Shown: positions 1-64,000 of the stretch, piece by piece
Layout: each line of letters opens with the position of its first letter
Position numbering within the stretch: position 1 is the first letter of the stretch
Assembly (NCBI GenBank): GCA_963674965.2
Contig: CAXXFL010000006.1
Span: 704,001-768,000 of the forward strand
Source of the DNA: a bacterium
GTDB lineage: Bacteria; RBG-13-61-14; DATKZS01
DNA: 64,000 nucleotides
Direction of reading: 5' to 3'
Notes under the pieces: generated by a model
Seen by the model: the letters and a program-made list of their open reading frames with translations, nothing else
Told to the model about the DNA's origin: nothing
Databases searched by the model: none
Program-made: the position numbers and the translations under genes

Positions 1-1316
1 TGGGTTACACGCAATGGGCCGCAGGATACGACTCTCCCCACCTGGACGCCATGGTACCAATGGTCACCACCGCCGATATGACCAGCGTCCTCTTCGAGGG
101 CGGCGCGATCAATTACCAGAACATGCTGGGATGGAGCACCACCAACGTGGGTAAGGGGCAGAATAAGTATTCGGCCCGCCGGCTGGAAAAGTCTTACTGG
201 ACCCTGCCCATCCTCGAGGCCGACGACGCGCTGTTGGGAAAGACCGTCCAATTCTACGACGACATAGTCACCCGCCGCGTCCTGGACATATTGGCGATCA
301 CCTCCTATGACGACAAGTTCCAGCGCGTGAGCGCTCCGGTCCTTTCCATCGCCGGCTGGTACGACCTCTTCGCCAAGTACCAGATCGAGGATTTCCAGCG
401 CCTTAAAGCCGAAGGCCAAAGCCCCGCGCGCAAGATGAGCAAAATAATCGTGGGGCCGTGGGGTCACGGCTTTTTCCAGAATCCTCCGGTCAAGTTTCCC
501 GACGGCGGCATTATCAAGCTGGGTCAGCTTGGCAGGACGCTGGACTTTTACGGACAGCTTATGAAGGGGGAGGACAACGGAGTCGAGTCCTGGCCCGATT
601 ATACGATCTTCGTGATGGGCAGGAACGAGTGGATAGGACTTGAACAGTGGCCCCCCCCCGAGGTGAGCGTCAGGCCCATGTATCTTGTTTCCTCCGGCCA
701 CGCCAACTCCTCGAGGGGGGACGGCTCCCTGTCCTGGGAGGACCCGTCTGAAGAAGCGGATGAGGACTACTATATCTACGATCCCCAGGACCCCGTTCCC
801 ACGGCCGGCGGTCCTCTCCTGGGAGCCGACCTGGGACCCAAAAAACAAAATAAAATCGAGGAGAGGGCCGACGTGCTGGTCTATACCAGCGAGGAGATGA
901 CGTCGCCCCTGACCATCATCGGGCCCGTCTCGGTCACCCTCTACGCCTCGTCCGACGCCGTGGACACGGACTTTACGGCCAAGCTGTGCGACGTTTATCC
1001 GGACGGGACCTCCATTAACCTGACCGACGGCATTATAAGGGCGCGTTTCCGGGACGGCGACCTTAAAAAGCCGGAGCTTATCGAGCCGGGCAAGACCTAT
1101 GAATACGAGATCGACCTTTGGAACACGGCCCATGCCTTCATGCCGGGCCACAAGGCGCGGCTCCAGATAAGCTCGTCCAATTTCCCAAGGTTCGACAGGA
1201 ACTTAAACACGGGCGAAGACGTCGCGAGCGGCTCTTCCATGGAGGAGGCGGGACAGACCATATTCCACGACGCCGAGCGGCCCTCACGGATCAATCTCCC
1301 CGTCGTTCCCGAATAG
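1..1316 (+). CDS. CocE/NonD family hydrolase (X-Pro dipeptidyl-peptidase-like), 5' end outside window
   Basis: Frame is open from the window edge (GYTQWAAG...HLDAMVP). Motifs GWYD, GPWGH, YDPQDPVPTAGG, DTDFTAKLCDVYPDG and SSSNFPRFDRNLNTG are typical of the family. Confidence 0.9.
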   Translation, partial: GYTQWAAGYDSPHLDAMVPMVTTADMTSVLFEGGAINYQNMLGWSTTNVGKGQNKYSARRLEKSYWTLPILEADDALLGKTVQFYDDIVTRRVLDILAITSYDDKFQRVSAPVLSIAGWYDLFAKYQIEDFQRLKAEGQSPARKMSKIIVGPWGHGFFQNPPVKFPDGGIIKLGQLGRTLDFYGQLMKGEDNGVESWPDYTIFVMGRNEWIGLEQWPPPEVSVRPMYLVSSGHANSSRGDGSLSWEDPSEEADEDYYIYDPQDPVPTAGGPLLGADLGPKKQNKIEERADVLVYTSEEMTSPLTIIGPVSVTLYASSDAVDTDFTAKLCDVYPDGTSINLTDGIIRARFRDGDLKKPELIEPGKTYEYEIDLWNTAHAFMPGHKARLQISSSNFPRFDRNLNTGEDVASGSSMEEAGQTIFHDAERPSRINLPVVPE

Positions 1317-1322
1317 AGGGCC

Positions 1323-2390
1323 CTACCTTTCCGCCGGGGGCACGCGCTTTCCGCCCGTGATCTCGTAGGCCCTCAGCATGGCGGCGATGGCGGCCCTCGA
1401 GTCGTTCTCGAGCCAGTATTCGGGCGTCTTGGGGTTGAACGACCAGAACAGATCGTCGCACTGGCAGTCCTTTTTATTGTCCCTGGCCGTGGATATCTCG
1501 ACGTCCATGGCCAGAATCCCGTATTGGGCGTAGGCCCAGTCCTCGAGTTCTCCCGTGTAGGTGTCGAAGACCCGACTCTGGAGGCGGGGGTATTTCCGGT
1601 GCGCCTGGTTCTGGCGGAAGGCTTTACAGACCTCGCTGTATCTTCTCATGCACGCCCGGCTGGGGCAGTGGGGAGGAAACAGGACCGCCGCCATCGAGTG
1701 CCAGGAAACGCCGGCGAAGATTTCCTCCCGCTCGGCGAAGAAATTATCCAGCGCCGCGTTCTCCGGCTCGGACAGGGGCTCGGGCCCGCGATAATGCACG
1801 GAGTCGGGATCGGGGCTTCCGGCCCAGTCGATGGGAACGCTCACCTTGCCGGGGATGGGCCAGTTGCGGTTCAGGTCCACCCCGTTATGGTTCTTGCGGC
1901 AGTATTTCCACTGCTCGTCGTCCCCGCTGGAGGACATGCCCATGGTGGCCACCTCTCCCGCGCCTCCCGGGTTGTCCCAGGTCTTCTGATATCCGTCCGG
2001 GTTAATGCACGGAGTGACGTAAAAGTCCATCTTGTCCATGGCCTCGGTGACGAGGGGATCGGGACCGTCATCCTCCAGCAGCATCCTCGAGATATTCATC
2101 ACCATGCGGTTACCTATCCACTCGTTCCCGTGGATATTGGCCCCCATCCAGGCGGCGGGCTTTTTTTCCTGCCCCGCCCGGTGAATCCTGAAGCCGGTCA
2201 GGGGCCTGCCCTGGACGCTCTCGCCGTACTGGAAGACTTCCACGCGTCCGGGGAATTCCCGGGCCAGGTCATGGACCTCGCGTTCCCTGTCCTCGGGCGA
2301 GGGGTAAGGATAAAGGGGGTTGTCCAGGCTCGACGATGAAACCGCGCCCAGCAAAAAAACAAGCGCCGCCAGAAAGAGGACCTTTTTCAT
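1323..2390 (-). CDS. M14 family zinc carboxypeptidase, secreted
   Basis: Signal peptide; IHGNE zinc motif, INPDG, GVDLNRNW, PLSEPE, SWHS. Confidence 0.88.
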   Translation of the reverse strand: MKKVLFLAALVFLLGAVSSSSLDNPLYPYPSPEDREREVHDLAREFPGRVEVFQYGESVQGRPLTGFRIHRAGQEKKPAAWMGANIHGNEWIGNRMVMNISRMLLEDDGPDPLVTEAMDKMDFYVTPCINPDGYQKTWDNPGGAGEVATMGMSSSGDDEQWKYCRKNHNGVDLNRNWPIPGKVSVPIDWAGSPDPDSVHYRGPEPLSEPENAALDNFFAEREEIFAGVSWHSMAAVLFPPHCPSRACMRRYSEVCKAFRQNQAHRKYPRLQSRVFDTYTGELEDWAYAQYGILAMDVEISTARDNKKDCQCDDLFWSFNPKTPEYWLENDSRAAIAAMLRAYEITGGKRVPPAER

Positions 2391-2463
2391 TTATTGCCTT
2401 CCAATAAAAAAGGCGAGCCTTGCCCGCCCCGTATAAATCACCGTGTAACGGACCGTCCCGCGA

Positions 2464-2886
2464 TTAAAAGGGCACGTCGTCGTCCGCGGGTCCGGAGGAA
2501 GGTGGCTCGTAATCGTCGGCTCCCGAGTACCCTCCCCCGCCGCCGTCGCCTTTTCCGCCCAGCATGACCATCTCCTGGCCCACGATCTCCGTGGTGTAAC
2601 GCTTGTTGCCGTCCTTGTCCGTCCACTCCCGGGTCTGGATTCTGCCCTCGATATAGACCTGCTTTCCCTTGCTCAGCCATTGTCCGGCTATCTCGGCCAG
2701 CTTGCCAAAGAACACGACCTTGTGCCACTCGGTCCTTTCCTGCATCTCGCCGTCGCGGCCCTTGAATTTCTCCGACGTGGCCACCGTAAAGTTGGCCACC
2801 GCCTGTCCGCTCTGCATGTATCTGACCTCCGGGTCCCTTCCCAGATGTCCTATTATCATAGCCTTGTTCAAACCTCTGCCGGCCAT
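2464..2886 (-). CDS. ssb: single-stranded DNA-binding protein
   Basis: [18 protein letters not shown]...TEWH...[10 protein letters not shown] and acidic DDDVPF tail. AAGGAGG RBS precedes the ATG at 2886. Confidence 0.97.
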
Positions 2887-3168
2887 ATTCTTTCCTCCTT
2901 CCCGGCGGGGATATGCTTCCCCTTTCATCCCGACTTTATCACGCGTTCTCCGAGCCGCGCAAGTCCGGCGGGAAAAGGGATCAAGGCGAGGGCGAGTGGC
3001 CCAAGATAGCCAAGGACCCGGTCTTGGCCGTACCCCGGGCCCGGCTTGTGCCTTCATGCTTCGCGGCCTTCATTATGTTCCCGGCTTATCTCTTGAAAAC
3101 TTTTATGGAGCAAGCGGCGTTTCACGTATCGGGTAAAGACCTTGTAATGGAACTTCCCGGGTTTTTCC

Positions 3169-3804
3169 TTATTTCTTGACCGCCAGCGTGTAGAACCCAT
3201 CCTGGAGGCGCGGCATCTTGAGTACCTGGAAGCCGAAGGCCTGGAGCATCCTGAGGTTGTCGGCGGGCGACGGAATGGAATGATTTTTCAGTGCCTCGGG
3301 CAGGTAGTTGTCCTCGAGGATTTCCTCCAGGTCCTCCGACTGCACTATGGCCAGCCTGCCGCCGGGCACGAGAACCCGGGCCATTTCGAGAAGGGCCCGG
3401 GGTGGGCAATCGAAAAGGTGGAAGCAATTGAAGCAGACCGCCGCGTCCATGCAGTCGTCCTCGAGGGGGACCTTTGAGGCGGAGCATACGTGATAGACCG
3501 CGTTGGGAAGCGGCCTTTCAACTCGAGATCTCTCAATCATGGCCGGGGAAAGGTCAAAGGAAAAGACGAAGCCTTCCCTTCCCGCGGCGCGGCTCAACTC
3601 GGTCGTCAGACGCCCGGCCCCGCAACCTGGTTCCAGCACGTAGCTTCCAGGGCCAATTTCCAATTCCCCTATCGTTTTATTTACGATATCTCTTTCGCGC
3701 TGGGTGAACTGGGCCCACTGGCTCATGCCGGATATGCTCTCGAAGAAGCTTCTCGTAACGTTTTCACCGCGTTTATATGGTGGTTCTTGTTGAACCAGGT
3801 TCAT
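3169..3804 (-). CDS. class I SAM-dependent methyltransferase
   Basis: VLEPGCGAG motif I, FDLSPAMI, EMARVLVPGGRL. Start placed at MNLVQ after GGAG. Confidence 0.85.
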   Translation of the reverse strand: MNLVQQEPPYKRGENVTRSFFESISGMSQWAQFTQRERDIVNKTIGELEIGPGSYVLEPGCGAGRLTTELSRAAGREGFVFSFDLSPAMIERSRVERPLPNAVYHVCSASKVPLEDDCMDAAVCFNCFHLFDCPPRALLEMARVLVPGGRLAIVQSEDLEEILEDNYLPEALKNHSIPSPADNLRMLQAFGFQVLKMPRLQDGFYTLAVKK

Positions 3805-4011
3805 TTTTTCTTCTCCCGGTGGCGTAATATACATGGATCGGCTGTTTCATCAGCCGGGCTTCGTGTTACTTTTATATTTATTGTGACATCTAAAGGACGA
3901 CGTGTCAACCACAAAAAGCAAGAAAAAGGAAAAGGCCGAAAAAAGGGACGGACTTACGTCCATGAAAATTGCGTTATTGACACCCAGCCGGCTAGGTATT
4001 ATCCTTCCCCC

Positions 4012-4458
4012 ATGTCTTTGAATCGAAGAGGCGCGATTATCCTGGCGCCGAGGATCATGTTCTTCGGCGCTCTTTTCTTCCTCCTCCTTTTCTCGGTAGG
4101 GGGCTGGTACATGGGAAAGCGCATGGCGGGAGTGACGGTCGAGGCCGAACTCACGCCCATACTAAAGTACGCGCTCCTGGGACTTGGTTTTTTCGAGGCG
4201 GGCCTGGCCCTCGCTCTCAGGAAACTCTACCTTCGCGATGGGAAACAAGAGGTGAACCTGGCCGAGCGCTACCTGGTGGCGCACGCGGCCCCCATTATAA
4301 TCTGCGCGTCCATCGGGGTTTATGGCATGATGATAGGCGCGCTCTACGGGGAGATGGCCTACGTCATCGGGCTCAACCTTTTGGCCGCCCTCTCGATGGC
4401 CCCCCATTTTCCCCGCGCCGACGCGCTTGACGAGTTGATCGCCAGAAAAACAAAATAG
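4012..4458 (+). CDS. hypothetical membrane protein (about 4 TM segments)
   Basis: Hydrophobic helices in the C-terminal part of ORF 3490..4458; the likely start is MSLNRRG. Confidence 0.6.
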   Translation: MSLNRRGAIILAPRIMFFGALFFLLLFSVGGWYMGKRMAGVTVEAELTPILKYALLGLGFFEAGLALALRKLYLRDGKQEVNLAERYLVAHAAPIIICASIGVYGMMIGALYGEMAYVIGLNLLAALSMAPHFPRADALDELIARKTK

Positions 4459-4459
4459 A

Positions 4460-4484
4460 AAGCCCACGCGTGGAGCATGGGCTT
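4460..4484. terminator. hairpin between convergent genes, possible terminator
   Basis: AAGCCCACGC...GCATGGGCTT imperfect inverted repeat; no clear U-tract. Confidence 0.35.
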
Positions 4485-4512
4485 GGTCTCGTAAGTTGCG
4501 GCTAAATAAATA

Positions 4513-4974
4513 TCAGCCGGCTTTTCCCAGGATCATCTGTTGAATCTGGGGCGAGAGTGAACGTACCCGGTCGGAGAGCGTCCGATATATTCCGATGACT
4601 ATCTTTACGGCCACCTTGGGTGATTCCTCCATTAGTTTCTCGAACTGAGAGCGCTTGATCACCAGTACGTGAGAATCCTGCACGGCGATGGCCGACACGG
4701 AGCGGGGGCCGTCCTCGATGAGGGCCATCTCTCCGAAGAAGTCGCCCGCGCCCATGGTGGTCAGGGTTTTCTCCTCTCCCTCGGAGAGCATTTTCGAGAG
4801 ACGTATGCCGCCGCTTATCACCACGTACATGGACTCGCCCTTCATGTTCTCAAGAAACAGGGGCGTGGCGGCATTGAGGTTCTTCTCGTCCACAAAGTTG
4901 GCAAGGGACGCTATCTCATTGTCCGAGAAATCCTTAAAAAGAACGCTTTCCTTTAACGCGCTTACTTTGGCCAC
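4513..4974 (-). CDS. cyclic nucleotide-binding domain protein
   Basis: GDFFGEMALIEDGPRSVSA phosphate-binding cassette; no HTH domain. Confidence 0.88.
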   Translation of the reverse strand: MAKVSALKESVLFKDFSDNEIASLANFVDEKNLNAATPLFLENMKGESMYVVISGGIRLSKMLSEGEEKTLTTMGAGDFFGEMALIEDGPRSVSAIAVQDSHVLVIKRSQFEKLMEESPKVAVKIVIGIYRTLSDRVRSLSPQIQQMILGKAG

Positions 4975-5190
4975 TTTTCTTCCTCCTCACGACGTTCAGC
5001 TTATCGCGATTCAACTTCGGTAACGGCGGACCTGATATTATTTTGATCCCAGCGTCTATTTTACCGTCAAACATGGTATAAACGCAAGCAAAAAAGGAAA
5101 TTTTTTTAACGGCCCGGCCGATAAAAACATAATCCGTTAAAACAAAAGACGAGAGTCGGCGCTGAATATTCCAACTTGATCCAGGAAATT

Positions 5191-7302
5191 TTATGGCTTG
5201 GCGTTCCAGCCGTCCGATCGTCGGTAATTGATTTTATAAAGCTCGAGTCCCGCGCTCCAGTGTATTTTCTCTCCCTTTGCCGCGAGGAAATGGTCGATCT
5301 TTTCCGTCGCTTCATCGAGGTCCTTTAGCGCCGCGCTCTCTTTTCCCAGCATCCTCGCGTAGTATCCCAGGTTGGGCCGATGGACGAGAGCGTGAGTGAT
5401 TCCGCGCGACTTGAACCACTGGGTCAACTCGGCCTGGTCCTTGGCGCGGGCCACGTCGTACAGGGTCATGTCATATATCTCCGGGTGATGGATGATGGAG
5501 TCGCGCTGGGTATAGTATATCTTGGCCTCGAACCAGTTAAGTATCACCGCGTCTCGTGGAAGCTCCTTGCTAATGAACCCGTCCATCTTGTAAAAAGGCA
5601 GCCGCTTGTCCAAATAGGCGTCCCTTTTGAGGGTCCCCGAGAAATAAAGCAGGGAATCGGAGAACTTGGGCAAAACGGAAACGGGCGCGAGAAGGCAGGG
5701 AACGACCATGATCGATACCAGCGCCGCCTTGATACTAAAGGCCCTCGGTCCCTTTTCATCCGCTTTCCCCCCCAGGACAAAAGCCGGTCCCAGGGCCGTG
5801 GCCAGGGCGAACCCGGGCGAGAAGTACCTCATGAACTGGTGGCCCAGCGACCATAGCCAGGCCCCGGCCAGCAGGCAAAGCCCCAGACGCCGGCCCTCGG
5901 GGCTTCTCAGCATGGCGGGTATTCCAGCGATGAGCAACGCCGCCAGTCCCGGATGCAGAGCGCCGTAAAAGTGAGGATGAAACTGCTTGCCGTGAACGAA
6001 AAGGTTCCAGGGCGCCAGGAGATAGTCATGGAAATTCCTTCCCATGCCCACCAGTTTGTAGCTCCCCTCCAGGCTGACTCCAAGGACATACGCCTCGGGC
6101 GAGTTCGGAAAAAGCTCGGCCGTTATGAAAGGATAAAGAGGGTCGCCCGTCCAGACCAGGGACCGGACGATCCAAGGGCATACGGCGGCAAATAAAAACG
6201 CGCCGCCCAGGGCGAGGTCGGAAGGAAACTTTTGGGGACGGGCCCTCCAGACGTCCGCCGAGGCGATGATCGTCAGCGGAGCCGCCAGGTAAAGGGCCGT
6301 CATCTTGGCGGAAAAACAAAGGCCCAGGAGGAAAAAGAAAACCGGCGACAACCTTCGGCTCGCGTCCTTCCTCCAGTCCAGGTAAACGTCAACGGCGCCA
6401 AGGAAGAAAAGAGCCGGAAAAAAGTCGATATAGGCTACACCCGCGATAAAGCCCACCAGAGGATGGCCGAAGAAAATGGCGGCGGCCAGCCAGGCCGAAG
6501 TTTTCCCGCCAATCCTTTCCGCCAGTCGATACACCTGGGCCGCGCAAAGAACGCAGGCGAAAAGGTGGAGGAGCTTGGCCGAGACGTCCGATCCCATGGC
6601 CATGGCGAGAGAGTAGAGCATGTGCGCGCCAAGGGTATTGTAGCTCATGGCGTTGTAAGGAAGCTCATGGATTTGTCCGCGCCGAAGATACGCCGCGGGA
6701 AGGGCCAGATGATAGATAAGCTCGTCAAGCTCGGTGGGAGGAGAAAAGGCGTTCACCACCCCAGGCAAGATACAGTATAGACAGACCAGGAAAAGCGGCA
6801 AAAAGACGGCGGCCGACCCGAGCGTGATCGATCGCTTTACTTTTTTCATCGCCCCGTCCCTGTCCGTATACAAACGATATACGGCCGCAACCAGGGAAAG
6901 GACCAGTATGGCGGCGAGGGGCCATTTCCTGAAAAGTCCGGCAAAGCCCGCCAGGGAAACGACAAGGCCGATGACGCCGAAGCCGATGGCAATGACGGTG
7001 GCCGCGGCCGGTCCTTCCCCCTCCCCTACCCTTCCCACGTCATGGAGAAGATTCATGCGCCCGGCCAGGATAAGACAGGATTTACCCACGCCCCACCCCG
7101 CGAAAACGATGGCCAAGGCCAGGCCGGCGGACAGGCAATGGCCGGCGAGGGCCGAGAGGTCCCACTGGCTCGATTCGCTAAGGGCCCATTCAAGGGAGCG
7201 CCAGGCCCTCTCGAGCCATAAGTCGCGCTCCGAGTAATGGACGTAATAAATAATAGGAGCGAGACAAATAGCGGCCGCGGGAGCAAGGAGCGCCTTCTTC
7301 AT
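5191..7302 (-). CDS. polytopic membrane glycosyltransferase (GT-C/ArnT-like)
   Basis: Many TM segments; DELIYHL, YID, K-T and GDPLYPF motifs. Confidence 0.65.
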   Translation of the reverse strand: MKKALLAPAAAICLAPIIYYVHYSERDLWLERAWRSLEWALSESSQWDLSALAGHCLSAGLALAIVFAGWGVGKSCLILAGRMNLLHDVGRVGEGEGPAAATVIAIGFGVIGLVVSLAGFAGLFRKWPLAAILVLSLVAAVYRLYTDRDGAMKKVKRSITLGSAAVFLPLFLVCLYCILPGVVNAFSPPTELDELIYHLALPAAYLRRGQIHELPYNAMSYNTLGAHMLYSLAMAMGSDVSAKLLHLFACVLCAAQVYRLAERIGGKTSAWLAAAIFFGHPLVGFIAGVAYIDFFPALFFLGAVDVYLDWRKDASRRLSPVFFFLLGLCFSAKMTALYLAAPLTIIASADVWRARPQKFPSDLALGGAFLFAAVCPWIVRSLVWTGDPLYPFITAELFPNSPEAYVLGVSLEGSYKLVGMGRNFHDYLLAPWNLFVHGKQFHPHFYGALHPGLAALLIAGIPAMLRSPEGRRLGLCLLAGAWLWSLGHQFMRYFSPGFALATALGPAFVLGGKADEKGPRAFSIKAALVSIMVVPCLLAPVSVLPKFSDSLLYFSGTLKRDAYLDKRLPFYKMDGFISKELPRDAVILNWFEAKIYYTQRDSIIHHPEIYDMTLYDVARAKDQAELTQWFKSRGITHALVHRPNLGYYARMLGKESAALKDLDEATEKIDHFLAAKGEKIHWSAGLELYKINYRRSDGWNAKP

Positions 7303-7420
7303 GTCCTCAAGATTACCCGCGCCACGTCCGTATGGCAAGGACGGGCCCTGGATTGACGGCCTACGGGCCGGATGTTAGTGTAGAGCGCGTGGTTTAACGG
7401 CAGTTACAAAAGGAACGGGC

Positions 7421-7894
7421 ATGGAGATAGATTATCTTATAGACGACGAGACGCTGATATCGACCATCGCCGGATGGATTTACGATGAATGGGGCAAGTT
7501 CTCTCCCAGCCGGACCCTGGCCACGGCCCATGAAAAGGTCCGGCAGACGGTGGGCAGGACGGCCATCCCCCTGACCCTGGTCTGCAAGGTGGAGGGGAAG
7601 CCGGCCGGGACCGCGAGTATTGACGTGGCCGACATGAGCACTCACCTGGAGCTTGGTCCCTGGATGGCCAGCGTTTACGTTGTTCCCTCGATGCGGCGCC
7701 GCGGCATCGGCGCGGCCCTTTGCCGGAAAATCAAGGAGGAACTGAAAAAGCAGGGCGTTGAGAGGGCCTACCTTTTTACTCCCGACCAGGAAAAGCTTTA
7801 CGCCCGTCTCGGCTGGAAGCCCATACTCAGTGAAGACTACCGGGGAGAGCCGGTGGTCGTCATGCGGCTTGACCTTGACTTAGGCCTCGAATGA
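7421..7894 (+). CDS. GNAT family N-acetyltransferase
   Basis: ASVYVVPSMRRRGIG acetyl-CoA motif; LYARLGW. Confidence 0.9.
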   Translation: MEIDYLIDDETLISTIAGWIYDEWGKFSPSRTLATAHEKVRQTVGRTAIPLTLVCKVEGKPAGTASIDVADMSTHLELGPWMASVYVVPSMRRRGIGAALCRKIKEELKKQGVERAYLFTPDQEKLYARLGWKPILSEDYRGEPVVVMRLDLDLGLE

Positions 7895-8778
7895 ACTCGC
7901 TCACCGGCCTTACGCTCATCGCCCTGCTCGCTCACGTGGGCTACTCCGAGGGAAAGCTGAGGAGGGTCGGGAGGGTCCAGTATTATTTGCACACAATATA
8001 CGCGCTCATTGAGCCGAGCGCCCTTTGGCTGATGGACAAATTTCTGAAGGTCGATTTCTTCACGAAAAACCGGGTGGGCAACTGGTTTTTCCGCCAGGGA
8101 TGCCGGACCCTGTGGTATTTGCCTCACGGGATCACTCTGACCACGGAAAGCGCGGAGCGGCTTATCGATTACGTCACCACCGCGGAGGGACCCAAGGGCG
8201 CCCGTCTGGCCGTTGGTCCCTGCGTCTGCCAGGTCGCGCTCGGGGTGAGGCAAGAGCCCTATAAAAAGGACATGGTCATCCTGTATGGGGCCGACATATA
8301 TCTTCGTCATTACAAGGACTACTCCGTTATAGACGCGGAGGAAGGCAAAAGGCTGCTGCGGGAATGCCACGAACGCGGCCTTGTCCATATAGTGGATTTC
8401 TGCATGTCCTCGGGCAAGTGGACCTTCGTGGTCTGCAACTGCGAGCCCGATATCTGTCTGATCACCAGGTCTTACCTGGCAACGGGAGAGTTCGTTCTTC
8501 CCGGCCCCCAGGCGGCGATCCACGACAAGGACTTATGTCTGGGAGTCGAGGAATGCGGCCGCTGCCTGGACCGGTGCATTTTTAAGGCCAACGTCGTTTC
8601 CGAGGATGGAAAGCCGAGCATTATCGAGGATAAATGCATGGGGTGCGGACTGTGCGTGACCACCTGCCCGCCCCGGGCCAGGCGGATAACGGAGCGGGCC
8701 GACTTCAAACACTCCGACAAGATTTCTTGCCGGGTCCTTGCAGGCGTGGGCAATCCTACGGACGCCGTCCCTTTATAA
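7891..8778 (+). CDS. 4Fe-4S dicluster domain protein
   Basis: CVC and CNC motifs; C-terminal ferredoxin motifs CGRCLDRC and CMGCGLCVTTCP. Confidence 0.85.
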   Translation: MNSLTGLTLIALLAHVGYSEGKLRRVGRVQYYLHTIYALIEPSALWLMDKFLKVDFFTKNRVGNWFFRQGCRTLWYLPHGITLTTESAERLIDYVTTAEGPKGARLAVGPCVCQVALGVRQEPYKKDMVILYGADIYLRHYKDYSVIDAEEGKRLLRECHERGLVHIVDFCMSSGKWTFVVCNCEPDICLITRSYLATGEFVLPGPQAAIHDKDLCLGVEECGRCLDRCIFKANVVSEDGKPSIIEDKCMGCGLCVTTCPPRARRITERADFKHSDKISCRVLAGVGNPTDAVPL

Positions 8779-8859
8779 AGCTCCGCGCGACGATCCGGGC
8801 GTCGCTCTTTTCTATCTTTACTTCAACGCCCGATCATATCCCGCACTCTTTAATGACGC

Positions 8860-10230
8860 TCACTTCCGGGAAAATAGCGAGGCGATATAACTTTTCAGCA
8901 ACATGAGAGAAAGGGAGAATTTGCTCAAAAGCAGTTTGGCCAACTCGCCGTAGCGCCGGTTCCGAAGATAAAGCTCGAGATAGAATTGAATCTGCATGCG
9001 TTTCAAGGCGCGGTGGGGAATGTTCTCCAGCTCGATGGAGTTGGATATATATTTATCGTACTTGTCCCACTCCTTGGTTAACAGCCTGTAGCCTTTCTCG
9101 CCCTTTTCCGCCCAATCGTATATGTCGCTTCCCGGATAGGCCACGATGGTGGCCACCGAAAGCCGGTCGGGATTCTGCCGCGTCGTGAAATCCATCGTCC
9201 TTTGAAAGGATTCCATGGTCTCTCCCGGAAGACCGATAATGATTTTAAACCAAACCTTCAGCCCGCTCTTCTTGATCGTCTTCACCGCCTTTTCCACCTG
9301 CTCCAGACTGATCCCCTTTTTGGAAGCCTTAAGGACCTCCGGGTCGCCGGACTCGACTCCCAGCTCGATATACTCGAAGCCGGCCTTTCGCATCAAGTCC
9401 GTCATTTCCTCAGTGACGCGGTCGACTCTCGTCTGGGCCTTGAAGGTCACCTTCGCCTTCTCGCTAAATTCGATCAGCCGCTTAAGCAGCATGGCCGCTT
9501 TTTCCGGGCTCGACCCGAAGGTCTCGTCCTCGAAATAAATCTCCCTGGGACTGAAGTTCTCATGCAGCCACTCGATTTCCTCCATGACTTTGTCCAGGCT
9601 TCTTCGCTTGACCTTCTTTGACATATTTCGGCAGCAGAACACGCAGTTGAACGGACAGCCCCTCTCGGACATTACGGGATAAATTTGCGTCCGCGGGAAC
9701 ATGTCCCAGGCGGGGAAAGGCAATGAATCGACGTCCTCGTCGTAATGGGCGGGGGCCCCGTTCATTATTTTCCCCTCCTCGTTCCTCCAGAATAACCCGG
9801 CTATTTCATCTTTCTTTTTCGTTCCCTGAATGAACTCGACCAGGGTGGTCTCCGACTCCCCCGCCATTAGGAGGTCGAACTCGACCGCTTCCTCCAGGGC
9901 TTTTTCCTCGAGGGCGTTGGCGTGTACGCCGCCGAGAATAAGGACCGTTTCAGGATTGATCTTTTTAATAAGGCCGGCGATCTTTCTGGCCTTGGGAAAA
10001 TCGACGGTCATGGCGGAAATCCCCACGCGCCGGGGATGGTGGCGCATGATTTTCTCGACCGTTACCTTATCATCCAGATGACCCTCCAGCTTTCCGTCCA
10101 CTACCTCGACCGAGACGCCCCTTGCCCTGGCCGTCCCCGCCAGGTAGGCGAGACCGAGAGGAGGGTACAAACACCAGTGTTTTTCAGCCGCGTGAAGAAG
10201 TCCGGGCCGAGCCAATACCAGGTCAATCAT
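8860..10230 (-). CDS. B12-binding domain radical SAM protein
   Basis: PPLGLAYL, GGVHA, RGCPFNCVFC (CxxxCxxC), GVESG, IIGLPGET. Confidence 0.93.
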   Translation of the reverse strand: MIDLVLARPGLLHAAEKHWCLYPPLGLAYLAGTARARGVSVEVVDGKLEGHLDDKVTVEKIMRHHPRRVGISAMTVDFPKARKIAGLIKKINPETVLILGGVHANALEEKALEEAVEFDLLMAGESETTLVEFIQGTKKKDEIAGLFWRNEEGKIMNGAPAHYDEDVDSLPFPAWDMFPRTQIYPVMSERGCPFNCVFCCRNMSKKVKRRSLDKVMEEIEWLHENFSPREIYFEDETFGSSPEKAAMLLKRLIEFSEKAKVTFKAQTRVDRVTEEMTDLMRKAGFEYIELGVESGDPEVLKASKKGISLEQVEKAVKTIKKSGLKVWFKIIIGLPGETMESFQRTMDFTTRQNPDRLSVATIVAYPGSDIYDWAEKGEKGYRLLTKEWDKYDKYISNSIELENIPHRALKRMQIQFYLELYLRNRRYGELAKLLLSKFSLSLMLLKSYIASLFSRK

Positions 10231-10299
10231 AGCGCGCCTCGTTGATCGCAAGTTGTCAAAATATATTTTCCCCCCGCCCTATTACTGAAAACGGACGGC

Positions 10300-10938
10300 T
10301 TAGGCGCCGTCTTTCACCGCCTTTACCATCCAGTTGTATTCGAGTTCCGCTATCTCGAAATTATCGTATCTCGCCCTGAATAGAATATTGAGGTTTTCTT
10401 TTGAGGCGGCGTATACGTTTACTTTATTAAGACCGAGCCAGACCTTCCTGAGCCGTATTCTCAGCGTGCCGGTCTTGGAGAAATCGACGATCATTACGCC
10501 CCCACCCACTAACAGTCCATCCAGTTTGTCAATGAAATTATCCCAATCGGCGACGTAGTCGGTCAAGCCGATGGATATGGCCACGTCGTACTTTCCTTCC
10601 TCCTCCGAGGTGAAGAAATCACGCGCTACCGCCTCCACCCTGTCCGCCTTGCCATGAAGGTTTCTCTCGGCGGCCGAAACGTTTTCCGCGACGACGTCCT
10701 CGATCCTTATCAGGCTCGGCCTGCCCCGGATTATTTCCGACAGAAACAATCCGTCGCCGCAGCCCACGTCGATTATCCTTTTTCCCGCGCAATCGGGGAG
10801 CATCCCGGCCATGGCCGTCAGGCGGGCATCCTCACCCGCCCTGAAAAAACGAGCGACGAGCCCGCCGCGGCCTGGATAACGGCGGCTGAAATAGTCAAAG
10901 ACCGCTCGATCGGATATCTCGCCCTCGCCTTTTATCAT
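10300..10938 (-). CDS. class I SAM-dependent methyltransferase
   Basis: IIDVGCGDG motif; ATG overlaps the sulfotransferase stop (ATGA). Confidence 0.82.
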   Translation of the reverse strand: MIKGEGEISDRAVFDYFSRRYPGRGGLVARFFRAGEDARLTAMAGMLPDCAGKRIIDVGCGDGLFLSEIIRGRPSLIRIEDVVAENVSAAERNLHGKADRVEAVARDFFTSEEEGKYDVAISIGLTDYVADWDNFIDKLDGLLVGGGVMIVDFSKTGTLRIRLRKVWLGLNKVNVYAASKENLNILFRARYDNFEIAELEYNWMVKAVKDGA

Positions 10939-11978
10939 TTTCGCTCCATGATCCAGTTCCACGTATAACCTATGACGGACCCCCTTGAAAAGCTCGGGGC
11001 CCTTAAGGGGATCAGCGCCAGCCACAGCGGTATAGTCAGTATCGACGCCAGGACGCGCGCCGGGCTCACCGGGGTCTTCATCACTTTATATCCGCTTCTT
11101 TTAATAACCGATCCCGCGATAAGATTCATCCAGAAAACGTCCTCGGGCGCGACGGCCCTCGTCTTGAAGGAGTCAAAGCTCGAGTTGAAAGGTCCCTCCG
11201 AAACGGAGACCGGATGATAAGCCAATTCCAGCTTGTCATATATTTTCATCATCGCCTTCTCCGGTTCCTCGATTATCTCCTCCAGGTCGACGACGACGAT
11301 TTTCTCGGGGTATTTTTCGCGCGCCGCCTCCAGGCTCAGCATATACCCCCTCCAGAACAGGGCCCTCATCACCGGGTGCCTGTAAACGTGGTTAAGAAAG
11401 CCGACAAGTCCCATCCCTCTCCAGTCCGCCATATGCTTCATCGAGCGCGTGAATCCGTACGGGTCACGCTTGGTGACGATGAACCTGGCGTCCTTATGGT
11501 TCTCCACTATCCGATCAATCCAATTGAGGTGGTTGGGGGTTTTTTCCAGGACCACGCTTTTATTTTCCGCTTTGGCCACGGCCCCGGCGAGGCGCTCGAA
11601 AACCTCGCCCGGCCTGAGGGGAGCGGCCAAGCTTTCCGCCGTCTCGTCAAGAAGCTTCAGCATGTACTCGGGGTCTATTTTTATAAGGCCCGTATGATGG
11701 GCGGGGTTTTTTTCCCATTCCGAGGCGACGTATCCTTTAAGATTTTCAAAGACCGCGTTCAACTCATCGGCGTTATAACGGCCGGAGGAGTTCGGTTTGA
11801 CGTACAGTCTGCTGTAAAAATTCGTCTCCCCGAAGACCGCCGCCTGGGGATGCTCGTTCATACGGCGGCTGATCCACGTGGTGCCGCTTCGGGCCACTCC
11901 CACTATGAAGTGTATCTCGAGCGGTCCGTCTTTTTGCTCGCCTCCCACGCCTTGATCCTTGCTCCTCATTCCGTCCAT
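10935..11978 (-). CDS. sulfotransferase
   Basis: FIVGVARSGTT PAPS-binding loop, EKTP, RDP..S. Confidence 0.9.
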   Translation of the reverse strand: MDGMRSKDQGVGGEQKDGPLEIHFIVGVARSGTTWISRRMNEHPQAAVFGETNFYSRLYVKPNSSGRYNADELNAVFENLKGYVASEWEKNPAHHTGLIKIDPEYMLKLLDETAESLAAPLRPGEVFERLAGAVAKAENKSVVLEKTPNHLNWIDRIVENHKDARFIVTKRDPYGFTRSMKHMADWRGMGLVGFLNHVYRHPVMRALFWRGYMLSLEAAREKYPEKIVVVDLEEIIEEPEKAMMKIYDKLELAYHPVSVSEGPFNSSFDSFKTRAVAPEDVFWMNLIAGSVIKRSGYKVMKTPVSPARVLASILTIPLWLALIPLRAPSFSRGSVIGYTWNWIMERK

Positions 11979-12002
11979 ATCGATCCATGTATGAAGTATT
12001 TA

Positions 12003-13250
12003 TTATCGCGCAAGCAGTTTTTTCAATTCCTTGTCAAAGGTATCGATTATTTTTTCCCTCGTGTAGTTCTCCAGGATATATTTTCTTCCCCTCTTTCCCA
12101 TTTCCTCTCTCAGCTCGTCGTCCGACTGGAGCTTCAAAAGCGCCTGGGCCAGGGCCTTTTCATCGCCGGGAGGAATATTGATTCCCCCGCCGGACTCGGC
12201 CACTATCTTGACGCTCGAGCTGTCGGGCCTTCCGCCGAAAATATAGGGGGTGCCCGATCCAAGATAATCGAAGGTCTTGTGCCCGATTATCCAGTTGATA
12301 CCGTCCCGATCGGGAAAAAGGTTCACGCAAACGTCGGCGGCCCGGTAGAAATCCGGCAGGTCTTGCCTTGGCATCCACCCTAAAAACGAGCAGTTATCGA
12401 GTCCCTTTTCCTCGCAATAATCGATATAGCCTTGCCGCTTTTGCCCACCTCCGATAAGGACGAACTGATATTCTTCCCTATCGCGAAGCGCCTCGGCCGC
12501 CTTGAGGATGGTCATAATGTCCGTCACGTGGCCCATTACGCCCGCGTAAACGACGATGAACTTTTCCTCCCATCCATACTTTTTTCTTACGTCCACCTTA
12601 TAATTTCTTTCGTTAAAAATTTCCGGCTCGAAGGCGTGGGTAATGACTTTAATTTTATCTTCCGGTATTCCCATGCCCACCAGGTGGTCCTTGATGCCAG
12701 GACTCACCACCACAATGATATCGGCCGCCAGGTACAGGCGCCGGTAAAGATAATCGGCCAGCCGGCTCATGATTCCCGGCTTGATATAGCCGATCCCCAT
12801 GCCGCCCTCCAGGATCAGGTCCCGCATCTCTAGAATGTATTTGGCCCCCCTTAACCTGGCTTGAACGCAGGCCAGGACCGCGGTGGTTATGGGCTCGGAC
12901 GCGGCCATAACCACGTCGGGCTTTGGCGATAAAAGTCCGCGAAGAGACGCGGTTATGGACTGAGAAAAAATATAGAACAGGCGATTGAGAAAAACTTCCC
13001 GGTCCAGGGAAGTGCACCAGACGCGGCAGACGTCCACTCCCTCAACGGCCATGTTCTCGAACAACTTGAATTTGGACCTGGTCATCCTCTTCATGGTCAG
13101 GGCGTCGACGGCCGGGGCCACCACCAGTATTTTGTATCCCAGTCTGGCCAGATATTTGGACTGTTGCCAGGATTGAACCCCACCCACGTCCTTGCCCATC
13201 CTGAAGTGAGGATAATACATGAGCAGTCTCGGACCATGGTTTTCACTCAT
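12003..13250 (-). CDS. glycosyltransferase family 4 (WbuB-like)
   Basis: GT-B pattern: YAGVMG, LIGGG, KTFDYLGSGTP, EMGKRGR. Confidence 0.9.
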   Translation of the reverse strand: MSENHGPRLLMYYPHFRMGKDVGGVQSWQQSKYLARLGYKILVVAPAVDALTMKRMTRSKFKLFENMAVEGVDVCRVWCTSLDREVFLNRLFYIFSQSITASLRGLLSPKPDVVMAASEPITTAVLACVQARLRGAKYILEMRDLILEGGMGIGYIKPGIMSRLADYLYRRLYLAADIIVVVSPGIKDHLVGMGIPEDKIKVITHAFEPEIFNERNYKVDVRKKYGWEEKFIVVYAGVMGHVTDIMTILKAAEALRDREEYQFVLIGGGQKRQGYIDYCEEKGLDNCSFLGWMPRQDLPDFYRAADVCVNLFPDRDGINWIIGHKTFDYLGSGTPYIFGGRPDSSSVKIVAESGGGINIPPGDEKALAQALLKLQSDDELREEMGKRGRKYILENYTREKIIDTFDKELKKLLAR

Positions 13251-13711
13251 GACGCTAATCTCCTACTATTGATTTTGTCTAGAGGTGACGTTTATCTTGT
13301 ATGAAAAATTTTATCGCTCTTGTAAAAATCGATCATTGCAAAAACAATAAAAACAAAGAACGATGCCTTACTCTCCCATGTCAAGCGCTATCTCGCGCCG
13401 TTTCCATTTGATTAAAAGGTATTATGCGGCATTTCAGTTAATCCGGGCGGGCAGGATCATGCCCATCTTCCTCCCGGGAAAAGGCCAAACGATTTACCCG
13501 ATTACCCGTGACGCGAGAATCATTCTAACTTGATTGACCTCGAAAAATCAAACGGCGGCCCGTTTTGAGCGCCTCGCGGCCAAGAGCGTTTCTCAGTAAA
13601 AAAGGATTTGAAAGAGCGCGTATATTTTGCAATAATGGCGCTAAAGCGGCGGCTGGACCTCGCCGTTTTCTCGGACTTTTTTCCGAGCACCACAACCCGG
13701 GAGGTTTGACA

Positions 13712-15031
13712 ATGAAGCCATCTAGGCGGACGCGAATCGCGATGGTGTTTTTCTTTCTTTTCATGGCCAACCATGATGCCTCGAGCTTCGAGGTCGCCAT
13801 CGGCGACAAGCGCTTTACGGCCAAGGCGCCGCCGGGATACGTCGAGGTGGGGTCGTCCTCATATCGGACGCTGCAACTGTTCCAGGGCCTTCTGCCCGAG
13901 AAACTGGAGGTGCAGGGGGCTTTCGTGTCCGAGGAGGAAGCGGCTCGCATAAAAGTGAACGAGGTACCCGTTCTCACCAGGTACATGCTGATCTACATCC
14001 ACAAGGACCTGCAGGGCAACGTGACTCAGCCCCAGTTCAACCAGGTCCGGGAAAGCACGCGGAAACAATATCACAACATGTACGACGACTACCGGGACCA
14101 GGTCGGTCACGTCCTGGACAAACCAGCCGAGTCGATTTCCGATTATCTGGGCGATGACGCCAAGATAAAGAGCGTGACCGTCTATCCCATCGGGGTGGTT
14201 TCCGACCGGACCTACGCCATCACCATCTCCCAGCTCATCAAGTACGAGGTGGCCACCGCCGGAGGGGAGGAGCCGGTTTTTTACGTGGCCGCCACGGTCA
14301 ACGTCGTCCACGTTCACGGCAAGGTGTTTTTCTTAAGCGCCTTCTCCTATTTCCGGGACGAGGCCGACCTGTCCTGGACGGAGGAGATATCCCTCGGCTG
14401 GGTGGAGGACATCCTGCACGACAACCTCAGTCCATCCGTCTTCGACTACCAGGGCCCGGGCGCCCAAACCTCGTTCACCGAAAGAGAGGTCGCCAAACTT
14501 CTTGGAGGCCCGTCGAAAAAATATTCCTCCTCCGGGCGCGAAAAAGCCCTGGGCATAGACGTCTCCTTCCTCCACCCCGAGGGATGGAACGTCATGGAGG
14601 ACAAGGACTCGCCCAACGTGGTCAACGTGGTATACGGAAACATGCACGATGAAGCCGTGCCCTTCGTGAGCCTGGCCGTGAACGAGCTGGCCCTGAGGCA
14701 AAAGGTCAGGTTCTCGGGAGAAGACGGCCAAAACGTCATGCTCGAGAGCATGGAGCTGGCCGTTCCCTCCGACGCCGCGATCATATCCAAAGGCAAGGCG
14801 GACGTGGCCGGAAGAAAAGGCGCCTGGGTCAAATTCAGGCACGAGACCAAGAAGGAGGGCGAAACCCTCAGGTCCACGCAGGCGCTTTACATGTTCCATT
14901 ACCGGGACAAGCTCGTCACGCTGGCCGTCGGCGTCTCGGGCAAGGCGAGGCCCAAGCAGGTCGAGACCTGTTTCGACGCCTACGCGGCCGTGTTCGAAAG
15001 GATAGTGCAAAGCGTTACGGTGGCGAATTAG
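13712..15031 (+). CDS. hypothetical exported protein
   Basis: GGAGG RBS and signal-peptide-like N-terminus; no recognised family. Confidence 0.6.
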   Translation: MKPSRRTRIAMVFFFLFMANHDASSFEVAIGDKRFTAKAPPGYVEVGSSSYRTLQLFQGLLPEKLEVQGAFVSEEEAARIKVNEVPVLTRYMLIYIHKDLQGNVTQPQFNQVRESTRKQYHNMYDDYRDQVGHVLDKPAESISDYLGDDAKIKSVTVYPIGVVSDRTYAITISQLIKYEVATAGGEEPVFYVAATVNVVHVHGKVFFLSAFSYFRDEADLSWTEEISLGWVEDILHDNLSPSVFDYQGPGAQTSFTEREVAKLLGGPSKKYSSSGREKALGIDVSFLHPEGWNVMEDKDSPNVVNVVYGNMHDEAVPFVSLAVNELALRQKVRFSGEDGQNVMLESMELAVPSDAAIISKGKADVAGRKGAWVKFRHETKKEGETLRSTQALYMFHYRDKLVTLAVGVSGKARPKQVETCFDAYAAVFERIVQSVTVAN

Positions 15032-15304
15032 TCGTTTACCGCCTCGAAATTACGTCCAGTCGATTTTACGTCCCGGCATCGCCGCCTCCTCGGGGAGATG
15101 ACAAGATTACTATCTGCACCCTATCCTCCGCCCCGAGGGGAAGGCGTTCCAAAGCCCTTGGGGACATCTTCCGAAAAGGGGATAAAGCGCGGCCTGATAA
15201 CCGACTCTTTGGCGTCCGCTCGGAATTAGGATAATGTCGGAATCAGGATAATAGCCTCTCACCCGCGCGTATGATAAAATTACCTCGATGTTTGGAGCGC
15301 GTCC

Positions 15305-15982
15305 ATGAGAGTGTTGCTGGTGGAGGATGACGAGCGGGTGGCTTCCTTTATTCTCAAGGGTCTCAAGGAGGAGGGCTTCGCCGTTGACCACGCCGGCAAC
15401 GGGGAGGACGGCATGCACCTTCTTTTAAGCGAGCCCTATGACGCGGCCGTCCTGGACGTCATGCTTCCCGGGCTCGACGGGCTGACGATCATCGAGAAAA
15501 TTCGGGCCAGGGGGATAAAGGTCCCCGTACTGTTCCTCAGCGCCAAGCGGTCGGTGGACGACAGGGTCAGGGGTCTGCGGGCGGGCGGCGACGATTACAT
15601 GGTCAAGCCTTTCGCCTTCAGCGAGCTGGTGGCCCGGCTCCAGGCGTTGATCCGGCGCGCGTCCGGGACCTCCGAGCCCACGACCCTCACCTTCCAGGAC
15701 CTTACCATGGACCTCATGACCAGGGAGGTGAAAAGGGGGGGAAGATCGATCGAGCTTCAGCCCCGCGAGTTCGCGCTGCTTGAATACCTTTTGCGCAACG
15801 CGGGCCGGGTGGTTTCGAAGACCATGCTTCTCGAGCACGTATGGGACTACAACTTCGATCCCCGCACCAACGTGGTCGAGGTCCGCGTCAACAAGCTTCG
15901 CGCTAAAATCGACAAGGGCTTTGACAAGCCCATCGTCCATACCGTTCGCGGCGTAGGTTATGTTATCAAAGAAGCGCCGTGA
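15305..15982 (+). CDS. OmpR/CusR-type response regulator
   Basis: VEDD, LDVMLP, DDYMVKPF receiver domain plus winged-helix HTVRGVGY. Confidence 0.95.
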   Translation: MRVLLVEDDERVASFILKGLKEEGFAVDHAGNGEDGMHLLLSEPYDAAVLDVMLPGLDGLTIIEKIRARGIKVPVLFLSAKRSVDDRVRGLRAGGDDYMVKPFAFSELVARLQALIRRASGTSEPTTLTFQDLTMDLMTREVKRGGRSIELQPREFALLEYLLRNAGRVVSKTMLLEHVWDYNFDPRTNVVEVRVNKLRAKIDKGFDKPIVHTVRGVGYVIKEAP

Positions 15983-17366
15983 TTTTTCCCGGACCCTCAC
16001 CTTCCGCCTGGCCCTTTCCTACACCGGGGTTTTTATTCTTTCCACCGCGTCGGCTTTTATCGTCTGTTACCTTCTCGTCGCCTCCCATCTAGAGGGGCTA
16101 ACCGACAAGATTCTCCTGGACGAGTTCCGCGAATTTATCGAGCTATACGATGAAGGCGGCATGGACGCGATCCGCGGGGAACTGGCACTGGAGGTCGAGA
16201 CCGAGGACCCCCATCTGACCTATTTCAGGATGATCTCCGAAAACGGTGAGGTTATCGATGGAACGGACACCTCTTCCTGGGATGGCCTTTTGCCCGATAA
16301 AAAATCGATCGCGAAATTAAAAGGCGAAAAAGACTATGCTTTCGGGACCTTAAAGCTTGATTCCAAGCCGAGCGAGGTCCGTTATCTTTACGGAAAAATA
16401 AACCATAACTTGATCTTCGACTTTGGACTTGTGCCCGTGGATGACGCGGAATTCCTGTACGTTTTCAGAAGGATACTAATCTTTACCGGCGTCTTCATGT
16501 CCATTGCTTCCTTGCTGGTGGGCTGGATCATGGCCAGGAGGGCGCTGGCGGGAGTCGAGGACGTGACCTTGACCGCCATCGAGATCCAAAAAGGGGGCAT
16601 GGACAAGAGAGTGCCTTTAAAATCAAGGGGCCTCGAGATCGAAACCCTGGCCATTGCCTTCAACGAAATGATCGACCACGTCCAGACCCTGATGCGGGAG
16701 ATGAGGGAGTTGACCGACAATATCGCCCACGACCTGAGGAGTCCGATCACGGCGATCAGGGGCAGATGCGAGATGGCCCTCACCTCGGGCGGGTCGGAAA
16801 ACGAGCTTGCCGAGGCGGCCTCAGCCGCAGTGGCCGACTGCGACGGGCTGCTTCACATGATCAACGGCATGCTCGACCTGGCCGAGGCCGACGCGGGTGT
16901 ATTCCGGCTTGCCCCAGAGCGGCTCAACGTCCTCGATCTGATCGGGAACGTGGTGGAAATGTTCGAGACCTGGGCCGAGGAAAAAAACATAAGCGTTCAA
17001 ATCGAGGCGCCTGAGGATTTAACGGTCGCCGCCGACCGGCAAGCGCTTAAAAGGATTATGGCCAACCTGCTGGACAACGCAATCAAATACTCTCCGCCCG
17101 GGGGAAGAGTCGCCATATCGGCGCGGGGGGCGCAAGGCCGCGTCGAGATATCCGTAGCCGATACCGGCCCCGGCATCGGCGAGCTGGACCGGGAGCTTAT
17201 CTTCAAAAGGTTTTACCGGCTCGATAAAAGCAGGTCCAAGCGGGGCGCGGGCATTGGCCTGGCCCTCAGCCGCGCCCTGGTCCGCGCCCAAGGTGGAGAA
17301 ATTTCACTTAAGAGCGAACCTGGCCAGGGCAGCGTCTTTACCTTCCATCTGCCTGAGCGCGATTAA
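15960..17366 (+). CDS. HAMP-domain sensor histidine kinase
   Basis: Two TM segments, AHDLRSP H-box, NLLDNAIKY, DTGPGI, GAGIGL. Confidence 0.95.
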   Translation: MLSKKRRDFSRTLTFRLALSYTGVFILSTASAFIVCYLLVASHLEGLTDKILLDEFREFIELYDEGGMDAIRGELALEVETEDPHLTYFRMISENGEVIDGTDTSSWDGLLPDKKSIAKLKGEKDYAFGTLKLDSKPSEVRYLYGKINHNLIFDFGLVPVDDAEFLYVFRRILIFTGVFMSIASLLVGWIMARRALAGVEDVTLTAIEIQKGGMDKRVPLKSRGLEIETLAIAFNEMIDHVQTLMREMRELTDNIAHDLRSPITAIRGRCEMALTSGGSENELAEAASAAVADCDGLLHMINGMLDLAEADAGVFRLAPERLNVLDLIGNVVEMFETWAEEKNISVQIEAPEDLTVAADRQALKRIMANLLDNAIKYSPPGGRVAISARGAQGRVEISVADTGPGIGELDRELIFKRFYRLDKSRSKRGAGIGLALSRALVRAQGGEISLKSEPGQGSVFTFHLPERD

Positions 17367-17472
17367 TAATTGAGAGAGTCGAGACCGACTCAAGATGACC
17401 AAAAGGTAATCTTACCGCCATCTTCCGGTAACGTCCCGTTTGATACCCTGGATTGTCAAACGAGACGTATTC

Positions 17473-18666
17473 ATGAGAAACCTTTCAATACCAATCCTTT
17501 ATTATCACAGGGTAAACCGGGTCGACGCCCGGATGGCCGTAAGCCCGGACAGATTCCGCGAGCAGATCAAAAGTATCGCCTCCAGGGGATGGCGCACGAT
17601 CGGGACCCCCGAGCTGATCGAGTTCGTCGAAACCGGGAAAGCACCTCACAAAAAACCTTTCCTTATCACCTTTGACGACGGTTATTTCGATAACTGGTAC
17701 CACGCCTGTCCCACCCTTGAAAAATATGGGATGAAGGCCCTCGTCTTCATGGTATCCGATTGGATAGGCCAAGGCCTCGCCCGCCCGCGCTTCCAGGACG
17801 GCGGCGAGCCGCCCATGCGAGACCTGGACCAGGCCATCAAAGCCGCCCTGACTGGAGACCGAGACGACTTCCTTAACGAGGCGGAAATAAGGGAGATGGC
17901 CGCGAGCGGCATTTTCGAGTTCGGTTCTCACGGCTCCAGCCACCGCCCTTGTTTCGCCTCGAGTCAAATAGATCGCCTTCTCTTTTCCCGGTCTCCCCAC
18001 TGGACCAAGATGGCGCTGGCCAAGGGAGATATAAGGCCCGGACTTCCCATATACGAGTGGACCTCGGCGATCACCGTCCCCGAGTTTATACCGTCCTCGA
18101 GAATGAAGGAGGAGATTATCCGCCACGTCGAGCACCAGGGAGGATGGGAAGCCGGCAAGAACAAAAAGAAAAGAGAGGAAATCGAGCGGCTCATGATTCA
18201 CTGGTCGAAAAAAAGCTTTGGCCTCTCGGGAGGCGGAAGATACGAAAGCGAGGAAGAGGCCCTGCAAAGAATATCCTCGGACCTCGAGGCCTCGCGGCTA
18301 CGGCTCGAGGAATTGACGCGCGCTCCGTGCCTAGCCCTGGCCTGGCCCTGGGGACAACACAGCCGGCTCGGAATAAGGGCGGCGAAAAAAGCGGGCCTTA
18401 AGATCGCCTTCACCACCCGCTCCGGGGCCACCTGCAAAGGCGACCATCCCTTCCGCCTGGACCGGCTCCGGGTCAGTAATAAAACGAGCGGGACCACGCT
18501 CGAGTTAATGATGAGCGCTCTGTCTCATCCCTCCGCCTCGAGGCTCGCCAGGCTTTTTTCCGATTCCAATTCAACCGACGGGTTCATGGAAAACCCGGAA
18601 ATAATCCCAGCCAAGAGGCGGGAAAAACCGGCCCTCGCGCCGCTGAAAAGGGAGAGGGCAAATTGA
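17473..18666 (+). CDS. polysaccharide deacetylase family protein
   Basis: PILYYH, ITFDDGY, GSHGSSH, LAWPWG. Confidence 0.9.
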   Translation: MRNLSIPILYYHRVNRVDARMAVSPDRFREQIKSIASRGWRTIGTPELIEFVETGKAPHKKPFLITFDDGYFDNWYHACPTLEKYGMKALVFMVSDWIGQGLARPRFQDGGEPPMRDLDQAIKAALTGDRDDFLNEAEIREMAASGIFEFGSHGSSHRPCFASSQIDRLLFSRSPHWTKMALAKGDIRPGLPIYEWTSAITVPEFIPSSRMKEEIIRHVEHQGGWEAGKNKKKREEIERLMIHWSKKSFGLSGGGRYESEEEALQRISSDLEASRLRLEELTRAPCLALAWPWGQHSRLGIRAAKKAGLKIAFTTRSGATCKGDHPFRLDRLRVSNKTSGTTLELMMSALSHPSASRLARLFSDSNSTDGFMENPEIIPAKRREKPALAPLKRERAN

Positions 18667-19907
18667 AATCTCTTAACGTGCTTCTCACCAATTCCCACTC
18701 AGGCGCCCAGACCGGGTCGGGAGTACAAGCCTACTTGCTGGCGCGGGAACTGGTCAAGCGGGGTCACAAGGTTACCGCGGCTTTCAAGAGGAAAGCCGAT
18801 GACTCCGGCCATCCCCACTGGACGCTTGATAAATTCACGGAAGCGGGAGTTGACATAATACTTGTGCCTTTTGCCAAGCTCAAATACTCGCACACCATTC
18901 CCACGCTCATGGAACTGGGCGACTATCTTTGGGAGAAAAAATTCGACGTGGCCCACTCCTTTTCGGGTATGGACCTAAACTATCTTTATCTCCTTTCCTT
19001 TTTCGTTCCTCTGCCCGCGTTGATTTCCAACCGGGGCACCGCGGCCCCCCTCGATGTATTCAACAGCATTAAATACCGGTCGCGTCGCGTTTCCCGTATC
19101 ATCGCCATCTCCGAGTCGGTCAAGGAACAAATGGCCCGAAGCGGCGGAATAAACAGGGACAAGATTGAGGTGATCCATTCCGGGGTGGACCTGGCCGAGT
19201 TCGATCCGGGTCTGGATGGGGCCGAGGTCCGCCATGAACTGGGGCTGCCTCGGGAGGTTCCCGTCATCGGGGCCATTGGTTCGTTTCGCTTCAAACCCGG
19301 ACATTTGAAGGGCGGGATGGAACTTCTGGCGGCGGCGGGACGGATACTCGAGCGTCATCCGGAAACCAGGTTTCTGATCGTGGGCTCGGTGGATCGGAAA
19401 TTGTTCGATCGCGCTGCCGATCCATCCGTTGCCGATAGTTTCGTATTCGCCGGCTTCAGGGAGGACGTCTCGAGAATGATGGCCGCTTGTGACGTCATCG
19501 TTTCTCCCTCCATCAAGATCGAGGGGCTGGCCGGGGTACTGCGGGAGGCCCTCGCCATGGAAAAGCCCGTGGTGGCGACCGATCTCGGGGGAAACCGCGA
19601 GCTGGTGGTCCCGGACAAAACCGGGCTCATGGTCCCGCCCGGCGATAGCGAGGCCCTGGCCGAGGCCTTAATCACTCTCATCGAGAATCCGGACCAAGGC
19701 GCGTCAATGGCCAAGGCGGGAAGGAAAATAATCGAGCGGGAGTTTTCCCTGGATGACCGAGTCGATCGCGTCGAGCGTCTTTATTACGCGGCCCTCATGA
19801 ATCGGCCGCTCGCGAAAAAAGTCGGCTCCTTTAAGGGCTCGATACGCGTCGGGACCAAATCTCTTTTTCTTCGGGGTCCGGATAGACGCCATCTGGCCAT
19901 GAAATAA
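18663..19907 (+). CDS. glycosyltransferase family 4
   Basis: EGLAGVLREALAMEKPVVATDLGGNRE (EX7E); FAGFREDV. Confidence 0.92.
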   Translation: MKSLNVLLTNSHSGAQTGSGVQAYLLARELVKRGHKVTAAFKRKADDSGHPHWTLDKFTEAGVDIILVPFAKLKYSHTIPTLMELGDYLWEKKFDVAHSFSGMDLNYLYLLSFFVPLPALISNRGTAAPLDVFNSIKYRSRRVSRIIAISESVKEQMARSGGINRDKIEVIHSGVDLAEFDPGLDGAEVRHELGLPREVPVIGAIGSFRFKPGHLKGGMELLAAAGRILERHPETRFLIVGSVDRKLFDRAADPSVADSFVFAGFREDVSRMMAACDVIVSPSIKIEGLAGVLREALAMEKPVVATDLGGNRELVVPDKTGLMVPPGDSEALAEALITLIENPDQGASMAKAGRKIIEREFSLDDRVDRVERLYYAALMNRPLAKKVGSFKGSIRVGTKSLFLRGPDRRHLAMK

Positions 19908-20233
19908 TTCCATCGGCAATGCCAAAGACGCCCGGACGGTTAGCAAACCGGCCGGGCGTCGCGTTTCCATCAGTCCCTAGCCGTTGGCGCCAGCCTACGG
20001 AAAGAATGGGGGTTAATTCCCTTTGGGCTTTGGTCCGAAATTTTACAGACCGCCACGAGACCTACATCCCAAGTTGTTCAAAATGGGGGAAGTTCGCTAT
20101 TTGAATACCCAACACCAAACGTGATATCTGTACATATTGCCGAGCGAATTTTTTTATGATTTGCCGTGACATTCGTTCTCCCCGATCTTTATTATTCAGT
20201 AAAGGGAAGCACGGCTGACGGGCGCGACCTTCA

Positions 20234-20791
20234 ATGGAAGACAAAGACCTTGTACATAAGGCCCTCGAGGGCGACGAGGAGGCCAGGGAGATTATCTTCA
20301 CCGCCCACGTGGACATGGTCCACCGCGTCTGCGCGGGCTTCGCCAGGGGAGACGCTCAAACGGCAAAGGACTTGACCCACGCCGTTTTTCTCAAGGTATA
20401 TGGAGGGCCGGAATCTTTCGGGCCGCCCTACAAGCTTCGGCAATGGATAGCGAGCATCGCGAGAAACGCGGGACTGGATCACATAAAGGCAATAAACGCG
20501 GAATACGACGCCATGAATCAATACAATCACATACCCCATGGGCGGCCGCTCACGCCGGAGGAGGAACTGCTGGGCAGAGAATGCGGTGAAATGGTCCAAC
20601 AAACCCTGGAGATGGAAAAGAACCGATCGACAAGGGAAACCGTAACCATGTTTTACGAGCGAGGTCTGGCGGTGGCTGACATAGCCCGGGCGCAGCAAGT
20701 ATCCGCCAGCGTCGTCACCAGCCGCCTCGAGCGCTTTCGAGGACGCCTCCGCAAAAACCTGGCTCGTCTCGCCCTGGAGGACCCAAAATGA
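20234..20791 (+). CDS. ECF RNA polymerase sigma factor
   Basis: Region 2 (AKDLTHAVFLKVY...WIASIARNAGLD) and region 4 (DIARAQQVSASVVTSRLERFR). Confidence 0.88.
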   Translation: MEDKDLVHKALEGDEEAREIIFTAHVDMVHRVCAGFARGDAQTAKDLTHAVFLKVYGGPESFGPPYKLRQWIASIARNAGLDHIKAINAEYDAMNQYNHIPHGRPLTPEEELLGRECGEMVQQTLEMEKNRSTRETVTMFYERGLAVADIARAQQVSASVVTSRLERFRGRLRKNLARLALEDPK

Positions 20792-21681
20792 ATACCTGCC
20801 CCATTACCGAGGATTTTCTCGACCGATGCCTCGCGGGCCTGCTCTCCCAAAAGGAGATCGATGAGGGCCGCGAGCACCTGGCGAGCCAGTGTTCCGATTG
20901 TGACGGGTTCTTCGAGTCCATGGGCGAGGAGTCCCAGGAAAATCTTATCGCCCTCTTCCTGGCCAGGCCATCGTCAACCCCGGACGTCCCTCCCCCTCCC
21001 CTCTCGGACGAGGAAAAAGAGCGGATGTGGAAAGACATCGCGGCCGATACCAGGGGCCGTCAAGAAAAGAGAAAGCCCGAGCGGCTCTTGTATTTAAACA
21101 ATCTTTCCAGGCCATTGGCCCTGGCGGCCGGCGTCATACTGGTCGTCGCGGCGGTCTTCATGGCCGGGCGCCTCGTCCCGCCCCGGCAGGACCAATACAT
21201 AAAAGGCGGGGCGGGCGCCTATGAGGGAGATATTTTTCTCCAGTTCATCGTCTCGGAGCGGGGCGGCTCGCCGGACGGCCTGGCCGCCTTCAAGCGGGGC
21301 GTGAACCGGGGCGTGTATGGCAAAGGCGGTTACATCCTGTTCCGCTACGAGATCGACCGGCCGCTCTGGGTTTATCTCATCCATCTGGACCAGGAGGGCG
21401 CGGCCAGGCTTCTCTATCCCGCCGATCGAGACGAGGACCGGCTTCGGGCGGCGGGCGTATATGACGTCAACAAGGGCGAGGAGGTCCTGGCCCTCCCTCT
21501 CGAGGGCATGGACGGTCTCCAGACCTTCTGCGCGGTCGGACAAAAGGAGCGGGCGGCGGAGGGCGGCGAGCTTCCGGGCTCCGTCGCCGAGCGGGTGACG
21601 AGGCTGGCGAACGAGTCCGGGTCGCGGCCCGGCCGGGTACGCGAGAGCGGCATGGATTGTTTTCAGATCAAGGTGGAGTAA
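20788..21681 (+). CDS. putative zinc-finger anti-sigma factor with DUF4384-like C-terminal domain
   Basis: HLASQCSDC (ZAS-like), one TM helix followed by IKGG, and VYLIHLDQEG..LLYP. Confidence 0.7.
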   Translation: MNTCPITEDFLDRCLAGLLSQKEIDEGREHLASQCSDCDGFFESMGEESQENLIALFLARPSSTPDVPPPPLSDEEKERMWKDIAADTRGRQEKRKPERLLYLNNLSRPLALAAGVILVVAAVFMAGRLVPPRQDQYIKGGAGAYEGDIFLQFIVSERGGSPDGLAAFKRGVNRGVYGKGGYILFRYEIDRPLWVYLIHLDQEGAARLLYPADRDEDRLRAAGVYDVNKGEEVLALPLEGMDGLQTFCAVGQKERAAEGGELPGSVAERVTRLANESGSRPGRVRESGMDCFQIKVE

Positions 21682-21684
21682 ATC

Positions 21685-23355
21685 ATGACAAAAGCCCGAG
21701 TCTTCATTGCGCTTTCATCGTTGTTTATGGCCCTGGTTTTTTCCGGCGCGGGCAGGGGAGACGAACCCTCGGGTCTCGAGGTCTCCCGCGAGCGCATGGA
21801 GGAGGCCTATACTCCCAAGCGCCTGGCCCTGGTGGTGGGTATCGACGACTTCGAGGACCATAGGTGGCGGAGCCTGCATTACGCGGCCAAGGACGCCGAG
21901 GACGTGGCCTCGGCCCTGTCCGACCCCGAGGTGGGCTACTTCGACCGGGTCATCAAGCTGGTGGACCCCTGGGAGACACGAAAAGACGCCGTCATGACCG
22001 CCCTTCGCCAGTTGGACAACGAGAACATGAGCACCGAGGACCTGGTCTTCGTCTACATATCCACCCACGGCACCCTGGGCCGCGACGAGAACGGCGACCT
22101 CAAGCAATACCTGGTGGCCTACGACACCCGGTTCGACGCGGTCCCCCAAACCGGCATAGACCTGGGCGAGCTGACCCGCGCCTTTAACGGCCTCACCAGC
22201 CGCCGCAAGGTCCTGGTCCTGGCCTCGTGCCACTCGGGCATGGGAAAAAGCGAGCTGCCCGACGACATCATGTCCGAGCTCGATCACCTCAAGTCCGACT
22301 TCTTCGTCAAACCCATCGAGTACGCCAGCGAGGCCATGATCGTCATCGGAGTGTGCTCCTGGGGCGAGACCGCCCGCGAGGACCCGGGCCTTCAAAACGA
22401 CGTGTACACCCACTTCTTCCTCCAGGGCATGAAAACCTACGACCGCAACGAGGACGGCGCCGTGTCCATATCCGAGGCCCACGACTTCGCCCAGCGCCAG
22501 ACCTACTACTTCACCAACGGACAACAACGCCCCTTCGCCCGAAGCGACGTCCTCGGGACCGACCCGATTATTCTGTCCGGAAAAGTGAACGGGAAGGGAA
22601 AACCGGTAATTTTCAGCTATAGCGAGGGCCTGGCCGGGTCCAGGCTTTACCTGAACGGCGCGGAAAAGGGTCCGCTTCCCGACGGCTACGCGCTCGAGCC
22701 CGGCTGGAACCGGGTGCGGGCGGTTTACGAGGAGTCGGGCCGCGAGCGCGTCTCGGGCCGCATATACGTCCGGGAAGGAGAGCGCCTTGATCTGGATAGG
22801 GTGGTCCAGGCCCGTTCCGAGCCTCCCCTAGGGGTGGTGGCCGGATACAGGTCGCTGGCCTCGTCCGATCTCCAGGAGGACGTGATGCCCAACGCCGGGT
22901 TCATAGGCGCGGCCTATAAATTCGGGGCCTTTCCCTTCGCCAATACGGCGCTTCGCCTCGAGGCGACCTACGGCCAGACCCAGTGGGACGCAAATATCGA
23001 AGGCGGAGACGCGGCCGACGTCACCGCCGACGCCTTCACGGCCAACGCCGCCCTCCTTTTCGAGCGCGGCTGGCCTGGCGCCGCGCTTTTCGCCGGGCCA
23101 ATGGTTGGCGGAATTTCTCTCCATAAAAGGGTGGATAATGGGGGCCGGGAAAACACGAACGACTCCTTTACCGCCTACCCCGGAGCCATGGCGGGCGCGA
23201 ATTTTAAGCTCGGGCGCGACGCCCGCCTCGAGGTAAGCGACAGGCTTTCATACAACTATTTCAACGTCGACGACGAGGGAGCCTCGACCCTCTCTAACGA
23301 GATCGCCATAACCGTGTTCTTCGAGCCGGCCGCCGCGGCCAGGCTCTTGAGATAG
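21685..23355 (+). CDS. secreted caspase-family (C14) protease with PEGA-like and beta-barrel-like C-terminal regions
   Basis: Signal peptide; RLALVVGI, STHG (His) and SCHSG (Cys) dyad; amphipathic beta-strands at the C-terminus. Confidence 0.82.
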   Translation: MTKARVFIALSSLFMALVFSGAGRGDEPSGLEVSRERMEEAYTPKRLALVVGIDDFEDHRWRSLHYAAKDAEDVASALSDPEVGYFDRVIKLVDPWETRKDAVMTALRQLDNENMSTEDLVFVYISTHGTLGRDENGDLKQYLVAYDTRFDAVPQTGIDLGELTRAFNGLTSRRKVLVLASCHSGMGKSELPDDIMSELDHLKSDFFVKPIEYASEAMIVIGVCSWGETAREDPGLQNDVYTHFFLQGMKTYDRNEDGAVSISEAHDFAQRQTYYFTNGQQRPFARSDVLGTDPIILSGKVNGKGKPVIFSYSEGLAGSRLYLNGAEKGPLPDGYALEPGWNRVRAVYEESGRERVSGRIYVREGERLDLDRVVQARSEPPLGVVAGYRSLASSDLQEDVMPNAGFIGAAYKFGAFPFANTALRLEATYGQTQWDANIEGGDAADVTADAFTANAALLFERGWPGAALFAGPMVGGISLHKRVDNGGRENTNDSFTAYPGAMAGANFKLGRDARLEVSDRLSYNYFNVDDEGASTLSNEIAITVFFEPAAAARLLR

Positions 23356-23440
23356 CTTTGTCAGGAATAGTCGCCTGAATTGCTTCTAATAGGGGATCAT
23401 AAAATATTTTCAGCGGGAAGCAATCTGGGCTAACTTTAAA

Positions 23441-24420
23441 GGTTCTACGTAATTTAGTGTGGGTGAATTGACCGCCCCCGTTCTCTTTGTCAGAGTAGTT
23501 TTAGCAAAAAGCACCAAAACAAGGAGGACGAGATGGCGGTCAAAAAGGATTATATCGATATTATGGTCAACATTCCAGGTTTTTCCGTTCATCGGGTCAG
23601 CACTCATACTTGGGAGGGAGATGAATTCCCCAGCCTGATGATCGAGCTTTCGCGCGATCGCAACGTTTACAAGTGCAGATGCGGCAGGGAGTTCAGCGCG
23701 TATTACGACTGCGACGAACGTTGCGTCCGTGATCTTTCCTACGGCGTCTTCAAGCGGAGTTACCTTTTTTTCTATCAGGTCCGCGTTGATTGCCCCGACC
23801 GCGGAGTGGTCACCGAGAGCCTCGAGTGGACGCTTCCCCGGGTCGAGTACTCGAAACGTCTTGCCGCCGAGGTGGCTTTGGCCTGCGAGGAGATTCGTAG
23901 CCTTAAGGCCGTTGCCGAGCAGTACGGCCTCCACGAGAAGACGGTCAAGGCCATAGACAAGGCCGCGCTGGATGAGCGAGTGCCCGATCCGTCCGAGGCT
24001 TCTCCCACCGTCATCGGCGTGGACGAGTTTTCCATCCGCCGCCGCCATCGCTACGCCACGGCCGTGATCGACTTCAAGAGCGGTGAAATCCCCTACATCG
24101 GCCTGGACCGGACCAAGGAGAGCCTGTCCTTTTTTTACGAGGCCCTGGGGCCGGAAAAGTGCGAGAAGATCGAGGCGGTGGCCATGGACATGTGGAAGCC
24201 TTATGAGGAGGCCACTCGCGAGCATTGCCCTAACGCCGCGATAGTTTACGATCCCTTCCACGTCATTTCGGCTTACGGACGCGAGGTGGTGGACAAGGTC
24301 CGGGTCCAGGAATTCAGGATGGCCCGAGGCGAACGCAAGGAAGCCATCAAGGGCAGCCGCTACCTGCTTCTTAAAAACGCCTCGAACCTTGACGTGGAAA
24401 GGGGCGAGCACGTTCGGTTG
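23441..24420 (+). mobile_element. ISL3 family insertion sequence, 3'-truncated (transposase ORF from 23533)
   Basis: GGTTCT left end; IGVDEFS, AMDMWKPY, YDPFHV, SRYLLLK motifs. ORF breaks off after about 295 aa with no right end. Confidence 0.88.
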
Positions 24421-25967
24421 TCCTCGCCGACATGAAGGGCGACTTCTCCATCGGCCCCGCTGCCGGCTTTCAACTGACGAACATGGAGAGCACCAGGGAC
24501 CTGGGCATTGAATAGAGTTGCCAGGATGTCCTTGAAAGCCGATTCCCCCGAAAGGCCGAGCTGGCCAAGATAGGTGAACGCACCGCAGAAAAGCTCCTGC
24601 CCTCTGGCGTTGTGTAGTCCGGAGTCCCCCCCCAAAAGCATGTCAAGGTAGCGGATACTCTCGTCTTTCTCCTTGACAAAACGGGCAAGGAACAGAAGGA
24701 TGTCCACCACGTCCGAGACATCCTTTTGCCTTGGCTTCTTGGTTACACTGCCACCAACGAAAATCCATAGAGGCTTTTCGATGAGGAAACGCCTGAGTAC
24801 ATTGTTCTTGTCTTGATATAGTCTCTGCTGCTGATAAAAGGCCAGAAGGCAGGCGGTAAGATAACGGCGGCGATGTTCCTTGATCCGGTCATCTTCCAGG
24901 TTAAGGATGCGGTATTCCTTGCCGTAGCCGTCGCCGTAAAAGTACTTATAGGAGTAGTCGAACACGATGCACTTGGCATACTCGTGGGCCAGGTCTTTAT
25001 TTCCGCTGGCCTTCATGGCCTGGCCGAAGGTTGCGGAGTACTCGAACGAGAATCCCTTCTCGCAGAGGCGGTTCCTCATTTGCATCCAGTGTCCAACTTC
25101 GGACCCGCTCGACCCACGGTGCCCTTCATCGACCAGGACCAGGTTATTCCCCTCGAAGGCGTCGATGGCTATAGTCTTGTCGCCGGTGGTCTCACGTAGC
25201 TTATGAATATCGATGATCTCGATCCGCTTGCCCGTAAAAAGCCCGCCCGCGTCCTTTTCAAAAAGCGCGGCGTCCATTCCCGAAAGCCAGAACTCGTCCT
25301 GGTGCTGAAGGCTGAGGCCCTCGTTCGGGGTAAGCAGAATGATCCGGTTAAGATCGCTCTGTTTTCCGTGAAGCTTCAGGTAGTGCTCATATTGGAGGAT
25401 GTTGATGTGCATGAGCAACGTCTTGCCCGACCCGGTCGCACTCCAGAATGCCAGTTTCTTAAGATCTTCGACCTTGTAGGGCTTGATCTGCGCATCCGTC
25501 GGTAGCCCCGTGGCAAAGAGTTGGCCGAGGGCCTTCTGCTGGAAGGTCTCGCCATTATTGAACCTATCCACATAGGCGTTGAGGTCATCAAGGAGCTTTT
25601 CCGGGTTCCGGAAAAAGCGGTCGAGATATATCTCGGTGAAAAGCAGACAGAGGTACTGGAAGTATTTCAAGTTGAGATTATGTCCTTCGGCGTTGCGTTT
25701 CTCGGTGATCATCTTCCAGTGGCGAACAATGTTCTCGTCATAAGCCAACAGAAGATCGTCCGGCAAGTCCGGTCTTTCAAAAGTCAGCTTAAGACATTGA
25801 TGATAACGAGAGATGCCGTCCTCGCCGAATCCCTCAAAGGCCGGGTCCCGCAAGTGCTTGGCCAGGTCATCGAAGGTGGCCACGCCGAAAAGGTCAAGCA
25901 GCCAGCTAACCAGCACCAGCCGGTGTTCGAACTTGACCTTGCTAGCTTTTGCATTCTTCTTAGCCAT
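24417..25967 (-). pseudogene. type III restriction enzyme Res subunit, C-terminally truncated
   Basis: SATGSGKT (Walker A), VDEGH, EYSATF. Frame runs into ISL3 sequence after VGEDN, so the C-terminal helicase and nuclease part is absent. Confidence 0.85.
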
Positions 25968-25978
25968 TAAGTTCTATC

Positions 25979-26410
25979 CTACGCAGTGAGAGCCTTCAGT
26001 TTTTCAAACCATTCGCCGAAGTGTGTGCATTTAGAAAGAATGGTTGGCAAGCCAATTTCCTGAACCACCAATGGACCGGCCGAAGCCTTCATCCATTCAT
26101 ATTCTGGGATTTCTTTAATGATTCGTTTCGAAGGAGCGCTCTCGGCACCGTCGTCGATCAATTCTGGTGTATCGGACTGAGATGCAATTTCTACAAGACG
26201 CTGTATGGCAATATTGTGCTCAAAATACTGAACATCCAGTTTCGTCGGGTCTGAAAATATCAATGCCTCGAACTCATGAAGCTGAATGTAGGGAACGAAT
26301 CGCGGATGATCAATATCTTCTCCCAAGGCCTTTTCCAATGTAGCAACTCGTTCGTAGGGGTCCACCTTTTTGGCGGCATCTTCATACCCAGGGAAATCGT
26401 TGGGTAACGG
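25979..26410 (-). pseudogene. DUF4276 family protein, N-terminally truncated
   Basis: LPNDFPG, PYIQLHEFEALIFSD, APSKRI, IGL..I..KC.HF..W motifs; 5' part replaced by the IS3 end. Confidence 0.8.
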
Positions 26411-26494
26411 CATGGATTGGGTCTCCCCTCTGTGCCAACGTAGATGAGACACTTCCCCTATGTTAAATTACTGTAGGGCGGGGGAGGTATTAGG

Positions 26495-27034
26495 ATGTAT
26501 AGAGAGATGGATGAAGACAGGAAGAAGGCAGGGATTGTTGGGGAGACGGAGGGAGCCCGTAGGGCGACCGGAGTCTCCCCAACCGGGACGGCCGAGCCGG
26601 AGGACACTCCTGCCAAGCGGCCCGAGCGGGTGGGGGCGCCGATCATTCTTCCCGAGCCGGAGGTCCCGGAAAAGCCCGCCCGGCGGCGCTTCACCGCGGC
26701 TTACAAGCTCGCAATCCTCGGGAAGGCCGACGCCTGCTCGGGGCATGGCGAGGTCGGCGCCCTGCTGCGCCGGGAGGGCCTTTATTCGTCGCACCTGACG
26801 GCCTGGCGCAAGCAGCGGGACGAGGGGGCCTTGAAAGCGCTTTCGCCCGTAAAGCGGGGCCGCAAGCCCAAGGCCAAAAACCCGCTGGCCGATGAAGTGG
26901 CCCGCCTCGAGCGCGAGAACCGGAAGCTCCAAAAGCGGCTCGAACAGGCCGAGATGATAATCGACTTCCAAAAAAAAGTTGCCGATCTGCTGGGGATACC
27001 CCTGGCCAAGCCGCCCGGCGAAGAGAGCGAATGA
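26495..27034 (+). CDS. IS3 family transposase OrfA
   Basis: RRRFTAAYKL...LLRREGLYSSHLTAWR HTH plus coiled coil. Confidence 0.88.
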   Translation: MYREMDEDRKKAGIVGETEGARRATGVSPTGTAEPEDTPAKRPERVGAPIILPEPEVPEKPARRRFTAAYKLAILGKADACSGHGEVGALLRREGLYSSHLTAWRKQRDEGALKALSPVKRGRKPKAKNPLADEVARLERENRKLQKRLEQAEMIIDFQKKVADLLGIPLAKPPGEESE

Positions 27035-28047
27035 TGGAATCGGCAAGCACGGCCGCTCCCCGGGTCGGCGCCAAGGCCGCCTGCGAGGCCCTGGGCCTGT
27101 CGCGAGCAACGTTTAATCGTCGCGCTAAAATTCCCTTCGGGCCTCCGCCGCCGAGGCGCGCGGCCAAGCCGGCAAGGTCGTTGAGCGAGGACGAGCGGCG
27201 CCGGGTGCTGGACGAACTCCACTCCGAGCGCTTTGCCGACAAGGCCCCCCGCGAGGTCTGGGCAACGCTCCTGGACGAGGGGACATGGCTGTGCTCGGTC
27301 CGCACCATGTACCGCGTCCTCGACTCGGAAAAGGAAGTCCGGGAGCGGCGCAACCAACTCCGGCGTCCCCGATACAAAAAACCCGAGTTGCTGGCCGAGG
27401 CCCCCAACCAGGTCTGGTCCTGGGACGTCACCAAACTCAAGGGACCGGCCAAATGGACCTGCTACCAACTCTACGTGATCATGGACATCTTCAGCCGCTG
27501 CGTGGTGGGATGGATGATCGCCGGACGCGAAAGCGCGGAGCTGGCCCGCCGCCTGATCGGGGACAGCATCCGAAAACAGGGGATCGAGCCGGGACAACTC
27601 ACCATCCACGCCGACCGGGGGAGTTCGATGAAATCAAAGCCGGTGGCCTTCTTGATGGCCGACCTGGGCGTGACCAAGAGCCACTCGCGGCCCCACGTGT
27701 CCGACGACAACCCCTACTCGGAAAGCCAGTTCAAGACCATGAAGTACCGGCCCGAGTTCCCGAGCCGGTTCGGCTCCATCGAGGACGCCAGGGCCTTTTG
27801 CGTGAAGTTTTTCGATTGGTACAACCGCGAGCATCGGCACACCGGGATCGGCCTGATGACGCCCGAGATGGTCCATTACGGAATGGCGAGCGAGATCGTG
27901 GCCGCCAGGCAAAAAACGCTCGACCACGCCTATGAAAAAAAACCGGAGCGCTTCGTGAAAAGACCGCCGACGGCGCCGGAGTTGCCCGGCAAAGCGTGGA
28001 TCAACCCACCGGAGAAACCGGAGGAAACAAACAGTTTGCCACACTAA
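27031..28047 (+). CDS. IS3 family transposase OrfB (rve/DDE)
   Basis: PNQVWSWDVT, HADRGS, DNPYSESQFKT, YNREHRH. Confidence 0.93.
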   Translation: MMESASTAAPRVGAKAACEALGLSRATFNRRAKIPFGPPPPRRAAKPARSLSEDERRRVLDELHSERFADKAPREVWATLLDEGTWLCSVRTMYRVLDSEKEVRERRNQLRRPRYKKPELLAEAPNQVWSWDVTKLKGPAKWTCYQLYVIMDIFSRCVVGWMIAGRESAELARRLIGDSIRKQGIEPGQLTIHADRGSSMKSKPVAFLMADLGVTKSHSRPHVSDDNPYSESQFKTMKYRPEFPSRFGSIEDARAFCVKFFDWYNREHRHTGIGLMTPEMVHYGMASEIVAARQKTLDHAYEKKPERFVKRPPTAPELPGKAWINPPEKPEETNSLPH

Positions 28048-28085
28048 ATTCAGGAAAGGCGTGTCTCATTTTGCTTGACACATTC

Positions 28086-29194
28086 CGAAGGGCGTGCTCA
28101 AGGTGAATCCCGAGGAAGCCAAGATAGTCCAGACCATTTATGAAACCTACAGCAAGCTTCGCTCCTTCAGGATGACGGCCAAGGCGGTCAACGAGATGGG
28201 ATACAGGACCAAGGCCTACCATTCCAGGCGCGGGAATCATCACGGCAACAAGAAATTCAACAAGAACGCGATCGCGCACATCCTCCAGAGCACGGCTTAC
28301 CTCGGAAAGGTATCTCACAACGGCGACATATTCGAGGGCAGGCACGAGGCAATAATCGATGAGAAACTGTGGCAGAACGTGAACGAACACATCGCGGCCA
28401 ACAAGGTGGTCCGCCGGAAGCCGAGGCCCCAGAAGATGCATACCTTCCTGCTGGAAAGCATTGTGAGATGCGGATGGTGTGGAGGCCAGCTTACTCCGAG
28501 CTACTCCGGTGGAAGGAGCAGGCACTACTACTATTACATCTGCACCGGCCTGAACAGAGGGGCCGACGAGTGCAAGATGAAGCGGGTAAGCGCCCCGGCC
28601 TTAGAGGATGCGATAGCCGGAAGGCTTATCGAGATGGGCAAGGACCAGGACCTCCTGAACGAAATCCTAGACGAGGCGAATTGCAATTCCCGGAAGGAGG
28701 TCAAGATACTCCAGGAGCGAAAAGACCTGCAGAGGCGGGCCCTGGCCCCGATAGAACAGGAGATCAAGAACATTGTGAAGTTCATCTCCCAGGGGAAAAA
28801 CATGGCCTCCCTGGGCGCGGAACTCGAGCGCCTGGAGATTCGGAAGAAGGAAATAGAAGGGGAAATCGAGAAGATCGACCTGGAATTCCGGGAGTTGAAA
28901 AACAGAACCATCGACGCGGAGATTATAAGCGAGGGCCTGGAGTTTTTCGAACAGGCATGGGAGGTAGCCGATCCGAAGCAGAAGAAGGACCTCATGAGAC
29001 TGTACGTCCACAAAATCATCTGGACGCCGGAGAAAATAAAAATGGGCCTCTATACAAGGCCCGTGTCTGAAATATCGATTAAATCCAGCAATGTCAACCA
29101 CGATGGGCAAATTGCAGTGGATCGTATTAACTGGCTCCCCGGAAGCAACTCTCTTCATAACGTTCTATTTTGGAGAAAATTTCAAAAAATGTAG
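28086..29194 (+). pseudogene. large serine recombinase lacking its N-terminal catalytic domain
   Basis: VNPEEA, YLG..GRHEAIIDEKLW recombinase domain, CGWCG..YYIC..C zinc ribbon, coiled coil. Begins directly at the IS3 end. Confidence 0.85.
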
Positions 29195-29299
29195 GCGCCG
29201 ATGGGAGTTACACGCGAGTGGGGAAAGAAAGCCGGTGAGAAATAATTTAACGAAGGTTTCCCAACTAAAAGACTAATTGAAGGGGTAAAGGAAATGCCG

Positions 29300-29355
29300 G
29301 AGGTCCATTTCTCCAGGAAAGATTTCGGCGACTCCTTCGTAACTCGTGGCCGCGA
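29300..29355 (+). ncRNA. orphan fragment of an IS110/IS1111 bridge-RNA-like sequence
   Basis: TTTCGGCGACTCCTTCGTAACTCGTGGCCGCGA differs at two positions from TTTCGGCGACTCCTTGGTAACCCGTGGCCGCGA at about 38953-38985. Confidence 0.6.
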
Positions 29356-29940
29356 CCCATTATCGAACCGAACCGTGTACGTCCCCGCGTCCAGCGCCCC
29401 CGCCGCGGACAGCTTGAGAGTGTCGCCCTCCTCGAGCTCGTCGGCCCAGGTGTCGCCGTCGCCCAGGCTGATCTCGCCGAGGGCGCTCTCGGCCAGGAGC
29501 CGGAGCCGCGCCGCGTCGAACTCGGGCGTCGCCGAGTCGCCTTCGCCGGGACCGCAGAGCACGGTGTCGCCGCTCATGACGGTAGTCACGCCGTCGCAGA
29601 GGCCGTCGCCGTCGGTATCGGGACTCAGTGGATTGGTGTAGAAGTAGCCCGAGTTCAGGTACTCCTCGAGGTTGGTCCTCCCGTCGCCGTCGGGGTCATC
29701 GGCCGCGTCGTCCACCAGCGGGTCCAGCCCGGCGATGACCTCCCAATAATCGTCGATCCCGTCCCCATCCGAGTCGGCCAACCTCGGGTCCGTCCCCAGC
29801 CTCGCCTCGATAATCGCCGCCATCCCGTCCCCGTCATAATCCGCCACCGCCTCATCGCACTCCACCACCACCGGATCGAACCCAAGGCTATCGGCATACT
29901 CCACCTCCCACCCGTCCGTGAAGCCGTCAAAGTCAGAATC
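29353..29940 (-). pseudogene. orphan toxin cassette 6, truncated before the Rhs core
   Basis: Homologous to 45.8-46.4 kb of the giant gene; cut after VRFDNGS. Confidence 0.88.
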
Positions 29941-29989
29941 GGCGGAAAGAACAGAGGCAAGTTTTCAAAGAACGTAGTTAAATCTATAT

Positions 29990-30080
29990 CGACAACCAAA
30001 GCATAGGTCATCCCCGGGAAACGATTCTCTATGACCTGCTCGCTATGCTCGCCCATATAGCTGAGCTATATGGGTTACTT
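29990..30080 (-). repeat. structured intergenic repeat (attC/REP-like), intact copy
   Basis: Minus strand TAAC...GTTGTCG with hairpins CCCATATAGC/GCTATATGGG and AGGTCAT/ATGACCT. A second copy lies at about 37602-37684 plus 39267-39275. Confidence 0.65.
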
Positions 30081-30118
30081 ATATTTTAGCCCTTTTGTGG
30101 GTTTCCTGTTACAAAGCA

Positions 30119-30856
30119 TTAATCCTCGTGCTCGGGATACAGCAGTGCTCTCAGTTTATTTTGAATTTCCCTCTCTTCTCCCTCGCTTGACGTGAAAGGA
30201 CGGTCATAGGCTTTGACGAACACTACTCCAGAAGCTTCCACTCTGGTTTCCAGCCAACTAGCGTTAAGCACGTCTTCTTTCTTCTTGCCCGTAATCTCCC
30301 AATATTTATCGCCAAACCACATTACCGAACCCACTTCCTCGAGATATCTGTCGCGAAACGTTCTCCTTCCCGGATTCTGAGACGTGTCTATAATCATCTT
30401 GTCTAATGGGTATGGGAGCCCGTTATGTTTCATGGGCAGATGGTCATAACTGCGGCCAGCGCTATCGTACTGCAACGGGTCATGCGCGTTCTGCCAATAT
30501 TCATAGTTTTCATCATAAACTCTTGCCTGGATAAAAGAATCGAAATCAAGAAAAGGCGCGATCCAGCCATATGATTGCCCAATCTCCTTTATACACTTTT
30601 CGATAAATACGAGAGAAAGGTTTTTATTACCTACATGGCCGTATTCTACTTTGATATTATCAAACTCGATGCCAAAGTGCTGGAGATTTCTTCTTTGGAT
30701 AGACTTCATAATATTCGATAGCTTTATTCTATTCCCATTAATATTGCCCCTTTCGTCAGGATCAATAATGTCCTTATGCGATTCAATAAGCGTTTTCCAA
30801 ATGGCCGTGGGTTTATAAAGCATATAAGGTAATACAATTTCAGCAGATAAATCCAT
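30119..30856 (-). CDS. putative immunity protein (cassette 5), family unrecognised
   Basis: AT-rich ORF starting immediately after the toxin stop codon. Confidence 0.75.
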   Translation of the reverse strand: MDLSAEIVLPYMLYKPTAIWKTLIESHKDIIDPDERGNINGNRIKLSNIMKSIQRRNLQHFGIEFDNIKVEYGHVGNKNLSLVFIEKCIKEIGQSYGWIAPFLDFDSFIQARVYDENYEYWQNAHDPLQYDSAGRSYDHLPMKHNGLPYPLDKMIIDTSQNPGRRTFRDRYLEEVGSVMWFGDKYWEITGKKKEDVLNASWLETRVEASGVVFVKAYDRPFTSSEGEEREIQNKLRALLYPEHED

Positions 30857-32650
30857 TTAAGGGTACTCCTTTATATTGACATGGACATTGTATTTTTCTC
30901 CAAATTTAACCAAATAATCCGCATCGGATGATCCCCCCGGTTGTACTCTTAAATCCAATATCATATTGGCTGGATTATCGTTAACCGACCCTCTTCCAGA
31001 ACCTAGCTGTCTAATATGGCCTTCCATTCCACTCTTCCAGCCTGATCCAGTTGTATCGACAGATTTAACGCTGACAAGATTATTCCCTTTCTGGAAGTCC
31101 ACTAATGGGAAAGTGCCGCCGCCTTCTTTGCCTATATGGTGCCAATCACTATAATCCGTCTTGGCAAGAGCCTCCTCAATTTCTTTTCCACGCTGCAATG
31201 GGTCTTTGCTCCATACTCCTTTGGCCTTTTTGGCTATATCAACTGCCTCATCAGCATGACTTGCAACGTCGTCACCATACCTTGTGACACCGGAAATGAA
31301 AAGTCCAGCTTTTCTTACACCCGCGCCAGACGCGGCAGCTATTCCAACGCAACTCGTCGCCCGCCAGTACCATTGGAGTTCCGTAACATTTATTGCATCG
31401 TAGCCGCTGGTGCATTCGAATACATCGCGCACATCGTTGACACCCGGGACAAACGCCGTTGACAAGTCTGCAAACGTCTTTAATTCTTTTACAACTTCCT
31501 TGACGGAAACGGTCCCGCCAGATAGACTGCTATTCTCAGCCCACTGAGTATATCCAGGGCCGCCATATTGCATCCCATTCGAGTCCTGAAAGGTTATTGG
31601 ATTATTATGAGCGTACTCGTATTGATTAATAAGTCCTGGTATCGGGTCCGTACTAACGAACCTTCCTAAATCCGGGTCATACCAGCGAGCGCCCAGCTTA
31701 TAAAGGCCGACGTCATTATCTTGTCGGCGGCCGACGAAGCCGTGGGTGATGGAGGAGTTGGCGATGGTGAGGGGGTGGGAGGGCGAGCCGGCGAAGTCGG
31801 CGCCGAAGGGGAGATAGGCGCGGCGCCAGACGGTCTCGCCGTCGGAGTTGGTGGCGACCACCGGGGAGTGGAGACCGTAGTGGAGGTAGAGCCGCCGGGA
31901 GATATTGACCGAGGCGGCGCCCGAGTCGAGGAGGCTCGAGCCCGAGTCGTCCACCACGTCAATATCGAAATTTCCCGAGGCCTCGTCCCCGAGGTCGCCC
32001 GTGTCCACAAATATATAAGTCGCGCCCTCGGACACGGCCACCTCGATGGCGTAAACCGAGCCCGACCCATTATCGAAGCGCACCGTGTACGTCCCCGCGT
32101 CCAGCGCCCCCGCCACGGCCAGCTTGAGGGTGTCGCCCTCCTCGAGCTCGTCCGCCCAGGTGTCGCCGTCCCCGAGGGTCAGCTCGCCGATGGCGCTCTC
32201 GGCCAGGAGCCTAAGCCGCGCCGCGTCCAGCTCGGGCGTCGCCGAGTCTCCCTCCCCCGGCCCGCAAAGCTGGGTCGCTCCGTCCATGACGGAGGTCACG
32301 CCGTCGCACAGCCCGTCGCCGTCGGTGTCCGGATTGAATGGGTTGGTATAGAAATACCCCGAGTTCAGGTACTCCTCGAGGTTGGTCCTCCCGTCCCCGT
32401 CGGGGTCCTCGGCCGCGTCGCCCACCAGCGGGTCCAGCCCGGCCACGACCTCCCAATAATCGTCGATCCCGTCCCCATCCGAGTCGGCCAACAGCGGGTT
32501 GGTCCCCAGCCTCGCCTCGATAATGGCCGCCATCCCGTCCCCGTCATAATCCGCCACCGCCGTATCGCACTCCACCACCACCGGATCGAACCCCAAGCTA
32601 TCCGCGTACTCCACCTCCCACCCGTCCGTGAAGCCGTCAAAGTCGGAATC
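30857..32650 (-). CDS. orphan cassette 5: conserved region, Rhs core and CdiA-EC869-like PD-(D/E)xK nuclease toxin (probably silent)
   Basis: NNPITFQDSNG cleavage motif; W....QRG..IE...FPLVDF...VSVKSVDT in the tip. Confidence 0.78.
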   Translation of the reverse strand, partial: DSDFDGFTDGWEVEYADSLGFDPVVVECDTAVADYDGDGMAAIIEARLGTNPLLADSDGDGIDDYWEVVAGLDPLVGDAAEDPDGDGRTNLEEYLNSGYFYTNPFNPDTDGDGLCDGVTSVMDGATQLCGPGEGDSATPELDAARLRLLAESAIGELTLGDGDTWADELEEGDTLKLAVAGALDAGTYTVRFDNGSGSVYAIEVAVSEGATYIFVDTGDLGDEASGNFDIDVVDDSGSSLLDSGAASVNISRRLYLHYGLHSPVVATNSDGETVWRRAYLPFGADFAGSPSHPLTIANSSITHGFVGRRQDNDVGLYKLGARWYDPDLGRFVSTDPIPGLINQYEYAHNNPITFQDSNGMQYGGPGYTQWAENSSLSGGTVSVKEVVKELKTFADLSTAFVPGVNDVRDVFECTSGYDAINVTELQWYWRATSCVGIAAASGAGVRKAGLFISGVTRYGDDVASHADEAVDIAKKAKGVWSKDPLQRGKEIEEALAKTDYSDWHHIGKEGGGTFPLVDFQKGNNLVSVKSVDTTGSGWKSGMEGHIRQLGSGRGSVNDNPANMILDLRVQPGGSSDADYLVKFGEKYNVHVNIKEYP

Positions 32651-32736
32651 GGCGGAAGTAATAATGACAAGTTTTCAAAGAGCGGAGTTACATCTATATC
32701 GACAACTAAAGTGTACAATGCCCGTCTTCGGGTTGC

Positions 32737-33303
32737 CTATTCACAGCCGATAACACTGGCCCTGTATTTATCAAGATATTTAACGTTTGCTTTCTCTAAA
32801 GCATCTTCAAGACATTCTATTCCATTTTTTATTTTATAGTCCACTTCATCTTTTGTAATTGGAATTAACCAATAAAAAGAAACGGCATCATTGTTATTCT
32901 TTAATATTTCAAAGCCTGGACCGTCAAGATAAGGCAATGAAATAAGGCCATATTCACAATTGGAATCAGGCAACCATCCTCTTCCAAAATTAACGGTATG
33001 CCATAGACCAAGACTACTATCAGTTGCGTGAAAATGTACTACTACGGTTAATAGCTCTACGAGGCCTTCATTTCTTTCTGGTGAGTGTATATGTAATTCG
33101 ATCTTTTCCCGATCTTGAAGTGTTGACATTCCACATGTTGCATATGTCCACATATCCCTTTTTATGGTTGGCCTAAACTCAAGGACGCTAAAAAATTGGG
33201 GCAGTTCATGAATTGGCCCTTTATTCCATTTTTTTATTGCTGCCGCATTATTCCAGTTGGTTTCGTAATGCTCTCTAATCAATTCTGTATTATGATATAT
33301 CAT
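32737..33303 (-). CDS. suppressor-of-fused (SUFU) domain immunity protein
   Basis: [15 protein letters not shown] and [10 protein letters not shown]....G...LE motifs; overlaps the toxin stop. Confidence 0.85.
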
Positions 33304-35060
33304 AGTCCATGCTCTTCTTTCTTTTTCTTTGAATAATTGCTCATTTTGCCACCCTGTATATTAGAATCCTTCCTCTTTTGTGTTTGCATCCTTCCTCTGT
33401 CGTTGGCACTTTCTTTCCTCTCAGATTCATTCATCTGATAGCCAGGCTTTTCATCATTCGATAGGTCGCCTTCATAATATCTTTGCACTAAGGGCGGGTC
33501 GTGGTCAACAACTTCATCTGGCTCGGCCCCTAATTCTCTTCTATCACTCTGCTTAGGAGTATTTCCATAATGCTTTCGCCTGTTATATGCCTCAGTTGGC
33601 CCGTCACTTTCGTCAGTTTTTTCATCTACGCCTGGGCTTGGTTCAGGTGAAGGAGACTCGTAATTCGGGTCCACTGGCTCTGAAGGCGGAGCTATATCCT
33701 GGCTAGATTCACCAGCCGCATAAAGTTCAATGAGCAATTCAGCGGCGCCCACCAACGCGGATGAAACGCCAACCCCATAACCAAGCTGATAGCAAGCCCT
33801 CGTGGGGTCGCCTTCTTCTGGCATGTAATAAGTATAATACGCCAGATGTGCATTTTCCGTGGAACGCAATCTGCCGCCTGAAGCTTCATTAACGGCGTCC
33901 GCAGGGACCAGAAACAAAGCATGCGAATACGCGCCTAAACATTCACTATAACCTAAGGCGGCCTCCGCGACTTCTCCTTCCATTCCTGACGCGTCTTGGT
34001 ACACGAACGGGTTGTTATAAGCGTAGGCGTACTGGTTGATGCCCCCGGCAACCGGATCGACGCTGACGAACCTCCCCAAATCCGGGTCGTACCAGCGGGC
34101 GCCGAGTTGATAGAGGCCGACGTCATTGTCGGAGCGGCGACCGACGAAGCCGTGGGTGATGGAGGAGTTGGTTATGGTGAGGGGGTGGGAGGGCGAGCCG
34201 GCGAAGTCGGAGCCGAAGGGGAGGTAGGCGCGGCGCCAGACGGTCTCGCCGTCGGAGTTGGTGGCGACCACCGGGGAGTGGAGACCGTAGTGGAGGTAGA
34301 GCCGCTGGGAGATATTGACCGAGGCGGCGCCCGAGTCGAGGAGGCTCGAGCCCGAGTCGTCCACCACGTCAATGTCGAAATTTCCCGAGGCGTCGTCCCC
34401 GAGGTCTCCCGTGTCCACAAATATATATGTCGCGCCCTCGGACACGTACGCCTCGATGGCGTAAACCGAGCCCGACCCATTATCGAACCGAACCGTGTAC
34501 GTCCCCGCGTCCAGCGCCCCCGCCACGGACAGCTTAAGAGTGTCGCCCTCCTCGAGCTCGTCGGACCAGGTGTCGCCGTCGCCGAGGGTCAGCTCGCCGA
34601 TGGCGCTCTCGGCCAGGAGCCGGAGCCGCGCCGCGTCCAGCTCGGGCGTCGCCGAGTCTCCCTCCCCCGGCCCGCAGAGCACGGTCTCACCGCTCATGAC
34701 TGAGGTCACGCCGTCGCACAGCCCGTCGCCGTCGGTATCGGGATTCAGGGGATTGGTGTAGAAGTAGCCCGAGTTCAGGTATTCCTCGAGGTTGGTCCTC
34801 CCGTCGCCGTCGGGGTCCTCCAAGGAGTCTCCCACCAGCGGGTCCAGCCCGGCGATGACCTCCCAATAATCGTCGATCCCGTCCCCATCCGAGTCGGCCA
34901 ACAGCGGGTCCGTCCCCAGCCTCGCCTCGATAATGGCCGCCATCCCGTCCCCGTCATAATCCGCCACCGCCTCATCGCACTCCACCACCACCGGATCGAA
35001 CCCCAGGCTATCCGCGTACTCCACCTCCCACCCGTCCGTGAAGCCGTCAAAGTCGGAATC
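33300..35060 (-). CDS. orphan cassette 4: conserved region, Rhs core and HNH-like nuclease toxin (probably silent)
   Basis: [11 protein letters not shown]; tip contains VDHDPPL...SNIQGG. Confidence 0.72.
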
Positions 35061-35131
35061 GGCGGAAGTAATAGAGGTTAGTTTTCAAAGAACGGAATTA
35101 CATGCTACGTGTATTGCAAGATACTCCTAAC

Positions 35132-35755
35132 CTACGAAACATTTATAAATATTATATTAGTATATTTTCTAGCTTCGATATATTCTTTAACTTTTTCGGT
35201 ACAAAATATCCATCCAGGAAACTGCGCTATTCTGAATATATCATATGTTGTTGAGTAATTATGATCCAAAACCAAACCGCTTCTCTTTGGGATATAATAA
35301 CGATAACCACAGGTAGAACATGTCTTTTCTAATTTTACATTCGATTTGGCTTCATCCAAAGGAAACCAGGAGTCAACCCACAATTCGCTTAATGTAGGAC
35401 CTTCGTAAGGCAGATATATCCTTTTTTGGGTTCCTTCTCTTGTAGCCTTTGGCATCTTAAGGCGATTGTCTTGGAACATTTTAATTTCTTTAATATCAAA
35501 GCCGCTAAAATGCTTTTTAAGTTCAAGCGCAACGAATTGTTTGGACACCAACTCGAAGCTAATTCCACTCCAAATAAAGTCGCCTATTAAATCCGAACCC
35601 GGTTCCCATTCTATTATTAAAGGAGGTACTCTTATTTGACTCGATCTTGTACATTCAGGACATAGACCTTCACTTTTACTTGGCGTCCAAGTACCTCGTA
35701 TTCCAAATTGCGCATAATTATAGTCTCTTGGAGATAGCATCTGATAAAAAGACAT
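35132..35755 (-). CDS. double-CXXC(G)-like immunity protein
   Basis: CPECT and CSTCG motifs, DIFR...IFCTEK; GAGG RBS; follows the toxin. Confidence 0.7.
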   Translation of the reverse strand: MSFYQMLSPRDYNYAQFGIRGTWTPSKSEGLCPECTRSSQIRVPPLIIEWEPGSDLIGDFIWSGISFELVSKQFVALELKKHFSGFDIKEIKMFQDNRLKMPKATREGTQKRIYLPYEGPTLSELWVDSWFPLDEAKSNVKLEKTCSTCGYRYYIPKRSGLVLDHNYSTTYDIFRIAQFPGWIFCTEKVKEYIEARKYTNIIFINVS

Positions 35756-35767
35756 TTTTTCACCTCA

Positions 35768-37552
35768 CTAATCATCAACGTATTGTATTCCTAATTCCTT
35801 GTTCACTTCTTCTCTAATCCTTAATACATCATCCGCAGTAGGTGTGCGTCCTAGGTCTTCAATTTTTTGTTTTGTTAATTCATTTACAAGACCACCACCT
35901 TTGCCTTTATGTATTCGATTATGCTCATCAATATCAATCTTCCTTCTATTGGGAAAACCTGGTTTTCCTCTTACGTTAGGATTGTTAGCAACGTCAGACG
36001 GTAAATGCTTATCCAATACCTCTTTCGGGGTCTGGTGATGCATATGCGTGCCTTTTGACACACCTTTACTCGCGTCGAGAATCTCATCAGCCGCGTCCAC
36101 CGCGTTAAAGAGCTTTTTATTATTCCTCGACATTATATAATAAAACATGGCGCAATCGTCCAATGGTATTGGAGTCGATTCCGCCGTGGCCATGCCATGA
36201 GCCGCGATATCGTCCATGGGCAAGCCTATTTTTTCACCCGCAGCGTCAACGGCCATTCCCGGCCCAGTTATTGGTATGGTTGCTACTTGGAAAGAAGTGT
36301 CAGTGCCTTGTCTAAATTCTTCCATTCCTTTATCGGATATTGGATCGGCCCCTAATAATTCACCTCCGGCATCAACGCCCTCAATTGTTCCCCTTGCGAT
36401 TATAACCGACAACCCTCCTACGGCGCCAGCGATGACAAAGCCCTGAACCACTGGGCCAATCCAGACCGGGATATTGCCATCCGCGTCCTGGAAAACGAAA
36501 GGGTTGTTATGGCTATATGCGTACTGATTAAGAAGTCCCGGAACGGGGTCTCTACTCACGAACCTCCCCAGGTCCGGGTCGTACCAGCGGGCGCCGAGTT
36601 GGTAGAGGCCGACGTCATTGTCGGAGCGGCGGCCTACGAAGCCGTGGGTGATGGAGGAGTTGGTTATGGTGAGGGGGTGGGAGGGCGAGCCGGCGAAGTC
36701 GGAGCCGAAGGGGAGGTAGGCGCGGCGCCAGACGGTCTCGCCGTCGGAGTTGGTGGCGACCACCGGGGAGTGGAGACCGTAGTGGAGGTAGAGCCGCTGG
36801 GAGATATTGACCGAGGCGGCGCCCGAGTCGAGGAGGCTCGAGCCCGAGTCGTCCACCACGTCAATGTCGAAATTTCCCGAGGCGTCGTCCCCGAGGTCTC
36901 CCGTGTCTATAAAAATATAAGTCGCGCCCTCGGACACGGCCACCTCGATGGCGTAAACCGAGCCCGACCCATTATCGAAGCGCACCGTGTACGTCCCCGC
37001 GTCCAGCGCCTTCGCCACGGACAGCTTGAGAGTGTCGCCCTCCTCGAGCTCGTCGGACCAGGTGTCGCCGTCGCCGAGGGTCAGCTCGCCGATGGCGCTC
37101 TCGGCCAGGAGCCGTAGCCGCGCCGCGTCCAGCTCGGGCGTCGCCGAGTCGCCCTCCCCCGGCCCGCAAAGCTGGGTCGCTCCGTCCATGACGGAGGTCA
37201 CGCCGTCGCACAGCCCGTCGCCGTCGGTGTCCGGATTGAATGGGTTGGTATAGAAATACCCCGAGTTCAGGTACTCCTCGAGGTTGGTCCTCCCGTCCCC
37301 GTCGGGGTCCTCGGCCGCGTCGCCCACCAGCGGGTCCAGCCCGGCCACGACCTCCCAATAATCGTCGATCCCGTCCCCATCCGAGTCGGCCAACAGCGGG
37401 TTGGTCCCCAGCCTCGCCTCGATAATGGCCGCCATCCCGTCCCCGTCGAAATCCGCCACCGCCGTATCGCACTCCACCACCACCGGATCGAACCCAAGGC
37501 TATCCGCGTACTCCACCTCCCACCCGTCCGTGAAGCCGTCAAAGTCGGAATC
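35768..37552 (-). CDS. orphan cassette 3: conserved region, Rhs core and DUF2380/AHH-like HNH toxin (probably silent)
   Basis: NNPFVFQDADG; tip has MHHQTP...EHNRIH..GGG..N. Confidence 0.72.
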   Translation of the reverse strand, partial: DSDFDGFTDGWEVEYADSLGFDPVVVECDTAVADFDGDGMAAIIEARLGTNPLLADSDGDGIDDYWEVVAGLDPLVGDAAEDPDGDGRTNLEEYLNSGYFYTNPFNPDTDGDGLCDGVTSVMDGATQLCGPGEGDSATPELDAARLRLLAESAIGELTLGDGDTWSDELEEGDTLKLSVAKALDAGTYTVRFDNGSGSVYAIEVAVSEGATYIFIDTGDLGDDASGNFDIDVVDDSGSSLLDSGAASVNISQRLYLHYGLHSPVVATNSDGETVWRRAYLPFGSDFAGSPSHPLTITNSSITHGFVGRRSDNDVGLYQLGARWYDPDLGRFVSRDPVPGLLNQYAYSHNNPFVFQDADGNIPVWIGPVVQGFVIAGAVGGLSVIIARGTIEGVDAGGELLGADPISDKGMEEFRQGTDTSFQVATIPITGPGMAVDAAGEKIGLPMDDIAAHGMATAESTPIPLDDCAMFYYIMSRNNKKLFNAVDAADEILDASKGVSKGTHMHHQTPKEVLDKHLPSDVANNPNVRGKPGFPNRRKIDIDEHNRIHKGKGGGLVNELTKQKIEDLGRTPTADDVLRIREEVNKELGIQYVDD

Positions 37553-37786
37553 GGCGGAAGTAATAATGACAAGTTTTCAAAGAACGTAGTTACATCATTA
37601 TCGACAACCTAAGCAGAGGTCATCCTTTGGAAACGATTCTCTATGACCTGCTCGCTATGCTCGCCCACATAGCGGAGCTATGTGTAAACATGAAAGCGGG
37701 CTGTCCTCCAAGACGGTTTGAGGTATAACCGTAAACCAAGGGGTTGCAATGCAGGGCCCCAAATAAATGAAGGGAGGTACAGCCCA

Positions 37787-38872
37787 ATGACAACTTATCT
37801 CGGATTGGACGTGCATTCAAGGAGGACGGTGTTCGTGGCCCAGGAGGAGGACGGAAAAATAATCGCCCGGGGGGACGTGGCTACCGACCGCGCCGGCTTC
37901 GAGGAACTTCTCGGCCGGCTCGGAGGCGAGCTCGGGATCAAGACCGGCCTGGAGAGCGGGGCCCAGTCCTTTTGGGTCAGCGAGCAACTCTCCGAGCTGG
38001 GGTTTCACCCTTACGTGATCAACGCCGCCGAAGTGCGGGCCAAGTCGCTCCGCCCCAACCAGAAGAGCGACGGCCGCGACGCCCTCGAGATTTGCGACGG
38101 TCTGCGCCGCGATCTTTACGTCAGCCGCGTCTACGTGCCCGGCCGGTCCGTTCGCCGCCTGCGGTCCCTGCTCGGCCGCCGCCGTTTTTTCATCCGCCAA
38201 ATGACGTCCCAGGTCAACTCGGCCAAGGCCCTTTTGCGGGGCGAGGGAGTTCGAGTGTCTTTCCGCCTGAACACCGCCTCAGGCTGGAAGCGGGCGCTGG
38301 AGTCCTGCCCGGACTCCTTCCAGCGCGACCTTTTGCGGATGCACTTTCGGACCTGGCGTCAGGTCTCGGAGGAAGTCGCTCGCTTGAACAAGAAAATCGA
38401 AAAGGAGGCGGGCGCCCATTTCGCCGATGCTTATCCCCTGCTCCAGACCGTCCCCGGCGTGGGTCCGGTGACGGCGGCGACCTTTCTTTCCGTTATCGCC
38501 GACGCCGGGCGGTTCGAGCGGAGCGGCCAGGCGGTAAGCTACCTTGGACTCTGTCCGTCCAGTTGGGACAGCGGCGACCGGGTGGTCCACGGCCGTATCA
38601 CCAAGCGCGGGTCCTCGGAGGCCCGCTCGATGCTGGTGGAGGCGGCCCATCACGCGGGCCGTCCCACTCACCCCCTCAACCCGTATTTCGCCCGGGTGGC
38701 GGCGAGGCAGGGTTACAAGAAGGCGGTGGTCTGCGTGGCCCAGCGGCTTTGCCGCGTCATGTGGAGAATGATGTTGGACGGCGAGGAATTCGACGCGGGC
38801 AAGCTCAACGTGACGCCCACGAGCAAGGTCAAGACGAGGAAGTATTACTGGAAGATCAAGGAGGCCGTTTGA
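37787..38872 (+). CDS. IS110 family DEDD recombinase/transposase
   Basis: GLDVH, LESG, KSDGRDA, TVPGVG, SYLGLCP..SG, ITKRG; GGAGG RBS. Confidence 0.95.
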   Translation: MTTYLGLDVHSRRTVFVAQEEDGKIIARGDVATDRAGFEELLGRLGGELGIKTGLESGAQSFWVSEQLSELGFHPYVINAAEVRAKSLRPNQKSDGRDALEICDGLRRDLYVSRVYVPGRSVRRLRSLLGRRRFFIRQMTSQVNSAKALLRGEGVRVSFRLNTASGWKRALESCPDSFQRDLLRMHFRTWRQVSEEVARLNKKIEKEAGAHFADAYPLLQTVPGVGPVTAATFLSVIADAGRFERSGQAVSYLGLCPSSWDSGDRVVHGRITKRGSSEARSMLVEAAHHAGRPTHPLNPYFARVAARQGYKKAVVCVAQRLCRVMWRMMLDGEEFDAGKLNVTPTSKVKTRKYYWKIKEAV

Positions 38873-38914
38873 CTCGTTGAGGTCGCGTCCGTGACTTGGC
38901 CGGCTTGAGGGCGG

Positions 38915-39095
38915 GCCAGGAGGCGCGAGAATCCGTGTCACTCCAAAATAGTTTTCGGCGACTCCTTGGTAACCCGTGGCCGCGAAGGCCTTCTATGTGT
39001 ATGGAGCAACGCCGGGACACCGAACGTATTCGTGAGGCTTACGACCTCTTGACCTCGAATAGATGGTTGGAGGGAGGCACGGACCGGGGGGCGCT
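38915..39095 (+). ncRNA. predicted bridge RNA/seekRNA of the IS1111 element (boundaries approximate)
   Basis: Loop segments GGTAACCCG (38968-76) and CTATGTG (38993-99) match the insertion target; ATAGATG (39059-65) matches the circle junction. Confidence 0.78.
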
Positions 39096-39294
39096 TTTTC
39101 ATCTTTCCGTCATGGGATTGACCCGAAACAATCCCGCCCTCCGTCCCTCGCCCGCTCGGTCCTCCGGTCATGATTCTTTCGGGTAAAGGAGGGTAGACGG
39201 AAAGAAGAAAAAGCTTTGGCAACTGGAGGATGAGACCGTCCAGGGTTGACAATTTGCTTTCATAGATGGGTTACCTGTTGTTATGAGTAACACG

Positions 39295-39909
39295 TCACTT
39301 GTTACTTTTCATTATTTTATCTATATATATTTCTGCGGTTATACCAGATGGTTTCCCTTTAGTTCCAAAGCGCAATTCTTCAATAATCTGTTCCAACTTT
39401 TCAGTTGGGCCAATTTCATTTAGCAGAACCATTAGGTGCATCAATCTTTGAAACTTCGTTAAGCCTGGAGATCTACCCGAAATCCATAGATCTCTTAATG
39501 CGCTGTTACTGGAATATTTTTGCAGCTCTGGAATAATATAATGCCCAGTGCTTGTAAGAATTTCCTCATCGAGACCGGCAAGGTTTGAATTGTCATTGAT
39601 TGTCCACCATGTATCCTTAGGCTGGGGCAATATATGTCCTATACGTTGACGAAAGTGACAATCTTCAATCTTTGGACGTTTAATTGGTTCATTATAAAAT
39701 TGAAAGAGTATTTGTGATGATATCCCAATATTAATCGTAAATATGACTTCATGCTTAGTACTTTTTGTGCTTTTTTGAAAGTTAATGAGTCTCCATATAT
39801 CATCTTTAAAAAGCAAGTAAGTATTGCCATAACGTTTATAACCATGTGCCGATAATAATGGCTTGATCTGCCCCCTCACTAATCTGTTAAATTCAGATGA
39901 AGCTTCCAT
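39295..39909 (-). CDS. DUF4304-like putative immunity protein
   Basis: IKPLL...GYKR.G, INFQKS, FTINIGI, RQRIG motifs; GGAG RBS. Confidence 0.75.
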   Translation of the reverse strand: MEASSEFNRLVRGQIKPLLSAHGYKRYGNTYLLFKDDIWRLINFQKSTKSTKHEVIFTINIGISSQILFQFYNEPIKRPKIEDCHFRQRIGHILPQPKDTWWTINDNSNLAGLDEEILTSTGHYIIPELQKYSSNSALRDLWISGRSPGLTKFQRLMHLMVLLNEIGPTEKLEQIIEELRFGTKGKPSGITAEIYIDKIMKSNK

Positions 39910-40137
39910 TTTGATAAATCTCCTTAATAAGGGTCTATACCTACAATTTATTGACCATTCCTTGCTTTGAATACCACGTCGATTATTTACTTATTATAAG
40001 ATATCGGAAAAATCTTATCGAAAGCTTTGTCATTTTATTCAGGTAACTATTTAAAATTAATGCCGACTAGTAATGATTGCCTCGCAATAACTATTACGCA
40101 AATATTATATTCAATATTATTGAAATTTCGTAACACT

Positions 40138-41877
40138 CTAATTGTCCCGCACGATATTGACAATATATTCTTTAAAAATATCAAGCCATTTATCTTTTGC
40201 TCTCTGCGAAGGTTTATAAGGTGAATTTCCCGTTTTAGTCTCAATTCCACCCAGTACCTCACCGTCTTTGCTGACCTCAATGTCTATACGACGTTTTCCA
40301 AACCAAGTTTTTTTCGTCACCTCTTTTTCGACTTCATACCCATTTTTCTCAATTAATTCAGCTATCTCGTCACGAAAAGCGTCTCCTTTTGCTTTATTTT
40401 TTGATAATTGAGAAGCTTTAGATGATCTCCCCGCATTTGCGGCTGCCATTTCCTCACCGGCGACAGCTTTGGCCCCAAGGCCCATAGCCCCTAGTTCAGC
40501 TATACTGCCAAAAAGCTGAATGTCGTTTTTACACGCGAAGCTCCCGCCGATTCCATAAGCCCAATACTCAGCTGACCCTTGTTCTGATGCCTCGGCCATG
40601 GCCCACCAATCCTCATGGGCGGTACCGGTGAAAAAGTCATGAGTATCTTCCCATGCCAAGATTTCCGACTCCGTGCCCTCTATGTAATACATTGCGGTAT
40701 CAAGTCCCGGCACCTTTACAACCTCATTGATTTTTATCCATGGGCTGAGGGCTTGTTTGACGACTCCGGTGGTAAATTGTTCGAAAAACAAACCGGAAGC
40801 ATCATGATAAACGAACGGATTGTTATTGGCGTAAGAGTACTGGTTCAGAAGGCCAGACACCGGGTCTGTGCTCACGAACCTCCCCAGGTCCGGGTCGTAC
40901 CACCTTGCTCCCAACTGGTAGAGGCCGACGTCGTTGTCTTGTCGGCGGCCGACGAAGCCGTGGGTGATGGAGGAGTTGGCGATGGTGAGGGGGTGGGAGG
41001 GCGAGCCGGCGAAGTCGGCGCCGAAGGGGAGGTAGGCGCGGCGCCAGACGGTCTCGCCGTCGGAGTTGGTGGCGACCACCGGGGAGTGGAGCCCGTAGTG
41101 GAGGTAGAGGCGCTGGGAGATATTGACCGAGGCGGCGCCCGAGTCGAGGAGGCTCGAGCCCGAGTCGTCAACCACGTCAATGTCGTATGAGCCGGAGCCG
41201 GCGTCGTCCCCGAGGTCTCCCGTGTCTATAAATATATAAGTCGCGCCCTCGGACACGGCCACCTCGATGGCGTAAACCGAGCCCGACCCATTATCGAACC
41301 GAACCGTGTACGTCCCCGCGTCCAGCGCCCCCGCCACGGACAGCTTGAGAGTGTCGCCCTCCTCGAGCTCGTCGGACCAGGTGTCGCCGTCGCCGAGGGT
41401 CAACTCGCCGATGGCGCTCTCGGCCAGGAGCCGAAGCCGCGCCGCGTCCAGCTCGGGCGTCGCCGAGTCGCCCTCCCCCGGCCCGCAGAGCACGGTCTCG
41501 CCGCTCATGGCGGAGGTCACGCCGTCGCACAGCCCGTCGCCGTCGGTATCGGGATTCAGGGGATTGGTGTAGAAGTAGCCCGAGTTCTGGTATTCCTCGA
41601 GATTGGTCCTGCCGTCCCCGTCGGGGTCCTCCAAGGAGTCTCCCACCAGCGGGTCCAGCCCGGCGATGACCTCCCAATAATCGTCGATCCCGTCCCCATC
41701 CGAGTCGGCCAACAGCGGGTTGGTCCCCAGCCTCGCCTCGATAATGGCCGCCATCCCGTCGCCGTCATAATCCGCCACCGCCTCATTGCAATTTACCACC
41801 TCCGGGTCGAAGCCAAGGGTGTTGGAGTACTCGACCTCCCACCCGTCCGTGAAGCCGTCAAAGTCGGAATCGATGGA
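40138..41877 (-). CDS. orphan cassette 2: conserved region, Rhs core and PD-(D/E)xK nuclease toxin (probably silent)
   Basis: [11 protein letters not shown]; tip GKRRIDI...IETKTG...SQRAKD. Confidence 0.78.
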
Positions 41878-41932
41878 AAGAACAGAGGCAAGTTTTCAAA
41901 GATCAAATGATCGCGAGCTTTTAATCTAAGGC

Positions 41933-42598
41933 CTACAAATATTTAATCCCTTTATGTCCTATCGCGCTTCCTTCCTCAACGGGTGTGAAACGAAAGTTGG
42001 TTAGCTTGTACTTTTTCGCGCAATCTATAAGAGCATCCGTACAAAAGAACTTAAGATACGATAAATTGGTAGTGAAAAGGTTTTTACCGTCCCAACTGTC
42101 AGGCTTGAATATATAAGGGCATATTTTTGAGTGCTGCAATGTATATGTTTTAGTAATATCGTACAACAATCGTCCACAGCTTTCACAATAGCGAGCATCA
42201 AGAAATCCACTGGCGAGTAAGTCAAGCTCGGCGCCACAGAGTTTTTCTCCATCCACCCAATAGTACTTTGGAGGCTTTGTCCCCTCAAGCTTTTTTGGAT
42301 AAGGCTTTTGGAGTTTAACCCTGTGAAGGGGGATTTCTCCAATGTTTTCTTTCGACCATGCTGCGACGACTTTTTCTGAGATAATTAATAACATTTGGCT
42401 TCCGCAACCTAAAACATCAGCCCACTTGGTACCCTTATCCGGCTCAAAAATAACGGAGATATCACCTGAAGGATAGAATCTCCGGCCTCCGCATTTTTCG
42501 CAGGGGGGCAACATGGTAATTCCTTTCGTTATTTCCGATATCCAGGGGAAGCCTCTTGTATCAAAGGAGTTATCTGAAATGGAGTAAAATTTAATCAT
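41933..42598 (-). CDS. double-CXXCG-like immunity protein
   Basis: CEKCG and CESCG motifs, WDG..LF...FCTD; follows the toxin. Confidence 0.72.
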   Translation of the reverse strand: MIKFYSISDNSFDTRGFPWISEITKGITMLPPCEKCGGRRFYPSGDISVIFEPDKGTKWADVLGCGSQMLLIISEKVVAAWSKENIGEIPLHRVKLQKPYPKKLEGTKPPKYYWVDGEKLCGAELDLLASGFLDARYCESCGRLLYDITKTYTLQHSKICPYIFKPDSWDGKNLFTTNLSYLKFFCTDALIDCAKKYKLTNFRFTPVEEGSAIGHKGIKYL

Positions 42599-42606
42599 AA
42601 CGGTGC

Positions 42607-43932
42607 CTACTGAAAATTTGGATTATTTCTTAAATTATGCATGAAATTTAATACTTCTTTATCAGAAGCTGTTGGGTTACTATCGAAGAATTTTCTCCAT
42701 TCTTTGTTAAAGTCTCTGCTCCATTTTAGATGGTTATTATCTCCTTCTACCCATCGGCCATATTGCGCCTCGTTTATATCATTAATGCCTAATTTATTAA
42801 ATCTATCTTCAAATTCCACCGGCAAGTCATGGTGGGCATGTGGCTTTTTTAAATGTGAGGGCGGGTCACCTAAGTTTTTACGTAGAATTTTTCTTGCCTT
42901 TGTCCCCCTGGCCTTGTTTGCGGCTCTTGCCGCCTTCGCCGCCTTGCTTGTTTTACTAGCCGCGCCACTTAATGCTTTCCCTGATTTGCCAATGCTCTTC
43001 GGGCCGCCGGTCGCGCTGAGCGCAATGTTGGCCGCTAACTCCGAGCCGATTAACGCTTGCTCGTCAGGATCGCTTGCCAGGAAGGCATTATACTGGTTTA
43101 CTGCCCCGTAGTACAACACCTCGGGCTCATCAAGATATAAATAAGCCCCATAACCAATAGTCTCACCCGTGCCATACAGGGTATCGACTGGATGCCGGGC
43201 CATGGTATAGACGCCTTCACCCGTCGAGTAAAACGTCCTTAGCACTCCATGAGCTCCGGCGCTGATACAAGCGGTGGTCTCATTCGAGTTTACCGCGTCC
43301 GCGTACGTCCAAAGAGCGCCGTATATTCCGCTCACGAACTCCGACTCCCGGCCGTCTCCGTCATAATATCGGAATGGATTATTGTTCGCGTAGGCGTACT
43401 GGTTGATGCCCCCGGCAACTGGATCGACGCTGACGAACCTTCCCAGGTCGGGGTCGTACCAGCGGGCGCCGAGTTGGTAGAGGCCGACGTCGTTGTCGGA
43501 GCGGCGGCCTACGAAGCCGTGGGTGATGGAGGAGTTGGCGATGGTGAGGGGGTGGGAGGGCGAGCCGGCGAAGTCGGCGCCGAAGGGGAGGTAGGCGCGG
43601 CGCCAGACGGTCTCGCCGTCGGAGTTGGTGGCGACCACCGGGGAGTGGAGACCATAGTGGAGGTAGAGGCGCTGGGAGATATTGACCGAGGCGGCGCCCG
43701 AGTCGAGGAGGCTCGAGCCCGAGTCGTCAACCACGTCAATGTCGTATGAGCCGGAGCCGGCGTCGTCCCCGAGGTCGCCCGTGTCCACAAAAATATAAGT
43801 CGCGCCCTCGGACACGGCCACCTCGATGGCGTAAACCGCGCCCGACCCATTATCGAAGCGCACCGTGTACGTCCCCGCGTCCAGCGCCCCCGCAACGGCC
43901 AGCTTGAGAGTGTCGCCCTCCTCGAGCTCGTC
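42607..43932 (-). CDS. orphan cassette 1 (shorter homology arm): Rhs core and DUF2380/AHH-like HNH toxin (probably silent)
   Basis: NNPFRYYDGDG; tip AHHDLP..F...GI...H..W...FN.EW..FF..NP.A. Confidence 0.78.
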   Translation of the reverse strand, partial: DELEEGDTLKLAVAGALDAGTYTVRFDNGSGAVYAIEVAVSEGATYIFVDTGDLGDDAGSGSYDIDVVDDSGSSLLDSGAASVNISQRLYLHYGLHSPVVATNSDGETVWRRAYLPFGADFAGSPSHPLTIANSSITHGFVGRRSDNDVGLYQLGARWYDPDLGRFVSVDPVAGGINQYAYANNNPFRYYDGDGRESEFVSGIYGALWTYADAVNSNETTACISAGAHGVLRTFYSTGEGVYTMARHPVDTLYGTGETIGYGAYLYLDEPEVLYYGAVNQYNAFLASDPDEQALIGSELAANIALSATGGPKSIGKSGKALSGAASKTSKAAKAARAANKARGTKARKILRKNLGDPPSHLKKPHAHHDLPVEFEDRFNKLGINDINEAQYGRWVEGDNNHLKWSRDFNKEWRKFFDSNPTASDKEVLNFMHNLRNNPNFQ

Positions 43933-44155
43933 ATCTTGGGTGGCCCACTCTTTCGGAACGAATGAGTGGGTGAGCGGAGCGGACGGGCTTAGCGCCTCGA
44001 GGCATGTTGAAGCTTTCGGCTCCAACTACATGCAGCTAAATCTCAAATTGAATTTTCAAAGAACCGTGCGTAGCTTATATATACCTGTCTCGCGTTGCGA
44101 GAGCCACACGGAAGCATGCTATACCGTATGGCCAACCCGCCGCACTCGCTAAATA

Positions 44156-44593
44156 TCACATTGTTTCATCATCAATTATCGTGAAAACATCCTTTGCTTT
44201 TCCATCTGGGCAACCATATATGTAACACCATGATATATCATTATCAGAATACTCTTCATCATCTCCATCAATAACTTCAGGGTATTCAAAAGCGACACAA
44301 ATAGTGTATATATCATTGTTTTTTGGAGAAATTACCGGGATTAATTCACCTTCGTTATCATAAGAGATTGCATCGGGGTACTGATCTGTATCGTAAAGGA
44401 CAATTTCTTGATTGCATTTATTACATGAAGCGACCACTAATGGTCGGTTATTCTTTTTAACGGAAAAATAATTATTCTTGCAGATACATTTGACTTGATA
44501 AGCAACAAAGTACTCATTTGTCGGTACAGGAAGTATTGAAGCAAAACAACCTATTGGTGTAACGAAGCCCTTTAAATGATCTGGACATCTCAT
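44156..44593 (-). CDS. Cys-rich putative cognate immunity protein of the full-length toxin
   Basis: AT-rich ORF about 22 nt after the toxin stop, AAGGA RBS, CIC and CNKC motifs. Confidence 0.72.
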   Translation of the reverse strand: MRCPDHLKGFVTPIGCFASILPVPTNEYFVAYQVKCICKNNYFSVKKNNRPLVVASCNKCNQEIVLYDTDQYPDAISYDNEGELIPVISPKNNDIYTICVAFEYPEVIDGDDEEYSDNDISWCYIYGCPDGKAKDVFTIIDDETM

Positions 44594-44615
44594 GCTTTAT
44601 TCCTTTCGTGATATA

Positions 44616-47600
44616 TTAATATTCTAACATCAATGAGTTTATTGCGTTTGGATCCGCTTCATTCATTCTTTTCCAATTTTGTAATTCTCTATTCAATTCA
44701 CTTACATTGTCAAGTTTATAATTAGAGATATAGTTGGTATTATAACGATTTCCTTCCAATGTGTATGCAGCATCGGGATGAACCCTCTTGCCATTAAGTG
44801 CATTCACTTTATTTCCGGCGGCATCAAATTGACGCTTGTTTTTATTAATGTTCGTAGCTCCTTTCGATTCTGCCCAGTTTAATTCATTTTCGATCGCATT
44901 ATTATGTTTTACGTTGCCAGGACCATGTTCTTTGCCCCATTTTGTGCCACTTACAGAGGATTTATCCGCCGCTTTTACCGCGTCATCGCCAACTTCCTCC
45001 GCGGCCTCCAATACGGCCTTGCCCGCGCCCTCGGCCGCGTCGTCGGCCGACCCTTTTAATAATCCTTTTACTCCGTTTATTGATCCCTTGACTCCATTAT
45101 AAAACCCTCGAGGGTTTTTTGCGATCTTATAGCCGGTGGCGGTAAAACTTAAGCCGGCGCAAACGTCCCCTGGGATATTGACGACGTCCCAAGCATCTCG
45201 TATTCCATTGTAAGCGTCATCAGCCGCTGCTTCAGAAGGAATCGCTCCAACTCCATCCAGACCTCCTACTATAGCGAGAGGAACTCCAACTCCAATACCG
45301 CCGGCGGCGTAAATTATCAAAGCCGCCATTGCCATAGGATCGCGACCATCGCCGTCCTGATAGACGAATGGATTATTATTCGCGTATGCGTATTGATTGA
45401 GATCCTGGAAAACCGGATCGGTGCTCACGAACCGCCCCAGGTCCGGGTCGTACCAGCGGGCGCCGAGTTGGTAGAGGCCGACGTCGTTGTCGGAGCGGCG
45501 GCCGACGAAGCCGTGGGTGATGGAGGAGTTGGCGATGGTGAGGGGGTGGGAGGGCGAGCCGGAGAAGTCGGCGCCGAAGGGGAGATAGGCGCGGCGCCAG
45601 ACGGTCTCGCCGTCGGAGTTGGTGGCGACCACCGGGGAGTGGAGCCCGTAATGGAGGTAGAGCCGCTGGGAGATATTGACCGAGGCGGCGCCCGAGTCGA
45701 GGAGGCTCGAGCCCGAGTCGTCAACCACGTCAATGTCGTATGAGCCGGAGCCGGCGTCGTCCCCGAGGTCGCCCGTGTCTATAAAAATATAAGTCGCGCC
45801 CTCGGACACGGCCACCTCGATGGCGTAAACCGCGCCCGACCCATTATCGAACCGCACCGTGTACGTCCCCGCGTCCAGCGCCCCCGCCACGGACAGCTTG
45901 AGAGTGTCGCCCTCCTCGAGCTCGTCGGACCAGGTATCGCCGTCGCCGAGGGTCAGCTCGCCGATGGCGCTCTCGGCCAGGAGCCGTAGCCGCGCCGCGT
46001 CCAGCTCGGGCGTCGCCGAGTCGCCCTCCCCCGGCCCGCAAAGCTGGGTCGCTCCGTCCATGACGGAGGTCACGCCGTCGCACAGCCCGTCGCCGTCGGT
46101 GTCCGGATTGAATGGGTTGGTATAGAAATACCCCGAGTTCAGGTATTCCTCGAGATTGGTCCTCCCGTCCCCGTCGGGGTCATCGGCCGCGTCGTCCACC
46201 AGCGGGTCCAGCCCGGCGATGACCTCCCAATAATCGTCGATCCCGTCCCCATCCGAGTCGGCCAACAGCGGGTTGGTCCCCAGCCTCGCCTCGATAATGG
46301 CCGCCATCCCGTCCCCGTCATAATCCGCCACCGCCGTATCGCACTCCACCACCACCGGATCGAACCCAAGGCTATCCGCGTACTCCACCTCCCACCCGTC
46401 CGTGAAGCCGTCAAAGTCGGAATCAATGGAGACGGGGTTGGCTTGGGATTGGCAGTAGGCATAATTCAACGGTTCGCTAACAGTAACGTCTGGATCGCAC
46501 TCATCAACGTTCACGATACCGTCAGAATCCGTATCGACCGTTCCTCCATCAGCGTCGGATATTGGGTTAAGGCCGTGTTCATACTCCCACTTGTCAGGCA
46601 TGTCGTCCAAGTCGCTGTCGCCCGTATATGGGCAGGAATCCAGAACGTAATATTCCATGCCGTCGGGGAGACCGTCGTCGTCGCTGTCAGATAAGGTTGG
46701 AATTACAATAATGCCCTCATACATTTGAGCGTCAACTTCTTCCGAATCGAGCATGTAATCCTCATCAGTGTCGGGATTGTATGGAGACGAGAGAAAAACA
46801 ATTATTTCAGTTTGATTGGAAATTCCGTCGCCATCGGGGTCATCGTTATTGTCCACCACCAATGGATCAGTCCCGTATTCCACCTCAATTCCGTCTCGTA
46901 AGCCATCGCCGTCAGTGTCGGGATTTTCCAGTCCATTTGGAATAGTGCCCATCTGATATTCAGTAAGGTTCCATAAGCCGTCGCCATCGGCGTCGGAGTC
47001 CCAGTCCGTGGAGTCGTCCGGGTCAAAACTATATTGGACCTCCCACCAGTCAGGCATGCCGTCCATGTCGGAGTCGACCATGTCTGGCCTTGTGTTATAT
47101 ATATCGTGTTCGTCAATATTGCATAACCCGTCCTGGTCGAGGTCCGGACAACCGGCGCCGCCGGCGCCGTCGGCGGCATTATTGGGGTCGAGTCCGAATA
47201 ATGCCTCGTAGTCGTCATCCATGCCGTCGCCGTCGGTGTCGGCCAAGCTCAGTGAGGACCCCGCGTACATTTCCTCGATTACCATGAGGGTGGAGCCGAA
47301 TAATTCGCCCACGTCCAATTTCGAGTAGAACACGTAATAATTATCCGACGGGTCCTTTTCCACCCAGGCCACGTGCAGGTATTCCTTGTCGGGGCTGGGC
47401 TTGATCCTGGCCAGGACGGCGTCGTTAGCGGGGTTGGATATAAGTATGGGAGGTCTCCAGTGGGTCGAGTTGGTAGGCGCGTCCTTATAATAATCGTTCC
47501 TTACCATTTCGTTCGAGTAAAGGATTACCGATTTGGTCTGGCCCGAGCCCACGGGCGTCTCGACCACGGACTTCCATACCGCGTGTTTCCTCTCCCCGCT

Positions 47601-50600
47601 GGTTTCGGCCACGAAGGCCGCGGGTTTTTCCGGCTGCTTGATAAAATCCGGGAAGTGGGAGACGTCCTGAGGATAGGGCTTACCCCCCTCATAAACGTAT
47701 TCTATCCAGTCGCGATAAATAACGTCGTATTTAACGGTGTCCCCGGCCTGGAGGCCGCCGGTGAAGAAGATGCCGTCTTGATAGTTGTATACTTTATAGG
47801 GACTCAAGTCGGCGACGCTGGAGTCGATATGGTCGTCGTCCCACCAATAAGTATAGAGATTTCCATCCCCATTGGAGGACCACACGCTCCAATCACGGGA
47901 GCCGGTTGCAAAGGCGACGCCGGGCGGATAAGTGTCTTTTTTGTCGATATTATTTGCAAGATAATTGTATTCGGACCAATTAATAAATGGAGGGCTGGAT
48001 CCATTATGATATCCCATTTGTTGGATGACCGACATTTTATCGGAATCGTTTTTCTTTGCGGCTAAAAGATATGCCTGGTTATATCCAGGTATTATCTGTA
48101 TCGCCAGGGTTGGAGAGAATAGATCGTAATGGGACCAGCAATACTTATACCTCCAAGCCGGGTATCCTCCGGAAGGACCCCATTCACATACATTAACTCT
48201 TTTTTGTGAGGTAGAATCGTTAATATATGGGAAGGCGAGAAAATATTGGCCAATAGTGTGGTCGTAAAATACGCTTAAAAAATCATCATCCGACAATAGC
48301 CAATCGCCGATTGTAGATTCGGTCTCAGGGGCGTAATACGTTGCGCCATCTGTAATAAACAGCGATTTTAACCATCGGCTTGAACCGCTTTCATAGGAGT
48401 AGAAAAGCACTAAAGTGCTGCCGTCATATCCGGGCGCGATATCCGCTAGAAACGCCCCTTCCACCGTTCTATGTACGGTTTCACTAACCGCAGCCATTGG
48501 CCAAGACAGCCCGGCGGCGTCGTAGTAATCGTCGCCGGAGTTGGTGGGGTCGTGGCCGATATTCAGTTCGATCCCGTCGGGGTCTCCTCCGCCGTCGGTG
48601 TCGAAGTTGACGGGGCTGGTGGGGGTGTTTCCGTACAGTTCCTGGTAGTCGGACAGTCCGTCGTGGTCGGTGTCGGCCAGGGTGGGGTTGAGATCGCACT
48701 CGTCGGCGTCGCCGATGCACACGTTGACGTAGGGGTGGTAGGCGGTGTCGCCGTCGAAGGAGGTATCGCCGTCAAAGGAGATTTCCTGGAGGTCGGTAAG
48801 GCCGTCGCCGTCGGTGTCGGTTGAGCCCGGGTTCGTGCCGAACCTGAACTCCCAGATATTGGAGATGGAGTCCGAGTCGGGGTCGGCGGTCAGGTCATCG
48901 TCCACCGTGGGATGGAGGTACTTGAGTTCCCAGTAGTCGCCGAGGGAGTCGCCGTCGGAGTCGCTCGAGAGGGGATCGAGGGCGTCGTCGTCGCAGCTAT
49001 TGCCGCACTTGTGGTAGGGCTCGAGGAACATGGCGCAGCATTCCTCGATGTTGGTCACTCCGTCGTGGTCGGGGTCGGCCTCGGCGTCGTTGGTGAGCGG
49101 GTCGAGGGTGTCTCCGGCGTCGACCTCCCACTTGTCGTCCATGCCGTCGTGGTCCGTGTCCTTGTGGTAGGGGTTGGTCCCGGCCAGGTACTCGCCGAGA
49201 TTGTCAAGCCCGTCGGAATCGTAGTCCGAGGCCGCGTCATCGGTCAGCGGGTAAGAGTTCCAGATAAGCTCCCATCCGTCGGGCAAGCCGTCTCCGTCGG
49301 TGTCGGCCAGGCAGGGGCTGGTCTCGGTGTCGCCGTCCAGGGCCCCGTCCTGGTCGAAGTCCTCGAGGCCGTCGGGCACGCCGTCGCCGTCCGAGTCCTG
49401 ATTAGTGGGCGACGTGGTGCATCCCACTCCGACGGTATACCCGTATAGCGCCTGGGTTTCGAGATAATCGCTTAGTCCGTCGATATCGGAGTCCGCGCTC
49501 CTGGGGTTGGTGAGCAGCGAGTATTCCTGGAGGTTGGTGAGGGTGTCCCCGTCCAGGTCGGCGGCCGAGTCGTCCGTCAGGGGATCGAGGCCGTAGAGGA
49601 TTTCCCAGTCGTCGTCCATGCCGTCGGAGTCGGTGTCGTCGAGTCCGGGATGGGTATGGTGGAGGTACTCGGAGCGGTCGGTCAACTCGTCGTTGTCCGC
49701 GCAAAAGGAGCAGGTGTTGGCCTCGAGCGGGTCCAGGTTATGCTCGACCTCCCACCCATCGGGCAGTCCGTCGCCGTCGGTGTCCATGTCGTAGGGGTCG
49801 GTCTCGCCCGAGTCCACCACGTAATCGTTGTCCTTGTCCTCGCCGGCGGAGTCTCCATTAACCAGCCCGTCGCCGTCCATGTCATCGAACACGTATATGG
49901 GAGGTATGCCATATTCCACCAATTCCAACTCGTCGTATATGCCGTTGTCGTTCCTGTCGGTGTAGCCGTTGGGATCGGTCATATAGAAGTACTCGAGATC
50001 GTCGGTTAAGTCATCGCCGTCGGTGTCGGCGTTTCTCGGGTTTGACCCGAAGAGCAGTTCCTCGTAGTCGTCCAGCCCGTCGCCGTCGGTGTCGGCCAGG
50101 CACGGGTTGGTCTCGATATTCTGCCTGATTCCGTCCTGGTTTTTATCCTCGACCCCGTCGGGAATGCCGTCGTCGTCCGTGTCGGGGTCCATGGGATCGA
50201 GGCACAGGCTAATCACGGCCTCGAAATAGTCGGGGACATTATCGCCGTCCGTGTCGCGCTTGATGGGATTGCAGACGTAGGCGGTGACGGTCGAGCCGGT
50301 CATAAGTATCTCTTCACCGTCTTCCATGGTGTCGCCGTCCACGTCCGCGATAAGCGGGTTGAGATAGACGGTTATCGTGTCTCCCGGGCACCCGGCGGAA
50401 GCGTCGCATGAGGCCCCCTTGTAGAGCAGGAACTCCTGGAGGTTGGTGAGGCCGTCGGAGTCCCAGTCCGTGTCCCCGTCCTGGACATGGGGATTCAGGC
50501 CCCAGAAGACCTCCCACCCGTCGTCCATGCCGTCGCCGTCCGTGTCGGCTATACAGGGATTAGTCTCCGTATTGCCGTCAAGGACGCCGTCCAGGTCGAT

Positions 50601-53600
50601 ATCCTCGAGTCCATCGGGAATGCCGTCGCCGTCGCTGTCGGGATTCGTGGGCACGATGGTGCATCCCATTCCAATCGTCAAGCCGTAGAGGGCCGTGGTT
50701 TCCTGATAATCGCTCAGTCCGTCGGCGTCCGTGTCGGAGCAAATTGGGGAGGTTTCCCAGTTTGCCTCCTCGGCGTCAGTGAGAGTATCCCCGTCGGAGT
50801 TGGTGGTCGAGTCCCGCGGATCGATGCCCAAGGCGAGTTCTTCCAGGTCGGACATGCCGTCGTCGTCGCTGTCTGCGTCGTTGGGGTCCGTTCCGTTTTG
50901 CGCCTCGTAAAGGTTGTCCAACCCGTCACCGTCCGGATCGGCGATCGTCGAACTGGACAATATGGTCAAGGCGTCATTAGGATCGAGGGGGTCTAATGAA
51001 TTGTTCTTCTCGAAGACGTCGTCCATGCCGTCGCCGTCACTGTCCGCCCGGCAGGGGTCGGTCTCGCCCTGGTCGAGCGCGCAATCGAGATCGGCGTCCT
51101 CGCCGTTGGAGCACAATAAAGTGGAACCGTCATAAACGGAGGTGTTTCCATCGCATAGGCCGTCCCCATCTGAGTCGGGATTGCTCGGGGAGGTGCAGTA
51201 ATCGTGTTCTTCGCCGTCATTGAGTCCATCGGAGTCGCCGTCGGGGTTTAGCGGATCGGTCAAGGACGCGATTATTTCGTAATAGTCCGATAGAGTATCG
51301 TCGTCCGTGTCCTCGTCGCATGGGTCGGTTTCGCTCGAGTCCTTCACTCCGTCCTTGTCCACGTCCTCGCCGCCGGTCCCGCCGTCGATCAGGCCGTCGC
51401 CGTCGGTGTCTTGAATGATGGGGGACGTGCAGTAGCCTATCTCGACTCCGTCTTTCAACCCGTCCTGGTCGGAGTCATCCGAGTTGGGATCGGTATAATA
51501 ATCCTCCTCCGTCGAGTTGATAACGCCGTCCTCGTCGGGGTCCTCATCACCGTCCGAAACGGAATCGTCGTCCGTATCGGGATCGTAGGGATCGTAGCCG
51601 TAAATGGCCTCCCACGCGTCGGATAGGCCGTCCGAGTCCGAGTCGGCCCCCTCGATAAAATTGAACGATATGAAATCGAACCCCTGGACGTCGGAGTCGG
51701 CCGAGTATACGGTCAAAACGTGTTCAACGCGAGGTAAAAGAATCTCCGCTCGATAATAGGTCGAGTTTTGAGAGTTGAATCTATCCACCAGGTCATCCCA
51801 GGAAATGGTGAAGCCTTTGTCCAAACCCTGGTAATGGAACAGGTGAGCGTCGATGGCCGCGTCCGTGTCTCCCTCGATCACTTCCTCGGCGCTGGAGAAG
51901 GCGATCCATTCAAGACCGGCGTCAATGGAAGCCGGAGACAACGTGTCTCCCGCCAAGCTTATAACCGGATTGGTAGTAATGGGATATCCCCAGGGTTCAT
52001 AGGTCCGGTCGTCGGCGAGCCTGGTTGGTTGGAAGAGGTAGTAGTTGTATCCGGACGTTACCGTCTCACCTGAGAAATTATGGTTGGAAAGGATCAGCGC
52101 GCTTATATCGCCGTCGCTATCGGGAGAGGATACCCCGGCGGCTATTACCGTCTCTCCGGGAGAAGTGTTGGTTATCTGTTCAATATCATTATAGACCGTT
52201 GTATCTCCCTCGAGCCGTCTGAAGACGAAAAGCTCGGTGGACACCGAGTTTCCGTCGTTGGCGAACCCGTCCACGCCCTCGTAGTTCCCGTTGGAGCTGA
52301 AATATATAGACTGAAGCGAGTCGTTGGCGATAAAGGGATGGTCGTTATTTACGGAGCCGCTGGAGTCGGTCACCTGGTTTACTCCCACGCCGTAGTCGCC
52401 ATAATAGAAGATTTCATAATTATTGTCCGCGTTGCCGACCGAGGCGTCCCAGTCCTCCGCCGAGACGAAAGCTACGTAGTCCGCGCCGCTGGTGGCGGAC
52501 AATCGCGGATTGATGCCCTGCTGATGCAGAGTAGTCCCCAGGAGTATTGCCGTGCAGTCAAAATGATATGGTCCTCCAAAGTAACCGTGTCTGCACTTCA
52601 TCAGTTCGTAGTGATCGAGAGTATCGCCGGCCAGGGAGTTCTCCGTCCAGAAGAAGAAACTATCCTCGTAAGTGAGCACGGCGTCATGGTTTTCTTCACT
52701 CCTGACGTCGCCGAAAAGGTCGCTGGTGGTTATCTGAAGGAGACCATCGGCCGCGTCCCAGAAATACAATTCTCCGCCGGGGGCGGTCTCCCCGTCCTCC
52801 AGGTCCTGACGCGACCAGAACACGGCCTGATCTCCGGCGTTGTTGGACGATATGCGTCGACCGACCAGGGATGAGACGTCGTCGCGGGCCACGGCAAAAG
52901 AGGTCAGGACGTCGGTGGAATAGCCGTCGATGGTCAAGTCCGCCCGGTAGACCTGGAAGACGTTATCAGTGGTCCCGTCCTGGGCCCAATAGAACATGTA
53001 TTGGCCGTTCCCGGACATGGCCGGCGCAAGTATAGTCGATGAGGAAAGAGGCATGGAAAGATTCGAAAGGGGCTGAAGCTCATCGATAATTTCCACGCCT
53101 TTTCTGGGACCGAGAAGGTCGGTCCAGTGGTCCATTACTATCTTGACCTCGTCAATTTCGGAACTGGTCCTTACCGTCAATGAACCCGTCGAGTAGTCCG
53201 CCTCGATCGAGTCGCCGTAGGTGGGGGCGTCGATGATAATGGGGCCCACTCGTCCCTTCATCTCATATACCTTGACGCAGGTCGGGTCATCGTAAGTAAA
53301 AGAAGCCTGGAACACGCCATATCCATCGGATCCGTCGCTAAGTAGTTGCTCCGTCGAGTCGGAAGGAAGAACGATGGCCTTGCCAAAGGAATTCATCGGA
53401 GGCGGAGAGACCAAAAGCAGGTCCGATATCTCGCCGTCAATATTAAGCGTCGCGCCCGAGCCGGGACCGTAAGTGACGTCATAATAGTTTTCAGGGCGAG
53501 AGACAATCCAGAAATGATACTCCGTATCGAGCGGGATTCCTGAAGGGACGTTGATCTCGACCTTTTCGTTGTTCGTGACCACGACGTTGGGAATATCCAT

Positions 53601-61080: not shown

Positions 61081-64000
61081 TTGGAAACGGAGTAGGACAG
61101 GGTAACGGTATCTCCAGCGTCAAAGGCCAAGGTTTCGGAAGGCGTCTCAATTAGTTCTATATTAGGTTCGGAAAGTATAAAGGATAAAGCGATTTTCCGA
61201 TATTCCTCCAGGCTCGGTTTTAACAGGGCAATCTCCAATTCATATTCACCCGGTTCCGCGTCGTTAATTGGTATCTCGAAAGTTACAATAAGGCCGTCAA
61301 GCGGGATCGAGACGTCCCTAGCCTCAGACCAAAAGGCAGTCCTTAATTCCAATGTTCCGGCAAATGAGGCCAGTCCAAGATTAGTGAGGTTTATTATCAC
61401 GGGCTTGACGCCCAAATCGGACTCGCCGACTTCTCCGGTCATTATAACGTCCTCTTGAGCTTCTACCTCGAAATCCGCTATTAATACGGAAGACGCGTCC
61501 GGCCACATGGCTGCGGCCTCAACCCGGTAAAGCCCGGGGAGTAAATAATCGATAATCGATAGGGACGTGGTTTCGCCTGGTTCAAGTTCCGGGGACACGG
61601 AAAAACCGCTTATCATTACCGGGTCGCTTTGGTCTTCCATGGAATACAGGGCATAGCCGGTTGGAAATTCTCCGACGAACGCTCCGGCGTTCGTGATCGT
61701 TGAAGGAATATCAACCCAGCCCGCGAGATAGGAATAATCGGCGTTGAGAGTGAGAATACCCGCCTGAGGAACGACCGAAAAGGAGATAGTTTTCTCAATA
61801 TCGCGAGTTGAGTACTCGAGCGTGTATTCGCCCGGAGCGAGGTCGTACGATAAAACTCCCGTCCAGCTATCTTGCGGCGCCAGGGCGTAGTCGATAGCGG
61901 TTGATTCGATTTGTACTCCTTCAATGGTCGAAAGCGCGTATTCCGCGACGTCTTCAACGTAAAAAGAGCCTTCATTGTCGATAAAGTAAATCAGGTTTAC
62001 GGCGCCGACGGGATAGAGTTGGTCGGCGTCAACGAACAGGTCAACTTCCGCGTCATATTTAACCACGACGGACTCGGTGTTTTCATAATCGCCGGTAAAA
62101 ATTACCTCTATTAAGGTATCCCTGGAAATTCCGACTTGCGTGACGCTAATAAGATTCTCTCCCGCGTCAAGGGAAATTGTCGCTTCGTTTATAAGCGCGC
62201 CATCCGAGGACGAAGCGGAGAACTTTACGTCATCGACGTCGGCGAACAATCCAACGCCTTCTCCGGCGTCATCCACGATAAAGACTAACAAGACCGTGGA
62301 ACCCGCCAGCGAGGAGACGTTATAGGAACAGTTCATCTCCTCGGTCCTGAATAAGCCCTCGTCGGGATAGTATTCGACCTCGGCCGTCTGCTCGTCCAGA
62401 TAACACGCCATAAAAGTGTCCATCCCGGTGTCAATAATCACGATGAAAGAGGCGAGAGGTTGCTGAGTCGTATAAAGAGCTTGCCATGCCCCGTAGATGT
62501 ACGTGAGGTTTAAGTCCTCCATTCCCTCCGGGATGAATATTTCTTTATACATCCACGTTTGATAGGAGTCGGCGTAAAGCTCGGCGGAATAATTCCCCGA
62601 CGAGGCCCAGTATTCGTTGAGAGCCACGTTCCGCGTATCGCTTACGTTCCAACCTGGAGGTGACTCTCCAGGGTCCCACTCGACTTCGAAATCTTCGATC
62701 ATTTCCTTATAAATCTGGTAAGCCCAGAGTTCTAAATCGAGGTCGGCCCCTACTTGAGCGTAGTTGGTTAATTCTATTGAAACGTCGAAAGGATCGTCTC
62801 CAACTTGTGAAGGAGCGGTCAAGGAGCTAACCACCGTCGGCGACTCCGCGAGGAAAATATTGTCCATCGAGTCAAGCGGAGCGCCTGATTGAGAAACGGT
62901 CGCCTCAAGCAAGTAATAACCTTGCTCGATCGCCTGATAAGAGCCCAGCGCGTATGACGCTTCTCCATATGGAGCTAAAGAAATCGAGTCGATCTCTCCT
63001 TGAGCTACAATTGTTTCCTCGGGATCGATGATTTTCCATTCATACGCAAGGCCTTCCATCGTTAAGCCGTCGAGATTGGTAATGCCACCCTCGACGGTGA
63101 ACGAGTCGCCGACCTTATACAACAAGTCGTTCGTTGAGATGTCCACCGCCACCGAAGCGTTTACGATCGTGAATGGATAAAGCTTCCGGTCCAACGTCTG
63201 GCCAAAGTCGTTCGACAACGTCGCGCGCCAGAAAAACTTGCCCGTCAAGCCCTCCGGATCGAGGTCCTCAGGAGGAATGGACCTGGCCAAGGAGAGGGGC
63301 GGATCGGAGTCATCCAGGAAGACGCGCGTCGTTTCACTCCAGAGGACCATGGTCATCGATTGTTCGTTCGAGCCGGGACCGGCGTTTTCGCTCGAGTACA
63401 ACGTTATATCGTCAATGAACCAGCCTGGATAGTCATTGCCGTATTCGTCGATGGTATCGAAGTAAAACCTTATATAGACTTGCTCGCCGGAGTAAGCCGA
63501 AAGATCAATGCTTGCTTCACGCCATCCACCGCTGCTTCCTGAAGGGGCGCTTCCTATGCCGCCACGCAAAGGCGTCCAGCTACTTCCTCCATCGCTCGAG
63601 AGGTCCACCATGCAGAAATCATGGCCTTCTTCCGTTTCGAAGTACTCCCAAAAGCCCAGCGCCGGATACTGTTCCGAGCTTAGGTCGATAATTGGAGTTA
63701 TCGCGGCTGAACTTATCCAACCTAAATCGTAATCCCCGGTTGCCTCATTTCCGAGCCAAAGACTGAATTCCGAATCGTGGGCGTTTAAATCGGTAACCGT
63801 CCAGTAGTCGTTCCCTTCATTGTAGGTTTGCGTGGACCAGCCTGACGTGACGTCCTCAAAGTCGGCGATCAAGGAGCCGGCGTTCCCAAGGTCCGCGCCA
63901 AGCACGAAAAGCCCGCCGGCGACGGGGTCACCATAATTGCAGTCGCCATAACAGACGTTTCCGGCAATTACAAGATCGGCCAGTCCGTCCACGTTGAGGT
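61078..64000 (-). pseudogene. large acidic surface protein (FG-GAP-like repeat, InhA/MAM-like domain, CARDB/Ig-like domains); starts outside window, apparently 3'-truncated
   Basis: DGLADLVIAG; TPIIDLS..SSDGGSSW..IDLSAYSG..IRF..GWFIDDI. Composition changes abruptly after YSVSN. Confidence 0.7.

Follow-up and report, generated by a model that had tools for sequence, protein, structure and literature searches.

The window analysed here is a 64,000-nucleotide stretch of a bacterial genome (GTDB lineage Bacteria; RBG-13-61-14; DATKZS01; assembly GCA_963674965.2, contig CAXXFL010000006.1, positions 704,001 to 768,000), and all coordinates refer to it. Open reading frames, repeats and alignments place a giant gene on the minus strand and, 3′ of it in the same orientation, six incomplete repeats of its 3′ part: five start-less cassettes composed of an arm, a tip and an immunity gene (c1-c5) and one arm fragment (c6). 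The arm within the main gene served as the reference copy for every cassette arm. From the giant gene to the end of the array, the features are:

44616..54383, minus: main gene, 3255-aa predicted TSP3-repeat lipoprotein (open reading frames and family matches)
45345..46424, minus: reference arm within the main gene, 1080 nt, from the DSDFDG codon to NPFVYQDGDG
44616-45344, minus: main-gene tip, 242 aa, the C-terminal end beyond the core
44156..44593, minus: i0, 145 aa, no family, candidate immunity gene for the main tip; its ATG has a Shine-Dalgarno-like AAGGA
43933..44155, minus: short-class leader of c1, GGTTCTTTGAAAA at 44053-44064
42607..43932, minus: cassette c1, short arm (43351-43932) and 247-aa tip (42607-43350)
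41933..42598, minus: i1, immunity candidate, 221 aa; Pfam Imm11 at 18.8 bits (E 0.0011), short of the 22.1 cut-off
41872..41932, minus: long-class leader of c2, TGATCTTTGAAAAC at 41893-41904
40138..41871, minus: cassette c2, full arm (40792-41871) and 217-aa tip (40138-40791)
39295..39909, minus: i2, immunity candidate, 204 aa; Pfam DUF4304, 67.5 bits, above the cut-off of 23.2
37678..39274, plus: IS110-family insertion sequence in the c3 leader, transposase at 37718-38872 (Pfam DEDD_Tnp_IS110 and Transposase_20)
37553..37677, minus: long-class leader of c3, CGTTCTTTGAAAAC at 37574-37585
35768..37552, minus: cassette c3, full arm (36476-37552) and 235-aa tip (35768-36475)
35132..35755, minus: i3, immunity candidate, 207 aa; Pfam Imm11 at 22.6 bits, above its cut-off (22.1)
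35061..35131, minus: long-class leader of c4, CGTTCTTTGAAAAC at 35082-35093
33300..35060, minus: cassette c4, full arm (33984-35060) and 227-aa tip (33300-33983)
32737..33303, minus: i4, immunity candidate, 188 aa; Pfam SUFU, 55.2 bits, above the cut-off of 25
32651..32736, minus: long-class leader of c5, CGCTCTTTGAAAAC at 32672-32683
30857..32650, minus: cassette c5, full arm (31574-32650) and 238-aa tip (30857-31573)
30119..30856, minus: i5, immunity candidate, 245 aa, no family; its ATG has an AAGGAG
29941..30118, minus: long-class leader of c6, CGTTCTTTGAAAAC at 29962-29973
29353..29940, minus: c6, arm fragment only (arm nt 1-588)
29128..29352, minus: terminal flank, shared at 99% identity by the ends of the three arrays in the genome

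The main protein has many TSP3 repeats and a Rhs-associated core at residues 2933-3013, and family searches found no RHS_repeat or YD-repeat shell in its 3255 residues. Its N-terminus contains VVIVGC followed by GAS, which we take to be a lipobox. The predicted complex of i0 with main-tip residues 100-242 scored 0.63, and the best control 0.01. Of 78 solved complexes, 51 reached the 0.63 mark, as did 2 of 108 mismatched pairs. Runs agreed on at least 79% of contacts and partner pLDDT was at least 85. Pfam and other family searches gave no match, even a weak one, for four of the six window tips or for two of the six immunity candidates (i0 and i5), and the four of six window tips queried with phmmer against the PDB had no matches. 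The c2 tip weakly matched REase_MTES_1575 (E 0.0014), and c5 contains a pre-toxin PT-TG match of 22.2 bits, just below the cut-off of 23.5. The i5 start immediately adjoins the c5 stop. The c1 leader has a folding z of -2.51, and that of c6 is the full long-class form of ~170 nt, with a dispersed hairpin repeat inside it. The IS110-family element occurs in four full copies genome-wide, and 45 nt of the terminal flank resemble it. The copy in the window breaks the array between i2 and c3. We count this interruption, the missing YD-repeat shell and the tips and immunity candidates that match no family against the reading preferred below.

The initial annotation had described six orphan toxin cassettes with arms of about 1.1 kb. 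The array is real, but only five cassettes carry a toxin, because c6 has neither tip nor immunity gene, and the arm length holds for four (c2-c5), in which 1070-1079 of 1080 nt align with the main-gene arm at 91.6-94.5% identity. The c1 arm comprises arm nt 499-1080 only (582 nt) and c6, as claimed, is truncated early (588 nt). The annotation was also right that five of the six start at a single giant-gene codon: c2-c6 begin GAT TC(C/T) GAC TTT GAC GGC, corresponding to the main-gene codon at 46424, with homology extending 2-3 codons further 5′ (cassettes (L/V)S(I/A)D, main gene VSID). Divergence just after DxxG, as it had been proposed, describes the protein, whose homology stops at NPxxxxDxxG, but not the DNA, in which identity drops ~80 nt earlier; the final 120-nt arm window has 28-33 mismatches among cassettes with unlike tips. 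The toxin and immunity genes are AT-rich as reported (GC 0.45-0.48 in tips and 0.345-0.42 in immunity genes, against 0.64-0.655 in arms). The unusual composition noted for the arm was found as well: a TSP3_bac repeat (Pfam) is followed by a family-less stretch of 115-130 aa and then by the end of the Rhs core (TIGR03696 Rhs_assc_core, which scores 62-68 bits with a cut-off of 32.5 and is present in the main gene and all five tip-bearing cassettes).

The cassettes lack translation signals where the immunity genes have them. In agreement with the initial annotation, each of the five long-arm cassettes of the window has an in-frame TGA 9 codons 5′ of GAT, with no ATG between this stop and the arm, no signal peptide and no usable start; genome-wide, a stop occupies this position in 12 of 12 long-arm orphan copies. 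Because the arm copies are start-less, we infer that the toxins are silent at the orphan position. The immunity genes are probably made from their own ATGs and ribosome-binding sites; i0, i2, i3 and i5 have AAGGAG-like sites 6-11 nt upstream of ATG. The arms are conserved as coding sequence, with a median dN/dS of 0.23 in 55 pairs, some of them orphan against orphan. Such purifying selection would also be expected if the cassettes were stand-alone effectors, translated from a GTG at VEYADS and exported independently of a signal, for example by a type VI system. Indeed, public annotation calls a 574-aa protein from this GTG, open reading frames of 553-585 aa appear as called proteins in public collections (P0003), and the genome encodes a T6SS sheath and a PAAR protein. 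However, the GTG is found in 9 of 11 full arms genome-wide and is GTC in c2 and one main gene, GGGAG directly abuts it with zero spacer, and short-arm cassettes retain intact tips without the VEYADS region. In addition, the T6SS and PAAR genes are not near the locus, and the same sequence is an internal portion of the 3255-aa lipoprotein. We consider translation as stand-alone effectors quite improbable.

The window array, treated on its own in the initial annotation, is one of three in the genome: three such giant genes have 6, 10 and 1 cassettes, with 17 tips given as the total, and a blastn search of the genome with the 1080-nt arm gives 23 hits at E<=1e-20, which chance does not explain. 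In a sister array one tip is HNH-type (32.7 bits), and sister-array immunity candidates above cut-offs matched DUF4265 (107 bits), SUFU (55.2), DUF4304 (67.6) and T6SS_Tdi1_C (40.6). Leaders fall into two classes, long and short, that are unlike each other apart from the boxA-like motif described below. Because every long-arm cassette has the identical junction and a common non-coding leader, which the main gene lacks, the long-arm cassettes are, judging by these features, copies of one founder rather than independent copies of the giant gene. Their arms are demonstrably recombinant mosaics, as the term recombination arms had implied. The observed PHI was 0.468 against 0.615 +/- 0.010 in permutations (0/1000 at or below the observed value), and the nearest neighbour changes along every arm, with 120-nt windows showing 0 mismatches to different partners.

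Main and orphan copies are shared between loci. At both large loci, the main-gene arm and the start of its tip have a 96-97% identical counterpart among the orphans of the other locus: the window main arm plus 369 nt of tip matches orphan B_o9 at 96.8%, and the arm of orphan c4 plus 341 nt of tip matches the locus B main gene at 96.3%. Over 3131 nt, from the c1 arm through its tip, i1 and the next leader to the c2 arm, the window matches locus B at 96.4% identity. The c1 tip and that of orphan B_o2 on contig C2 have the same sequence (100% identity); one tip is joined to a short arm in the window and to a long arm in locus B. Since these blocks carry 3-4% divergence, main/orphan sharing between paralogous loci of one genome shows, as far as their sequences record it, past and not present exchange. 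Searches of 40 related genomes, 12 other genomes of the phylum, genome_contigs and metagenome_contigs found no orthologous giant gene with other tips, and the matches were partial ones to TSP3 or the Rhs core only.

These data also bear on whether the array is an immunity island with fossil toxins, in which cassettes are kept for protection against neighbours' toxins, and arms and tips are remnants of tandem duplication that are never re-expressed. The good starts on immunity genes and the lack of any on toxins fit this idea, as does a SUFU immunity gene in locus B that lacks its own toxin and directly follows another immunity gene; Poole et al. raise the same reading for CDI orphans (PMC3150448). 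Unused remnants, however, would be expected to decay. Instead, the frame is open across arm and tip (~430-615 codons) in 12 of 12 tip-bearing orphans (nine long-arm and five short-arm, minus two truncated copies) despite 5-9% divergence, the low dN/dS extends to orphan-orphan pairs, and recent arm-plus-tip blocks are common to main genes and orphans. We regard fossil toxins as unlikely, if less so than stand-alone effectors.

Seven arm copies at 91-95% identity within 17 kb raise the concern that fewer real cassettes were multiplied by repeat-induced misassembly, and no arm is bridged by the short-read contigs, which end inside arms; the listed joints have sides of 20-30 nt only, and no switched alleles were seen at read level. 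Against this, each cassette's own tip and immunity sequence recurs in independent short-read contigs of runs X1 and X2 (eight unique tip/immunity segments, 0 differences), and contig depths match assembly copy numbers (~13-20 for single-copy segments, ~34 for segments present twice). The 5-9% arm divergence suffices for placing long reads, and the genome is assembled in 7 contigs with no N. An artefact is hardly credible.

We judge it likely that this is a polymorphic-toxin locus with a start-less store of orphan tips and immunity genes, whose shared arm is the substrate for recombination; it is a known kind of system, that of the Rhs, CDI and Maf orphan modules, on an undescribed carrier. The core of the initial annotation is thereby supported at the level of sequence. 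The giant gene would encode a Sec-exported, lipid-anchored, calcium-repeat (TSP3) surface protein whose last ~240 residues, after the Rhs-type NPxxxxDxxG, would form an exchangeable, mostly nuclease-like toxin, neutralised by the product of the adjoining downstream gene. The store would hold five more tip/immunity pairs, with tips fused to start-less arm copies of 1080 nt (582 nt in c1). The arm would supply homology for RecA-type recombination or gene conversion between main gene and cassettes, both inside this array and between it and its two sister arrays. Such arm-mediated recombination would load a stored tip and its immunity gene onto the giant gene, and would also duplicate, shuffle or replace cassettes. 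Ongoing tip switching and the route of delivery are inferred parts of this model.

A less certain addition to this model concerns the leaders. Every cassette leader contains G-N-TCTTTGAAA, the longest invariant block in the 12 unique long and 7 unique short leaders, and the in-frame TGA 5′ of the arms falls within it. The genome has 42 such sites, 22 of them in cassette leaders and three in the only rRNA operon, where two precede the 16S gene and one lies in the 16S-23S spacer. Because the leaders form only two homologous classes, the 22 sites would count as about two independent observations, to which the rRNA operon is added. The published boxA forms UGCUCUUUAACA and AUGAUCUUUGAAA (PMC13753749) and GYTCTTTAANA (PMC5725501) fit the motif, which departs in a single position from the consensus of gamma-proteobacteria; both rho and nusB are encoded in the genome. 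The motif would load a NusB/NusE antitermination complex, which would let transcription arriving from upstream escape Rho-dependent polarity in the untranslated arm and tip and continue into the immunity gene that follows. For boxA/Nus antitermination, PMC7862264 and PMC13753749 cite Stringer et al. 2020 eLife. As in the rRNA and CRISPR cases of PMC13753749 and PMC5725501, a short boxA-type motif precedes long untranslated transcribed DNA; here, however, the candidate recurs before every unit of a protein-gene array, and it would serve to take transcription across silent coding fragments as far as the next translated immunity gene. Our literature search found no report of boxA ahead of toxin-array units, and boxA was absent from the one E. 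coli Rhs orphan locus examined. Having a boxA-like antitermination site ahead of every untranslated cassette may be a new twist on such arrays.

Among known systems, the myxobacterial TSP3 lipoproteins CglD and MtsD resemble the main protein in their lipoprotein signal and many bacterial TSP3 repeats, a likeness taken from NCBIfam matches (311 bits to the CglD model, below its cut-off of 400). In the SitA/SitI lipoprotein toxins, the link is a weak match of i3 to the NCBIfam SitI6 double-CXXCG family; all of these matches are below curated cut-offs. To our knowledge, the Rhs core boundary is not a feature of SitA. In Neisseria, a full-length toxin gene is followed by alternative C-terminal MafB toxin cassettes and their immunity genes, but the MafB protein family and secretion signal differ from those of the giant lipoprotein.

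The Rhs orphans of Salmonella Typhimurium LT2 (rhs-CT), Dickeya and E. coli share much of this anatomy. As described in PMC3967940 and PMC3150448, these are start-less 3′ fragments of the main gene lying downstream in the same orientation, with homology that ends at the Rhs core boundary motif and a variable tip followed by a cognate immunity gene. Arm quality is similar: 522 bp at 95% identity was enough for main/orphan fusion in Salmonella (PMC3967940), compared with 1080 nt at 91-96% here, and homologous recombination was demonstrated there as the activating step. Unlike in Rhs, a TSP3-repeat lipoprotein of 3255 aa is the carrier, and all that it has of Rhs is the 76-residue Rhs-associated core, with no YD-repeat shell and no PAAR/VgrG link. 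Its arm is mostly non-Rhs sequence, and it has up to 10 cassettes per array, three exchanging arrays and a uniform cassette junction with a common leader.

The orphan cdiA-CT/cdiI pairs of E. coli EC869 (11 pairs) likewise form long ordered arrays containing IS elements, and most lack initiation signals; PMC3150448 describes such modules as co-transcribed with the main gene, with the immunity protein being made. Another likeness is that CDI modules are shared between main and orphan positions, in that case in different strains. According to PMC3150448, however, the boundary motif in CDI is VENN, the carrier is a two-partner-secretion filament and upstream homology varies from orphan to orphan, whereas here it is cut at the same nucleotide in two fixed classes.

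Downstream of the giant gene and in the same orientation lie 5'-truncated copies of the region that precedes the boundary to its variable C-terminal toxin (the tip). We took as the reference arm the 1080 nt from the DSDFDG codon (window position 46424) to the end of the DxxG motif (45345), numbered the orphan arm copies c1 to c6 and the immunity candidates behind them i1 to i5, and called the candidate behind the giant gene i0.

Giant gene and orphan array in the window.
44616..54383, minus strand: giant gene, 3255-aa ORF (ORF call)
42607-43932, minus strand: c1, short arm, then i1
40138-41871, minus strand: c2, long arm, then i2
37678-39274: IS110-family element, between i2 and c3
35768-37552, minus strand: c3, long arm, then i3
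33300-35060, minus strand: c4, long arm, then i4
30857-32650, minus strand: c5, long arm, then i5
29353-29940, minus strand: c6, arm fragment, array end

The initial annotation had described six toxin cassettes with arms of about 1.1 kb. Five are indeed toxin cassettes; the sixth is an arm fragment (nt 1-588) without a tip. The arm length is true of four, c2 to c5, which retain 1070-1079 nt of arm at 91.6-94.5% identity, and not of the others, c1 comprising arm nt 499-1079. The finer features that it listed were borne out. All five long copies, c2 to c6, begin at the DSDFDG codon, upstream of which their similarity runs 2-3 codons more, and in each an in-frame TGA lies 9 codons before the GAT. 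Protein similarity ends at DxxG, as claimed, with nucleotide identity falling about 80 nt earlier, and the sequences beyond are AT-rich: GC is 0.45-0.48 in the tips (217-247 aa) and 0.345-0.42 in the immunity candidates, compared to 0.64-0.655 in the arms. The middle domain of the arm had best Pfam matches to DUF4397 (E 0.12) and PPC (E 1.2), and at these values we dropped both identities. AlphaFold2 models made without an alignment were too poor to use (pLDDT 41 for the arm and 48 for the C-domain of the main tip). An Rfam scan of 28500-47000 at E<=0.1 gave 0 matches, and a promoter/terminator scan was uninformative (22/18 sites vs 15.5 +/- 4.3 / 18.9 +/- 4.4 in shuffles). Adjoining the array end are an rve-type integrase ORF (27031..28047, plus strand) and a serine-recombinase fragment without the catalytic domain (28094..29194, plus strand; Recombinase and zinc-ribbon); different genes stand beside the ends of the two further arrays in this genome.

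The giant protein has a lipoprotein-signal-like N-terminus (...VVIVGC, followed by GAS), which we take to carry a lipobox pattern. Its sole Pfam matches are bacterial TSP3 repeats, and sub-threshold NCBIfam matches point to the TSP3 lipoproteins CglD and MtsD. Residues 2933-3013 match the Rhs-associated core (TIGR03696, 63.1 bits, cut-off 32.5), as do five cassettes (62-68.4 bits against the same cut-off), and the boundary motif NPxxxxDxxG precedes 17 of 17 tips of the genome. YD/RHS repeats (Pfam RHS_repeat, TIGR01643) are absent from the 3255-aa protein and confined to a separate upstream ORF, 55258..59775. VipB is encoded on contig C7 and a PAAR gene lies at C6:931.9k, neither of them adjoining the locus. 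By these features the giant protein is not a canonical Rhs protein, being without shell repeats and with no T6SS link seen. The upstream YD/RHS-repeat ORF (1505 aa, minus strand) is followed by an overlapping 313-aa HEAT-repeat ORF (54407..55348). The same pair stands upstream of all three giant genes of this type in the genome and has a parallel in E. coli K-12, where the HEAT-repeat gene yibA follows rhsA; it may be a partner of the giant protein, or else an Rhs-type toxin/immunity pair in its own right. Contigs C4, C5, C6, and C7 carry many other giant TSP3-repeat open frames (2600-4900 aa), which do not contain this arm.

We searched for the carrier elsewhere. Nearly all of the 60703 matches at E<=0.001 in a representative protein search were to TSP3 repeats, and only two foreign proteins, P0011 (46% identity) and P0025 (50% identity), hold the arm. 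Both have the same architecture of lipoprotein, TSP3 repeats, middle domain, and Rhs core, and on this basis the carrier family does exist outside this genome. None of the 12 other genomes of the phylum, which counts 13 in the collection searched, contained it, nor did the scanned contig collections: 40 related genomes and those 12, together with 6 loci from genome_contigs and 8 from metagenome_contigs, gave only partial TSP3 or Rhs-core matches, and tips could therefore not be compared between strains.

The main tip comprises the 242 residues after NPFVYQDGDG and has no family match; the 145-aa ORF i0 comes next. Small ORFs begin 0-22 nt past five of the six window tips, and 228 nt past that of c2. 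Among them i2 belongs to DUF4304 (67.5 bits), i4 is SUFU-like (55.2 bits), and i3 matches Imm11 just over threshold (22.6 bits vs a cut-off of 22.1), with a weak match to SitI6 as well; the Imm11 match of i1 falls below threshold, and i0 and i5 have no family. The c5 tip has a near-threshold match to the pre-toxin domain PT-TG and the c2 tip a weak restriction-endonuclease match; the other four window tips had no family matches, and a PDB sequence search with four of the six returned nothing under E 0.1. At locus B (the sister array, on contig C2), an HNH nuclease (32.7 bits) forms the main tip and a DUF4265 gene (107 bits) comes next; one of the orphan tips resembles colicin-DNase/LHH, below cut-off, and one immunity candidate matches T6SS_Tdi1_C (40.6 bits). 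Half of the 10 immunity candidates there have no family, and neither do 5 of the 8 tips that were scanned. A complex predicted for residues 100-242 of the main tip with i0 scored 0.63 (runs 0.73, 0.58, and 0.63) and the best control 0.01. This mark was attained for 51 of 78 solved complexes and for 2 of 108 mismatched pairs. At least 79% of contacts recurred across the runs, with partner pLDDT of at least 85. The modeling thus supports binding of i0 to the main tip. For the C-domain of this tip the best ESM Atlas hits were unnamed clusters (0.92-0.93); restriction-endonuclease-fold toxin families reached only 0.85-0.86 and count as no more than leads.

The array in the window, which spans C6:704001-768000, is one of three in the 6.5-Mb genome (7 contigs), in which blastn found 23 matches of the arm. 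Seven lie in the window; 11 at C2:78309-101882 (locus B), where a 3339-aa open frame is accompanied by 10 cassettes; 2 at C6:879350-883183, with a 3356-aa open frame (arm 83% identical) and a 1-588 fragment; and 3 on contig C1. All three arrays end alike, with an arm fragment cut at nt 588 and then about 230 nt at 99% identity. On C1, two cassette fragments with leaders (positions 4809-6443 of locus L052, 906000-915000; arm nt 1-205 and 1-953) immediately precede the genome's only rRNA operon and run in its direction; the arm end and the 16S gene are 548 nt apart, with the rrn boxA between them. Some of the 17 tips in the genome are repeated or related: the c1 tip is 100% identical to that of B_o2 (B_o denoting the numbered orphans of locus B), c2 and B_o7 share 89%, and B_o3 and B_o5 97%. 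Others are alike only in an N-terminal sub-domain of 110-140 aa, namely the main tip with B_o9 and B_o4, c5 with B_o8, and c4 with that of B_main, the giant gene of locus B (98% over 108 aa). Two immunity-type genes follow B_main (C2:80064-81233; 14064-15233 of locus L049), the DUF4265 gene and then a SUFU-like one. The latter is homologous to window i4, but the toxin domain that goes with i4 is missing there. The c4 and B_main tips are alike in no more than those N-terminal 108 aa, and the arrangement shows that the toxin sub-domain inside a tip has been exchanged.

Arms, too, have been shuffled. When the 11 full arms were aligned, the nearest neighbour shifted along every arm, with 120-nt windows free of mismatches to different partners, which could be main genes or orphans of either the same or the other array. 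The PHI statistic was 0.468 vs 0.615 +/- 0.010 in 1000 permutations, none of which reached the observed value. The main arm of the window and the first 369 nt of its tip share 96.8% identity with the last orphan of locus B; the c4 arm with 341 nt of tip shares 96.3% with B_main; and a 3131-nt block, running from the c1 arm through its tip, i1, and the leader to the end of the c2 arm, shares 96.4% with locus B, with the tips differing beyond. Thus, one and the same arm-tip sequence occupies the main position at one locus and an orphan position at the other. We read these mosaics as past exchange between paralogous loci and not as a live switch. Arm dN/dS was 0.18-0.32 (median 0.23, 55 pairs), orphan pairs included, and every tip-bearing orphan retains an open frame, indicating that these sequences evolve, or arrive, as translated protein.

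Because the arms are repeats, we asked whether the array had been inflated in assembly. In contigs from two short-read runs of a single sample, eight unique tip/immunity segments are recovered with 0 differences; the contigs stop in the arms. Their depths, about 13-20 for unique segments, about 34 for i4 and for the c1 tip with i1 (twice in the assembly), and 54 for the IS, fit the assembled copy numbers and argue against inflation. No contigs bridged an arm, and seven joints with sides of 20-30 nt were not trusted.

The non-coding DNA ahead of the arms (the leader) falls into two classes. The 12 long-arm orphans, leaving aside the internally deleted B_o2, have a common upstream sequence absent from the main genes, 45 nt of it shared by all 12 and up to about 170 nt by seven. 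The middle 45 nt of this long leader are a hairpin repeat with about 25 other sites in the genome; the last 85 nt or so occur only beside arms. Short-arm cassettes (c1, four in locus B, and two strays) have a different leader of about 190 nt, are all cut at arm nt 499, and have a leader that folds better than shuffles (z = -2.51, 1/200). In CDI arrays, according to PMC3150448, the retained homology differs between orphans; here, by contrast, there are two fixed classes. These classes fit the proliferation of two founder cassettes, which would have multiplied by unequal exchange and had their tips swapped later. Full copies of the IS110-family element number 4 in the genome. The window copy sits inside the hairpin-repeat part of a leader, and the equivalent leader site upstream of B_o5 on C2 contains about 60 nt from that same end of the IS, which suggests that the element targets the hairpin repeat site-specifically. 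A lone short-class leader at C5:413591 has the motif described below and hairpins, with no arm by blastn.

Could the orphan toxins be translated on their own? The sole start candidate in the first codons of the arm is the GTG of VEYADS. It is directly abutted by GGGAG, leaving no Shine-Dalgarno spacer, gives way to GTC in c2 and one main gene, and belongs to a region wholly missing from the short-arm cassettes; between the in-frame stop and the arm there is no ATG. The immunity candidates i0, i2, i3, and i5 have an ATG with an AAGGAG-like site 6-11 nt upstream, and i1 and i4 have weaker sites. From these signals we infer that the orphan toxins are silent and the immunity genes expressed. CDI orphans were shown to be toxin fragments without initiation signals that are co-transcribed with the main gene and whose immunity protein is made (PMC3150448). 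The putatively start-less toxin frames here, followed by immunity genes with starts of their own, match that pattern.

Both leader classes, otherwise unlike, hold G-N-TCTTTGAAA(A). The longest invariant block is G.TCTTTGAAAACT in the 12 unique long leaders and CACGGTTCTTTGAAAA in the 7 unique short ones, and in the c2 leader the sequence is UGAUCUUUGAAA. The genome has 48 occurrences of TCTTTGAAAA vs 3.9 expected from base composition. There are 42 G-N-TCTTTGAAA sites: 22 in cassette leaders, which in terms of independence amount to about two leader lineages, 3 in the single rRNA operon, 5 within the gene of an insertion sequence, 4 belonging to a further repeat family, and 8 solitary ones. 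With the rRNA and tRNA genes placed by Rfam, two of the operon sites precede the 16S gene, by 106 and 256 nt, and the third falls in the spacer that separates 16S from the first spacer tRNA, a placement that, by position, is that of a classical boxA. The leader motif fits the published boxA forms of E. coli (UGCUCUUUAACA) and of B. subtilis rrn (AUGAUCUUUGAAA, shown to bind NusB), as given in PMC13753749, and has one mismatch to the gamma-proteobacterial consensus GYTCTTTAANA given in PMC5725501. A four-copy intergenic repeat with a boxA-like motif (...GCCCGCC..GCTCTTTGAAAATCGAATACCGAGG...) is found at C1:1078860, C3:165184, C5:227243, and C6:6706, one copy lying about 930 nt upstream of tRNA-Gly and tRNA-Cys. 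Among the other loci examined, the only site outside this genome, at locus L028, overlaps a normal gene start and was dismissed as coincidence.

Within the window, every site is on the cassette strand ahead of a putatively untranslated arm, 31-148 nt past the preceding immunity stop for c1, c2, c4, c5, and c6 and after the IS element for c3, and the in-frame TGA falls inside the motif (TCTT-TGA-AAA). The genome encodes rho (702 bits) and nusB (143.8 bits); a crude scan found no CRISPR arrays. BoxA shields untranslated rRNA and CRISPR transcripts from Rho (Stringer et al. 2020, as cited in PMC7862264 and PMC13753749). By analogy, the leader site would re-arm RNA polymerase with the Nus complex before each untranslated arm and tip, so that these 1.3-1.8 kb could be crossed and the next immunity gene transcribed. 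In the E. coli K-12 rhsA-yibA-yibJ region the boxA consensus had no exact match; 3 one-mismatch sites were present vs 1.08 +/- 0.92 in shuffles, none in the orphan spacers. A literature search combining boxA with orphan toxin arrays returned nothing relevant among the 10 matches listed of 32. We offer the overall model tentatively, with more doubt than confidence: each cassette would carry a boxA-type site that holds the orphan's stop codon, the array would be transcribed throughout with immunity genes on and toxins untranslated, the carrier would be a new lipoprotein without an Rhs shell, and the three arrays would form one recombining tip library.

If the boxA reading is true, antidote genes would be transcribed even where kilobases of untranslated toxin DNA precede them, with a built-in escape from Rho polarity. 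To our knowledge, boxA targets so far comprise rRNA, suhB-type genes, and CRISPR arrays, and a protein-gene array would then join this short list. Orphan-tip stores are believed to allow bacteria to switch weapons and to keep antidotes in stock, and as far as we know work on them has been almost confined to Proteobacteria, with Rhs, CdiA, and MafB carriers. Functionally, the arrays described here are orphan-module arrays of the Rhs/CDI/Maf kind and follow the same store logic. What is new is the carrier, a different and very large surface lipoprotein, together with a mostly non-Rhs arm, an unusually regular, uniform cassette unit, a network of three arrays with exchanged arms and tips, and, possibly, leaders guarded by boxA.

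Follow-up and report, generated by a model that had tools for sequence, protein, structure and literature searches.

Copies of an rRNA-operon boxA precede the orphan toxin cassettes of an RHS-like locus and may protect their transcripts from Rho

In polymorphic toxin loci, Rhs and CDI among them, it is a practical puzzle how orphan cassettes without promoter or start codon keep their immunity genes expressed, and we describe here a locus in which a boxA element ahead of each cassette offers a concrete and testable answer. The locus lies within a window of 64,000 nt (the whole stretch of DNA analysed) in a genome, G000, that is one of a sample of 13 from its phylum. On balance we lean, from comparison of sequences, toward reading the cassette motif as a functional copy of the boxA in the organism's own rRNA operon, probably serving as a Nus-dependent anti-Rho element; a known signal would then probably have found a new use at toxin cassettes.

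The architecture is that of the Rhs and CdiA orphan toxin-immunity arrays, which are explained by a C-terminal displacement model: behind a full-length gene come 3' fragments that lack promoter and start codon and have a homology arm in common with the gene, and each fragment here has a different tip and immunity gene. The toxin, immunity and junction features described below are all on the minus strand. The full-length toxin gene (44616..54383, 3255 aa) encodes TSP3_bac repeats, an RHS-core-like end (...NQYAYANNNP) and a toxin tip; in its translation the RHS-core motif precedes the variable tip and its tblastn relatives are RHS proteins, and Pfam matches only TSP3_bac in it, RHS_repeat being matched in an upstream 1505-aa gene. 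Behind it lies a 145-aa ORF with no Pfam match that is the candidate cognate immunity gene (44156..44593), followed by six orphan cassettes, each preceded by a boxA-like 13-mer. The first copy (GTTCTTTGAAAAT, 44052..44064) sits in a junction module of the kind that we term type B (43935..44160; two adjoining hairpins, boxA and two further hairpins), ahead of a 472-aa open frame (cassette 1, 42607..44025) whose homology to the main gene is limited to 43346-43932, and of an immunity candidate with a weak Imm11 match under the Pfam cut-off (41933..42598). The other five copies belong to type A. Copy 2 (GATCTTTGAAAAC, 41892..41904), where likeness to the other type-A copies begins at the motif, precedes cassette 2 (40138..41877), an arm of about 1.08 kb with a distinct tip; copy 3 (GTTCTTTGAAAAC, 37573..37585) precedes cassette 3 (35768..37552) and an immunity candidate (35132..35755) whose Imm11 match, at 22.6 bits, just passes the cut-off of 22.1; copy 4 (GTTCTTTGAAAAC, in another upstream context, 35081..35093) precedes cassette 4 (33300..35060) and a candidate of the SUFU family (1e-14; 32737..33303). 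Copy 5 (GCTCTTTGAAAAC, 32671..32683) is followed by cassette 5 (30857..32650), which has a weak PT-TG pre-toxin match, and by a 245-aa immunity candidate with no Pfam match (30119..30856), and copy 6 (GTTCTTTGAAAAC, 29961..29973) by a truncated cassette 6 (29182..29940; arm 29353-29940), past which is a terminator-like hairpin with a T-run (29044..29062). A REP/MITE-like palindromic repeat (30031..30078) forms the upstream part of the type-A1 junctions; the same palindrome is also dispersed in a relative, G001. A search of Rfam with positions 27000-56000 gave no family at E ≤1, and four further loci likewise yielded no relevant match.

The original prediction placed six boxA-like 13-mers on this strand, and all six were recovered: with up to one mismatch the window has exactly six matches, all on the minus strand (GTTCTTTGAAAAC or variants of it), where 0.05 are expected by chance, and six copies were reached in none of 100 shuffles. 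Its placement of five copies 20 nt ahead of the arm agrees with the arm starts located by BLAST (29940, 32650, 35060, 37552 and 41877). All six copies contain a TGA that lies in the reading frame of the arm, and between this TGA and the arm the five type-A copies contain no ATG, GTG or TTG.

The nearest relative of the motif is in the host's own rRNA operon. In rrn operons boxA loads the Nus antitermination complex, consisting of NusB-S10, NusA, NusG, SuhB and S4. The sole rrn operon of this genome (16S at C1:908699-910260, minus strand) has a leader in which a consensus promoter (TTGACA-17-TAAACT) is followed by a GAAA-loop hairpin and then by GCTCTTTGAAAAC, at -116 to -104 relative to the 16S gene, and the 16S-23S spacer holds more boxA-like copies, GCTCTTTGAAATC and, ahead of the 23S gene, GTTCTTTGACAAT. 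The claimed resemblance to rrn boxA is borne out: window copy 32671 is identical to the leader boxA at 13/13 positions and the other window copies are one base off. Cassette copies either equal the leader boxA or differ from it at position 2 or 13, and the motif varies at positions 2, 10 and 13 only, which are also variable among the organism's own rrn copies. By simple arithmetic, the chance that a random 13-mer falls within one mismatch of the host boxA is of the order of 1e-6. Both Rho and NusB are encoded by the genome, with profile scores (702 and 143.8 bits) that exceed the cut-offs. The GATC variant of the motif also agrees with the rrn consensus of B. subtilis, AUGAUCUUUGAAA, as quoted in PMC13753749.

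Across the 6.5 Mb genome there are 28 matches with up to one mismatch: one in the rrn leader, 13 at type-A junctions, eight at type-B junctions, five in copies of one transposase gene in which the motif encodes QFFENG, and one in another coding sequence, so that 22 of the 28 are at the rrn leader or at junctions and six are chance matches in coding DNA. The motif is rare, and all 21 junction copies are on the sense strand, the one expected to be transcribed, which upholds the original prediction as to both frequency and strand. BLAST detects 20 orphan arms that are 79-97% identical to the main gene, with tips that differ, and the motif is ahead of every one of them (20/20) on the sense strand; Imm11, SUFU and DUF4304 ORFs come after the orphan tips. 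None of the three full-length toxin genes has the motif, and in the full-length gene of the window there is no boxA at the position homologous to the arm start (46429-46460).

The junction at 44052 had been singled out as unrelated to the other five. It is indeed unlike them, and local alignment of the 100-nt stretches flanking the motif in 20 A-B pairs gave no score above those of shuffled controls (the score of the best pair was reached by 19 of 300 shuffles), although it is not an isolated case but belongs to a repeated type-B family with eight modules in the genome, whose conservation reaches roughly 85 nt ahead of the motif and 110 nt beyond it. As a second repeated junction family, it counts as one independent comparison. 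Compensatory changes are seen in just two of the 58 predicted pairs of the type-B hairpins, and this structure is descriptive only. In the genome at least five different upstream contexts have the motif as their 5'-most common element. The 13 type-A copies differ from one another, as a pairwise mean, by 0.35 over the 10 nt ahead of the motif, by 0.06 within it (at position 2 alone), by 0.23 across the 20-nt linker and by 0.03 within the arm. The type-A motif is a conserved island amid variable flanks. The motif is repeated up to ten times within a single array, and because most copies are recent duplicates there are few independent observations, namely the two junction families in this genome and three relatives. 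The observed basis for a boxA is identity with the rrn leader, rarity, strand, position and conservation relative to the flanks, together with the fact that the genome encodes Rho and NusB.

We propose that boxA, once transcribed at the 5' end of an orphan cassette, would recruit NusB-S10, which together with NusG and NusA would convert RNA polymerase to a Rho-resistant complex. Each orphan has a homology arm of 0.6-1.1 kb and a toxin tip, and because neither has a start codon its RNA would be unshielded by ribosomes; boxA could let transcription traverse the untranslated arm and tip and reach the immunity gene beyond. The signal may either reload a single long transcript or head transcripts from local promoters, and the array would be read through with Nus factors bound where Rho would otherwise stop transcription. 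When the sense RNA of the arms is cut into 78-nt windows, C exceeds G by at least 10% in roughly 20-25% of them for most arms and in 6% for the truncated last one, and Rho loading sites are therefore plausible. There are no terminator-like sites between cassette units on the minus strand; apart from the hairpin past cassette 6, the minus-strand matches fall within arms, tips or ORFs. The immunity candidates are 28-145 nt upstream of the next boxA and have no consistent promoter-like site of their own, and a sigma-70-like scan found no consistent site upstream of the motifs. Two candidates picked out by eye, a weak ATGACC-17-TATAGA 9 nt ahead of the type-A1 motif and TATAAG 9 nt ahead of the type-B motif, were not adopted as promoters because they are missing from the remaining junction contexts, and TTGAAA within the motif was ruled out as a -35 element, there being no -10 at 16-18 nt (by eye).

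The cassette boxA is like that of rrn in having the same sequence as the host leader and the same orientation to the expected transcription, in what would be untranslated RNA, and often a hairpin lies upstream as in the rrn leader. What follows it, however, is not stable RNA but orphan toxin fragments with their immunity genes, and the cassette copies showed no conserved partner of the boxB or boxC kind. Lambda nut (boxA-boxB) and RfaH/ops are comparable as processive antitermination signals inside operons prone to Rho-dependent polarity, although the motif here matches rrn boxA and not ops, and no N-like or RfaH-like factor is implied. Uniform arm 5' ends that are tied to the motif set this locus apart from the known Rhs and CdiA orphan arrays, and in E. 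coli K-12 the orphan regions of rhsA and rhsD have no boxA at up to two mismatches. In CRISPR leaders, boxA shields untranslated pre-crRNA from Rho (cited in PMC13753749), and we propose the same logic here, with boxA guarding against Rho where a defence or conflict locus has a long region without translation; the differences are that a CRISPR array has one leader boxA whereas here there is one per cassette, and that in relatives of this bacterium boxA is inside the coding sequence of the full-length gene. The literature that we searched contained nothing linking boxA or antitermination to Rhs/CdiA-type orphans.

The expectation that the motif would mark orphan cassettes at other toxin loci holds in part. 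In G007, whose rrn leader boxA is GTTCTTTGAAAAC, six of the nine exact matches to GYTCTTTGAMAAY are at RHS cassette starts, and in G003 and G010 the motif is likewise associated with RHS cassette starts. It does not hold for other RHS-like loci of G000 with different arm families (no boxA at up to two mismatches before downstream cassettes), for the loci examined in G009 and G010:C494 (none at up to one mismatch) or for E. coli K-12, and because of these absences we do not regard the boxA device as general. As for relatives of the arm itself, a search of genome contigs gave only five distant RHS matches, and an arm-alignment search of metagenomes confirmed none of 211 candidate stretches.

In the full-length genes of G007 and G010 the motif is translated, as E-F-F-E/D-N, and may there be kept for the protein. 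Since in relatives it is partly coding, and always at a cassette boundary, there is room for a boundary or recombination role, and the motif could be a cassette-boundary signal or relic: a recombination site, a microhomology, or the remnant of an ancestral arm that opened with coding ELTKE-FFEN, as seen in relatives, with the boxA likeness a by-product of GAG TTC TTT GAA AAY. This would fit G007, whose 2481-aa main gene has the motif in its reading frame and in which three orphans at two separate loci (o1, o2 and b2) start about 15 nt upstream of the motif, and would fit the motif being the 5'-most element common to at least five upstream contexts in G000; uniform placement at the cassette edge is equally expected of a recombination signal, and coding FFEN or FFDN yields the 13-mer by chance in the transposase, in an apparent rpoB of G010 (GVFFDN) and at other coding sites. 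However, a non-coding remnant should decay like its flanks, yet the motif is an island of conservation, and one that is common to two junction families with otherwise unrelated flanks. In the relatives, all eight copies have the same third base in each of the F, F and N codons (TTC or CTC, TTT, AAT), against synonymous variation in five of the six codons that follow in the five LKQAKK copies. The three full-length genes of G000 lack the site, and thus the motif cannot mediate exchange with them. A site-specific recombination site (attC-like or invertase) was rejected on dyad symmetry, which as read from the sequence extends to 3 bp only (TTT-G-AAA), and on nearby recombinases, the 29 ORFs of 150 aa or more in the flanks including a DDE (rve) transposase (27031-28044) and no tyrosine or serine recombinase. 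The integron core site has the consensus GTTRRRY, with which GTTCTTT is incompatible, and an integron-like core is ruled out. A boundary signal or relic would also leave unexplained the 13/13 identity with the rrn leader and the spacer boxA variants, and we consider it unlikely.

It is also conceivable that boxA acts in the opposite direction, with NusB-S10 promoting Rho termination or blocking translation, which would silence the toxin fragments and insulate the cassettes. There is precedent in the boxA-dependent enhancement of Rho termination documented at hisG and suhB (PMC12360218), and the motif heads a stretch that is not meant for protein and bears an in-frame stop. Untranslated arms, however, should be Rho targets unaided, the downstream immunity genes, with no consistent promoter-like site, would be shut off too, and the nearest match is the copy in the rrn leader, an element known for antitermination, so that silencing seems quite improbable. 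That the motif is a functionless hitch-hiker, present by chance at one ancestral junction and amplified with the cassettes, might suit the 79-97% identity of the arms, the flanks common to most type-A copies and the three of five loci in arrays able to grow by tandem duplication, but is very unlikely given two junction families with unrelated flanks, several type-A upstream contexts, conservation relative to the non-coding stretches on both sides, the same association in three other genomes and the rarity (of order 1e-6) of a random boxA match within one mismatch.

Returning to boxA as an antitermination signal, we suggest tentatively, as one possibility, that in this small phylum it is a dual-use signal built into the RHS toxin system, encoded in some lineages within the full-length gene as E-F-F-E/D-N, right where the arms begin, so that displaced tips would carry an exposed antitermination signal at their untranslated 5' end; in G000 it would have become a free-standing non-coding module, and the orphan arrays may be kept as transcribed immunity reservoirs via hijacked rRNA antitermination. 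If the antitermination reading is true, loci of interbacterial conflict would join rRNA, CRISPR arrays and a few mRNAs among the targets of Nus-factor antitermination, and transcribed orphan arrays could be recognised in uncultured bacteria by boxA as a simple marker in the sequence. The coding copies in the relatives would then be a rare instance of a short sequence constrained as both protein and RNA signal.

The window, C6:704001-768000 of the genome, holds an Rhs-type polymorphic-toxin locus that includes an array of orphan cassettes. The main gene (44616-54383, minus strand) encodes a 3255-aa toxin with bacterial TSP3 repeats, and its translated 3' part has an RHS-core-like end followed by a variable tip. 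Downstream lie six start-less fragments, each repeating up to ~1.1 kb of that 3' part (the arm) and bearing its own distinct tip, with a small ORF next in most cases; several of these ORFs match immunity-type families (Imm11, SUFU, and DUF4304). A 1505-aa gene with RHS repeats lies immediately upstream of the main gene (55261-59775), so one gene may encode the RHS shell and another the tip-bearing protein. The upstream same-strand region (54410-63992, minus) holds a HEAT-repeat ORF, the 1505-aa protein, a 211-aa ORF, and a 1001-aa InhA-like MAM-domain protein, and an rve-type DDE transposase (27031-28044, plus) adjoins the array end.

A boxA-like 13-mer, GTTCTTTGAAAAC or a one-base variant, occurs exactly six times in the window at up to one mismatch, always on the minus strand, where 0.05 matches are expected by chance and none of 100 shuffles gives six; these are the six positions of the original prediction, with no others. 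All six copies contain a TGA in frame with the arm, and no ATG, GTG, or TTG lies between this TGA and the arm in the five copies of the first of two junction families (type A). The preceding ORF ends 28-145 nt before the motif in five copies. A scan revealed no consistent promoter-like site before the motifs, and no minus-strand terminator-like hairpin separates the cassette units; one lies past the last orphan (29062-29044, minus), and the remaining ones listed are within arms, tips, or ORFs. C-over-G stretches occupy about one fifth to one quarter of 78-nt windows in the sense RNA of most arms (6% in the truncated last arm), and the genome encodes both Rho and NusB.

The genome has one rrn operon (16S, C1:908699-910260; 23S, C1:905073-908127; both minus strand). 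Its leader contains TTGACA-17 nt-TAAACT, a GAAA-loop hairpin, and GCTCTTTGAAAAC, which ends 104 nt before the 16S gene, and in the 16S-23S spacer GCTCTTTGAAATC lies ahead of the tRNAs and GTTCTTTGACAAT ahead of the 23S gene; such sites are where boxA classically occurs. The host element and the cassette motif agree, the window copy at 32671 being identical to the leader element at 13/13 positions and the others differing by one base. The variant at 41892, GATCTTTGAAA, matches the B. subtilis rrn consensus AUGAUCUUUGAAA given in PMC13753749; that paper lists UGCUCUUUAACA for E. coli and describes a boxA-nucleated complex that shields rRNA and CRISPR transcripts from Rho. We also note that two orphan fragments with type-A junctions (C1:911781 and C1:912290, within C1:910800-912420, locus L114) adjoin this sole rrn operon upstream in the same orientation, followed by a terminator-like hairpin and then the rrn promoter.

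The motif is rare genome-wide, with 28 matches at up to one mismatch in 6.5 Mb, 21 of them at junctions: 13 of type A (motif, 20-nt linker, and arm beginning GATTCCGAC) and eight of type B. The others are the rrn leader, five copies of one transposase gene in which the motif encodes QFFENG, and the start of another gene. BLAST with the last 2.4 kb of the main gene identifies, besides the window gene, two further full-length genes (on C2 near 78 kb and on C6 near 883 kb). It also identifies 20 orphan arms: six in the window, ten on C2, one at C6:880 kb, two fragments that immediately precede the rrn operon, and one at C1:1.46 Mb. The motif precedes the arm on the sense strand in 20/20 orphans and is present in none of the three full-length genes. 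Types A and B are intermixed in arrays, and an arm is lacking at one type-B module (C5:413591). The transposase copies (C1:673708, C2:4512, C2:15178, C6:294525, and C6:477963) carry the exact 13-mer in coding sequence and differ from the rve-type transposase of the window. Elsewhere, a promoter-like TTGCAA...TAGTAT and a hairpin precede a further non-coding boxA-like site, GCTCTTTGAAAT (C1:384295, L111), with no Rfam match downstream. A seven-copy repeat family (C1:1078860, C2:323622, C3:165174, C3:316516, C5:227233, C6:6696, and C7:894282) has GCTCTTTGA[AC]AATCGAATACCGAGGG between 60-150 nt of conserved sequence and the tandem GC-rich hairpin units that follow (CGGTTTC-TTAC-GAAACCG); it matches no Rfam family at threshold, the weak Acido-Lenti-1 match scoring 26 bits against a gathering score of 37.

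The junction at 44052 had been described as unrelated to the others, and its flanks are indeed unlike type A, since comparison of the 100-nt flanks of the motif in 20 A-B pairs yields no similarity beyond shuffles; it is not a lone case, however, but one of the eight type-B modules. Its layout is two adjoining hairpins, ~25 nt, boxA, and two more hairpins, and arm homology restarts ~120 nt downstream at a point corresponding to window position 45926, within the main gene. Type-A copies have several upstream contexts, and in two copies similarity starts at the motif itself. The upstream part of the commonest context is a palindromic REP/MITE-like repeat, GTAACCCACATAGCT..GCTATGTGGGCGAGCG.AGCGAGCAGGTCAT (30031-30078), that is also scattered through the relative G001 (at least 19 matches, loci L003-L031, some of them inverted pairs); the genome under study has few copies, which make up the upstream half of most type-A junctions. 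Mean pairwise differences over the 13 type-A copies are 0.35 for the 10 nt that precede the motif, 0.06 within it (position 2 alone varies, as T, C, or A), 0.23 for the linker, and 0.03 for the arm. The motif thus stands out as conserved between non-coding flanks that vary, and it is not simply part of a duplicated block.

Similar arrangements recur within our 13-genome sample of the phylum. G007, of the same order, has GTTCTTTGAAAAC in its rrn leader 103 nt before the 16S gene, and its nine exact GYTCTTTGAMAAY matches comprise this leader, six RHS cassette starts, and two sites elsewhere in coding DNA; a seventh cassette copy, GTTCTTTGATAAT, fell outside the search pattern. The motif is in frame (...ELTKE-FFEN-LKQAKK...) in its 2481-aa main gene, which has SpvB, TcdB-midN, and RHS domains, and orphans o1, o2, and b2 at two loci start ~15 nt upstream of the motif, with the preceding GAG replaced by TAG in two of the three. 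In eight G007 and G010 copies the F/L, F, and N codons (TTC or CTC, TTT, AAT) are invariant at the third position, whereas synonymous changes affect five of the six codons that follow in the five copies with LKQAKK, a hint of constraint at the nucleotide level. Pattern matching located the core start in ten other RHS homologues, of 16 retrieved, and none of the ten contains ELTKEFFEN. At one G007 cassette start (L068, G007:C90, oriented ~216-241), a tandem duplication GTTCTTTAAAGA-GTTCTTTGACAAT (FFKEFFDN) places two boxA-like cores side by side. In G003, of the same family as our genome, two of three matches lead paralogous genes, one with RHS Pfam matches and one (on C201) without, and in one of the two a TAG closes the FFEN frame. 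Likely rrn leaders of G001, G009, and G010, at contig ends with 16S genes unassembled, read G[CT]TCTTTGAAAAC then TA[AG]ATAGCA, as in our genome.

The device is lineage-specific: boxA is missing before the cassettes of four other RHS-like loci of this genome with different arm families (up to two mismatches) and at the loci seen in G009 and in G010:C494 (up to one mismatch), and in E. coli K-12 nothing within two mismatches of GCTCTTTAACAA occurs in the orphan regions of rhsA and rhsD. We found no full-text report, most subscription journals lying outside the coverage, that joins boxA or antitermination with orphan toxins; the literature match for boxA with Rhs was unrelated, and those listed for polymorphic toxins with antitermination look unrelated from their titles and the start of their abstracts.

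A role for the motif as a boundary or recombination signal of the cassettes stays in contention, as it is strictly tied to cassette boundaries and has coding copies in relatives, although it has only 3-bp dyad symmetry, is missing from the full-length genes of this genome, and has no site-specific recombinase among the 29 flanking ORFs. A functional boxA is the best reading of the sequence, a probable one, and would account jointly for the rrn identity, the strand, the placement at the 5' edge of every untranslated unit, the conservation island, and the recurrence in relatives. We note that boxA can also stimulate Rho termination, as PMC12360218 describes for hisG and suhB. As a functional antitermination element, loaded anew along one long transcript or heading local ones, boxA would render RNA polymerase Rho-resistant across the untranslated arm and tip, and the Rho-resistant polymerase would then transcribe the next immunity gene.

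Follow-up and report, generated by a model that had tools for sequence, protein, structure and literature searches.

The 64,000-nucleotide stretch of DNA that we analysed (the window) carries what is very likely, with a probability of about 0.9, an insertion sequence of the IS1111 group of the IS110 family in which an RNA of about 150 nt, encoded in the 3' non-coding region, guides the DEDD recombinase. The element is well supported, but as a new member of the described IS1111/IS110 family it is ordinary. In this work we determined its anatomy, copy number and target, the family of its protein, and the structure of the RNA together with the covariation of its four guides. The IS1111-type identity proposed in a preliminary description of the window holds: it is given by the DEDD residues together with the PF02371 domain, the GL-P----SG motif, the subterminal repeat, terminal extensions of 7 and 3 bp and a non-coding region downstream of the gene.

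Copies, target repeat and recombinase

The repeated unit flagged earlier (37683..39268, + strand, 1586 bp) is present in four copies in the genome. These are 100% identical across exactly positions 1-1586 and the sequence diverges directly outside, which bears out the boundaries originally drawn; all the strings named in the preliminary description were likewise found in their places. Of the two terminal TG dinucleotides, one is part of the target, and the element is therefore 1584 bp long and not 1586 bp (37683-39266, + strand, by the IS1111 convention). Under this convention of the family, the left TG counts as element sequence and the right TG as target sequence, with no duplication.

The four copies lie at different sites, each inserted within a palindromic repeat, where ..(C)TATG precedes and GGTTAC.. 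follows the copy, with ..(C)TATG / GGTT(A/C).. as the common flanks. Because the flanks of the copies differ on both sides, it is clear that they are separate insertions and not products of a segmental duplication. We also checked for copies at unrelated sites, a possibility considered in the preliminary description, and found the four full copies and two truncated remnants of the element in one type of site and in the same orientation; the target is specific and the orientation fixed. The element is a complete insertion sequence and it is probably still mobile.

The left flank (37664..37682, + strand) is part of the genomic palindromic repeat (CCCACATAGC gga GCTATG..) and includes the left half of the target, CTATG (37678-37682), while TG with the right flank GGTTACC (39267..39275, + strand) forms the right half. 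The target site for the element is CTATGTGGGTTACC, and the empty, uninterrupted site CTATGTGGGTTAC was the basis for assigning the terminal extensions. The target lies inside a perfect 10-bp palindrome, and palindromic targets are common among the relatives too. In the genome, the uninterrupted restored target CTATG-TG-GGTTAC occurs seven times and a form shorter by 2 bp, CTATGGGTTAC, also seven times; a search with the target repeat gave 30 matches. Insertion appears to cause no target duplication, as deduced from paralogous uninterrupted sites and not from an empty allele of the same locus.

The target repeat often contains two sites, 36 or 22 bp apart, and adjoins cassettes of TSP3-repeat protein genes. 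The motif of integron attC sites is GTTRRRY; in a reading of the repeat as attC, made by eye only, the right end GTTAC(G/C)(C/T) was a poor fit to it.

The recombinase gene (37787..38872, + strand), identified by Pfam, NCBIfam and invariant columns, has an intact reading frame of 361 aa. The DEDD residues D8, E56, D95 and D98 were invariant in 33 homologues (alignment A1). The motif G254-L-x-P257-x4-S262-G263 is also present (the sequence reads SYLGLCPSSWDSG, with G254, L255, P257, S262 and G263) and corresponds to the GL-P----S(T)G motif of the IS1111 group as given in PMC11187229. Pfam domains PF01548 (N-terminal DEDD, RuvC-like; residues 5-151, E 3.2e-17) and PF02371 (C-terminal domain; E 5e-22) were recognised, and the NCBIfam model NF033542, "IS110 family RNA-guided transposase", which does not separate the IS1111 from the IS110 groups, scored 219 bits (cut-off 140). 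Among solved structures, ISCro4 and IS621 matched best (E about 1e-10), and in a tblastn comparison with plasmid-borne IS110-family genes the best matches were at most 33% identical. When genome contigs were scanned with the single protein, only two distant loci at 28% identity were obtained, which were useless for comparison of the RNA.

Structure of the predicted RNA and its four guides

The non-coding region downstream of the gene measures 396 nt, compared with 104 nt upstream. In it we predict, from covariation, a guide RNA (bridge or long seek RNA) of about 150 nt (38932..39083, + strand). Its outer stem P5 (38932-46 / 39067-83) would enclose a target stem-loop, P1-P2-P3, with both target guides in an internal loop, and a small conserved hairpin, P4. 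The stem around the target guides is formed by CGGCG (38956-60) and CTCC (38962-65) with GGAG (39003-06) and CGCCG (39009-13), and the GGCC/GGCC hairpin by 38978-81 and 38987-90. P4 (UGAGGC ... GACCUCG; 39033..39057, + strand) has a loop containing TTACG (39039-43). In P4 of the window element, GACCTC is duplicated.

A phylum-wide search of 13 genomes gave two partial relatives at contig ends, L019 being usable. The covariance check across homologues suggested in the preliminary description was run and the stems do covary: 90.5% of cells were paired, with compensatory changes on both sides in 16 of the 20 pairs, whereas none of 500 shuffles matched the real value and slid controls reached 31-56%. 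For P4, 99.5% of cells were paired, with a G-C to A-U switch in 22 of 64 rows, and for P1 and P5 the duplex-energy permutation gave 0/5000, a count that, like the other permutation counts below, overstates independence, the relatives being kin. The layout of two strings split by a hairpin in an internal loop recurs in 64 distinct relatives. The fold of the single sequence (38930-39100) was no more stable than those of shuffles (z = -0.02; 93 of 200 shuffles equal or better), and since its stability is unremarkable, the support for the structure is covariation and not energy.

Scanned against Rfam 15 with E up to 1, positions 37000-40000 gave no match. No RNA motif was found at up to two mismatches in L048, L060 and L069, which have enough downstream sequence, and in L018, where the non-coding region is short, no guide RNA could be recognised. 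Elsewhere in the genome there are truncated copies of the 5' half of the RNA with a slightly different guide.

A second structured module, CTTTCCGTC ... GACGGAAAG (39103..39204, + strand), was seen only in the closest relatives, its closing stem being kept by paired changes in L019; most other relatives are without it and their right non-coding regions are shorter.

The guides were located by a mutual-information scan of 65 aligned relatives, in which all RNA columns were compared with all flank and end positions and no guide position was supplied. Exactly four segments came out on top (38968-76, 38993-99, 39059-65 and 39026-32). The 5' target guide GGTAACCCG (38968..38976, + strand) pairs with TG-GGTTACC of the + strand, that is the crossover and the right flank, and in the window element eight Watson-Crick pairs and one G-T wobble are formed out of nine. 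In 72-85% of relatives its columns complement right-flank positions +2 to +7, and its mean score was 7.2/9 with its own right flank, compared with 4.1 for flanks of other loci (permutations, 0/5000). Eight or more pairs were formed by 30 of the 50 distinct guides as against 1.4% of 2450 cross pairs; the 20 guides below 8/9 with their own flank are partly a matter of alignment register or misplaced ends.

The 3' target guide CTATGTG (38993..38999, + strand) has the sense of the left flank plus TG and pairs with the bottom strand. Here it matches at 7/7 positions, and two further nucleotides (UA, 39000-01) continue the match into the sequence of the left end. Its columns were identical to left-flank positions -5 to -1 and to the first base of the crossover in 79-98% of relatives, with a mean of 6.2/7 compared with 3.0, at least 6 being reached in 31 of 39 (permutations, 0/5000). 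Both target guides covary with the flanks in this way and had been placed correctly in the preliminary description. When the 396-nt non-coding region was shuffled 20,000 times with its dinucleotides preserved, no shuffle contained both target matches in the proper order, and only 17 of 200,000 mock targets (random genomic 14-mers) found such a pair in the real region.

The 3' donor guide ATAGATG (39059..39065, + strand), which has the sense of the right end ATAGA plus TG, had also been recognised correctly: it covaries with the right end and TG in the relatives. Its positions 3 (A/G) and 6 (C/T/A) track the DNA in 49/49 relatives and position 5 does so in 33/49, and the mutual-information matches at 39061 and 39064 have an identity of 1.00. 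The 5' donor guide GTATTCG (39026..39032, + strand) pairs with TG-TAAAC of the + strand at the left end and is weak in the window element, with four Watson-Crick pairs and one wobble out of seven. Column 39027 holds the complement of left-end position +4 in 96% of relatives, and column 39026 that of position +5 in 74%; own pairs averaged 4.44/7 compared with 3.18 for cross pairs (0/5000); the position facing left-end base 2 is complementary in just 22%. For this end the preliminary description had named TTACG (39039-43) as a partial guide. We ruled this out, as TTACG is the loop of the conserved hairpin P4 and it is 39026-32 that covaries with the left end.

Element ends and the predicted circle

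The left terminal extension TGTAAAC (37683..37689, + strand), in which TG is the crossover dinucleotide, is 7 bp long, the norm for IS1111 elements (PMC11187229). In the IS1111 group the left extension has 7 (or 6) bp and the right one 3 bp. It is followed by the left subterminal inverted repeat ATGAAAGC (37690..37697, + strand), the reverse complement of 39256-39263, a feature also present in the relatives. The right end (39256..39266, + strand) consists of the right subterminal repeat GCTTTCAT (39256-63) and the 3-bp extension AGA (39264-66). The repeats are perfect over 8 bp and match at 12/16 positions if extended, with up to 16 in close relatives, and the spacing of the extensions is the same in the relatives. 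Between the left end and the gene there is a leader fold (37698..37785, + strand), in which 37698-37709 pairs with 37773-37785 and the ribosome-binding GGGAGG is covered. Its stability is -42.2 kcal/mol (z = -3.83), which none of 200 shuffles reached, and paired changes were seen by eye in L026 and L027.

The -35-like hexamer TTGACA (39246..39251, + strand) is followed by 17 nt running to the terminal TG, and if the ends are joined through a single TG, TAAACA comes next. A circle would thus put 17 nt between TTGACA and the left-end TAAACA, and on this spacing the positions agree with the preliminary description. In 45 of 51 relatives with ends that had been placed independently of the motif, TTGAC is found 11-14 nt upstream of where the right repeat ends. 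The predicted junction, ..TTCATAGA-TG-TAAACATG.., would contain a single TG; written as ..TTGACAATTTGCTTTCATAGA-TG-TAAACATGAAAGC.., its core would read ..CATAGA-TG-TAAACAT... In a contig of the relative L027, the right end, TG and left end are directly abutted. Five sequencing runs contained this DNA, none of them recorded as RNA. We found no such joint for the window element in the assembled contigs of four of these runs, in which rare forms cannot be revealed, and the loose contig ends at 37681 and 37684 were other copies of the target repeat. A promoter scan of the linear element gave no promoter-like site, as would be so for a promoter confined to the circle, yet this gives it no support; a terminator scan gave three terminator-like sites, all outside the non-coding region.

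The seven sites of the shorter form had suggested another placement of the core, with an empty site CTA-TG-GGTTAC and a 1586-bp circle containing two TGs. This was rejected because the 3' target guide reads CTATGTG, because the donor guide corresponds to ATAGA-TG followed by the left end TAAAC, and because the junction in L027 has a single TG.

If the published mechanism of the family applies, the element would excise as a 1584-bp circle, and the junction would assemble a promoter from the right-end TTGACA and the -10-like TAAACA/TGT-AAACAT of the left end. In the RNA that would be produced, 38968-76 would pair with the top strand of TG-GGTTACC and 38993-99 with the bottom strand of CTATG-TG, and the donor guides in the multiloop, flanking the hairpin, would pair with the top strand of TG-TAAAC (39026-32) and the bottom strand of ATAGA-TG (39059-65). 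The RNA would in this way align the junction with CTATG-TG-GGTTACC in the right arm of the palindromic genomic repeat, and the recombinase would swap strands at TG and make no duplication. A change in the guides would be expected to change the target.

The left-junction dinucleotide was matched by the donor guide in 49/49 relatives, whereas the right junction departs from the donor-guide dinucleotide in 7/49; in about half of these seven, by our reading, it follows the 5' target guide. We tentatively suggest, as a set of proposals that is doubtful when taken jointly, that the donor and target crossovers may differ, that the conserved module of about 100 nt at 39103-39204 may serve the transposition cycle as an accessory or regulatory RNA, and that the element may be active and reshape the cassettes of TSP3-repeat genes through the paired sites.

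Alternative explanations and relation to known elements

It might be asked whether the element is a true IS1111 member that is silent or disabled in its host, with copies produced in an old burst or by duplication of the surrounding repeat and the RNA no longer made. The lack of an RNA run among the five and of a circle joint in the assembled contigs of the four, the pairing of the left-end donor guide at just 4 + 1 of 7 and the drift of the right subterminal repeat (8 bp perfect and 12/16, compared with 16 in close relatives) would agree with this, but we consider it unlikely: copies with 100% identity over 1586 bp, an intact frame with every conserved catalytic residue kept, and flanks that differ on both sides, as in separate insertions and not in segmental duplication, all speak against it.

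Recognition of the palindromic, hairpin-forming repeat by the protein itself, the matches in the non-coding region being incidental, would explain why the target lies in a perfect 10-bp palindrome and why many relatives have palindromic targets. It would not explain why the guides change with the flanks across relatives with sequence-unrelated targets or why a matching pair was absent from all 20,000 shuffles; moreover, the requirement for RNA has been shown experimentally in other IS1111 members (PMC11187229), and this explanation seems very improbable. We give least credence, next to none, to the idea that the guide-like strings are target DNA passively captured by the element with no functional RNA. 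The truncated copies of the 5' half of the RNA, with their slightly different guide, could be taken in its favour, but the strings lie on opposite strands with respect to the target, a hairpin splits them, and they are placed in an internal loop among stems with compensatory changes, a layout kept in 64 distinct relatives.

Taken as an RNA-guided IS1111 element, it was compared with ISEc11, ISKpn4, ISPa11 and ISPst6 by their published description (Siddiquee et al. 2024; PMC11187229). With these it shares the DEDD recombinase and GL-P----S/TG motif, subterminal repeats, a left extension of 7 bp and a right one of 3 bp, and a long downstream non-coding region. In IS1111 seekRNAs, the same source places the top-strand match 5' of the bottom-strand match; the guide order here is the same, the guides overlap in the target and there is no target duplication. 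The size of the RNA resembles the 154-nt 'long seekRNA', whereas the protein, with 361 aa, exceeds the 330-350 given for the family, the perfect part of the subterminal repeat has 8 bp and not the usual 11-13, and the target sequence and host lineage differ from those of the four elements.

As in IS621 (Durrant et al. 2024; PMC11208160), a single RNA has separate target and donor guides for both strands around a 2-nt crossover, the target has 14 nt and the circle junction has a promoter, predicted in our case; the C-terminal domain is homologous to that of IS621 (structures 8wt6 and others, E 4e-10). The RNA of IS621 is located upstream of the gene, in the left end, with the reversed guide order, whereas here it lies downstream; the donor guides of IS621 are in a simple internal loop and ours are in a multiloop flanking a small hairpin, a placement described there for IS1111 bridge RNAs; the IS621 core is CT and ours TG (C/T-G across the clade); and the subterminal repeats of IS621 have just 2-3 bp. 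Insertion into a repeated extragenic palindrome at a constant position and in a constant orientation is shared with the REP-targeting ISPpu9 (PMC12288879) and with ISPa11, from whose targets our repeat differs in sequence.

RNAs of this kind were predicted for 93% of the catalogued IS1111 elements (PMC11208160), and the known workings of IS1111/IS110 elements are left unchanged by our finding. The term 'new programmable recombinase' used in the preliminary description was overstated in that the element is one more member of the IS1111 group, but it does enlarge the set of candidate programmable recombinases by one whose crossover is TG and whose donor guides lie in a three-way junction. The alignment could seed an RNA family model that is absent from, or unmatched by, Rfam 15. 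In a source phylum represented by just 13 genomes in the searched collection, the element offers a clean natural case of an IS1111-type RNA whose four pairings with DNA are all readable, with covariation over about 60 uncultured relatives.

Insertion sequence and recombinase

The 1586-bp unit (window 37683–39268, plus strand) is present in four copies in the 6.5-Mb host genome at 100% identity, and when the four were compared the identity broke off precisely at both unit ends. On the gene strand, the window copy is flanked by ..gagCTATG and GGTTACCtg, the second by ..ttCTATG and GGTTCACg, the third by ..gagCTATG and GGTTACGcc, and the fourth by ..ggCAATG and GGTTACCtg. Two truncated remnants lie at the same type of site: a right end of 151 bp with GGTTACGCC after it, and a left end of 63 bp with gagctata before it. 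The uninterrupted site CTATGTGGGTTAC occurs seven times in the genome, and therefore the element proper is 1584 bp long and is not accompanied by a duplication; which of the two TGs is given to the element is a convention. The left end reads TG-TAAAC-ATGAAAGC and the right end GCTTTCAT-AGA-TG. The subterminal inverted repeat is 8 bp; the sequence beyond it measures 7 bp at the left end and 3 bp (plus TG) at the right end, the spacing published for IS1111-family elements (7 bp left, 3 bp right; PMC11187229).

The recombinase gene (37787–38872, plus strand) encodes 361 amino acids that match the Pfam families DEDD_Tnp_IS110 (E 3.2e-17) and Transposase_20 (E 5e-22), as well as the NCBIfam model NF033542, 'IS110 family RNA-guided transposase' (219 bits, cut-off 140). 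The best-scoring relatives with solved structures are the transposases of ISCro4 and IS621 (E about 1e-10, via the C-terminal domain). D8, E56, D95 and D98 proved invariant when the protein was aligned with 32 homologues, and the stretch G254-L-C-P257-S-S-W-D-S262-G263 matches the IS1111 transposase motif GL-P----S(T)G (PMC11187229). The element is a well-formed IS1111-type insertion sequence with a readable guide RNA and has probably been active recently.

Homologues abound in metagenomes: among the 8000 candidates scored, 1541 proteins were homologous at E ≤1e-20, the closest non-self one being 66% identical. Homologues are rare in the host phylum (3 of 13 genomes, the host included, the other two having partial copies only), and plasmid-borne relatives reach at most 33% identity. 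Upstream of the gene (37698–37785), GGGCUGUCCUCC pairs with GGGAGGUACAGCCC (−42.2 kcal/mol, z = −3.83), so that the ribosome-binding site is covered. This pairing is kept by two-sided changes in two relatives, L026 and L027, and the fold most likely restricts translation from read-through transcripts.

In the host genome (G000 C5:429766–429930) we also noticed the left end of a related element (87% identical), followed by 9 bp and an inverted right end (84% identical), an arrangement that may be a rearranged remnant or the result of nested insertions.

The guide RNA and its neighbourhood

Scanning metagenome contigs with a profile yielded 198 relatives, from which 80 loci with a protein identity of 41–64% were kept. 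Together with L018, L019 and the window, these 83 sequences were searched downstream of the gene for CCTCGAATAG with up to two mismatches, and the motif was present in 72. Eight of the 11 sequences lacking it are contigs that stop too soon past the gene; the other three (L048, L060 and L069) have 500–1050 nt downstream of the gene and no match at this threshold. Seven matches were left out of the alignment: five as chance matches without RNA-like context (L018, L043, L062, L097 and L098), L090 as poorly aligning and L036, whose contig stops 3 nt past the motif. The final alignment held 65 sequences, 64 of them distinct.

RNAalifold found three helices with compensatory changes in 9 of 13 pairs, and a fourth helix was placed by hand before the pairing statistics were calculated. 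In the four-helix model 90.5% of the alignment cells are paired and two-sided changes occur in 16 of 20 pairs. None of 500 shuffles matched it on any of five measures, a count that, like the permutation counts below, overstates independence because the relatives are kin. When the partner columns were slid by 1–3, pairing fell to 31–56%. P1 and P5 are out of register in the alignment, so they were tested by duplex energy: own strands gave −12.4 vs −6.2 kcal/mol with strands of other sequences for P1, and −16.3 vs −11.7 kcal/mol for P5. For each, 0 of 5000 permutations were as low, as compared with 901 of 5000 in a control that paired unrelated segments. In the window the predicted RNA (38932–39083, plus strand) comprises P5 (38932–39/39076–83 and 38941–46/39067–72), P1 (38953–60/39010–17), P2 (38962–65/39003–06), P3 (38978–81/38987–90) and P4 (39033–37/39053–57). 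Covariance across homologues supports the RNA structure; the fold energy of the single sequence is unremarkable (z = −0.02).

A second module (39103–39204), conserved and structured, separates the guide RNA from the right end; it has a closing stem CTTTCCGTC/GACGGAAAG and two single-stranded runs, AATCCCGCCCTCCG and CCGGTCATGATTCTTTCGG, that are conserved as well. The module is common to the window element, L023, L019 and a genomic remnant, its closing stem being kept in L019 by paired changes, and is missing from most other relatives. No Rfam match was found for it.

The element is surrounded by cassettes of large-protein genes (35768–37516, 39295–39909 and 40138–41799, all on the minus strand). 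Their products have near-identical TSP3-repeat N-terminal parts, a common 14-residue motif and different C-termini, and a DUF4304 protein follows one of the genes; together they resemble a polymorphic toxin–immunity array. Truncated 5' halves of a related guide RNA were seen at window 29311–29355, at C6:879308–879352 of the host genome, and within about 200 bp of C2:101880–101924. All three have the guide CGTAACTCG, vs GGTAACCCG in the window element, end inside hairpin P3 and adjoin TSP3-repeat gene sequence. These fragments are remnants of an older relative, carried along in cassette duplication.

Guide pairing with target and element ends

In the 396-nt region after the gene, GGTAACCCG (38968–76) is complementary to TG-GGTTACC of the plus strand with one G–T wobble, and CTATGTG (38993–99) is identical to plus-strand CTATG-TG and so complementary to the bottom strand. 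When the region was shuffled 20,000 times with dinucleotides preserved, both matches in this order and at most 60 nt apart never occurred together, and when random genomic 14-mers served as mock targets, only 17 of 200,000 found a comparable pair in the real region.

In the relatives, the element ends were located via the subterminal repeats. The 5' target guide was taken as the 9 nt ahead of the conserved U preceding P3 (50 distinct guides, 55 loci; own and cross comparisons were both scored at the best of three registers). It made on average 7.2 of 9 Watson–Crick pairs with its own right junction vs 4.1 with the junctions of other loci, and at least 8 pairs in 30 of 50 own vs 1.4% of cross pairs. 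The 7-nt 3' target guide (39 distinct guides, 48 loci) matched its own left flank plus dinucleotide at a mean of 6.2 of 7 positions, vs 3.0 in cross comparisons, with at least 6 matches in 31 of 39. In neither case did any of 5000 permutations attain the observed sum.

We also calculated mutual information between each RNA column and each flank or end position, assuming no guide positions. The top matches linked left flank −5 to −1 plus the first crossover base with 38993–38998 (identical in 79–98%), right flank +2 to +7 with 38973 to 38968 in descending order (complementary in 72–85%), the crossover base with 39064 and right-end −3 with 39061 (both identical in 100%), and left-end +4 and +5 with 39027 and 39026, respectively (complementary in 96% and 74% of relatives). 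The scan therefore points to four guide segments. Three of the four assigned in the preliminary description were recovered in this way; the proposed left-end guide TTACG (39039–43) was not. It sits in the P4 loop and is not linked to the left end in any consistent way. P4 forms a hairpin of the GAGGC-GAAA-GACCUC type in most relatives, and GACCTC is duplicated in the window. The actual left-end guide, GTATTCG (39026–32), makes only four Watson–Crick pairs and one wobble of seven with TG-TAAAC. The clade as a whole averages 4.4 of 7, vs 3.2 for cross pairs (0 of 5000 permutations), one position being systematically unpaired (complementary in just 22%). The right-end guide, ATAGATG in the window, tracks the DNA at two informative positions in 49 of 49 relatives, and at a third one in 33 of 49.

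A perfect 10-bp palindrome, CCCACATAGC-gga-GCTATGTGGG, provides the target in its right arm and lies inside a longer repeat with 30 matches found in the genome, including window 37640–37682 and 39269–39290. Every copy and remnant lies at related sites, contrary to the unrelated sites that would have spoken against the earlier reading. Many relatives have palindromic targets too, e.g. AACTCGCATGCCC-CG/CG-GGGCATGCGAGTT in L050, in keeping with the known tendency of the family to insert in repeated extragenic palindromes (see the references of PMC11208160).

The repeat often carries a tandem pair of sites, 36 or 22 bp apart. Besides the seven CTATGTGGGTTAC sites, the 14 uninterrupted sites found include seven of the form CTATGGGTTAC, which lack exactly one crossover-position TG, the left palindrome arm still holding CACA; this shorter site could be a trace of slippage or imprecise excision. 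The window copy (37661–37682 with 39269–39280) combines the site 1 left flank, gagCTATG, with the right flank belonging to site 2, GGTTACCTGTTG, and no uninterrupted CTATGTGGGTTACCTG was found in the genome; thus the 36 bp between the two sites may have been lost in a deletion linked to the element.

Proposed circle junction and crossover

In the window RNA the segment matching the top strand is 5' of the one matching the bottom strand, which is the IS1111 order and the reverse of that in IS110-type elements (PMC11187229). The location of the RNA in the right end, with donor-binding nucleotides in a multiloop, is also that of many IS1111 orthologues (PMC11208160). From this agreement with the published layout we infer the published cycle: the element would be excised as a 1584-bp circle with its ends abutting at one TG, the RNA would pair with the junction and with the target, in each case on both strands, and strand exchange would take place at the dinucleotide. 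The match of the 3' target guide runs 2 nt (UA) further, into the left end and not the empty target, which resembles the 'handshake' pairing of IS621 (PMC13626964).

Indirect support for a circle comes from sequence comparison. On the L027 contig (1–160) the last ~56 nt of its own right end, a single TG and the left end are abutted upstream of a complete copy; this arrangement could reflect a circle junction, a tandem copy or a wrap-around in the assembly. TTGAC lies 11–14 nt ahead of the right-repeat end in 45 of 51 relatives, the ends having been located without that motif; the spacing is exactly 12 nt in 34 of them and likewise in the window. In the inferred window junction TTGACA and TAAACA are 17 nt apart, as had been read from the sequence; alternatively, TTGACA is followed by 18 nt including a TG and then AAACAT. 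TTGACA with either hexamer would make a candidate junction promoter.

The earlier reading of the element is supported overall, except for one of the four guides and the weight placed on a 'new' programmable recombinase: 93% of the IS1111 elements in the catalogue have a predicted RNA of this kind (PMC11208160), and the NCBI family model already names the protein 'RNA-guided'.

The left and right junction dinucleotides are unequal in L025, L026, L038, L040, L051, L053, L055 and L061, for example TG vs AG, CA or CG. The left-junction dinucleotide is the one specified by the donor guide in 49 of 49 relatives, and the right-junction dinucleotide agrees with the 5' target guide in L025, L026, L051 and L061. 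The unequal dinucleotides suggest that matching donor and target crossover bases may not be strictly required in this clade.
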